In this document: positions 1 through 53,267 of the stretch, piece by piece
How positions within the stretch are numbered: position 1 is the stretch's first letter
Layout of the letters: each line of letters opens with the position of its first letter
Source: Octopus sinensis
Taxonomy: Eukaryota
Length of the DNA: 53,267 nucleotides
Direction: 5' to 3'
Assembly: GCF_006345805.1 (NCBI RefSeq)
Contig: NW_021835423.1
Span: 1-53,267 of the forward strand
The notes under the pieces: model-generated
The model's input: only the letters and a program-made list of their open reading frames with translations
Database searches by the model: none
What the model was told of the DNA's origin: nothing
Made by a program: the position numbers and the translations under genes

Positions 1-100
1 TGTACCAGTTAATCACTGGGGTCGATGTAATCGACTTAATCATTTGTCTGTCCTTGTTTGTCCCCTCAAGTTTAGTCCCCCTGTGGGCAATAAAGAAATA
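1..100 (+). mobile_element. 3' end of a SINE
   Basis: taccagt...ctggggtcgatgtaatcgact resembles the SINE bodies at 4215-4430 and 25140-25345. Confidence 0.5.
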
Positions 101-103
101 AAT

Positions 104-216
<113 letters not shown>

Positions 217-3205
217 ATTCAGTAGTTTTATTTTTATAGCGTGCTTTCACTTCACTACCGAGCGCAGCTCTGTGTGCCTTGGGTATGTGCTGTGATTGTT
301 GTGATGCTCTGATGGTTATTGTATGGAAAGTGTTCTGCCTAGGATGTGTGCAGTGCCTAGTAGTGCAATTTTCTGTATGTTATATGTGTTTGTAAGTCCT
401 GGTGTTTTTGTTATGTATTTGTCTGAATATTTTTTTATCATGCCTAATGCACCTACTATGATAGGAATTGTTTCTGTTTTCAGGTTCCACATTCTAGTTA
501 CCTCTATTTCCAGGTCTTTGTATTTTGAGAGTTTCTCCATTTCTTTTAGAGACACGTTGTCATCTGCCGGTATTGATACATCAATTAGAAAGCACTTTTT
601 TTCTTCATGATCTCTGACAACTATATCTGGTCTGTTGGCCTTAATTTCTCTATCTGTGTGTATCGGCGTATCCCAGAGTATGGTTGCTTTCTCGTTTTCT
701 GTGACCTTTTCTGGTGTGTGCCTATACCATCTTTTTTCTGTTGTTATTCCATAATGTTGGCATAGCTTCCAATGTATGTAGGTTCCAACTCTGTCATGTC
801 TGTGAATATATTCCTTCTTAGCCAGGACTGGGCAGCTAGAGATAATATGATTATTGTTTCTTGTCCATCTCCACATTTCTGCTGCAGTTACTTGTAATAT
901 TTCTTTTCATTACATGTTTTTGGTAATTTCTGGTGGGGAGGCTTTGGTCTTGTGCTGCAATTAAAAATCCCTCTGTTTCTGCTTTGAGTCCTGAGCTTCT
1001 CAACCATTGCTGGGATTTTTCTTTGTCTATTTCTTTTGCGTTTAGTTTAGTGCAGTATTTACCATGAAGGGGCTTTTCTTGCCATCGTTTTATCATGGCT
1101 CGTTGCTGTTCTATTTTTAGTTTGGATTTCATTTGTTTTATAGCTTTTGTTGTTTTCTTCATCATCTTCTTCTTCTTCTTTGTGTTTATTAGGTGGTATG
1201 ATTTCTTGTTGTATTTGTCAGCTTCCTTAAATTCTGAGAACAGTTTTTTGTTTTGCTCGTGTTTTGCTGCTATCTGGATCAGTTTTCCTTCCTTCTGAAG
1301 TAGGTATTTTTGCAGTCCTATGGTGGTTATTTTATAGTAGTTTTCCAGCTGTATAAGGCTTTACCACCTTCTATACGTTGTATATATAGTCTTTCTATGT
1401 CAGATTTTGGGTGATGCATCCTAGATCCTGTCAGTATTTTTCTTGTTTTCCTATCTATTTTGGACAGTTCATTTCGTGTCCAGTTAAGGATATTGTAGCT
1501 GTAACTTATAACTGGGACAGCTAAAGTGTTGATACCTATTATCTTGTTTTTGGCATTGAGCTCTGTGTTTAGTATTGATCTAACTCGTCTATAATATTCT
1601 TTTTTTATTTTCTCTTTCATTTGTGTGTGTTGTGTCTTATCTAGTTCATGGATTCCTAAGTATTTGTAAGTTTGGCTTTGGTCTAATTCTTTTATTTCAT
1701 TGGTTTTATCTAGTGTGATGTTGTTACTCTTAACTAGTTTTCCTCTTTTCATGGTTACTTTGGCGCATTTTTCTAATCCAAATTTCATATCTATTTCTTG
1801 GTAAATCCATGAACTGTCTTTAATAGTGTTTCCAGCTGTTTGTCATTTGCAGCGTATAGTTTTAGGTCATCCATATATAAAGGTGGCTGATCGTTTTGCC
1901 GTAACATTTATATCCGCATCCAGTTCTATTTAGCATATCAGATAGAGGTGACAGTGCCAAGCAGAAAAGGAGTGGAGAGAGCGTGACTCCCTGGAATATT
2001 CCTCTTCTAATGGGGATGTCTTTGGTTTTCATGAGTCCCTCTTTTGTTTGGAGGTGTAGGACTGTTTGCCTTTTATTCATAGAGTGCTCTATGAATTTTA
2101 TGATTGTTGGTGCTACTTTGTTAATGGCTAGTGTTTCGAGGATCCATGTGTGGGGGCTGCTATCGAACGCCTTTTTGTAGTCAATCCAGGCCATACTGAG
2201 GCCTTTCTTCTTTCTGTGGCTGTCTTCAGTTACGGCTTTATTAATCATTAGTTGATCTTTACAGCCATATGAGCCCTTGCGGCATCCTTTCTGCTCTTCT
2301 GGGAACAGTTTGTTTTCGTCCAGGTGCTTGTTCAGCCTTTGCGATATCACTGCAGTAAATGCCTTGAACATAGTAGGGAGGCAGGTTATTGGTCTGTAGT
2401 TTTCTGGTTTTGTTGTTTCATTTCATTTGGGAATTAAGATGGTTTTCCCCTTCGTGAGCCATTCAGGCATTGTCTCTGGCTCTGCTAGTATGCTGTTAAA
2501 GTTTTCAGCCAGCTTTTTGTGCATTCCTGTTAGATATTTCAACCAGAAGTTGGGGATCTTGTCATGCCCAGGTGCCTTCCAGTTGCTTAGTTTTTGCAGT
2601 GCCTGGGTGACCTCTTCAGTTGTTATGGGGGTCCAAAGTTGTTCAGATGCCGAGTTTGTTATTTTCATACTCCTTTTTTTTGGCTGTTCGTTCGCGCCGA
2701 CCATATTTCTTCCAGAATTCTTCCAATTCTTCTGCCGTTGGTGCTGCAGTAACTTCTATTTTATTTTTGCCCAGTTCTTGGTAGAACTTTTTGGGGTCGG
2801 AGTTGACTTTTTGTTCTGTTCAAAGAAGCGTTGGCGTTTCTCGTACCGGCGGATCCTTTGAGCTTTGGCAAGGATATCTTGCTTCAGCTTTTTTTATCTC
2901 CGGCAAATTTTTCTGTGGTGTTATATTTGCGGAGTATTTTTGTTCTCTTTTTGTTGCTCAGTAGCGTTGCTTGTTTGCTGATTTCATTAAGAATCGACGG
3001 TCTTTTCTAATTTTTTTAATTTTGTTTTGGATGTTATTTATCCACAGGGTGTTTGGGTGGTGGTACTCCTGTTTGGGCGGGTTTGGGTGAGTATCCAGCT
3101 TCTTTTGTGGCTGCAGTGGCTGCTGCGATATCAAGTCATTTAGTTCAGTGATATCACTTTTTTTTGTTTCAGTGGCTAGTTCAGTGACGGCTAGGTTTAC
3201 GTTGT
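217..3205 (-). mobile_element. 5'-truncated, frameshifted non-LTR retrotransposon of the R4/Dong clade (RT, CCHC finger, restriction-like endonuclease)
   Basis: RT motifs (AWIDYKKAFD, GIFQGVTLSPLLF, FGLEKC), a frameshifted C..C..H..C finger near 830-900, and an RLE region HDRVGTYIHW...RPDIVV...IDVSIP...KLSKYKDL. TAA arrays flank both ends. Confidence 0.88.
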
Positions 3206-3600
<395 letters not shown>

Positions 3601-4154
3601 TGAGTGAGAGAGCAGTTCATGCCATCAAAGTGACACTGGGGTAAAATATACGAAGCCCAATATACCCATCATGACTACCCGTCTGATAAAGGTACACCAG
3701 GCACATGCATCACAACCATACGTGCGCGACATGGTGATCTCATATCAAGATAAACAGCACATGACCTTGCAGGTGGGGCCCAGTTAGAATTTTCTTCAGG
3801 TTGAGTAGCCCATCCCGCTCAAACAGTCCCTGAATAAGGGTTGTTTAAGGATGTTGAAAGAACCACCCATGTTTCCAGAGGTGAACTATTCAAACCCCAA
3901 AGAATCCCTCTCAACACATGGCTATGATGCTCCCCCACTACTTCTGCTCGTGATCAGAGATGCACATATCGTCAGCCACTAAGGGACATGCTCAACTGGT
4001 TAAGGTCAAACAACTGACAAGCAAATCTGTGATATTGAGCAGAATATTTGCTGTAGCCCATCTTTTATACCAAGACAAAACAATGTACATGATAACACTT
4101 CCAATCAGTTAAGATCAGAAGCCACGAGAGCCACTGTCTGGTACTGCATCAGGG

Positions 4155-4155
<1 letters not shown>
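3601..4155. mobile_element. About 555-bp non-coding insert bounded by (TTA)n on both sides; probable non-autonomous or truncated TAA-targeted retroelement
   Basis: Complex sequence with sharp junctions to TTA arrays at 3600 and 4156, and no ORF. Confidence 0.5.

Positions 4156-4207
<52 letters not shown>
4156..4207. repeat. (TTA)n microsatellite
   Basis: Direct reading. Confidence 0.95.
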
Positions 4208-4208
<1 letters not shown>

Positions 4209-4214
4209 ATAAGG

Positions 4215-4430
4215 CAACATACTGGCAGAATCTTTGGCATGTCAGGCAAAATGCTTTGTAGTAATTTATCTGTCTTTACATACAGAGTTCAAATTCTGCT
4301 ATGGTCAGCTGCCTTTCATCTTTTCAGGGTTGATAAATTAAGTACCAGTGGAACGCTGGGGGTCGATGCAATCAACTACTCCCCTCCCACCAAATTTCAG
4401 GTTTTTGTGCCTTCAGTAGAATGGATTATT
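4215..4430 (+). mobile_element. Degenerate tRNA-derived SINE
   Basis: B-box-like gagttcaaattctg; the body resembles 25140-25345. Confidence 0.6.
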
Positions 4431-4971
4431 CTTATTATTATTCTTAAACAAGAATATTATTGACAGTGACTTTGAAGTTTTAGCCTGTGAAGCCATGGTT
4501 GGACAGTCCAACAATAGCTTTAACTGGCTGAAACTTCAAAATCGCCATCAATAATATTCTTATTTAAGAATAATAAATTTGTTCTCTACAAGAGTATAGA
4601 GGAATCCATCAGATTAACGTGTAATTGTTTTTATTATAAGTGAGCATAAAAACAAACATTAACACATGCACGTGCGCACACACACACACACATCTGTATG
4701 TGTGTATATCTCTCTTACTTGAAAATTAGGCAAGGGTTAGTGAGAGGAAGGGCATCCAACTGTACAACTCTGCCAACAATATTTAATCCATGCTAACTTG
4801 GGAAAACATACTTAAAAAGTAAATATAAAGAAATGATGATATATGTGTGTGTGTGGATGTGTGGATGTATGTGTGTGAGATTTTCTTTTGATTCACCTAT
4901 ATGCAACAAATATATGAAAGTTATAAGAAATCTAGTGCAAAAGTGGGAAAAATTGTTTTTATTGATTAACA

Positions 4972-5645
4972 TAGGTGATCCAAAGTACACATGTTAGTGA
5001 ATAATGCTTTATTAGAGTGAATAATACTTTATGCAAAAGTACGATTCAGCACAGTCTCCATTGCATGGGATACATCTGCTCTATTGCTGAACCCGACACT
5101 CAGATCATCTTTGAAAAGATTCAGGTGTGCACTGTTGGTGTCACTTTGGTACAGCCACTTTCATCTCATCAATATCATCAATGGACCAAAGAGGTGGAAG
5201 TCAGAGGGCCAGATCCAGTCAGTACGGTGGATGGCGATCACTGATCAGCCTAATTGGCTGATTACTTGATTTGTTGCTAAAGATTTGTGCAGTTGTGCAT
5301 TGTCATAATAAACTTGAGTCATTTGTTATTGTTCAGCTCTTCTTGTTCAGATTCTTGGTCAGCCTCTTCCTCTAATGGCTTCTCTAAGCCTTTTGAGTGT
5401 CTCGATGTTCTCTGTTCACACTTCAGGCACATTCCAGAAAATCAAGGAGACCGACGCCCTTGTCATTCCAGAAAACAGCCACCAGGTTTTTCTGTGTCGA
5501 TAACTATCTCTTAAACTTCTTAGCTCTTGGAGAAGAAATGCAACACCATTCCAAGGGCTGAGCTTTCTTTTCTGGATCGCAAAGATACACCCATTGAATG
5601 CAAACAAGATGCCAAGTAATGATTTTAAATCAGGTGACAGATTCA
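4972..5645 (-). mobile_element. Degenerate mariner transposase, 3' half
   Basis: Minus-strand fragments WVYLCDPEKKAQPLEW...SPRAKKFK, VFWNDKGVGLLDFLE and HPPY*LDLAPSDFHLFGPL (mariner YSPDLAP motif), with stops and frameshifts. Confidence 0.85.
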
Positions 5646-5719
5646 ATCTATAATGTAAGCAGGCCTTATGAAGGTTTCATTCCAGAATGCAAAGAACCAG
5701 AATAAATACAGTAAGGCAT

Positions 5720-5850
5720 TTGGCCCCAAATTCTTACTTTTCTCTCAATTCATCATTCAAGCCTGGTATTCAAGCTTGGTGCTTCTTATCAACCTTGAAA
5801 ATATGAAAGGCTAAGATGACTTCAGCAGGATTTGAACTCAGAGCAGAGAG
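5720..5850 (-). mobile_element. SINE fragment
   Basis: Reverse-complement B-box (ggatttgaactc) plus a body similar to other copies. Confidence 0.5.
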
Positions 5851-5954
5851 AGAGAGAGAGATAGAAGTATTTTTTTTTTAGTAGGGTTCATGTTGCTATT
5901 GTTGATGTTTCACCCAGGTTAACCATGGTTCAACAGCTCTATAATTAGAAGTTG

Positions 5955-6190
5955 GGGAGGTACATGGCTTAGTGGTTAGGGTGTTGGACACATGATCGTA
6001 AGATTGTGGTTTTGAATCCTGGACCGGGTGATGCATTATGTTCTTGAGCAAAGCCCTTTATTCCATGCTGCTCCTGTCCACTCAACTAGTAAAAATGAAT
6101 CATCCTACAATGGAGCATCACCCCATTCAGGGAGGAATATATGCCCCAGAGAAACCAGAAAACTGGCCTTATGCTTCTTACAGAGTAATG
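5955..6190 (+). mobile_element. tRNA-derived SINE (second family)
   Basis: A-box tggcttagtgg, B-box-like ggttttgaatcc and core ttcttgagcaaa...gtccactcaact, shared with 12960-13285 and 26081-26290. Confidence 0.7.
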
Positions 6191-6609
6191 TACGCTAACC
6201 AGGATTAGCAGTGACCCAACTGTAACTGCCCATCTTTATAGAGTTATGTATAAGAGTACATTATCCAGCGTACTCTTTTCTTTTTTCAAAAAGTAGGATG
6301 TGATTTAAGGGACGTTTTGCTGTTGTTTCAGGCTGATTTAGTGACCACATAGAAGCTTTCTCATTGGCTCAAGTTTCCTCATTGGCTTCTTGATATCACT
6401 GTGGTTGTTATTTAGCCTAAGGTTAACTCTGATCAACAGACCTATGATCACTGCCATTCCAACCATGACATCCTGTGCTTTTATTTAGTTTATTGCCACA
6501 CTGTCTAACGTATGCCTTTCTCTTTGGAGTGTGATCTGAGGAAGATTTGGTTGCTTTTTCTAGCCGGATGTTCAGGCTATATAGCAGCTCCTTCATTGGC
6601 TTGTGTTGC

Positions 6610-7000
6610 TAATGGTTGTTGTTGTTGTTGTTCATGATAATGTTGTGGTTATTGTTGCTAGAAGTCTTCTTCTTGTTGTTGTTGTTGTTGAGGTTACTGG
6701 CTGGTCTCCTTGGACTTCTACTGATTTTCACAATACTCTCCAGAATCTAGTTTATCACCGTTGCTGCTGCTGCTGCGGCTGCTGCTACTCCTGTTCCTGT
6801 TGCCTCTGTTACTCCTATTATTGACGTTGTTGCTGCTGTTGTTGTTATTATTGATGCTTCTGTTTATGTCTCTGCTTTTACTGCTGCATTGTTACTATTA
6901 GAACTGCTACTAGTGCTGCTGCTGCTGATGATGATGATGATGCTGATGCTGATGCTGATGATGATGATGATGATGATATTAGTACTGCTACTACTGCCAG
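6610..7000. repeat. Mixed trinucleotide tract (GTT, GCT, GAT)
   Basis: Direct reading. Confidence 0.85.
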
Positions 7001-7292
7001 TGCTGTTACTATCTTATCTCATACTGCTCCCATCCGTAGAAGTCTCCTTCACTTTCCCTTCTCCCCCTTCAAACCTTCTCCCTCATTACTTTCTAGCTTC
7101 ACCTCTCTTTCACATGCATATTACTAGATCCCAGTCTCCCTCTCTCTTCCCCCATTTATGTTTCCATCTTTCTTTTCTTTCCTCTTTGTCTCGTAATCTA
7201 CGGCTCTTCCTTCATCCATCACCCCTTCTCACTCTCCTTTTTTCTCATTTTCTACTTCCTCTTTGCCCCTTTCTATCATTCTCTTTCTTCCT

Positions 7293-7296
7293 ATCC

Positions 7297-7351
<55 letters not shown>

Positions 7352-7356
7352 CATCT
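7293..7356. repeat. (TCTA)n microsatellite
   Basis: Direct reading. Confidence 0.95.
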
Positions 7357-7554
7357 ACGGACGTGCTGTCACTTCGGCTCCGAAGGTAATCGCTTATTTT
7401 GACTATTTATAGCCCATATTTTGTGTACATTTTTGTAAATAAGGTGTGTAAGGCACCCAACTTTCGTTTGAGTGCTTTTCCAAGGGAGGAATTTGCCCCT
7501 AGGGGCAGTTTCAACCCTATTTAATTTGTGTAATTTTCTTCTCGACATTAAAAA

Positions 7555-9430
7555 ATGTCGAGAAATTTTATTGTAGAACGCTGGTCGCGTTCCTTTATGG
7601 ACCAGCATTTTCCTAGTCTGGAAACGCTAGGAGAAAAAAAGAACTCATGCACGCAAAGTGCAAACCTGAATGACGTGGTAGTGAACGCTGCAACCACTTG
7701 CGGTAACAGCCCTGTCACCACCACCACCACCACCACTAACAACAACAACAACAACGAGACTACTACTACTACCACCACCACCTCCACCACAACCACCACT
7801 ACACCACGACCAACATAAATGATAAAAATGAAACTCACGCGAATACTATTAAGAAAAACAACAACAAGAACAACAATGAAAATGAAATAAATATCTTACT
7901 ATCTAATAGTGAAGATGTTAATATAAAAAATCAACAACACCAGTAAATTTCGCAGACACTCTGCGTCAGAAGAAGGAAATAGTAACATTTACAAATGAAG
8001 AGCTAATAGAAACGAGAGCTCTCTTTACAACCCGTGGGCAAGATTTAGTGCTGCATACACCTCAACACATAAAGGAACAAATAGAAAATAAGACAATTAT
8101 ATATAAAATTATAAGAAAAAACAAAAAACAAAATGAACAGATTACAAAAACGGATATAGAAAAGTGTTTAAAAAGCATAATTAAAAAAAAAGAATATATA
8201 AACTGGGGTCCCCAGTTTAACACAGTTGTGGTCCGCTTCCCTAACCAGGAAATGGCAAAACCTCACTCTACGGAGTCTTTGGAAAATGATGATATCAAAA
8301 TGGTACCTTATTTCAAAGGCCAGAGAGTGAGTAGAATTACTATTAAAAATGTACCCCCCGAGATCCCGAACAAATGGATAACAGGGGCAATCTGTTACCA
8401 TTTGAAAAAGATCAATATTTTAGAAACAGCCGTGTACCTAAACGACAATTGGGGTGGAAAAACAGTAGTAGTGACCATCCAGATTGAGGGGGCCTCTATC
8501 GAGAGCCTACCCGATAGGATCCACCTAGAAAATGGGCAAAGCCTATATATTGTGGCAGAAGGCAAGAAGCCTAGATGCTACAACTGTGGCAGCCCAGAGC
8601 ATTTAATTGCCAAGTGCACTCTGGCACAGAAAAAACAAGAAAGAACAAATCAGAAAACAAATAAAAAACCCTTGTTGCCAACACCAACACCAACACACTG
8701 AATTATGGAACAATGCCAAGAAGAAAAACAACAAACCAGCAAACAAACCCCAACAACATCACCAAGAAAAGAAACAGTACCAACAAAATCACCGTTGACG
8801 ACGCAACCAATTTATCATGCTGAACCAAAAGATAGACCAACACCAACACCGAGGACGACAATTAAAAAGACAGAAATCAGTGACGAGAAGACAAATTCTA
8901 CCCCTAACACCATAACAACACAAACACCGCACAAAACATCAACAATTTCTACAAGCATACATAGTAACACAAATGCTTTGCCTTTACCCTCTTCTGATAC
9001 GTCGGACGACGAAAGTTCGACGGAATGGCAAATAGCCACAGGGGGTAAAAGGAAAAAATCAAAAAAGCCCACCAAACAAGGAAGTACAGCAGGGAGATAT
9101 CTAACTCCGGACAGCATCCCCCTGGACAATCAAAAAATCAATGAACCCGCAAAACCATACACACAACTAACTGCAATAGACACAGACAATAAAAAATTAA
9201 TGGATTAGATTGCATCCAACACAGACATCTGTGAAGATGACTTTAAGACAAACAATCATCCGCGCACCACACCACCGAAGCACATAAAAATTGTACACAT
9301 AACACAAACACAACACCATACACTGAAAACAATATTTCCAAATGCGGTAGGCGGGTTTCAACGTTACCTCTCCAAAAAACTATACAAACACCTCATCAAA
9401 GACACTACAAAAGAAGAAGAAAAAAAATGA
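7555..9430 (+). pseudogene. Tx1 ORF1 (gag-like nucleic-acid-binding protein), disrupted
   Basis: CYNCGSPEHLIAKC (CX2CX4HX4C). Segments 8048-8701, 8705-9208 and 9209-9430 are in one frame separated by single stops. Inclusion of 7555-7818 is uncertain. Confidence 0.75.
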
Positions 9431-9519
9431 AACTTTCGAAATGAGTAAGTGACCTTCCCTCTTGCCTCTTGTCTCTTCCAATGTTTGTGTGTGAAACACA
9501 ATTTTCGTAAACGTCAATT

Positions 9520-11797
9520 ATGCTTAAATTAGGTTGTGTGAATGAGCGTGGCTTGGCGTCGGCTTGGAAGCAAGGTTACCTTCTAAACGACATCAAGTCA
9601 CTGAACGTGGAATTAGTAGCTATCAAGTCGCGGGCCCTCGCGTCCATGTTTGGCGATCAATTTGACATTTATTTTTCTCCCTGTCTGCCGAACATGGGTG
9701 GTGGAGGTACCGCGGTGCTTTTTCGAAAGAGTCTAAATGTAAAAGTAAGAGCAATATTCCTAGACCCGGAGGGTAGGCTGGTTGTCTTGGACGTGGATGG
9801 CAGAAATGGGTGTGCATTCCGTCTGATGGCAGTTTATGCACCGTCCTTAACGGGTCGGGCGGATTTCTTCAGACGTCTAGAGGTTTTCCTGGGTACGTCT
9901 AGACCTTTACTGTGAGTAGGGGATTGGAACGCTACCTTGGACACGCATCTAGATTATGTGGGAATGGATAGGAATAGAAGGGGGTGTAAGAGCCTCAAAG
10001 ACCTACTCAGACGTTTCCATTTGTCTGACAGGTTCCGACTCGACAATCCGAACGTACCAACGTGGACTTGGACAAACCGCGTCGGATCGTCGAGATCTTA
10101 TCTAGATAGAATTCTATGCAGGACAGCGGATAGGGATAGCGTAGGATGTCCACAATTTAAAATTGTCAGCTACACAGATCACAAATTTGTGACGTGTACG
10201 CTCGACTTAGATAAGACACATAGACAGGGTCCCGGTTACTGGAAACTGAACACGTCGCTCTTAGCGCGACAGGTTTACAGGAACCGGATTAGCGAGTTAA
10301 TTAAGAGGGCGCTGACGGGAGCCGTCGTTAACAATCGCTGGTGGTTCGCCCTGAAAATGGCAATGAAATCGGAATCAATTAGGTTTAGCAAGGAATTAGC
10401 GATAGATCGAAACAGAGTAGAGGGAGACCTGGTTAAGAAACTAGAAGAGGCACTTACCACTGGCAGCGCAACCAACGTGTTGGCTGCGAGGATGGCCCTC
10501 GACCAACACCTCAACGCCAAGCACGAAGGTTGCGTCGTCAGAGCTAAAATGCGTGCCTTAAGGAACGAAGGGATCGAGGTTGCGCGAGAGGCCCGGGTAG
10601 CGGAGGCGCAGCGTGGCAACAGAGCCACCATTCGGTCTCTAATAGATCAACAGGGATGCAGTTTACTCGAACCCGAAAGGATGTGAGGCCTTTCAGCAGC
10701 ACTTTGCTCGACTGTTTGGTGCGAGTGATGGGTCGGAACGCGGGATGGATTTCAGTGCCTACCTGACCGACCCGCCGCGGCTCTCGGCAAGAGAAGCGAA
10801 GTGTTGTGAAAGTCCCATCACAGCCGCTGACGTGCGGGATGCGATGGCGGGCTGCGCGAGGGATAAGTCGCTTGGATTGGATGGTATACCCTACGAGCTG
10901 TATAGTCAAATGCCAGACTTGTTTGACGACCTCTTGGCATCAGTCTGCTGCAACTGGCAACAAAACGGGAGAATTCCCGGTTTCGTGAGCCGAGGTGCAG
11001 TGACGTTGCTGAAGAAAGACCCAAACAAGGGGAATTTTATAGATAATTTCAGGCCCATCACTCTGCTCAACGCAGATTTGAAAATTTTGGTCAAAGTAAT
11101 AGCCGAGAGGTTGGCGCTTGTCATTGGTAAACTGGTCGACAGGGCGCAAACATGCGCCGTACCGGGCAGAACCATACATGACAACCTCCATCTGATGCGC
11201 TACATTTTGGACAGGGTAGTTAAGGATCCTGGCATAGGTGGGGCGCTGATAAATTTGGATCAGTCTAAAGCATTCGATAGGGTCGACCATCGGTACTTGG
11301 CGGCCGTCCTCAGGGCGGCTGGCTTCGGTCCCGTCTTCCGTGGTTGGATCGCTGCCTTGTATAGCGGCATCCGATCGGTGATTCGGGTGAACGGTCACCT
11401 GTCGAAACCGTTTGACATCACGTGTTCGGTCCGTCAGGGGTGTCCCCTGTAGGCGCTTCTGTATGTATTGACTCTCGAGCCGCTACTGCGAAAGCTGGCG
11501 ACACCGAGGGGCATCCCACGGGAACTGGGTTGCGGGACGAGCGTGTCGGCACATGCGGACGATGTCACCGTCATAGTGTCGAGCGACAAACACATCCGGA
11601 TGATAGGCGAGACATTAAGAAAATACGAAACGGTGAGGGGAGCGAAGATTAACCCGGAAAAGTCAGTGGGTTTGCTACTCGGCACCTGGAGAAGCAAACC
11701 CATGCCGTCCGACTGCGGCTCAGTAGTGGGACGCTGGACGGACGGACCGGTTAAATTGCTCGGGGTCTGGTTCAGTCCGGACCTCCAAATGGATAAG
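9520..11797 (+). pseudogene. Tx1 ORF2 (AP endonuclease and reverse transcriptase), disrupted
   Basis: LGCVNERGL, VGDWNA, YLDRI, TDHKFV, GPGYWKLN, NFRPITLLNAD, KAFDRVDH, VRQGCPL*, HADDVT. Stops at 9913 and 11450, and a frameshift near 10685. Confidence 0.9.
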
Positions 11798-12240
11798 AAC
11801 GACAAGTGTATGTGACTAACGAATGGAGATTGTTTAAAGACTCGAGTAAGGTTAGCCTCGAAGCTGTGTTGTTACATAATGGTAATGAAAAACCTTCCAT
11901 TCCTGTGGGTCATGCTATCGGTATGGAAGAAACTTATGAATCGATGGAACTCATTCTGAAAGGAGTTAATTACTCAGTTCATAAGTGAAATATTTCTGGT
12001 GATTTAAAGATGATTTACCTCATCCTAGGACTGCAGCTAGAATACATCAAAAATATGCACTTCTTGTGTGTTTGGAATAGTCGTGATGACAGCAACCATT
12101 ACACTGTAAAAGACTGCTCTAAAAGAGATCAGCGCATAATTGGTCGCTACAATGTGCAGTATGTGCCGCTGGTAAACCCAGAAAAAAATCTTCCTTCCAC
12201 CCCTTCACATCAAAATCGCCTTCATGAAAAACTTTTTTAG
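11798..12240 (+). mobile_element. DNA transposase fragment, probably Chapaev3 (CMC) type
   Basis: EWRLFKDSSKVSLEAVLLHNGN...SIPVGH...GDLK...LGLQ...FLCVWNSR matches a transposase family I recall as Chapaev3. The family name is unverified. Confidence 0.65.
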
Positions 12241-12254
12241 AAGCAACGACACAC

Positions 12255-12375
12255 GATGTAACTTAGCGGTTCGGCAAAAGACACCTATAGAATAAGTACT
12301 GGTCGATTTGCTCGACTAAAGGTGGTGCTCTAGCATGGCCGCCGTAAAATGACTGAAAAAAGAGATTAAAAGAGC
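12255..12375 (+). mobile_element. SINE 3' fragment (OK-like family)
   Basis: Reverse complement of the tail of the copies at 13380 and 30665. Confidence 0.6.
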
Positions 12376-12715
12376 AAATAGCGACGAAAGTGTATTTTCT
12401 TTAAACTACCTTATTAAGGGAGATAACTAAAAGATAACATCTTAGAGTTGCTTCCCTTGCGTCATATAAAACCGACGTGAGTGTTCCAAATTGAAATGGG
12501 TTCGTTTTTCGCTTGCGAAGGGGACACGAGCATTGGCGCACCAACAGACACACATACGCATGCAAGCTTCCTGCTGATACCTTTAACAATTAAACATCAA
12601 CTAGCTTATAATTTACATTTAATTACACGCCACAACTATATAAAGTAATAACAATATCTAGTACAAACCTTTGTTATTATTTTGTTTCAGATATGCGTGT
12701 CTGAGTATATACACC

Positions 12716-12761
12716 TATGTATGTATGTATGTATGTATGTATGTATGTATGTATGTATGTA

Positions 12762-12802
<41 letters not shown>

Positions 12803-12888
12803 TGTATGTGTGTATGTATGTATGTATGTATGTATGTATGTATGTATGTATGTATGTATGTATGTATGTATGTATGTATGTATGTATG

Positions 12889-12917
<29 letters not shown>
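12716..12917. repeat. (TATG)n/(TG)n microsatellite
   Basis: Direct reading. Confidence 0.95.
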
Positions 12918-12920
<3 letters not shown>

Positions 12921-12959
12921 GATATAGACATTTATAAAGGTATATATATATATTTTTTT

Positions 12960-13285
12960 ATTGACTCCGCCGGTTACGATGACGAGGGTCCCAGCTGATA
13001 CGATCAACGGAACAGCCTGCTCGTGAAATTAACGTGCAAATGGCTGAGCATTCCACAGACACGTGTACCCTTAACGTAGTTCTCGGGAATAATCAGCGTG
13101 ACACAGAGAGTGACAAGGCTGACTCTTTGAAATACAAGTACAACTCATTTTTGCCAGCTGAGTGGACTGGAGCAACGTGAAATAAAGTGTCTTGCTCAAG
13201 GACACAACGCGTCGCCGGGAATCGAACTCACAACCTTACGATCGTGAGCCGAATGCCCAAATCAATAAGCCACGCGCCTTCACTT
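12960..13285 (-). mobile_element. Near full-length tRNA-derived SINE (second family)
   Basis: Minus strand ggcgcgtggctta...gagttcgattccc (B-box), then core gtgtccttgagcaagacactt. Confidence 0.8.
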
Positions 13286-13379
13286 AAAGGTATATATAAA
13301 GATAGCTAGATATATAGATAGATAAATAGATAGATAGATATATAGATATATAGATACATATATATATATATATATGTAT

Positions 13380-13613
13380 TTTTACTTGTTTCAGTCATTC
13401 GATGCGGCCATGCTGGAGCACCAGCTTTAGTCGAGCAAATCGACCCCGGGACTTATTCTTTGTAAGCCCAGTACTTATTCTATCGGTCTCTTTTGCCGAA
13501 CCGCTAAGTGACGGGGACGTAAACACACCAGCATCGGTTGTGAAACTATGTTGGGCGGACAAACCCAGACACAGAAACATACACACACACACATACATAC
13601 ATACATACATACA

Positions 13614-13647
<34 letters not shown>

Positions 13648-13698
13648 CATACATACGTACATACGTACATACATGCATACATACATACATACATACAT

Positions 13699-13729
<31 letters not shown>

Positions 13730-14227
13730 CATACATACGTACATACGTACATACATGCATACATACATACATACATACATACATACATACATACATACAT
13801 ACATACATACATACATGCATGCATACATACATACATACATACATAAATACACACATACATACATACATAAATACATACATACATGCATGCATACATACAT
13901 ACATACATGCATACATACATACATACATACATACATACATACATACATACATACATACATGCATACATACATACATACACACATACATACATACATACAT
14001 ACATACATACATACATACATACATACATACATGCATGCATACATACATACATGCATGCATACATACATACATACATACATGCATGCATACATACATGCAT
14101 GCATACATACATACATACACACATACATACACACATACATACATACATACATACATACATACATACATACACACATACATACATACATACATACATACAC
14201 ACATACATACATACATACATACATACA

Positions 14228-14263
<36 letters not shown>

Positions 14264-14414
14264 TTCATATATACGACAGGCTTCCTTCTGTTTCCGTGAC
14301 AAAGCTTTGGTCGGTCCGTAGGCTATGGTAGAAGACATTTGCCCATGGTGCCACGTAGTGGGATTGAACCCGGAACCATGTGGTTGGTAAGCGAGCTACT
14401 TCCCATACAGACAC
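13380..14414 (-). mobile_element. OK-like tRNA-derived SINE with an internal (CATA)n expansion of about 690 bp
   Basis: Both halves match the copies at 21708, 30665, 44930 and 45460. The head carries B-box ggttcaatccc. Confidence 0.85.
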
Positions 14415-14708
14415 TCTTGTTTGTTAACCTGAGAAGTTGAAGGTGAGCTCTGACTGGTTGTATGCAAATGAGTTCATTAATGGGATCCGGAACACTCGTG
14501 GGAGAAAAAAAAAATTTCGTGGCTGGGTCAAATGAGACGATGCGACCACCTTGGGCATGGGTGGACTGTGCTCACACACGCACAAACACCCACACATATA
14601 GATACATGCAAAGACGCACACTCGTAGCTATTTATGCTTTAAAAACGTTGACCTTAAAACCGTGACATTCTGAAGAAATTGTATGAGTGTGTGGGTCAGC
14701 CAACATGT

Positions 14709-14759
<51 letters not shown>

Positions 14760-14956
14760 TTCATTTCTGTTTCGCTGAATTTGTGAAAGAGCAACGGGGA
14801 ACTTGTTGACATCGATGACAATTTTCGTATATTGCTTCTTTTTTTTTTAATTTTTCAGTCATTAAATTGCGGCCATGCTGGGTTACTGCCTTGCAGGATT
14901 TTTAGTCGAACCAATTGACCTCATTAAAGTACATTTTTCAGCCTGGTAAGTATCCG

Positions 14957-15028
<72 letters not shown>

Positions 15029-15127
15029 TAACAATAAAGGGTGAAATTAATTAATTTGGAATAATTATTAATTACACCAAGTAGATTTCGGCATGTAAAA
15101 GCCTCATTCGAGGAAAATTTAAGTAAT

Positions 15128-15256
15128 ACTAAGCAATTAAGGGTTTAGCAACTGAGATCCCCCTTTTAGTAGAAAGAATAGCTATAACTCTTTGACTGCT
15201 ATTTCTAAATTCGGTGTGTGGTGAGGCAATTCGTTGCTAAACCCTTAATTGCTGAG
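15128..15256. repeat. 25-bp inverted repeat enclosing about 80 bp (small fold-back or TE remnant)
   Basis: actaagcaattaagggtttagcaac versus gttgctaaacccttaattgctgagt, one mismatch. Confidence 0.6.
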
Positions 15257-15289
15257 TATATATATATATATATATATATATACAGTCCT

Positions 15290-15480
15290 TAAATCGTAGT
15301 CTTCGTTTCTGCTGGGGGCTCTTTCCATAAAGAAGTTTAGCATATAGCATCTGTTTAGGGATCTACTCTGATCATTAATCTAAAGAAAATGTCCAGTCCA
15401 TCATTATTCTCTGTGCTTTTATAATTTGACAATTTCAACCTCTCTTATCTGGGCAACAAATTTTCCTTTTGATGCTTTTA
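15290..15480 (-). mobile_element. RTE-clade LINE 3' remnant
   Basis: Minus strand WTGH...IPKQMLYAKLLYGKSPQQKRRLRFK. Confidence 0.6.
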
Positions 15481-16851
15481 AAATATGAAAATTACTTTGA
15501 CAGTCATTGACCAGAACAAGATGAAGATCTCAGTCAGTAAAGGAATTTGTCTGGGGTCATCAAAGTTTGAAGTTACTCTTTTTAGTTTTATAAAGTCACT
15601 AAAAGTCTTACGTTTTCTCAATTTAAAGAAAACTAACACTTTTATAAATGAGTTTATTGCTACGCATTAAATGTTAAACTAAATTTGCTCCAGCTGGTCT
15701 ATATAAACAGTAACCTATAGCTTTGAACAGCTTTATTATTTTGTTGTGTATTTACATGGCATATAATGTGTGAATAGAATTTCTCCCCCAGTTATCCAAG
15801 CAAAAAATCAGAAACTTATGTTATCAATTTATTTGGAATAATTTTGTACAAAGTTTGATACAAAATAATTTTGTTGTGTCTGGGGAGAGTCATTCTCTTT
15901 TAGTGCCTTATTATTTAACACACTCAACGGTAAAATTTCGTTTTGCTTTAATAGTAATTATCAATTTCTGAATAAAGTTTCTTTTTATCTAATTTAAATA
16001 TCTTGATTATTTAATTTGAAAACAATCAGGTTTGTTCACTTCTATCACAAAAGAATCCAATAAAAAGTGGAGAATACTTATGAATCTTCCTTTCCAATTC
16101 CACAAAAGTCTGCTCGGTAGAGCTTCCTGTCACATCCTATAATGTACATAAGGGTCTCATGTGTTTTACTTATTTAATCTTGGTCTCTGCTGTAAGAACT
16201 TGAAATCTAATTTCAAATTAAAATAACAGTGGAGTAATATGAAGGTAAATATTGTAGGGAAGAATTGTACTCTTCCTTTATCTGAAGTTATTTAAAAAGA
16301 GGGAGACACTGTGGCTTTTCCACAATCACGTGCAATTAAAACAACAAATGTTGTGTCAGGATTTTATTATCTCAGGATTTTTCAGCACAGCTATTGTTTA
16401 ATTATAATTTTTTTGATTTATTTTCATAAGTATAAAAGTGAAGTTTTTTTTTTACTGACGAAAATTTCAGTAATTAGTAAATAACGAAGGTCATAAAGTA
16501 AGAATATAAAATTAGAATATTGTATATTGAACTCAAAACCCCTGAATTTTTATTCAACCACCACCACTTTGGAGAGTCCTGTCTTAAACCACAACAGGAC
16601 AAAGTGAGATATATCCTTAGATACATCATGTATTATATAGAAATACTATCTCTATAGGATATATAAAGGGAAAATACATCAATATATATATATATATACC
16701 AGGCATTCTACTCTCAGCTAAAAATGAAGGTAGATAACTATCAATATAGCAGAAGATATTAAAGCTGTCTATATAACAATGGGGTTGTTTAGGGAAGGGA
16801 TTAGATATACAACAACAGCAACAACAATAAATGAACATTTCAAAGTTTGTC

Positions 16852-16857
16852 TTTATT
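16852..16857 (-). terminator. Candidate polyadenylation signal AATAAA of the ANK-RING-DD gene
   Basis: About 245 nt after the stop codon. Followed on the minus strand by a GT-rich tract (ttgttgttgctgttgttg) about 25 nt later. No transcript evidence. Confidence 0.45.
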
Positions 16858-17099
16858 TTAAATGTGAATTTTTAACAAAGGAGCCAAACCAGTGAATAGA
16901 TCACTATGTGGCTGATATACCTGCTAGAATTAGCAGCTAAATTCACACAATATCACTGTACAGAAGGGCATATTGGACAATGTGGTTGTGGGTTCTCTTT
17001 GGAAATAGGCATGATGGTCTTGGCTGGCATGTGTTTGATCATAAGTCTCTGTTTGGTCAAGGTTAATCTGAGGCTAAACAACAACAGTTACACAGAAAT

Positions 17100-17299
17100 T
17101 CACTTTGCGTCTAATGACAGACATTCCATCGCAGCGTCACATTCAGCTTCTTCAAGAGCTGCACGTAATGTTGCGTGTGTCCGTGTTTCTGGGTCGCAAG
17201 TTTTGAACCATTCGTAAAGCATCAGGTAGCCTTGTTTTACAGCGTCAATAGACTCATCATCAATTTTCAGTTTAGTTGTATCAACTCCTAAAACTATCG
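17100..17299 (-). CDS. Terminal exon (200 nt), death domain C-half: (A)IVLGVDTTKLKIDDESIDAVKQGYLMLYEWFKTCDPETRTHATLRAALEEAECDAAMECLSLDAK*
   Basis: Acceptor gtcttttgcag|CG, stop TGA at 17102-17100. Helical death-fold pattern (MLYEW ... ATLRAALEE). Confidence 0.88.
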
Positions 17300-17599
17300 C
17301 TGCAAAAGACACAACAATAAGAAATAAATGCAACAACCTTAACAATATTAACAATAATATAAAAGATGTGTGTTGTTATAAACATAACAAAGAAACTATT
17401 TCAAGAGAGAAATATAAAAAAATAGCTAAGAAACAAGAAAAATATAAGACATTGTTTTCTATTTCTAGGGATGATGAGAAAAATAACAAAGTGGTTAAAT
17501 TAAAGGTGATTTTAAAAAAAACATTAATTGAAGTTTACACTTGAGAATCTTTTAAGGTAAACCGATGGCAGATGTGTTTGTGAAGGCAAAAGTGTATGA

Positions 17600-18340
17600 G
17601 AACCTAAAGAATCAACATAGGGTACCAACAGGCAAACCATTTGATCCATTCATTTCCTCTGCTCAATATTTCTGGGAGAGTTGTAGGGATAGAGACCCCT
17701 GGCATTTCTTCCATTGGGGCCTATCAGATGTAACCATCATTATATATTTTGGTTGGATTCCCAAGCATCAACAACTAAGTCTATGGATATCATCCAACTA
17801 TTTAGTGCTTGGTCTACCCCTGGGTCTCCTACTCCATTGGTTTGACTTTGAGAACCTGTCTTGTAATTCATTCCTGCGACATTCTGATCACATGTCCTAG
17901 GTACCAGAGATGTGAAGAAGTGGCTCAACCTGGAGAGACTCCCAGATCTCTGAACTATACATCCTATTGGGTAACATTACTCCAGAGACCCTTTAGAAGA
18001 ATCCCTTATATCTGTCTTAATCTGGCAGATTTCAGATCTGATACTCAAAGGGTCATGAAAGTAATGTCTCTCTGTGAAATCAATCACCTTGCAAAGTTCC
18101 CAAAATGACACTGAAAATCAAATGAATAATGATAGACCAACAGTCGATTATTCTCAGTCAAATTCAATCCTTTTTGAATCTACTCCAGATTCAATCAATT
18201 CTCCTGAACCCATTCAGTTATTCTTATTTCTCAGTGAGAGAGAGACCAGCCATGGTCTGGCTTCACTTGTGAATATTCATTTTCTGTCAAATTTCCTTAA
18301 AGCCATTCTCTCTTTTTGGATGTGGGGAATATGATATGAT
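17600..18340 (-). mobile_element. RTE-clade LINE 3' remnant
   Basis: GFF*RVSGVMLPNRMYSSEIWESLQVEPL and SRRPRGRPSTK*LDDIHRL. Confidence 0.7.
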
Positions 18341-18440
18341 TTGGCTGTGTCACCCCTATACTAAGTCTGTTTTTACTGAAGCATTTACAAACATATGTCA
18401 TGTGGTAAAGTCATTCCAATATGGCAATATAAAAGAGAGA

Positions 18441-18848
18441 ATACCAAACTAATTCCCTATGGATACCGTATTTATTACAACGAGTGGCTTGTAAACGTAT
18501 CTAACGAGCGAAAGTTAGATACGTTTACAAGCCACTCGTTGTAATAAATACGGTATCCATAGGGAATGAGTTTGGTATTTTATTTATTACACACGAATAA
18601 ACGACCATATTTTATTAACCCAATAACTAAATTTTTCACGTTTAGTTGTTACTTATGAATGACAAAAGTAGTGCCGTCACCGGGACCTCGGGTCATCACC
18701 ATGAATTGACCAATCAGAAGCAGCGCTGTCACCGTTACCTCGGGTCATCACCATGGATTGACCAATCAGAAGCAGCGCTCGCAGTATCTGACATATGTTA
18801 GATACCAAAAATATCTCAAAGTGTTCTCAATCACATGTGTGTAATAAT
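18441..18848. mobile_element. Non-coding element with a 65-bp-arm palindrome, a 52-bp tandem duplication and 11-bp inverted ends
   Basis: Arms 18441-18505 and 18514-18578 with one mismatch. Tandem units 18676-18727 and 18728-18779. ttattacacac/gtgtgtaataa inverted pair. Confidence 0.7.
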
Positions 18849-19205
18849 TGCAATTATCACTTTCAAACACAATAACCCAATCCCTAATGGCTTCAAGAAG
18901 ACCCTAACTCATGGTCTTTTGATGGAGTAAAGACGAACCAAAAACGTTGTCATTAACTCAGCTGTTTACCCTTAACATATTTTTCTTCTTTCTTCCAATA
19001 TTAAATGCTACTTGTATTTTCTTGTGTATCCACAATTACCAACCTCAGTGGATACTTTATGAAATACCAGTAATATCATTAATAGAATTTATTTTGCAGC
19101 TAACCATTCCACTGGAAATTAGGAATGTAACCTGTTCTCTTTCATCCTGACAAGGTGAATGTAAAATTTATAGAAATCAATTAGGTAGTGTAATTTTATA
19201 CTCAC

Positions 19206-19277
19206 CTACTTGCCACCAATCTCTTCCTAACCTCTTAGCCACTCTCAGAAGATCCTTCTCCTTCAGCTCTGGACTCC
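19206..19277 (-). CDS. Exon (72 nt, phase 1-1), death domain N-half: (G)SPELKEKDLLRVAKRLGRDWWQV
   Basis: Acceptor ttatttcag|GG and donor GTAG|gtgagt. The LGRDWWQVA motif joins directly to IVLGV in the terminal exon. Confidence 0.9.
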
Positions 19278-19514
19278 CTGAAATAAATATTTCCAAATTT
19301 TATAATTTATACTAAATTTCTTAATCTTTATTCTTGAGCCATGCTTATCATCAATGGTCAACTGGTGACCACTATGATTTTGGTCAACCTTTTTTAATCT
19401 ATGTAATAGCTCAATATTTTGGTCCACAACAAAATAGATTATACTTCTTAAACTTCGTCTCTCTATCAAGACATCCTACATAATCTAACAATGTTGTATT
19501 TATCACATTTAATT

Positions 19515-20694
19515 AGTTAGTTAGTTAATTGGTTCAAATCAATAGCAAGTCATGTAGGGGACATGGAGTTAAGTACAGGTGTGTTCATGTAAAGGTTCGG
19601 CCATTGAGGTCAAGAGAGGCTTTGAACAAAGCGGTCGTCGTCATCTTCACCATCTCGTCTGGCAGCTGTTCAAGGATCCGCAACCCGGACGGAGAAGCTC
19701 CTCTCGATTGAGATGAATCGTCGCAGGTAGAGCTTTTCGGAATGGCAGCCGACACTACTGGAGCAGTGTGAAGAATTTCGAGAGTTTTCGTTATGTGTGT
19801 CGAGAAGAATACCAGGTCGTCTAGGGGGACATGGAGTTAAGTACAGGTGGTGTTCATGTAAGAGCAGGCCACTGAGCTCAAGGGAGGCAAAGCGGTCGTC
19901 GGCATCTTCACCATCTCGTCTGGCAGCTTGTTCCACGGATCCGCAACCCGGACGGAGAAAGCCCCTCTCCTTCGATTGAGATGAAATCGTCATAGATAGA
20001 GCTTTTCGAATGACCCCGCAGCCACACTCTGGAGCAGGAGTGAAGAACAGCTCTTTCGAGAGGTTACACTTTCCGCTTATGATGTTGTGGGCGAGAATGA
20101 GATCACCACGGCGGCGGCGTTTTTCAAGAGAATAAAGGTCGAGCGTCCTCAGCCTTTCTTCGTAGGACAAATTTTTGAGACCATGAACCATGCGGGTAGC
20201 CAGCTTCTGGACTCTTTCGAGATGCTGTATGTCTTTGAGGAGATAGGGAGAAGAGGCTTGAATCCCGTACTCCAATATGGGTCTCACCAGCGTGACATAG
20301 AGTGGTAGGAATATGGCTGCTGTGAGCATTCCGAATGACCGTCGAATCAAGAACAGAATTCCGCGTGCTTTGTTGGCAGCATGGACGCACTGGGCCGAAG
20401 GCGAAAAGGAGGAATCCACCAAGATACCCAGGTCCTTTACCTGATCGGTCCTTTCCAGCAGCAGATGATGACCCGTCCGAAATCAAGTTGAGTTGCAGGA
20501 GGAGAGCCAACAGGCAGATGACAGCACTTTGACACGTTCAGACACAGGTCCCATTCGTTAGACCACTTCCAAATTTGGTGGAGGCATCGACGAAGATCCT
20601 CTATATCACCGCGAGGAGCGACCAGTTTGATATCGTCGGCAAATAGAAGGGTGTGTTGCGTGAGGTCGTCGGGCAAGTCATTTATGAAGACCAG
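19515..20694 (-). mobile_element. 5'-truncated CR1-group LINE with a duplicated 3' end, inserted in module copy 1
   Basis: LFADDIKL, LYVTLVRPILEYG, LERVQKLATRMV, LSYEERL, RRRGDLI. Junctions are defined by the uninterrupted module copy 2. Confidence 0.88.
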
Positions 20695-21049
20695 TTGATA
20701 AGACTATTTTTCTCACAGTTCTCTATTTCCCTTCTTATATCTGTACCAAACCTGTGACATGACTTCACTCACCAACATTTTTCTCATCTTCTGCTTAATT
20801 CTAATGTCAACCAAGGTGGTTTCCAAAGACCTAACCACAAATACACGGCAGACAAATTCATGTAGGATAAACATACACCTGACATCTTTGTGAAGGGTTG
20901 ATGTTGGTAATCTTGAATCGTAACTCCGCACATCCCAGTTCACAAGAACATCATCTGATTCAGGAAATATTTTAAGACTCCTTAATAACGAAGTTCTTTA
21001 AAACCCTTTATTCCCCAAAGGTTTGGCTTATCTATTGCTCATAAGATGT

Positions 21050-22900
21050 CTTCTTTTTGTGCTATTATCTCGATGCCTCTACTCTTGTGGGACAATGAGG
21101 TAGTGTACCATCACCCTAAACAGTTTCTCTTTAACCTTTGACATGCTTTCTTCTGCTACTTTGAATTTCACTTATTTTTCTGCTGAGCTTTGGCAAATGA
21201 CGGCAACATTTATTTGCCTTCAACCCTATTCTTGACCAACTAATTAATAAATACAGTCTATTCAGAACTATTTGCATATCCTTTTGCTCTGTTGTTTGTG
21301 TTGTTATGTCATCCATTAATGTCGTCTTAGGGGACTTCACTCGAGTTATTTCTTCTGATCAATCTGCTGATCTAATAAACATTTCCATAACAAGTACAAA
21401 CAAAATGACTGATATTGTGCAACCCACGGCAATTCCAGTCTCCAGACGATGCGAGTCTGTTGTGAAATATTCTGTCCTGAAGCGCATTTTGAAATTATTA
21501 CAGCAACTCTTCATTAGATTCTTAATCTTTTCTCGTATATAAAAGACGTCCGTTGTTTTCAGCAACAATTCGTGTAGTACAGAACGATATCATTATTAAC
21601 CTGATCAAGCCATACAACATTCAAATCGCTTTTGTTCTTCTTTGTATCTTGTATCGCATCCCAGATTCAAAATGCAAGTTCCACACATTCAGGGATTCCT
21701 GCCTTCTCTCTCTTTACTCTTTACTCTTTTATTTGTTTCAGTGAGCTGACTGTGGCCATGCTGGAGCACCGCTTTTAGTCGAGCATATCAACCCCAGGAC
21801 TTATTCTTTGTAAGCCTGGTACTTATTCTATTGGTCTCTTTTCTCGAACAAATAAGTTACGGGGACGGTTGTCAAGTGAGGCTGGGGGAACAAACACAGA
21901 CACACAAACATATACACATACATACATATGTATATATATGCGACGGGTTTATTTCAGTTTCCGTCTACCAAATCCACTCACAAGGCCTTGGTCGGCCCGA
22001 GGCTATAGTAGAAGACACTTGCCCAAGGTGCCACGCAGTGGGACATTAACCCGGAACCATGTGGTTTGTAAGCAAGCTACTTACCACACAGCCACTCGGA
22101 CGCCTTCTGGATACTTTCCGTCCCATAACCATTATTTTGGAGATATGTAGTTGATCTCTTAGCAAGTACACCCATGTAAATCTTGCCATCTTCGTTCACG
22201 GTTGGAATTGTTCTGAACTGGTCGGTCGATTTTCCTTTAGCTCCCTTTGATAAGTAAACTCCTTTTACCTTGCATCAGCCATCCAGTTCACCTTTATATC
22301 ACAACTTCCAAAGTAGTAGGTAATACTTATAACACAATTGGGTATAATGCTTGTACACTTTCCATAGTACACCATCCCCTCCTGGGGCACTCTTTGCTCT
22401 TGTCCTCTTCCCTCAGCTATATACTTGCTTCTTACTGAAATCCCCAAGCTGAAATATTTGATTGCTGGTTTCCTTGGTAATTTCAAACTGTCCATGAGTG
22501 GGAATGTTTGATTTCACTTTGTGTCAGTGTAGGACGCCCGTGTCAACCCGTCTCTTTGCATCTTTATTGCATTTTAGCTTTCCACTCTTAGTATCTGCAA
22601 ACTGTTTATGAGTAACCTCATATGGGTTCTTAGCAAGCTGCTCTCCATACCCTTTACTATCCTTTCCTGTTTCAACATGTCTCATATTTCTTTGAATAAG
22701 TTGAAAAGGAACGCTTAATTTTTTTGAGGACATGACAATCTTTCTAGAACATGTGCCACAATAAAATGCACCCAGGACCCTTTATAAAGAGGTCGATGTT
22801 AAGAAGGGCATACCACCATAGAAAGGCTGAAATATTTTAGTGAGATGTGTTCCTCAACAAATGAAGTTGGGCAGTAATTCTCAATAAGAACTGACTTGGA
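21050..22900 (-). mobile_element. Degenerate HERO-like (R2 group) LINE RT fragment
   Basis: GIAVGCTISVILFVLVME, LMDDIT, KAGIPECVE, KSDLNVVWLD and DGKIYMGVLAKR. Confidence 0.7.
21708..22101 (-). mobile_element. OK-like SINE inserted in the HERO fragment with a 7-bp TSD
   Basis: gccttct at 21701-21707 and 22102-22108. Removing the SINE restores the HERO reading KAGIP. Confidence 0.88.
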
Positions 22901-23461
22901 CAGTGACCACCCATGGGAATATGGAAATCATAAATGATGAAGGTCATATCATTGCATTGTATCTTCAAGCGAGAAAGAGAAACAAGGGTTGTTTCATCAA
23001 GAAAGCAAAGTCTTCTGCTTGGATAAAGACAATGTTTAGTGGATGTAATGATAGATTTAGTATCAGTGAAAAACGACAGGGTGTTCACACTTGGAAGGTA
23101 TTTCATAGTAATTCTGCCACATTATGAAAAGCATCTACCTAAACAACCACAATAATAAACAGAAAAAATCATAATTTCCTCACTTGTTTACACTTAAACT
23201 ACATCACTAGTTTCCTGTGGAAATGATAAAATTAACTCTGTTGTGCCTTTTTAATCCATTATTACCAACTGTGCTTACCTCGATGGATATTTCATGACCT
23301 TTCAGTAATATCCATATCTTTAATACAATTATTTTGCAGCTAATCTTTCAATTTGAAAGTAAGAATATAACCTGTTTTCAGTTATTCTTTCAAGCACAAT
23401 ATGCCCAGGGTAAGTAAACTTTATAGAAATCAATTGGGAACTGTTATTTTATAGTCAGCAC

Positions 23462-23530
23462 CTTGCTTGGATGTAGCCCCTAATAACTGTGCATCTGATT
23501 GAACTCCTTTGTCCTCAAACTTTGGAGACA
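23462..23530 (-). CDS. Candidate symmetric exon (69 nt, phase 1-1): (V)SPKFEDKGVQSDAQLLGATSKQ; may be skipped or a pseudo-exon
   Basis: Acceptor ctctttcag|TG. The ancestral donor position reads ctgact, but a weak CAAG|gtgctg donor 3 nt upstream keeps the frame. Homologous to exon 19206..19277. Confidence 0.5.
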
Positions 23531-23551
23531 CTGAAAGAGATATTTCAAGGT

Positions 23552-23751
23552 AAAGTATACTAGCCATCTCAATATGGCTAACCACTAAGGGTGGCTGTTA
23601 CTGTAGCTTGTAGCCCCAGGAGATCATCGTCTCCAGCTGGCTTTAGGCACACTTTCTGTGCCCTTATGATATTTGCAAAGGGAGGTCATCCCTCTCTCGT
23701 CAACCTAAGTGATACGCACGGACTGCAGTTTCTAGGTATTTGCCTGTCTTC
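23552..23751. mobile_element. 200-bp insertion with a 13-bp TSD next to the copy-2 exon acceptor
   Basis: gatatttcaaggt at 23539-23551 and 23752-23764. The insertion is absent from the other module copies. Confidence 0.75.
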
Positions 23752-25139
23752 GATATTTCAAGGTTTTACATTTAATCGTATTTCTTTATTATAAATAAAC
23801 TATATTCTTTTATTGTTAGACATTTCTATCACCATGGTCAACTGGTGACACTCTGGGTTTGGTCAAGATTTTTATACTCTCTACAGTGACCCCATGTAAT
23901 AACTCAGTATTTACGTCCACAACGAAATTGACTGACCGTCCTAAATCTCCACTATCTATTAAGACATCATACATAATCTAACAATGTTACCTTTATTTCA
24001 TTTAATTATCACTTGATAAAACTGTTTCCCCTTAGTTCTGTCTTTCTTTTCTTCTATCCGTGTCCAATCTATGACATATCATTGTTGTCTCACTTCTAGA
24101 TTTCACTAACCAACATTCGTCTCATCTTCTGCTTAATTGTAAAGTCAGGGAAGTTGGTCATCAAAGATCTAACCACAGACACAACAGACAACTTCAAGTA
24201 GGATAAACATACAACTCCTCTCTTTGTTAAACGTTGCTGCTGGTAATCATTAATTTTAACTATCTGCATCACAGTTTAACAGGATGTCAAGTGAAATATT
24301 TGAAAACTCCCTAAAAAATGAATTTTTTTAATGGTGAGCAATGAATAGTTTTACACAGGTGGAACGGAAAGTGATATCAGGTGTTCTAAAAGACATCACC
24401 TCATTAACAACTTATAAGAAACTGTTCATCCATATATTATTACAGTGAAAATAACTGAAATGATATACCTGAACAGGTTTTCAAGAAAATAGGGTATCTC
24501 TGTTGACCCTATTTTATACAGCAGTCAAAGTTTACCCACTCATTTGATGTTTCCTCTATGACTGTGGTGGACGTCCATGGTTTGAAAACCCAGTCACAAG
24601 TAAATTTGAGAACACAAAAGTTACACCATTAAATGACAGAGACTGTCTTTCAGATGCCAATATAAGAAGAACATTACGAGGAACATGTAACTCTACTTAC
24701 ATCCCACACCATCAACACTACTATGCCATTTGTCCCTTATGCTAATTAAGATTAACTAATTAAAAAAGGTCATTATCATGCTTTATGAAATAGATTTAAT
24801 TAGTGTCGCATATATAAAAAATATATGTTTCACAACATACTGTTTGTGATACGGATGAAAGCAGAACAATAACATCTGAACTTTACTGGACGTTGGATGT
24901 CAATAATCCCAAATTGTAGGGATATGGTCCAATACCCAAGAAAACAATAGAAATCCATAGAGGGCGCACAATGTAAAATCTTAGATGAGGGCAGAAGATG
25001 ATGCTATGACAAAATAAGGTTACATTTCAGAGATAAAAGCATTGAGTACTGGTGTGGACGTAATCACCTTACCCACTGCCCCAAACTGGCCGGCATTAAG
25101 CTAACGTTTCAAATCAGTTTTCTTATACATATTAAAGCG

Positions 25140-25345
25140 GGGAACTGGCAGAATCGTTAGCACATTGCCCCAAATGCTTAGAGGCATTTCTTGAGGTTTA
25201 ATGTTCTGAGTTCGAATTCTGCCTTGGTTGACTTTGCTTTCATCCTTTAAGGGCGGATAAAATAAGCAGCAGTTGAGCACTGGGGGTGATTAAATCGAAA
25301 TACCCCCTACATCGAGCTCTCTGGCCTTGTGTCAAAACTTTAAAA
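25140..25345 (+). mobile_element. tRNA-derived SINE
   Basis: gcagaatcgttag and B-box gagttcgaattc. Confidence 0.65.
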
Positions 25346-25559
25346 TCAATATTCTTATACCGAGTTTATAATATTTTTTTGTTGTTTTATGACCCCAATA
25401 TGTATTCAAATCAGAGATGTTCTTGGTAGATACCCCCAGTGAGAAGCAACATGTTACGACAAATATCTCACTAGGCAACAACAACAACAACAACAATAAC
25501 CTATCGGGAAACAGCCCAGGACTTGGGAGAGAAAGAAAGAAAAACTTTCTCATCAACTC

Positions 25560-25632
25560 ACCTAAGGTGCCACCCACGTGGGACTGAACCGGAACCATGT
25601 GGTCGGTAAGCAAGCTACTTACCACACAGACA
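25560..25632 (-). mobile_element. OK-like SINE head fragment
   Basis: Matches the tRNA-like head of the other copies. Confidence 0.65.
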
Positions 25633-26019
25633 CTCTTTAATAGAATTACTTTACAGTTAAACTTTCAAAAACGCAATTTTTTTTACATTATTGAGAGACA
25701 TTCCTATCAGCAATGGTCAATTGGTAACCATTATGATTTTGGTCAACATTTTTCTAGTTTCTGTTCACCTGTTTACCCCTACACAACAACATATCTTAGT
25801 TCTTGGTTCCAAAAGACAATATTAACTCTATTGTGTTTTCTAATTTATCCATTTTTCCATCCAAGGCAACAAAGATTTTATGAAATTTCAGCGATATATT
25901 TCATCGACTCCTTTTGCAGCTAACATTTCAAATGAGATTAGAGATGGCCCTGTTCTCAGTCCTTCTGACAAAAAAAACAGCTCAGGGAGTGGAGAATTTA
26001 TAGGAATCAGTTAGGTACA

Positions 26020-26303
26020 TTGATTTCTATAAATTTTTCCATCGCTTGTGTTTTATGGAAACGAATTGGTCATAGCAAGTGGAGGCGCAGGGCTTAATGG
26101 TTAGGGTATTTGACTCATGATTGTAAGATTGGGGTTTCGATTCCTTCACCAGGCAATACGTTGTGTTCTTGAGCAAAACACTTCCGTTCACTCAGCTGGC
26201 AAAAATAAGTAATCTTACAGCGAACTAGTGTCCTGTTCAGGGAGGAATGTATACGCTAGAGAAACCGGGAAACCAACCCTATGCCTCTTATGGGATAACA
26301 TAA
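26020..26303 (+). mobile_element. SINE insertion with a 9-bp TSD in module copy 3
   Basis: ttaggtaca at 26011-26019 and 26304-26312. The SINE head starts at about 26081. Confidence 0.7.
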
Positions 26304-26328
26304 TTAGGTACAGTTATTTCATACTCAC

Positions 26329-26379
26329 CAACTGGTCCTGCCACCATCTGGACTTCCATCTTTGACGAATTTGGACCAA
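26329..26379 (-). CDS. Symmetric exon (51 nt, phase 1-1): (V)GPNSSKMEVQMVAGPV; diverged copy of the first death-domain exon
   Basis: Acceptor atttttcag|TT and donor GTTG|gtgagt. Open frame. Aligns without gaps to the first 40 nt of exon 19206..19277, then has a 21-nt in-frame deletion. Confidence 0.72.
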
Positions 26380-26810
26380 CTGAAAAATACATTTCAAAGT
26401 GGTTTTAGTAAAATTTCTTTATCCTTTCTAATAATCGATATTTTATTATTGTGAGACATTCGTGTCATCACTGATGACAACATGCTTTTGGAGAACATTT
26501 GTATGCTTTCTACAGTGGGGCCAAGAAATGGTTCACTATTTGAGTCCACAACAGAATAGACCACACTTAACAACCCTTCTCTGTCTCTTAAGTCATCCAA
26601 CAATTCTAACAATTCTGAAATTATCTCATTTAATTATCCCCTAATAACCGATTTTCTCTTAGCTTCGTTTGGGTTTTCTTATGTTTGTGCCAGATCTATG
26701 ACAAGACATCTCTAATCAACATTCGTCTCATCTTCTGCTTAATTCCAGTGTCAACCAAGTTGAGCATCGAAGTCCTAGCCTCAAACACGACACACCACTT
26801 CCAGACGGAT

Positions 26811-27420
26811 ATATATCTATATCTATACTTGTTTTGCAAGATTTTTGATGTGAAATGGTGTGTTGAAACAGATATTGTTGTATTTAGGAATGGTCATTTT
26901 GCCAGTTAGCCAATAAAAACACACGCACTATATATTTAGTGTTACTTTGCTTCAGCGTTATTTATTTTTTTACTTAATCTTATTTTCGGCCAGAGTTCTT
27001 TCGTCACACTCCTGTGACCTCATCAGTGGTCCTTTGCTTTCTTCTTTCTTATTTGTTGTCTCTCTCCTTACTAACCATCAGCCGTTTTGTATTTTGTATT
27101 CCTATTGTACGTGTCCTCATTTGTGCATGCGTATACCTCTATGTGTGTCTATGTTTAGTTAGTGTGTGTGGGGGTTGAAGTGCCTGTAATATTTGTATCT
27201 CCTGTTTATATACGTACGTGTAATTTGTTTTTGTTTTTGGCCGAAATAAGATTAAGATTAATGTAAAAAAATAAATAAGACTGAATCAAAGTAACACCAA
27301 ATATGTAGTGCGTGTGTTTTTATTGGCTAAACTGGCAAAATGACCATTCCCAAATACAATATATCTATCTATCTATCTATCTATCTATTTATTTATCTCT
27401 CTCTCTCTATATATATATAT
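26811..27420. mobile_element. Penelope-like non-coding remnant with inverted arms of about 115 bp, inserted in module copy 3
   Basis: Arms 26878-26992 and 27238-27360. Carries a minimal hammerhead motif. Absent from copies 1 and 2. Confidence 0.65.
26988..27032 (-). ncRNA. Minimal type I hammerhead ribozyme motif (Penelope type)
   Basis: ggacca-CTGATGA-g-GTCACA ggag TGTGAC-GAAA-gaac-TC-tggcc: complete core, 6-bp stem II and a short stem I. Confidence 0.65.
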
Positions 27421-28239
27421 ATACCTGCTCTCTTTGTTATTGGTTACTACTAGTAATCTTTAATCTTAATTACCCACATCACAGTTCTCCAGAATGTAAT
27501 CAGATTTGGGGAGATATCTGAAGATATTTCAATGTCATTCATCCTCCTGAATAAAGCAGGTCGAACAGAAAGTGACATCAGGTCTAACAGGAAGTGATAT
27601 CTCGTGTCCTAAATTAACACACTACATTCACACAAAACCTCATTAACGACATAAAACTTGTCGTCCACACATTATTGCTGTGAAAATATTTGAAACGGTT
27701 CAGAAGAACTGATACTCGGGAATACTAATCTATACATCAATCAAAGTTTCCCCACCCTTTTGATGTCCCCTCTCAAATGTTGGCACCTAAACCTTCAGTT
27801 GAGATTTTCTTATTGAGTCTCTTATTTTATAAAAGCTCACTTTGATATTCATATAAATGCAGTTGTTTTTAATTATCAGCTTCCGAAGATATTGATAAAT
27901 CATTAATAACTCTAATCACACACAAGATGTCGGTATTTACTGATAGAACCTTGGTGATTTATTGGTATTTAGTCACCATTTATAATTCAGTATTCTTTAT
28001 TATTTATATTGTGGCAGAAAGTAACCATCTTGAAGTGTGACAAGTCTTCTAATTGGACAAGAACAATGTTTAGTGGGAGTAGTGAGAGACATAATATGAC
28101 AGAGAAAAGACACCTGGAACATCTTTTATCAAAAGTGTGCTTGATTAAGTCAGAACTGGATCTACACAACAACATGAAATACAATATTCCACACCATAAA
28201 CCCCATGAGACAAACAGACAGATCATACAGTATTCTTAC

Positions 28240-28382
28240 CCAAATTATTTTTGCTCGTTATATTCTGTCCACACATATGGCATCGTTTAGGTATCTTTTG
28301 GGGACAGCATTTCTTACACAGCGAAAGATGTTTACATGGAAAGAACGTCTCTGTGGCCACTTCGTCTTCACAAAACATACAT
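28240..28382 (-). CDS. Exon (143 nt), RING-HC finger: CMFCEDEVATETFFPCKHLSLCKKCCPQKIPKRCHMCGQNITSKNNL
   Basis: Acceptor ttgttcctcag|A and donor TTGG|gtaaga. Spacing C-x2-C-x11-C-x-H-x3-C-x2-C-x8-C-x2-C, the C3HC4 type seen in Mind bomb and IAP RINGs. Confidence 0.92.
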
Positions 28383-28824
28383 CTGAGGAACAAAAACCTG
28401 AACACATCCCATTAATAACATTCATTTATAACAAATATTACATTGCGTGCATATTTACAGTAGAGAATATTATGCGAGACCACAATTAAACAATTACATA
28501 TGGGCGAATTTGTGAGTATATAAATGCAGACACAGACACACAGACACAGACACAGATACGCACACACACACACACACATACACACACATATATATATATA
28601 TAAATGGACACAAATATTAATAAGTATATGTCATGACATTGATACATCACAAAAACTGATTTACGCAAAGTGAACAACATATATTCCAGAAATATAATTC
28701 ACTTATGTATATATATGTGTGTGTGTGTGCGTGTGTGTGTGTGTGTGTCCGAGTCAGTCGCCATGATAGATTGTTAGCCGCTACACACATTTTTTACTCT
28801 CCTTGTTTTTTTTTTTCCGTGTCC

Positions 28825-28860
28825 CTTTCTGTAGAAGAGCGAAGGCTCGAAATGTAAAAG
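28825..28860 (+). ncRNA. Degenerate minimal hammerhead motif
   Basis: cttt-CTGTAGA-a-GAGC gaag GCTC-GAAA-tg-TA-aaag. Stems I and II are intact, but core A6 is changed to T. Confidence 0.4.
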
Positions 28861-28930
28861 ACTTTTTCTATTCCTTCAACACCACCTGTCATCGTCTTTT
28901 GTTTTTTTCGTAAACTCTCCCTATATATAT

Positions 28931-30574
<1,644 letters not shown>

Positions 30575-30577
30575 TAT

Positions 30578-30659
<82 letters not shown>

Positions 30660-30664
30660 TTCTC

Positions 30665-31070
30665 TTTTTTCTCTTTTTACTTGTCTCAGTCATTTTGACT
30701 GCGGCCATGCTGGTGGACCGCCTTTAATCGAGTAACACGACCCCGGGACTTATTCTTTGTAAGCCCAGTACTTATTCTATCGGTCTCTTTTGCCGAACCG
30801 CTAAGTGACGGGGACATAAACACACCAGCATTGGTTGTCAAGCAATGCTAGGGGGACAAACACAGACACACAAACTTACACACACATACATATATATACA
30901 TATATACGACGGGCTTCTTTCAGTTTCCGTCTACCAAATCCACTCACAAGGCTTTGGTCGACCCAAGGCTATAGTAGAAGACACTTGCCCAAGGTGCCAC
31001 ACAGTGGGACTGAACCCGGAACCATGTGGTTGGTAAACAAGCTTCTTACCACACAGCCACTCCTGCGCCT
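30665..31070 (-). mobile_element. OK-like SINE
   Basis: Matches the other copies end to end. Confidence 0.88.
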
Positions 31071-31071
31071 A

Positions 31072-31116
<45 letters not shown>

Positions 31117-31609
31117 ATCTATGTATGCATGTATAAATACGTATGTATGTATATATGTATCCATGTATGTACACTCATTGTATGTGTTTGTAGGCGATTT
31201 TCTCAGGATAGCTCACATGGACATGACTGGGTGGGACAGAGAAGACAGAGGAACAATCTGTTGGTAGACAGATAAATTCCATCACTTCACTATTTACTTC
31301 TACATTTTCTCATTGGTCCCAAATCTTTAAAATAGGGAATTGAGAGAGGTGGGTGGGGATTTTAGGAGAGGTATAACAGTGAACGCAACCAATCATTTGA
31401 ATGTAATCAAAATAGTGTCCTTTCTTTTAATTAGCTTAACATCTGCATATTGTTTATTTTTCTTCTTGCTGTTGTTGTCTAACCTTTCATTAAGCTACTA
31501 AGACAGTATAATGTATCAGTAGAATTAAAACAATATAAACATATAAACATGGTTATATACAAAATAGAAAATGTAATGGTTTATCTTGTCATTGCCAGTG
31601 AATACTTAC

Positions 31610-31785
31610 TGCGGTGGGAATAACATATTTAACGTCTTTTTTAAATTTTCCTTTTCTATTAGGTCCAATGGTGTTCTGCCAATTTTGTTTTTACAGTAAA
31701 AGTTGGCCCCGTGGTGGGCTAGGTAGCTGGCAACTACCACACCAGAGCACCTTTCTTCGTTTCCCAGTTTCAGCTCTACGCAGAA
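31610..31785 (-). CDS. Exon (176 nt), last ankyrin-like repeat: FCVELKLGNEERCSGVVVASYLAHHGANFYCKNKIGRTPLDLIEKENLKKTLNMLFPP(Q)
   Basis: Acceptor catcatttgtag|TTC and donor CCGCA|gtaagt. GRTPLDL motif. Phase 0-2. Confidence 0.9.
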
Positions 31786-32289
31786 CTACAAATGATGAAA
31801 TATAAAATGATGAGTTAAAGATTACACAAACATATACTAAAGATGCCCCAAATTACACAACAGTTCAACTACATTTACACATAGTTTGTTTCTCCAGTGA
31901 TTAAACTATTCACACAGCGTTGATTTCTTACATCATCTCTTAGTTGAGTCCACTTTTCATTATCATTTGTTTTACTTTACGTTCTACATTAAGACAAAAA
32001 TTATGATCATATATTGAACAAAACGCACATTAGTGGTCAACGTTATTGCTTAACAATGATATTTAATGAGTAAATATTTACTTGCCAATCACAAATGTCA
32101 CAAACTATTCAATAAAAACACAATATAAAGTTATTATAACATCAAGTCAAATATACAAAATATAAGGACAGAAATGTCACAATAATGAAAGACAACAAAC
32201 CAACAAGAACCTATCTCTACAACTGGCTTGATAAAGCCAAATGGCCATAGCAAGAGAAAAACTTACGGAAGAGTATTGTACATATAAGT

Positions 32290-33430
32290 ACTAGCTTAAG
32301 GTGACCCGCTCTACGCGTGGGTGAGGGTGTGATTGTTACTTTCTGTTGCTTCCTTTGTTTCTTATCGCCATATTCACCCTCTTTGTTCCTCTCTCCTTTC
32401 TCTCTCACTTCCTCACTCTCTTACTCTTCCTTTATCTCGGACTCTCCCTCACTTTCTCTTGCTTTTTATCTTTCTCTATCTCTCTATCTCCCATTTATGA
32501 AAAATTAGATTTCCGTGCTTAAATTACAAATCTTCTACTTTACCATGTTGAAAATTTGATTGAAATCAGGCAAAAGGTGTCCAATCTGAACCCCCAATTG
32601 TCCCCCAAAATCAATAAAATCCCTATTTTCACACCAAAACGACCACAGTCGCGCCCCAAAAGTCTCTCAAACAATTTCTCACCGCAAGTTACCCCCTCTT
32701 TTAAATTGTAATCCCCTTCCAGGCCCAATTACACATCTTTTTACATAAAAATCCAATTTGTATCATCGTTCGCCTTCTTCATTTGATAGATTAGAAATAC
32801 ATACCCGGTCTTGTTCGGGATTAAAATAGTTTATTATTGTTTTACTAGTTTTGGTATAATAACCCGATTTCATTCGGGTCTAAACGGGCCACATTTTAAA
32901 AGATGAGGGATTTTGCCCTAGAGTCCATGCCTTTCAATTGAGCAAATTCGAAGTTCCAATACAAACTCGCTAGCACTTTTAACATAGGTGTGTTTATTTT
33001 TAGCACAATCCAACCACATATGTACACAGTATATATATAAATTAACACAATATATCTGTTTAATAATATCTGTTATGATTGTGCGATGGAGGTGGGCGAT
33101 ATTAATTCACTGTTCTAAAAGACCTGTGGCGAGAATATTTAAACTTTTGCGGTTGTCATCGCTTTCTGTCTATAGATACAGACAGATGTACAGTGAGAGA
33201 GGTGGTGGAAGAAAGAGTGACAGAGAGACGTCGTTATAGAGGGATCAAAAAATCACTCTTTTTGCCATAGCAACCACATCTTATAGCTTGCGAATTTTAA
33301 CCATCGCGGGTCTCATTCTCACCACGCATTTAGTATCCTTGCCAATTTGCAGCTCGATCCTTGCCTCGGTTTGGCTGCCATTAACCTCCAAAGCAAAATG
33401 TGCATAAAATTTTCGTCAAAGGACTGTTTT
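32290..33430. mobile_element. Possible non-autonomous Helitron/Helentron-type remnants
   Basis: Starts actagc with a short hairpin (cccgc tctac gcgtggg) and has an internal CT-rich tract. Classification is from recall only. Confidence 0.3.
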
Positions 33431-33629
33431 ATAGATATGAATAACACCACAAATAATATAAGTTATACCAGAAAAGAGAACAGCAACAACATAGCAAGGC
33501 CTTCAGACATAACAACTAAATCAACACCACATAGACATATCCACGCAGATCAATAATGTTTCTATAATTAAGTGGATTGGAGAGAAAAACAGGGTATATA
33601 AGGCATCGGATTTTGTGCGCGAGAGAGAA

Positions 33630-34175
33630 GTCTACCATGGTATGATTATGTGATGCATATGGATGAAGATAGCTTCATCAAGAAGGGGTGATCTCTCATT
33701 GTGGAGGGAATGTGTGGAGGGGGTAGACCCAGAAAGACGTGCAATAATGTGGTGAGAAAGGACCGTCAGACGTTGGGTCTCACAGAGGGGATGAAATGGG
33801 AGCGATACTTTTGGCAGTCTGCTGTACTTGAGATAATATGCCAAGCTAAGTCGTCGTTGTCCTTGCATACTGTCATGACCCCTGTATCATTCTTCGTCTG
33901 AGATATCCTAATCTTGAGGGATCATGGGTGCTGATGCTTCGGAAAAATCACCCATGCTGGTGTCACATACAAATATCCGTGTCGGTGCTGCAGAAAAGCA
34001 CGCAGTACATTATGTAAATTGGGTGGCATTAGGAAGGACGTCCAACTGTCGAAACCATGCGAAAAGAGATATGGAGCCCAGGTAGCTTTTCAGCTGACCA
34101 GCTTCTGTCAAAGCGTCGAACCCATAACAGCTTTGAAAACAGTCGATACATTATCATGATGATGATGATGATGAA
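33630..34175 (+). mobile_element. RTE-clade LINE 3' end with a (GAT)n tail
   Basis: VEGMCGGGRPRKTCNNVVRKDRQTLGLTE; similar to 37830-38510. Confidence 0.75.
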
Positions 34176-34429
34176 TTAATAAGGAAACATCTTTTGATGA
34201 AGAAAGTGAAGTAAGGGAAGTAAGAATCGGTGTCACAGTTGAGGCAGAACACCAACGCATAGTTGATAAATTGTTCAGTGTTAGTCTGATGGACTATTCC
34301 AGTGGGTGGGGAGGTCGCTGGCTGCCAGAGTAGGTTCCTCTCACCAAAGTAGACATTACAACAATACACAGATGACCATCAACTGCCTGAATAGTAGTCA
34401 GTCATCTGTAGTGAGCTTTATTCATATGG

Positions 34430-34765
34430 GAATAGCCCAATGTCATAATTCAAAACTAACGCAGCGAAAATTTTGAAAAGTTCCCCCAGTTCTGAAAAAA
34501 ATCGATAAATTCGACATGGGGTCGAGAATCTAAACTTTTTATATGCAACACATCTTCTGTCTAGAGGACGCAACTCGACCTTTTTATCGCCCAAAGGGAC
34601 AGCTAGGAACATCGTATACACAGAAGTATTCGAGTGAAGAGAAGATATTGCAACCTACACATGCGCCTTCGTTCCCAAGAGGGAAAGGACTAGATTGGGA
34701 CTAGTCGTTGCCTACTAGGGGCTCTTACATACCCAGGCAATGCCGGGCTATGATGCTAGTATTAT
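34430..34765. mobile_element. Possible Helitron/Helentron-type remnant
   Basis: Ends cccaggcaatgccgggc...gctagta (hairpin plus CTAG). Confidence 0.3.
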
Positions 34766-35218
34766 ATAAAAGAAATGTGACAGAGAGCTGTTTCAGGCAG
34801 AATTCTTCATGGAATGGACAAGATGTATTTATTATCATGGCACCAGCACTATAAATGTTACTGTCTATCATATGAACCTCTCTTCTACCCAGTATCATTG
34901 TTAATTCAGAATAATATCTCCTGTCTTGAATAGATCATTTCTCCTTCAAATTTTGATGACCGTGTTTGTATGGCCAACATTCGAGATGGATCACCTTCTC
35001 TACCATGGAGAGGTCGTGCCTTTGAGGACGGAAGGGGACGGAATAGAGAATAGTGTTTGTTACATAATAATATAACTAAGGGTTACCATTGTGACTGGAT
35101 CAGGAAATGGTAATGGAGGATGGGGTTGGTAGGTGAGAATTGCGATACAAACAATGTCTGTTTCTGTCTGTCTTTCTCTGTCTGTTTGTCTATTTTACAC
35201 CCACACAGACGCACAAAT

Positions 35219-35306
<88 letters not shown>

Positions 35307-35322
35307 CACACACACACACACA
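35219..35322. repeat. (CA)n microsatellite
   Basis: Direct reading. Confidence 0.95.
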
Positions 35323-35350
35323 CATAGTCACAAACAATGTGAAAACTTAC

Positions 35351-35563
35351 CTGATCTAACATGGTCATGTGCTCCACCTCAGAATGAAAGTTGTTTTCTG
35401 TTTCTAACGCCAGATGCAGGCAATTATTTCCTCCATGTTCGACAACATTTACATTCGTGCCCCTGGCTATCAGCCGCTGCATTATTCCGAGGTGACCGTC
35501 CGAAACAGCTTCAAGCAATGGTGTCCTATATTCTTTGTTCACAATTTCTAAATTCACCGAATC
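35351..35563 (-). CDS. Exon (213 nt), ankyrin repeats: DSVNLEIVNKEYRTPLLEAVSDGHLGIMQRLIARGTNVNVVEHGGNNCLHLALETENNFHSEVEHMTMLDQ
   Basis: Acceptor ctccacaaag|GAT and donor CAG|gtaagt. Ankyrin motifs TPLLEAV and CLHLAL. Confidence 0.92.
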
Positions 35564-35991
35564 CTTTGTGGAGGTAAAAATGGAAAATGAAAATTTACAT
35601 GAAAATCAGGGTTGATATCAATGTCATTACAGTTTTCTACGGGTACTAGATCAAACTGATCAAATACATTTGATGTTTGCCAGTGAAATAAATATTCCAT
35701 AAGGACCTTCTATAACCTGATACATGTGTGTGTTAGAGACATGATAAACATATTAAGATGTCCTACGTTTGCCCCTCTATAGTAAGTTGTAGGGCAACAG
35801 AACTAGAGTAAACACATGATTAGCAGATCAAGTCAAGTAAAGAAGAATTATGATTTCTAATGTTTACTTTTGACGTTGCTACATTAATAAGGGGTTCATA
35901 AAACTGCTGAGCCGGTTAGCGTCCACATGCATAAAACTAATGCGCACGCACGCACACACACATAAACATCAGTGTTACATATATAAATACA

Positions 35992-36452
35992 TATAATGAA
36001 TTGGGGAAACGGAGTTCACGAGAATATGCATCACAACGACCGTTTCGACCCATCTTGCATCGGTCGCTTGCGGGTGGGCTACTATACAACGTGTTGTGTT
36101 GCATCCTCCAGTGCAGATGCATCTCATCGGGTGCCTTGTTTTAATGTAAAGATACCTCACTAAATATATTCAGTTTCACTTGACATGTTGTTGCTAGGAG
36201 CTTCTTGGATTACAACATGAGAGACAACAGCCTCCTGGCAACAACAACATTCCAAGCGAAACCGAATATATTTACAGAGGTATCTTCTTTAAAAGAAGAC
36301 ACCCGATGACATGCATCTGCACCGAAGGATGTCCCACAACCAGTTATACAATATCCTACCTGCAAGGGCCCGATGCAAGATGGATTGAAACAATCGTTGT
36401 GATGAATAAAAATTCTCATTAACTCCATTTTCTGCTTCCCTCATTCATTATA
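35992..36452. repeat. Imperfect long inverted repeat (fold-back), arms of about 210 bp
   Basis: Colinear matching blocks: catcacaacga, ccatcttgcatcgg, gtgcagatgcat, tcatcgggtg, aagatacctc, taaatatattc. Loop about 36204-36225. Confidence 0.85.
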
Positions 36453-36624
36453 AACTGAACGAACACTGCAGAATACATGAAGTAGATCCAGTGTCACTTA
36501 TAGCTCAACTGTGGATGACATGAGGTAACCGAATCAGCGAAAGATCTTTAAGCGTCATACTTCTAAATGTATACACAAATTCCAAATATTTACAAATACA
36601 CACGCACACACACACACACATACA

Positions 36625-38515
36625 GGGAAGATGATGCTTTGGACGGGAAGAATTACAGAGGTATCAAACTATTAGATGAAGCAATGAAAATTACAGAGAG
36701 GGTCACAGACAAAATAATTAGGATGTGTGTTAGACCAGAAGAGATGCAATTTGGTTTTGTGCCACAGCGAAGCACCTCTGATGCTATATTCCTGATAAGG
36801 CGGCTGCAGGAGAAGTACAAAGCCAAAGATAAACTCTTGTACTGGGCCTTTGTTAAACACGGAGAAAGGCTTTGACAGGATCCCTCGATCCCTTATTTGC
36901 TGGTCACTGCAAAAGCTAGGGATGGACGAATGGTTGGTGAGAGCGTTACAAGTCATGTACAGGGATGCTGTCAGTAAGGTGAGGTTTGGCATCGTGTGTA
37001 GCAATCAATTAGGGTACAAGTAGGGGTTCACCATGGATTAGTCCTCAGCTCCTTCCTGTTTATCAGAGTCCTCCAGGCAATAACTGAGGAATTTAAGATG
37101 AACTGCTTCTAGGAGATCCCCAATGCTGATGACCTTGTTATCATAGCCGAATAACTTTCAGAACTAGGTAAATTTTAGGTATATCAGTAAGGGCTAGAAT
37201 CAAAGGACCCTAAACTTAGTCTAACAAAAACCAGTTTTAGTAAGTAGGAAAGCGGACAATTCACAAATCCCCTTAGGAAGATGGCACTGTTCGATCTGTA
37301 GAAAAAGCGTAGGTAGGAAGTTCATAAGATGTGCCCAGTGTAAGGTATGGACACATAAGTGTTACAGCAATATCAGAGGAAGGTTAACAGGGATAATAGT
37401 TTTTCTGTGTGGAAGGTGCACAGGTACAATAAACAGCACAAATGTAGAGAAAATAGAGCCATCAATTGCCAGGTAGGTAAGCTACTGGTAGTTGATAGTT
37501 TCCGCTATCTCGGTGGCCAAGTCAGGAGTGTGGTTGGTTGTTCCTTGAGTATAGCTGCAAGAATAAGAATAAGATGTGCAAAGTTCAGAGTAATCTTAAC
37601 TCTAATGGTAACAAAGAGCGTCTCCCTGAGATTGAAAGGCAGACGTTATGATGCCTGTGTGTAAACAACTATGTTACATGTCAATGAAACATGGGCTGTG
37701 ACTTCTGAGGACTTCCATAGGCTTGAAAGAAATGAAGCCAGTATGTCTCGCTGGGTGTACAATGTCAGTGTGCATGTACGATAGAGTATGGAGGCCTTGA
37801 GAGAAAAGCTGGGCATTGGAGACATCAAATGGAGTGTGCAATGAGACGTCTGCGTTGGTATGGTCGTGCGATGTGTATGGACATGGACAGCTGTGTCAAA
37901 AAGTGCCGATCTCTAACTGTGGAAGGATCCTTTGGAAGACGGAGACCCAAGAAGACTTTCGATGAGTTGATGAAGAATGATCTCCAACCGTTGGACATCA
38001 TAGAGGAGATGACAAGTGACCGAGAGCCCTGGTGATATTCTCTGCGGGAGAGGACATGTCAGGCCAAGTGACGATAAGGATGTGGTCGTGCCAGTGTCCT
38101 ATAAGTGGCAGCCGTGCATCATAGCCGTGGCTGTTCGCTTCCGGTGCCATGTCAATGACACCTGGGTATCGTAGTTGTGGTCACCGATGGTGCCATGTAA
38201 ATTGGCACCTGGGAATTATCGTCGTTGGTGGTGCCATTTAAATGGCAACCATCCGTGAATCGTAGTCGTGGCCATTGTCGGTGTCATGCAAGTGGCACCC
38301 GTGCCGGTGGCATCTGAAAGCACCAGTTACACACCTGGGGTGGTTAGCATTAGGAAGGACATCGAGCTGTAGAAACCATGCCAAATCAGACAGGAACGTG
38401 GGGCAGCTCACCGACTCATAATCTCCTGTCAAACCAGCCGACACATGCCAGTATGGTGGGGATGTTGTTAATGATGATAATGATGGTGATGATGATGATG
38501 ATGATGATGATGGTG
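36625..38515 (+). mobile_element. Degenerate RTE-clade LINE (RT to 3' end) with a (GAT)n tail
   Basis: NYRGIKLL, MQFGFVP, STSDAIF, ADDLVII, RRLRWYG and RRRPKKTFDE. Confidence 0.85.
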
Positions 38516-38578
38516 ATAACGCACAAATAGAGACATAGACATACACAAATATGAAAGTAACAATCAAAACTATCATTG

Positions 38579-38614
<36 letters not shown>

Positions 38615-38704
38615 GTGTATATTTAGGGCTAAAAACCACTATGTGGACAGCCATATGCTAGAAGAAGATCACATACGATCTAACCATAAATCCATTCATC
38701 TCCA

Positions 38705-39290
<586 letters not shown>

Positions 39291-52200: not shown

Positions 52201-53267
52201 CTCCTCGCTGTTTTCTCCTTCTCTTTCCCTCTCTCTTGTTTCTTCCCTCTCTCAGTCTTTCATTTCTCTCTCTTTTCCTCTTCCCTCTTTCCTTTCTCGC
52301 TCACTCGCCTTTTTTCCTCTCCTCTCGTTTTCCTTTTATTCTTCTTCCTCTCTCTCACTCTTTCATTTGTCTCTTTTTTCTCTCGTTTCTTTTTCTTTCT
52401 CTTCTCTTTCCTTTCTCGCTCACTCGCTTTTTTCTCTCTGTATCTCTCGTTCTTTTTCTCCCTCTTCTTTTCTCGCTCTCGCCTCTCTCTCTCGCTTTCT
52501 TTCTCCTTCTTTCTCCCTCTCGTTTTCTTTTTGTCCTTCTTCCTCTCTCTCACTCTTTCTCATTTTCTCTATTTCTTTCTTCTTTCATTCTTTCTTTTCT
52601 CTCTCTCTCCTCTTTTTCTTTTACTCGCTCTCATCACATTTTCTCCTCTCTCAGTCTCGTTTCTTTATCTCCTTCTTCCTCTCTCTCACCCTTTCATTTC
52701 TCTCTTTCTTCCTCTCATTTCTTTCTATCTCTCTTTCTTTTCTCGCTCTCTTTCTTTCTCTATCTTTCTTTTCTTTCTTTTCTCTCCTCTTGTTTTTCTT
52801 CTTATCATTCTTCCTCTCTCTCACTCTTTCATTTCTCTCTTTTTTTCTCTAGTTTCTTTCTCTCTCTCTCCTTCTTGTCTCGCTCTCTCCCTTTTTTCTC
52901 CTTCTCTCTCCCTCACGTTTTCTCTATAACCTTCCTCCTCTCTTTCACTCTTTCATTTCTCTCTTTCTTCCTCTCGTTTCTGTTTCTCTCTCTTTCTTTT
53001 CTCGCTCTCGCTTTTTTCCTTCTTTCTCCCTCTCGTTTTCTTTTTATCCTTCTTCCTCTCTCTCACTCTTTCATTTCTCTCTTTCTTCCTCTCGTTACTT
53101 TTTCTCTCTCTTTCTTTTCTCGCTCTCGCTTTTTTTCCTTCTTTCTCGCTCTCGTTTCCTTTTTATCCTTCCTTCTTTCCTTCTCTCTCTCACTCTTTCA
53201 TTTCTCTCTTCTTATCTTCCTCACGTTTCTGTTTCTCCTCTCTCTTTTCTTTTCTTCTCGCTCTCGC
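49270..53267. repeat. At least 4 kb of polypyrimidine (CT-rich) degenerate satellite
   Basis: Almost purine-free on the + strand, with recurring units of about 185 bp and later about 120 bp. Confidence 0.95.

What the first reader, a model, noticed from the sequence alone, without database searches (positions are those of the whole stretch)
18950..27790. Triplicated exon module: the RING-to-death-domain linker is built from recycled death-domain exons
Seen: three colinear, strongly diverged copies of an intron-exon-intron unit, each with a phase 1-1 exon at the same position (72, 69 and 51 nt): SPELKEKDLLRVAKRLGRDWWQV, SPKFEDKGVQSDAQLLGATSKQ and GPNSSKMEVQMVA-------GPV. All stay open and are multiples of three, while each copy's introns took different TE insertions. 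Inference: tandem exon duplication followed by conversion into a linker, with symmetric exons allowing up to four linker lengths by skipping. Variable module number among paralogues would make this a modular diversification system.
Basis: partly seen in the sequence, partly recalled or inferred. Interest (0 to 1): 0.85.

Follow-up and report, generated by a model that had tools for sequence, protein, structure and literature searches.

The report
Octopus linker built from duplicated death-domain exon
In an Octopus sinensis gene for an ankyrin–RING–death-domain protein, the flexible spacer between the RING and the death domain is encoded by old tandem copies of the death domain's first exon; it is a clear, already annotated but undescribed example of an ordinary process (tandem exon duplication), in a family of over 100 genes with 0 to 4 such spacer exons.

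Summary
On the minus strand lie three colinear, diverged copies of an intron–exon–intron unit. Flank identity is 67–76% (blastn 90–144 bits; at most 37 bits in 200 shuffles). Each copy carries a phase 1-1 exon: C 51 nt, B 72 nt, A 72 nt. Exon A is the first exon of a real death domain.

The correction concerns B. Its homologous GT donor is mutated to CT in this window. B also carries a stop or frameshifts in two close paralogues.

The window is Octopus sinensis. RefSeq already annotates RING-C-B-A-DD (isoforms X1, X3) and RING-C-A-DD (X2). AlphaFold gives low confidence only for the residues encoded by C and B.

Module number varies. Annotated proteins of three Octopus species have 0–4 linker exons. 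Genomic arrays also hold dead and exon-less modules. Recombination between two dispersed-repeat copies removes the B unit in close paralogues.

Linker exons diverge as fast as their introns or faster, whereas exon A is conserved. I read this as birth-and-death tandem exon duplication producing a disordered, splice-variable spacer. It is a new member of a known kind. A role in "diversification" is unproven, and I had no transcript reads.

The parts
17100..49253 (-). Whole coding region of the gene, in 11 coding exons. RefSeq names it 'putative ankyrin repeat protein RF_0381 / MIB2-like' (isoforms X1-X3). Architecture: ankyrin repeats, one C3HC4 RING, a linker, then a death domain.
   Evidence: P0018/P0001/P0017 map to the window.
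28240..28382 (-). RING (zf-C3HC4_3) exon, 143 nt, with a phase-1 donor.
   Evidence: Pfam E 4e-8. Splice sites were read.
25870..27790 (-). Module C: the upstream flank, exon C and the downstream flank. It is interrupted by two transposable elements.
   Evidence: Colinear blastn hits to modules B and A. Alignment.
26329..26379 (-). Exon C, 51 nt, phase 1-1, with AG and GTGAGT intact. It encodes (V)GPNSSKMEVQMVAGPV and is included in all three RefSeq isoforms of this gene.
   Evidence: It is identical in five or more close paralogues.
26812..27412 (-). Dispersed foldback/MITE-like element inserted in the upstream flank of module C. Its inverted arms are 26870-26982 and 27253-27366.
   Evidence: One search shows the inverted repeat (91%). 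One search found 4057 first-look candidates genome-wide at 84-93% identity.
26046..26290 (-). SINE-like dispersed repeat inserted about 40 nt downstream of exon C.
   Evidence: 3741 candidates, with 75-81% identity on many chromosomes.
25634..25762 (-). Exon-less remnant of a fourth module. An upstream-flank piece is joined to a downstream-flank piece, and about 210 nt including the exon are deleted.
   Evidence: 19336-19394 matches 25695-25753 at 86%, and 23317-23351 matches 25634-25668. The same remnant is in paralogues. Similar remnants occur in O. bimaculoides.
25561..25635 (-). Upstream copy of a dispersed SINE-like repeat. It is one breakpoint of the presence/absence of the B unit.
23270..24557 (-). 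Module B: the upstream flank, exon B and the downstream flank.
   Evidence: In the flank-only tree it groups with the 78-nt 'APKFEDRCVQTEATCQELGAASQAI' modules of distant paralogues (support 98/95).
23459..23530 (-). Exon B, 72 nt to the homologous donor position, phase 1-1 and open. It encodes (V)SPKFEDKGVQSDAQLLGATSKQG. The donor here is CTGACT, so the GT is lost. B is included in RefSeq X1/X3 and skipped in X2.
   Evidence: Paralogue L016 has a stop codon plus the CT donor. L018 has two 1-nt deletions with an intact GTGAGT donor.
23546..23752 (-). Young high-copy SINE inserted about 16-21 nt upstream of the exon B acceptor.
   Evidence: 2394 candidates, with 94-98% identity across all chromosomes.
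22022..22097 (-). Downstream copy of the same dispersed repeat. It is the second breakpoint of the roughly 3.5-kb B unit.
   Evidence: B-less paralogue L013 equals the window with 25563..22098 removed; 88% identical to 25561-25635; the window holds six copies of this repeat in all.
19030..21001 (-). Module A: the upstream flank (split by a LINE fragment), exon A and the downstream flank.
19516..20691 (-). LINE reverse-transcriptase fragment inserted in the upstream flank of module A. It is absent from paralogue C11434.
   Evidence: RVT_1 E 4e-6. The gap appears in the L013 alignment.
19206..19277 (-). Exon A, 72 nt, phase 1-1. It is the first death-domain exon and encodes (G)SPELKEKDLLRVAKRLGRDWWQV, which forms helix 1 and the start of helix 2.
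   Evidence: Pfam Death profile positions 3-82 span A plus the last exon. The family profile hits RIPK1 and ankyrin-3 death domains at E 2e-8. AlphaFold predicts a helix at 364-385 with pLDDT about 87. The exon is 93% identical to its O. bimaculoides counterpart, against 81-82% for the flanks.
17100..17299 (-). Terminal coding exon with the rest of the death domain and the stop codon. Its acceptor is phase 1.
   Evidence: There are at least 125 related copies in the genome.

Best explanation
The window holds one member of a large, so far Octopus-only family (at least 125 death-domain terminal exons in this genome). The proteins have ankyrin repeats, one C3HC4 RING, a linker and a C-terminal death domain.

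The linker is encoded by a tandem array of genomic modules of about 1-2 kb. Each module is an old duplicate of the unit that carries the first death-domain exon. That exon is symmetric (phase 1-1) and its length is a multiple of three. The RING donor and the last-exon acceptor are also phase 1. Any new copy could therefore be spliced in, or skipped, without breaking the frame.

A lone copy of helix 1 cannot fold. The copies lost the helix-1 signature, most of them by a 21-nt deletion that leaves 51 nt. They now encode a charged, disordered spacer.

The arrays evolve by birth and death. Unequal recombination, here between two dispersed-repeat copies, adds or removes units. Splice-site mutations and small deletions kill others.

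In this gene, exon C is a used linker exon. Exon B is a decaying or weakly spliced cassette. Exon A is the real death-domain exon.

Shown: the homology, the phases, the variation in array size, the annotated isoforms and the predicted disorder. Inferred: the direction of change (death-domain exon to linker), the recombination mechanism, actual splicing in vivo, and any effect of linker length on the geometry between the RING and death-domain assemblies.
For: - Homologous flanks and shuffle control.
- Phases and splice sites.
- Exon-level homology through intermediates: win_A against L027_m1 is 32/51 identical (a hand count of 33/51 gives binomial p about 3e-7). The O. bimaculoides m2 peptide retains AKR.
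- Exon A is part of a real death domain.
- RefSeq isoforms on this contig: X1/X3 with C+B, X2 with C only.
- Cassette patterns in paralogues.
- 0-4 modules per protein in three species.
- Dead and exon-less modules.
- The B unit is bounded by same-orientation repeat copies and is absent from L013.
- Modules cluster by type across paralogues.
- AlphaFold with a 35-sequence alignment gives pLDDT below 50 only at residues 318-358; exons C and B encode 317-357.
- Family size.
Against: - I could inspect no RNA reads. The isoforms are RefSeq/Gnomon models. With paralogues 95-99% identical, reads may be assigned to the wrong copy.
- X1/X3 need a non-canonical CT donor for B at this locus.
- B carries a stop in C12886 and frameshifts in C9611.
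- Several close copies of the whole gene are pseudogenes.
- Linker exons show no purifying selection on sequence. The A-B exon is 50% identical against 75% for the flanks (p 6e-5). B against the 78-nt class is 68-71% against 83-84%. They could be tolerated passengers rather than selected parts.
- Homologues were found only in Octopus, so the ancestral state without modules was not observed.
Confidence: 0.8

Rival explanations
1. B and C are non-functional pseudo-exons. On this view they are relics of a segmental duplication inside the RING-to-death-domain intron. They would appear in gene models only because they happen to be open and have splice-like sites. The real protein would join the RING directly to exon A.
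For: - B has lost its GT donor here, carries a stop in L016 and is frameshifted in L018.
- The arrays contain many dead and exon-less modules.
- Linker exons evolve no more slowly than introns.
- A RING-to-A isoform is annotated for a paralogue (P0026).
Against: - Exon C keeps a perfect acceptor and a GTGAGT donor. It is in all three RefSeq isoforms here and in many paralogue models.
- Modules of the same types are open, 3n in length and annotated as coding in O. bimaculoides and O. vulgaris, despite about 25-30% flank divergence.
- In L028 the annotated protein (P0035) contains exactly the two modules with intact GT donors and omits the two whose donors are mutated.
- From my own knowledge, Gnomon calls extra isoforms only with transcript support.
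Confidence: 0.12
2. The array is a selected diversification device. Combinatorial or mutually exclusive inclusion of fast-evolving linker exons, together with variation in array size among more than 100 paralogues, would generate functionally distinct adaptors. The differences could lie in RING-to-death-domain spacing or in the number of short motifs, perhaps for innate immune or cell-death signalling.
For: - Linker exons diverge faster than their flanks in two comparisons (p 6e-5 and 0.008).
- A recurring K-x-V-Q-T-x-A-E core appears across modules and species.
- One paralogue has three isoforms that each use a different 78-nt module (P0030/32/37).
- Flanks near the exons are conserved, which is typical of regulated cassette exons.
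- There is a precedent that linker length between death-fold domains changes assembly: ASC against ASCb (PMC8891976, abstract).
Against: - There is no expression, interaction or functional data.
- Faster exon divergence may partly reflect constrained flanks or relaxed constraint plus alignment choice.
- The exons are too short for a sound dN/dS test. L027_m2 against L028_m2 is not significant (p 0.15).
- Many modules, and many whole genes, are decaying.
Confidence: 0.08

Closest known systems
Internal tandem duplication of symmetric exons that encode disordered, alternatively spliced regions (Schad, Kalmar & Tompa 2013, PMC3632108)
   Same: The exons are phase-symmetric (1-1), arose by tandem duplication, encode a region predicted to be disordered, and are annotated as cassette exons.
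   Different: The source exon is a piece of a folded domain (death-domain helix 1), not an already disordered module. The case lies in an octopus-specific multigene family, with clear birth and death of units.
Titin PEVK exon arrays (my own knowledge)
   Same: Many short exons that preserve the reading frame were made by tandem duplication. They encode a P/E/V/K-rich unstructured spacer whose length is set by exon number and exon skipping. Example peptides here are EGPKSSKPEVQMLAEPP and VNRTFEVKETQTLAEPV.
   Different: I tested no sequence relationship. Here there are only 0-4 units, the protein is a signalling protein rather than a spring, and the origin from a death-domain exon is traceable.
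Tandem duplicated exon substitutions, that is mutually exclusive exons (PMC9741552, PMC8373072)
   Same: Adjacent homologous exons of the same phase, with homologous flanks.
   Different: In this gene the copies are co-included (X1: C+B+A) and have lost the parental function, rather than being swapped one for one. Only one paralogue (isoforms X6/X7/X8) looks substitution-like.
COE/EBF duplicated helix exon (PMC2394523)
   Same: Duplication of an exon that encodes a single helix of a helical domain, with the extra copy kept in the mature protein.
   Different: In COE the extra helix remains part of the domain. Here the copies degenerate into a spacer.
MIB2 / mind bomb E3 ligases (the RefSeq name for most family members)
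   Same: An ankyrin-repeat block followed by a C3HC4_3-type RING.
   Different: There are no MIB/HERC2 or ZZ domains, only one RING, and a C-terminal death domain. By architecture it is not a MIB2 orthologue.
ASC/ASCb linker isoforms of a death-fold adaptor (PMC8891976)
   Same: Alternative splicing changes the length of the linker next to a death-fold domain. This gives a plausible way for linker length to matter.
   Different: The domains (PYD-CARD) and the lineage are different. The resemblance is functional analogy only and was not tested here.

Membership tests
Tandem exon duplication | Neighbouring exons of one gene are homologous, together with their flanking intron sequence. | tested here: met
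   Colinear flank similarity of 67-76%, E 1e-14 to 1e-36. Shuffle control. Global alignment. Exon-level identity through intermediates.
Tandem exon duplication | The copies keep the reading frame: same phase class and a length that is a multiple of three. | tested here: met
   C is 51 nt, B 72 nt (or 69 with the cryptic donor) and A 72 nt. All are phase 1-1, and the neighbouring exons are phase 1.
Tandem exon duplication | The copies are used in mature transcripts. | tested here: inconclusive
   RefSeq isoforms include C (X1-X3) and B (X1, X3). I could read no transcript data, and B lacks a canonical donor here.
Mutually exclusive duplicated exons | Exactly one of the homologous exons is present in each transcript. 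| tested here: not met
   X1/X3 contain C, B and A together. Only the paralogue isoforms P0030/32/37 look like one-of-three choices.
Death domain (PF00531, death-fold superfamily) | Sequence match to the death-domain profile over the whole domain, including the part encoded by exon A. | tested here: met
   A single sequence is sub-threshold (19.6 and 17.4 bits against a cut-off of 22.6). Paralogue P0006 passes at 34.4 bits. The family profile hits ankyrin-3, RIPK1, PIDD, Fas, TRADD, CRADD and FADD death domains, best E 2e-8, profile positions 3-84.
Death domain (PF00531, death-fold superfamily) | A compact bundle of six helices. | tested here: inconclusive
   AlphaFold predicts helices at 364-385, 401-415, 423-432 and 436-443 with pLDDT about 83-89. 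I did not compare the model with solved death domains by fold search.
MIB2 (mind bomb 2) E3 ligase | N-terminal MIB/HERC2 domains and a ZZ zinc finger. | tested here: not met
   Pfam on P0018, P0009 and P0006 finds only ankyrin, zf-C3HC4_3 and Death domains. The precomputed domain lists agree.
MIB2 (mind bomb 2) E3 ligase | Ankyrin repeats followed by C-terminal RING finger(s). | tested here: met
   Ankyrin repeats at residues about 15-265 and one zf-C3HC4_3 at 269-312.
Intrinsically disordered linker | No predicted stable structure between two folded domains. | tested here: met
   The AlphaFold model built from 35 sequences has pLDDT below 50 only at residues 318-358, with no secondary structure there. 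Exons C and B encode 317-357. This is a prediction only.

The most novel reading that the evidence does not exclude
The family of more than 100 Octopus ankyrin-RING-death-domain genes may use arrays of fast-evolving cassette exons derived from the death domain as a tunable spacer or motif array. Copy-number change by recombination, plus combinatorial splicing, would then produce a graded repertoire of E3/death-domain adaptors. That would be a lineage-specific way of diversifying cell-death or innate-immune signalling.
Probability: 0.12. Interest if true: 0.65.

Novelty: new member of a known kind. Interest (0 to 1): 0.4.

Why it matters
This is an unusually legible example of how a fragment of a folded domain can be recycled into a disordered linker. 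The steps are tandem duplication of a symmetric exon, then decay of the fold signature, with copy number changing by repeat-mediated recombination. All stages are visible side by side across paralogues and species: intact, weakened, dead and exon-less modules.

It also flags a large, undescribed Octopus-specific family that couples a RING E3 module to a death domain. RefSeq names these genes misleadingly as MIB2-like or RF_0381. The family could matter for cephalopod cell-death or immune signalling.

For annotation, it shows that isoform models in this family need long-read support, because at least one annotated junction requires a non-canonical donor.

Tried and rejected
- The idea that the shared flanks are a transposable element. 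Rejected: genome-wide hits of module A cover the exon plus both flanks, and every such locus I examined belongs to the gene family. The real inserted elements give thousands of dispersed hits.
- Fetching 20-kb stretches of 16 paralogues. Several arrays are therefore seen only in part, and the A-type exons of L025, L026 and L028 lie just outside the loci.
- Looking for independent transcript-derived proteins. Both short and padded protein searches returned only NCBI/UniRef Octopus models.
- The O. bimaculoides locus of P0009 was not on record. P0013 worked.
- The single-sequence AlphaFold model was too poor to use for the C-terminus. It was replaced by the alignment-based model.
- A three-way MAFFT alignment misplaced the short exon C, so I made no exon-identity claim for C from it.
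- A first shuffle script timed out.
- Some exon coordinates in the table were off (L029_m2, L025_m). Those rows were ignored.
- A formal dN/dS test was not attempted, because exons of 51-78 nt give no power.
- Four literature searches for this family found nothing specific.
Full report
**What is there**

Read in the direction of transcription, the order is C, B, A. Exon C is 26379..26329 (51 nt). Exon B is 23530..23459 (72 nt to the homologous donor position). Exon A is 19277..19206 (72 nt).

Upstream lies a C3HC4 RING exon at 28382..28240 (Pfam zf-C3HC4_3, E 4e-8). Downstream lies the terminal coding exon at 17299..17100. The RING donor, both ends of C, B and A, and the terminal acceptor are all phase 1. 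Every inclusion or skipping pattern therefore stays in frame.

Exon A plus the terminal exon match the Pfam Death profile over positions 3-82. The single-sequence score is sub-threshold (19.6 bits). A profile built from 11 family members hits solved death domains: ankyrin-3 (E 2.2e-8), RIPK1 (2.4e-8, profile 3-84), PIDD, Fas, TRADD, CRADD and FADD. Exon A is thus a real first exon of a death domain.

**Is the triplication real?**

Yes. A self-comparison of 16-30 kb gives colinear same-strand matches:
- A-B: 19042-19213 with 23277-23466, 19327-19515 with 23809-24008, and 20761-21001 with 24099-24331.
- B-C: 23780-24205 with 26413-26811, plus three further blocks up to 27773.
- A-C: four blocks.

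Identity is 67-76% and E values run from 1e-14 to 1e-36. The best scores are 144, 90 and 137 bits, against at most 37 bits in 200 shuffles. In a global alignment with the inserted SINE removed, the A and B flanks are 75% (upstream) and 74% (downstream) identical.

The similarity is not caused by a transposable element. Genome-wide matches to module A span the exon and both flanks, and the loci I examined all belong to the gene family. The elements that interrupt the modules behave differently. Each gives thousands of dispersed first-look candidates:
- a young SINE at 23546-23752, 16-21 nt upstream of exon B;
- a SINE-like element at 26046-26290;
- a foldback element at 26812-27412;
- a LINE reverse-transcriptase fragment at 19516-20691 (RVT_1), which is absent from paralogue L013.

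A fourth module, without an exon, lies at 25634-25762.

**Correction to the observation**

The donor of B at the position homologous to the GTGAGT of A and C reads CTGACT in this window and in paralogue C12886. Paralogue C9611 still has GTGAGT.

RefSeq isoforms X1 and X3 read ..TSKQG|GSPELK. That is a 72-nt exon B, which at this locus implies a non-canonical donor. In C12886 exon B also carries a stop codon. In C9611 it has two 1-nt deletions and is 70 nt long. B is therefore weakened or decaying in three of the copies I could read.

**Identity of the gene and existing annotation**

The window is a whole unplaced scaffold of Octopus sinensis. The coding region runs from 49253 to 17100 in 11 coding exons. 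The protein has ankyrin repeats, one RING, a linker and a death domain. It has no MIB/HERC2 or ZZ domain, so the RefSeq names 'MIB2-like' and 'RF_0381' are misleading.

RefSeq has three isoforms on this contig:
- X1 (XP_036355888.1) and X3: RING-C-B-A-death domain.
- X2 (XP_029657163.2): RING-C-A-death domain.

Exon C is thus in all models, and B is a cassette. I could not inspect the transcript evidence behind these models. With paralogues 95-99% identical, reads could be assigned to the wrong copy.

**The family and its arrays**

The genome holds at least 125 copies of the terminal death-domain exon. About 44 of them are at least 79% identical in protein to this one, and most are open. Several close copies are pseudogenes.

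In annotated proteins of O. sinensis, O. vulgaris and O. bimaculoides, the stretch between the RING exon and the A-type exon holds 0, 1, 2, 3 or 4 short units. Some units are 17 residues long, for example ARPIFEDKEVQTVEEPR, EGPKSSKPEVQMLAEPP and VNRTFEVKETQTLAEPV. Others are 24-26 residues long, for example EAPKFEDRCVQTEATCQELGAASQAI.

Isoforms of single genes differ by whole units:
- P0024 against P0026: C skipped.
- P0028 against P0029: two units.
- P0031 against P0036: one unit.
- P0030, P0032 and P0037: three different 78-nt units used singly.
- P0048: the A-type exon itself skipped.

At the DNA level, distant paralogues on C27 and C29 carry four to five modules with the same flanks. These include intact exons of 51 and 78 nt. 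They also include exons that are open but have mutated donors (ATGAGT, CTGAGT), and a 48-nt unit with a lost acceptor that three paralogues share. The protein annotated at the C27 locus contains exactly the two units with intact donors.

The O. bimaculoides locus L029 has the RING exon, a remnant, a 51-nt exon, a second 51-nt exon, an exon-less remnant, a 72-nt A-type exon and the terminal exon. A tree built from flanks alone groups modules by type across paralogues: B class 98/95, first-module class 90/92, dead class 100/100. Its backbone is unresolved. The array is therefore old and family-wide, not a private event of this gene.

**Gain and loss of units**

Close paralogues differ in C-to-A spacing: 2.6, 3.5, 4.5 or 6-7 kb. 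The B-less copy L013 aligns to the window at 95% up to 25564 and resumes at 22097. A 72-nt stretch matches both places. Those two places are same-orientation copies of a dispersed SINE-like repeat, which occurs six times in the window. I infer that unequal recombination between these repeats removed the 3.5-kb B unit, or less probably added it. B is about 25% diverged from A in its flanks, far more than the 3-5% between these paralogues, so B is older than the paralogue expansion.

**Direction and fate of the copies**

Exon A is constrained. It is 93% identical to its O. bimaculoides counterpart, against 81-82% for the flanks (p 0.018).

The linker exons are not constrained in the same way:
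- A against B: 50% in the exon, 75% in the flanks (p 6e-5).
- B against the 78-nt class: 68-71% in the exon, 83-84% in the downstream flank (p 0.008 and 0.035).
- A 51-nt pair across species: 75% in the exon, 71-72% in the flanks.

Homology inside the exons is still visible. The 51-nt exon SPKFEEKGVQTVAETV is 32/51 identical to the first 51 nt of A. The O. bimaculoides unit NPNFEEKQRETMAKRV keeps the AKR of helix 1. The donor and the downstream intron of the 51-nt exons align with those of A, so the shorter length is best explained by an internal 21-nt deletion.

An AlphaFold model built from a 35-sequence alignment has mean pLDDT 80.8. Its only segment below 50 is residues 318-358, without secondary structure. 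Exons C and B encode residues 317-357. Exon A starts the first helix (364-385, pLDDT about 87).

Together this supports the reading that copies of a death-domain exon became a disordered spacer. It does not show that the spacer sequence is under selection.

**Comparison with what is known**

Tandem duplication of symmetric exons that encode disordered, alternatively spliced regions is an established pattern (Schad et al. 2013, PMC3632108). From my own knowledge, titin PEVK arrays are the classic length-tunable example. Mutually exclusive duplicated exons (PMC9741552) are a different outcome and do not fit this gene, since C, B and A are co-included. A duplicated single-helix exon kept in the protein is known from COE factors (PMC2394523, abstract). 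Linker length next to death-fold domains alters assembly in ASC against ASCb (PMC8891976, abstract), which gives a plausible but untested role.

Searches for this Octopus family in the literature found nothing. Homologues were found only in Octopus, within the limited sensitivity of the tool.

**Verdict**

It is unproven as a 'diversification system'. This is a new, well-resolved member of a known kind. Interest is moderate.

Noticed in passing
window 23458-23462 (minus strand): RefSeq isoforms X1/X3 of this gene read ..TSKQG|GSPELK. This needs exon B to end at 23459, where the intron starts CT rather than GT. The models may rest on reads from near-identical paralogues that still have GTGAGT.
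   Followed up: partly
L003/L024 (C12510), L022 (C4:164.8 Mb), L005 (C11434): Several copies 95-97% identical to this gene have a broken terminal death-domain exon: a frameshift in C12510, a TAG in the C4 copy and a TAA in C11434. Part of the recent expansion is therefore pseudogenes.
   Followed up: partly
L019 (C5:115.47 Mb) against window 26290-26811 and 31609-31785: Similarity is mosaic. Module C is 98% identical in DNA, but the ankyrin exon upstream is only 55% identical in protein and the RING 81%. This suggests recombination or gene conversion between distant family members.
   Followed up: no
window 9511-11815 (+ strand): A GC-rich (about 52%) non-LTR retrotransposon with long open frames that look like an endonuclease followed by a reverse transcriptase. 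It lies downstream of the gene. I did not run it against Pfam.
   Followed up: no
window 12650-14330, 28520-29110, 38650-40060 and the strongly skewed 38-53 kb: Long microsatellite and simple-repeat tracts (TATG/CA-type; a TC-rich array of about 1.4 kb that reads 'SIYLSIYL') and extreme GC/AT skew. They lie inside the introns of the ankyrin part of the gene.
   Followed up: no
window 18434-18845: A roughly 410-nt insertion with a near-perfect palindrome (18440-18579, 94%) in the intron between exon A and the last exon. It is absent from paralogue L013 and is probably a small foldback element.
   Followed up: partly
paralogue proteins P0015, P0050 (O. sinensis): Some family members replace the death domain by a serine-rich C-terminus with repeated EHSTxSxVxGASTDSG(L/F)xSxSGVDxSE units after one to three linker modules. 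This is an alternative 3' end, or a different domain partner for the same linker array.
   Followed up: no
paralogue protein P0048 (contig of 55,470 bp): An annotated isoform skips the A-type exon itself. The linker unit is joined directly to the last exon, giving a death domain without helix 1. The real death-domain exon therefore also behaves as a cassette in the models.
   Followed up: no
linker peptides across: A core K-x-(E/G)-V-Q-T-x-A-E recurs in many linker units of all three species. Some units have V-Q-(S/T)-D, including exon B here (GVQSDA). It could be a short linear motif or only shared ancestry. I did not test it.
   Followed up: no

What the first reader, a model, noticed from the sequence alone, without database searches (positions are those of the whole stretch)
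26988..27032. Hammerhead ribozyme motif in the sense strand of the host intron
Seen: a full catalytic core (CUGAUGA, GAAA, UC), a perfect 6-bp stem II, a short stem I and a vestigial stem III, on the same strand as the gene's pre-mRNA, just upstream of the duplicated linker exons. Established: Penelope-like elements carry minimal type I hammerheads that usually cleave as dimers through a palindromic stem III. Caveats: AGAACU is not palindromic and there is one extra G after A9. Inference: if active, it could cut the pre-mRNA after the RING exon and uncouple it from the death domain.
Basis: partly seen in the sequence, partly recalled or inferred. Interest (0 to 1): 0.75.

Follow-up and report, generated by a model that had tools for sequence, protein, structure and literature searches.

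The report
Decayed retrotransposon hammerhead motif in intron
The hammerhead ribozyme motif is really there, but it is most likely the leftover ribozyme of a truncated Penelope-like retrotransposon that landed in an intron, and it is probably unable to cut the host gene's RNA.

Summary
The motif exists as described, on the window's minus strand (27032->26988), which is the sense strand of an ankyrin-RING-death-domain gene. All core bases are intact. Helix II is a perfect 6 bp and helix I is 3 bp (5 with a bulged A). Helix III is one pair closing a GAAC loop. Shuffles give 0.007-0.04 such motifs per window, so it is unlikely here but not rare genome-wide. The "extra G" after A9 is not a defect: the literature calls it a conserved trait of Penelope-like-element (PLE) minimal hammerheads, and all 10 distinct reference motifs from six of nine PLE loci I fetched have it. 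The motif lies in a 539-bp insertion (26828-27366) missing from a paralogous segment. The insertion has PLE hallmarks: two inverted 5'-truncated copies, a 42-nt tail at one end, and a microsatellite target. Against membership: Rfam and two covariance models built from real PLE hammerheads do not recognise it, no PLE ORF is present, and no family copies were retrievable. Activity is unlikely: there is no partner motif, helix III is non-palindromic (+0.7 vs about -6 kcal/mol), and helix I is sequestered in a 113-bp hairpin. One oddity: the short inverted copy starts exactly at the predicted cleavage site. Verdict: an ordinary relic of a known kind.

The parts
26988..27032 (-). Minimal type I hammerhead motif. 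Helix I 5' strand 27032-27027; core CUGAUGA 27026-27020; unpaired G 27019; helix II 27018-27013 with 27008-27003; loop GGAG 27012-27009; GAAA 27002-26999; helix III inner GAAC 26998-26995; U16.1 26994; C17 26993; predicted cut 26993/26992; helix I 3' strand UGGCC 26992-26988.
   Evidence: Sequence read, descriptor scan, fold, position table. Model R2 aligns every element in register but scores it only 5.4 bits.
26828..27237 (-). Long 5'-truncated copy of the inserted element. It has 205 nt upstream of the hammerhead (27237-27033), the hammerhead itself, a 123-nt post-cut segment (26992-26870) shared with the short copy, and a 42-nt AC-rich extension ('tail', 26869-26828) found at this end only.
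   Evidence: Arm alignment, self-BLAST, empty paralogous site.
27238..27366 (+). Short inverted copy holding only the post-cut segment. Its similarity to the long copy begins at T-GGCCGAAA, which is exactly the base after the predicted cleavage site.
   Evidence: Inverted repeats I1 and I2, BLAST 91.3% identity over 115 nt, alignment.
26807..26827 (.). Left flanking TA/TATC-type microsatellite, taken as the target site.
   Evidence: The same motif lies on the same strand on both sides of the insert.
27367..27422 (.). Right flanking microsatellite: (TATC)n, (TC)n, (TA)n.
23780..24287 (.). Paralogous copy of the surrounding intron and exon segment that lacks the insert. The empty site is near 24204.
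   Evidence: 26413-26811 aligns with 23780-24205 and 27413-27497 aligns with 24203-24287.
28240..28382 (-). RING-finger exon of the host gene, upstream of the motif in the transcript.
   Evidence: Pfam zf-C3HC4_3, E 4.3e-8. AG acceptor and GT donor read.
17100..19277 (-). Two death-domain exons (about 19206-19277 and 17100-17299) with their intron, downstream of the motif in the transcript.
   Evidence: The phase-compatible GT-AG splice gives a product that matches Pfam Death at E 2.4e-4 and 21.6 bits, just under the 22.6-bit cut-off.

Best explanation
The motif is the ribozyme module of a Penelope-like retrotransposon (PLE), or of a non-autonomous element moved by one. It is preserved in a dead, 5'-truncated insertion.

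Shown: a 539-bp insert (26828-27366) lies in a TA/TATC microsatellite within the intron after the RING exon. It consists of two head-to-head inverted copies of the same 3'-terminal sequence. The long copy carries the hammerhead 123 nt from the shared 3' end, plus a 42-nt tail. The short copy carries only the post-cut segment.

Inferred: both DNA strands at the target were extended by reverse transcription of element RNA, as shown in vitro for Poseidon_Ac. That would give the inverted pair in a single event.

In the parent element, tandem copies would let two minimal hammerheads pair through a palindromic helix III and cleave the multimeric transcript. This role is proposed in the literature but not proven.

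This copy has no partner, has a non-palindromic helix III, and is embedded in a long hairpin. It most likely does nothing to the host pre-mRNA beyond adding a 113-bp double-stranded stem to the intron.
For: 1. Architecture. It matches the published PLE min-hammerhead description on four counts: one unpaired base after A9, G10.1-C11.1, a long helix II (6 bp), and a short open helix I (PMC4209133). It also matches 10 distinct hammerheads that I extracted from six of nine fetched PLE loci. Those loci come from Anolis, Uloborus, Henosepilachna, Petromyzon, Ischnura and Mugilogobius. All 10 have exactly one unpaired base and a helix II of 6-7 bp.

2. It is an insertion. The paralogous segment 23780-24287 lacks it.

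3. PLE insertion hallmarks from the literature (PMC8557442) are present:
   - an adjacent inverted 5'-truncated copy;
   - a tail at one end only, 42 nt here against 30-40 bp in the literature;
   - a microsatellite target.

4. The same topology occurs in real PLE loci. L004, L006 and L008 have short inverted 3'-terminal copies or head-to-head pairs, and L010 has inverted arrays.

5. The hammerhead lies near the 3' end: 123 nt here, against 68-81 nt in L003 and L006 and 85-92 nt in PMC11167929.

6. The chance expectation for the motif alone is 0.007-0.04 per window. On top of that, its cut site coincides with the arm boundary.

7. Inactivity is supported and by the reported lack of cleavage by single min-hammerheads.

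8. The arms differ by about 9%. An intact 31-nt core plus stems is expected in roughly a quarter of copies of that age by chance, so the intact core is no evidence of selection (my calculation).
Against: - No reverse transcriptase or GIY-YIG ORF of a PLE is in the window. Pfam finds only LINE-type RVT_1 and Tc1-type HTH domains.
- No other copy of the insert could be retrieved from any collection. Family-level conservation and covariation are therefore untested.
- Two covariance models built from bona fide PLE hammerheads score the motif at only 4.4 and 5.4 bits, below window noise of up to 13.5 bits. Model R2 does recover an independent fish PLE family at 21-22 bits.
- Helix III (AGAACU) is non-palindromic, unlike all 10 reference motifs.
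- Rfam finds nothing, although its hammerhead models also miss the validated Poseidon_Ac ribozyme.
Confidence: 0.68

Rival explanations
1. Chance motif. An unrelated inverted-repeat element (a MITE or foldback element, or two independent retroposon insertions) happens to contain a sequence that fits the relaxed hammerhead descriptor.
For: - Descriptor matches are expected at 0.007-0.04 per 53-kb window, which means hundreds per large genome.
- Rfam and both PLE-trained models fail to recognise the motif.
- Helix III is non-palindromic, as a random match usually would be.
- No PLE ORF is present and no family copies were found.
Against: - A chance motif would not be expected to combine exactly one unpaired base after A9, G10.1-C11.1 and C17 with a cut site that falls on the inner boundary of the inverted arm.
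- The insert is asymmetric, with a 42-nt extension at one end only that is absent from the empty paralog. That does not fit a cut-and-paste MITE.
- The two arms abut directly, which argues for one event rather than two insertions.
Confidence: 0.15
2. A non-autonomous hammerhead-bearing retroelement (retrozyme-like or SINE-like) that transposes as a unit with this inverted-arm structure, rather than a truncated autonomous PLE.
For: - The insert has no coding capacity.
- Animal retrozymes have been proposed to be non-autonomous derivatives of PLE pLTRs (bioRxiv 10.64898/2026.07.22.740005).
- The insert's 539 bp is not far above the 170-400 nt of metazoan retrozymes (PMC7229834).
Against: - Metazoan retrozymes are tandem repeats, each carrying a canonical hammerhead. 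Here there is a single motif and no tandem repeat.
- The two arms have different lengths and one carries a tail, as expected from independent truncation of two cDNAs.
Confidence: 0.12
3. An active intronic ribozyme that cleaves the host pre-mRNA after the RING exon and lowers or reshapes output of the death-domain isoform.
For: - The motif is on the sense strand of the intron and its catalytic core is intact.
- Without the upstream arm, helix I forms with probability about 0.49, so there could be a brief co-transcriptional window.
- Intronic hammerheads do exist in amniote genes (cited in PMC7229834).
Against: - There is no dimer partner in 53 kb.
- The helix III self-duplex is +0.7 kcal/mol.
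- The upstream arm is transcribed first and sequesters helix I in the finished transcript: P 5e-5, and the ribozyme-competent fold costs +3.7 kcal/mol.
- Single min-hammerheads are inactive in vitro, and dimers only weakly active.
- The intact core is explained by the insert's age alone.
- A 5' cleavage fragment without a poly(A) tail would not yield a stable RING-only mRNA (my own knowledge of mRNA turnover; not tested here).
Confidence: 0.04

Closest known systems
Minimal hammerheads of metazoan Penelope-like elements (Cervera & de la Pena 2014, PMC4209133)
   Same: Type I topology. Intact core. One unpaired base between A9 and 10.1. G10.1-C11.1. Long helix II (6 bp) and short helix I. Helix III reduced to A15.1-U16.1 plus a few bases. 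Occurs as a single motif in a truncated element, with an inverted partner copy within a few hundred bp.
   Different: The helix III inner bases (GAAC) are not palindromic. No PLE ORF is linked to it. No family consensus is available.
Poseidon_Ac hammerhead of Anolis carolinensis (PMC11167929), with the related motifs I extracted from spider, beetle, lamprey, damselfly and goby PLE loci
   Same: Same layout, confirmed by the in-register alignment to model R2. It lies a similar distance upstream of the insertion's 3' end. The elements form inverted and tandem arrangements.
   Different: Those motifs share a conserved CGAAACGUC block (helix III ACGU) and mostly a 7-nt loop II. This one has GAAAGAACUC and a 4-nt loop, and it scores only 4.4-5.4 bits against models built from them.
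Drosophila virilis Penelope-type hammerhead variants with a 2-nt insertion in helix III (PMC4209133)
   Same: Six-base helix III segment (A-N-NN-N-U). 6-bp helix II with an unpaired base at its 5' end. Very short helix I.
   Different: In those variants the inserted dinucleotide is palindromic. Here it is AA, one substitution away from the palindromes AGUACU or AGAUCU. I know these variants from the paper's text only and made no sequence comparison.
Intronic hammerheads HH9 and HH10 of amniote genes (Rfam RF02275, RF02277)
   Same: Sense-strand location in an intron of a protein-coding gene.
   Different: Those are ultraconserved canonical ribozymes with their own Rfam families. Neither family matches here.
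Metazoan non-LTR retrozymes, newt satellite 2 and Schistosoma Sm-alpha hammerheads (PMC7229834)
   Same: Type I hammerhead carried by a non-coding, AT-rich repeat. Weak helix III, so activity depends on dimers.
   Different: Those are tandem arrays with canonical loop-loop contacts. This is a single motif in an inverted-repeat insertion.

Membership tests
Hammerhead ribozyme (general) | Conserved core: C3 U4 G5 A6 N7 G8 A9, G12 A13 A14, A15.1-U16.1, H17 | tested here: met
   All positions are present, with C17 at the cleavage site.
Hammerhead ribozyme (general) | Three helices around the core | tested here: inconclusive
   Helix II has 6 perfect pairs and helix I has 3 (5 with a bulge). Helix III is a single pair closing a 4-nt loop, so a monomer lacks a stable helix III.
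Hammerhead ribozyme (general) | Match to a curated Rfam hammerhead covariance model | tested here: not met
   No hit at gathering score, nor at E<=10 in 1.1 kb or in 81 nt. Control: the validated Poseidon_Ac hammerhead is also missed, so the test has little power for minimal variants.
Hammerhead ribozyme (general) | Self-cleavage that is abolished by core mutations | not testable with these tools
   Needs transcription and cleavage assays.
PLE minimal hammerhead | One unpaired nucleotide between A9 and 10.1, with a G10.1-C11.1 pair | tested here: met
   G at 27019, and G27018-C27003. All 10 distinct reference motifs have the same feature.
PLE minimal hammerhead | Long helix II (6-8 bp) and short open helix I (type I) | tested here: met
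   Helix II is 6 bp and helix I is 3-5 bp. Reference motifs have 6-7 bp and 2-6 bp.
PLE minimal hammerhead | Palindromic 15.2/16.2 and loop 3, allowing a dimeric helix III | tested here: not met
   G15.2 and C16.2 are complementary, but the inner AA is not. The self-duplex is +0.7 kcal/mol, against -6.2 and -6.4 for the nearest palindromes. All 10 reference motifs are palindromic (ACGU, ACGCGU, ACACGUGU).
PLE minimal hammerhead | Lies in the pseudo-LTR of an element that encodes a PLE reverse transcriptase and GIY-YIG endonuclease | tested here: not met
   No such ORF is in the window. This is expected for a 5'-truncated copy, so it does not exclude PLE origin.
PLE minimal hammerhead | PLE-type insertion anatomy: an adjacent inverted 5'-truncated copy, a 30-40 bp tail at one end, a microsatellite target, and the hammerhead within about 100 nt of the 3' end | tested here: met
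   for the window. Searches show the same features in real PLE loci. Definitions come from PMC8557442 and PMC11167929.
PLE minimal hammerhead | Profile similarity to known PLE hammerheads | tested here: not met
   Models R1 (7 sequences) and R2 (19 sequences) give 4.4 and 5.4 bits, below window noise. R2 finds an untrained fish PLE family at 20.8-22.2 bits. Both models represent the Poseidon/ACGU type only.
PLE minimal hammerhead | A genome-wide consensus family with compensatory changes | not testable with these tools
   No related copy turned up in the viral, metagenome or prokaryote collections, in the protein collection, or in papers. The source genome is not available.
Metazoan non-LTR retrozyme | Tandem repeats of 170-400 bp, each with a hammerhead | tested here: not met
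   There is a single motif, and no direct repeat of the unit.
Conserved intronic hammerheads (HH9/HH10) | Match to RF02275 or RF02277, with orthologous conservation | tested here: not met
   No Rfam match. Orthologous conservation could not be tested.

The most novel reading that the evidence does not exclude
The short inverted copy (27238-27366) begins exactly at the base after the predicted cleavage site of the hammerhead in the long copy. It may therefore be a run-off cDNA made on a transcript that the family's minimal hammerhead had already cut in vivo.

If so, it would be a genomic fossil of in vivo self-cleavage by a PLE min-hammerhead before reverse transcription. The one study that looked for such cleavage in RNA-seq data found no reads starting or ending at the cut site (PMC11167929).
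Probability: 0.25. Interest if true: 0.5.

Novelty: new member of a known kind. Interest (0 to 1): 0.2.

Why it matters
As it stands, this is one more decayed copy among the thousands of minimal hammerheads that Penelope-like elements have scattered through animal genomes, so it matters little for the host gene. Two points have some wider use.

First, curated Rfam models miss minimal hammerheads, and profiles trained on one PLE clade miss this motif. Negative Infernal results should therefore not be read as absence of such motifs.

Second, the 5' end of the inverted partner copy coincides with the predicted cleavage site. If a genome-wide survey of this family showed the same pattern repeatedly, it would be indirect in vivo evidence that these weak ribozymes do process PLE transcripts. 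That question is still open.

Tried and rejected
1. Rfam, three ways (whole window at gathering score; 1.1 kb and 81 nt at E<=10). No hammerhead hit; only weak snoRNA noise. The control on the validated Poseidon_Ac ribozyme also failed, so the negative is uninformative.

2. Searches for family copies:
   - Exact hammerhead 29-mer in viral contigs: none.
   - Arm 23-mer in metagenome, prokaryote-genome and viral contigs: none.
   - Degenerate hammerhead pattern in metagenome contigs: none.
   - Arm 19-mer in prokaryote genomes: one hit in a Pseudomonas contig. About four such hits are expected by chance for a 19-mer in 596 Gb, so I rejected it.
   - Antisense 71-aa ORF across the motif as a protein query, hoping for spurious ORF calls on sister copies: none.
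   - Sequence strings in the paper library: none.

3. Organism identification through a LINE ORF. This gave only 57-71% relatives in an unnamed, fragmented assembly. The organism remains undetermined.

4. Covariance models from real PLE hammerheads (R1, R2). They work on other PLE families but not on this motif. MAFFT could not align the variants with longer helix III correctly, so a broader model could not be built.

5. A second candidate core at 46664 (-). It has a 4-bp helix II including G-U pairs and a long loop. I rejected it as chance.

6. MITE reading. Rejected because of the one-sided 42-nt extension and the lack of a recognisable target-site duplication.

7. ORF starting at the AUG inside CUGAUGA, as in Poseidon_Ac. 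Here it stops after 17 codons (read).

Full report
**What is there.**
Read on the minus strand, 27032->26988 is GGACCA CUGAUGA G GUCACA GGAG UGUGAC GAAA GAAC U C|UGGCC.
- Every universally conserved hammerhead base is present: C3-A9, G12-A14, A15.1-U16.1 and C17.
- Helix II is six perfect Watson-Crick pairs, starting with G10.1-C11.1 and capped by GGAG.
- Helix I is CCA/UGG, which extends to five pairs with a bulged A.
- Helix III is only the A15.1-U16.1 pair around GAAC.
- One G lies unpaired between A9 and helix II.
- No other motif of this kind occurs on either strand of the window, even with relaxed cores.

**Is it more than chance?**
I ran a structural descriptor on 300 dinucleotide-preserving shuffles of the window. 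It found 0.04 loci per shuffle with helix II >=4 bp and 0.007 with helix II >=6 bp. The motif is therefore unexpected in one window. In a gigabase genome, though, hundreds of such matches would arise by chance, so the motif alone cannot settle the matter.

**Curated models.**
No Rfam hammerhead family matches, either at gathering score or at E<=10 in 1.1 kb or 81 nt. As a control I ran the same 81-nt search on the Poseidon_Ac hammerhead of Anolis (L003 4988-5036). Its core-dependent cleavage was shown experimentally (PMC11167929). Rfam misses it too. The Rfam negative therefore has little weight for minimal hammerheads.

**Context: the motif sits in a discrete insertion.**
- Arms 26870-26982 and 27253-27366 are inverted repeats, 91% identical.
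- The surrounding DNA (26413-26811 and 27413-27497) aligns colinearly with a paralogous segment (23780-24205 and 24203-24287) that has nothing in between. So about 26828-27366 was inserted after that duplication.
- When both arms are aligned in the same sense, the insert resolves into two head-to-head copies of one sequence.
- The long copy is on the minus strand (27237->26828). It has 205 nt, then the hammerhead, then a 123-nt post-cut segment, then a 42-nt AC-rich extension.
- The short copy is on the plus strand (27238->27366). It holds only the post-cut segment.
- Both outer ends abut TA/TATC microsatellite of the same strand sense (26807-26827 and 27367-~27422). This indicates insertion into a microsatellite.

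**Comparison with what is published.**
Cervera & de la Pena (PMC4209133) describe metazoan PLE min-hammerheads as follows:
- type I topology, with a long helix II and a short helix I;
- a conserved unpaired base between positions 9 and 10.1, and a conserved G10.1-C11.1;
- a minimal, palindromic helix III that requires dimerisation;
- single motifs uncleaved in vitro, and dimers only weakly active;
- most genomic copies are single motifs in truncated elements, sometimes with a second motif 100-700 bp away on the other strand.

Craig et al. (PMC8557442) list the insertion hallmarks: strong 5' truncation, an adjacent inverted 5'-truncated copy giving inverted repeats, a 30-40 bp tail at one end, and a bias for microsatellite targets.

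The Poseidon_Ac study (PMC11167929) shows that the protein nicks and extends both DNA strands. Reverse transcription starts internally, 85-92 nt past the hammerhead cut site, by my subtraction of the paper's figures (start sites at 111-118 bp into the ORF and a cut site at 26 bp).

The insert here fits each of these points.

**Comparison with real PLE loci.**
I took the Poseidon_Ac ORF from that paper's supplement and found 5054 relatives. I then fetched nine PLE loci from lizard, spider, beetles, lamprey, damselfly, moths and goby.
- My descriptor found 10 distinct hammerheads in six of the loci.
- All 10 have exactly one unpaired base after A9, a helix II of 6-7 bp, a helix I of 2-6 bp, and a palindromic helix III (ACGU, ACGCGU or ACACGUGU).
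- The cut site lies 68-81 nt from the end of the last tandem unit in L003 and L006.
- Short inverted 3'-terminal copies next to the main copy, or head-to-head pairs, occur in L004, L006 and L008. L010 has inverted arrays.

The topology seen in the window is therefore the PLE topology in actual data, not only in the literature.

**Where membership fails.**
- Model R1, built from seven of these hammerheads, scores the window's motif at 4.4 bits. That is below unrelated window hits of 7-13.5 bits.
- R1 does find untrained PLE hammerheads in L009, L005 and L006 at 24-31 bits.
- Model R2, built from 19 sequences, recovers the untrained goby family at 20.8-22.2 bits. It gives this motif 5.4 bits, although it aligns every element in register with a 3-nt deletion in loop II and a 2-nt insertion in helix III.
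- So the motif shares the architecture of the Poseidon/ACGU-type hammerheads but not their sequence profile.
- Its helix III is non-palindromic.
- There is no PLE ORF in the window.
- No sister copy could be retrieved from any collection.

**Can it cut the host pre-mRNA?**
The host gene is on the minus strand.
- The Ank exon is at 35198-35605.
- The RING exon is at about 28240-28382 (Pfam E 4.3e-8).
- The death-domain exons are at about 19206-19277 and 17100-17299. Their phase-compatible GT-AG splice gives a Pfam Death match at E 2.4e-4, just under the curated cut-off.

The motif is therefore intronic and in the sense orientation, as claimed. Activity is nevertheless unlikely:
- There is no partner hammerhead in 53 kb.
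- The helix III self-duplex is +0.7 kcal/mol, against -6.2 and -6.4 for the two one-substitution palindromes.
- The transcript of the whole insert folds into a 113-bp hairpin (-188 kcal/mol, z = -15.7). This hairpin pairs U1.1-C1.5 of helix I with the other arm.
- In that fold helix I has probability 5e-5, and the ribozyme-competent fold costs +3.7 kcal/mol.
- Without the upstream arm, helix I forms about half the time. But that arm is transcribed first.
- The arms differ by about 9%. At roughly 4-5% change per copy, an intact set of about 31 constrained bases is expected in about a quarter of copies. The intact core is therefore not evidence of selection.

**An oddity.**
Similarity between the two copies begins at T-GGCCGAAA, exactly the base after the predicted cut. 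With random 5' truncation over about 400 nt, this has under 1% probability. Two explanations are possible:
- a run-off cDNA made on a self-cleaved RNA;
- the reverse transcriptase stopping at the folded ribozyme.

In the real loci the inverted copies end 17 nt upstream of the cut (L004), 24 nt downstream of it (L006), or well upstream of it (L008). The coincidence is therefore not general, and with n=1 it remains a lead.

**Verdict.**
- The PLE attribution is the best-supported reading (about 0.68), with a chance motif in an unrelated repeat as the main rival (about 0.15).
- The proposed regulatory cleavage of the host transcript is not supported (about 0.04).
- This is a new member of a known kind and of low interest, apart from the cut-site coincidence.

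Noticed in passing
window 26870-26992 and 27238-27366 (minus-strand transcript): The inverted arms give the intron a 113-bp, about 91% paired RNA hairpin. The MFE of the insert transcript is -188 kcal/mol, z = -15.7 against shuffles. It could be a substrate for dsRNA-binding enzymes such as editing or dicing activities.
   Followed up: partly
window 27238 / 26992: The short inverted copy's similarity to the long copy starts exactly at the base after the predicted hammerhead cleavage site. Real PLE loci examined (L004, L006, L008) do not show the same coincidence.
   Followed up: partly
L009 2939-2986, 7211-7258, 9932-9979, 10374-10421 (Dendrolimus PLE locus): Four PLE hammerheads carry the core GUGAUCA, a natural swap of the C3-G8 pair to G3-C8. 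This is the same double change that the Poseidon_Ac study reports as partly restoring activity. My CUGANGA descriptor missed them and model R1 found them (30-31 bits).
   Followed up: no
L010 1218, 4114 (-) and 7272, 10178 (+) (Mugilogobius PLE locus); L005 3801-3848 and 6928-6975 (Tenebrio): The goby PLE hammerheads use the U3-A8 core variant (UUGAAAA) and sit in divergent inverted arrays. The Tenebrio copies have a U4C core (CCGAAGA) on both sides of the ORF.
   Followed up: no
window 26413-26811, 23780-24205, 20732-20859 (also 19266-19475): The segment holding the putative 'linker' exon and its downstream intron is present in three diverged copies (67-78% identity). Short minus-strand ORF pieces recur, such as IKQKMR(R/K)ML. 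I did not establish whether these are real exons.
   Followed up: partly
window 29026-30620: 255-bp inverted repeats (29026-29278 and 30375-30620, 91%) flank minus-strand ORF fragments with a Sleeping Beauty/Tc1-type HTH domain (Pfam E 1.5e-7). This is a decayed Tc1/mariner-like transposon.
   Followed up: partly
window 316-2704 (-), 8048-11815 (+), 19670-20703 (-), 36567-37664 (+): Several non-LTR (LINE-type) retrotransposon fragments are present. Pfam finds RVT_1 domains and one zinc-knuckle ORF, and relatives of one ORF carry an Exo_endo_phos endonuclease domain. None is PLE-type.
   Followed up: partly
window 41000-48900 and 49200-53000: Very long low-complexity tracts. GAT/ATC-type trinucleotide repeats give hundreds of codons of poly-D/M/I in all frames, followed by about 3.5 kb of CT-rich repeat. 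These generate most of the long mechanical ORFs in the window.
   Followed up: no
window 26464-26495 (+): This is the best window hit of both PLE-hammerhead models (13.4-13.5 bits, E about 0.2-0.4). It contains CUGAUGA but has no helix II or GAAA, and it aligns only through a local-end gap. It is a false positive that outscores the real motif.
   Followed up: yes
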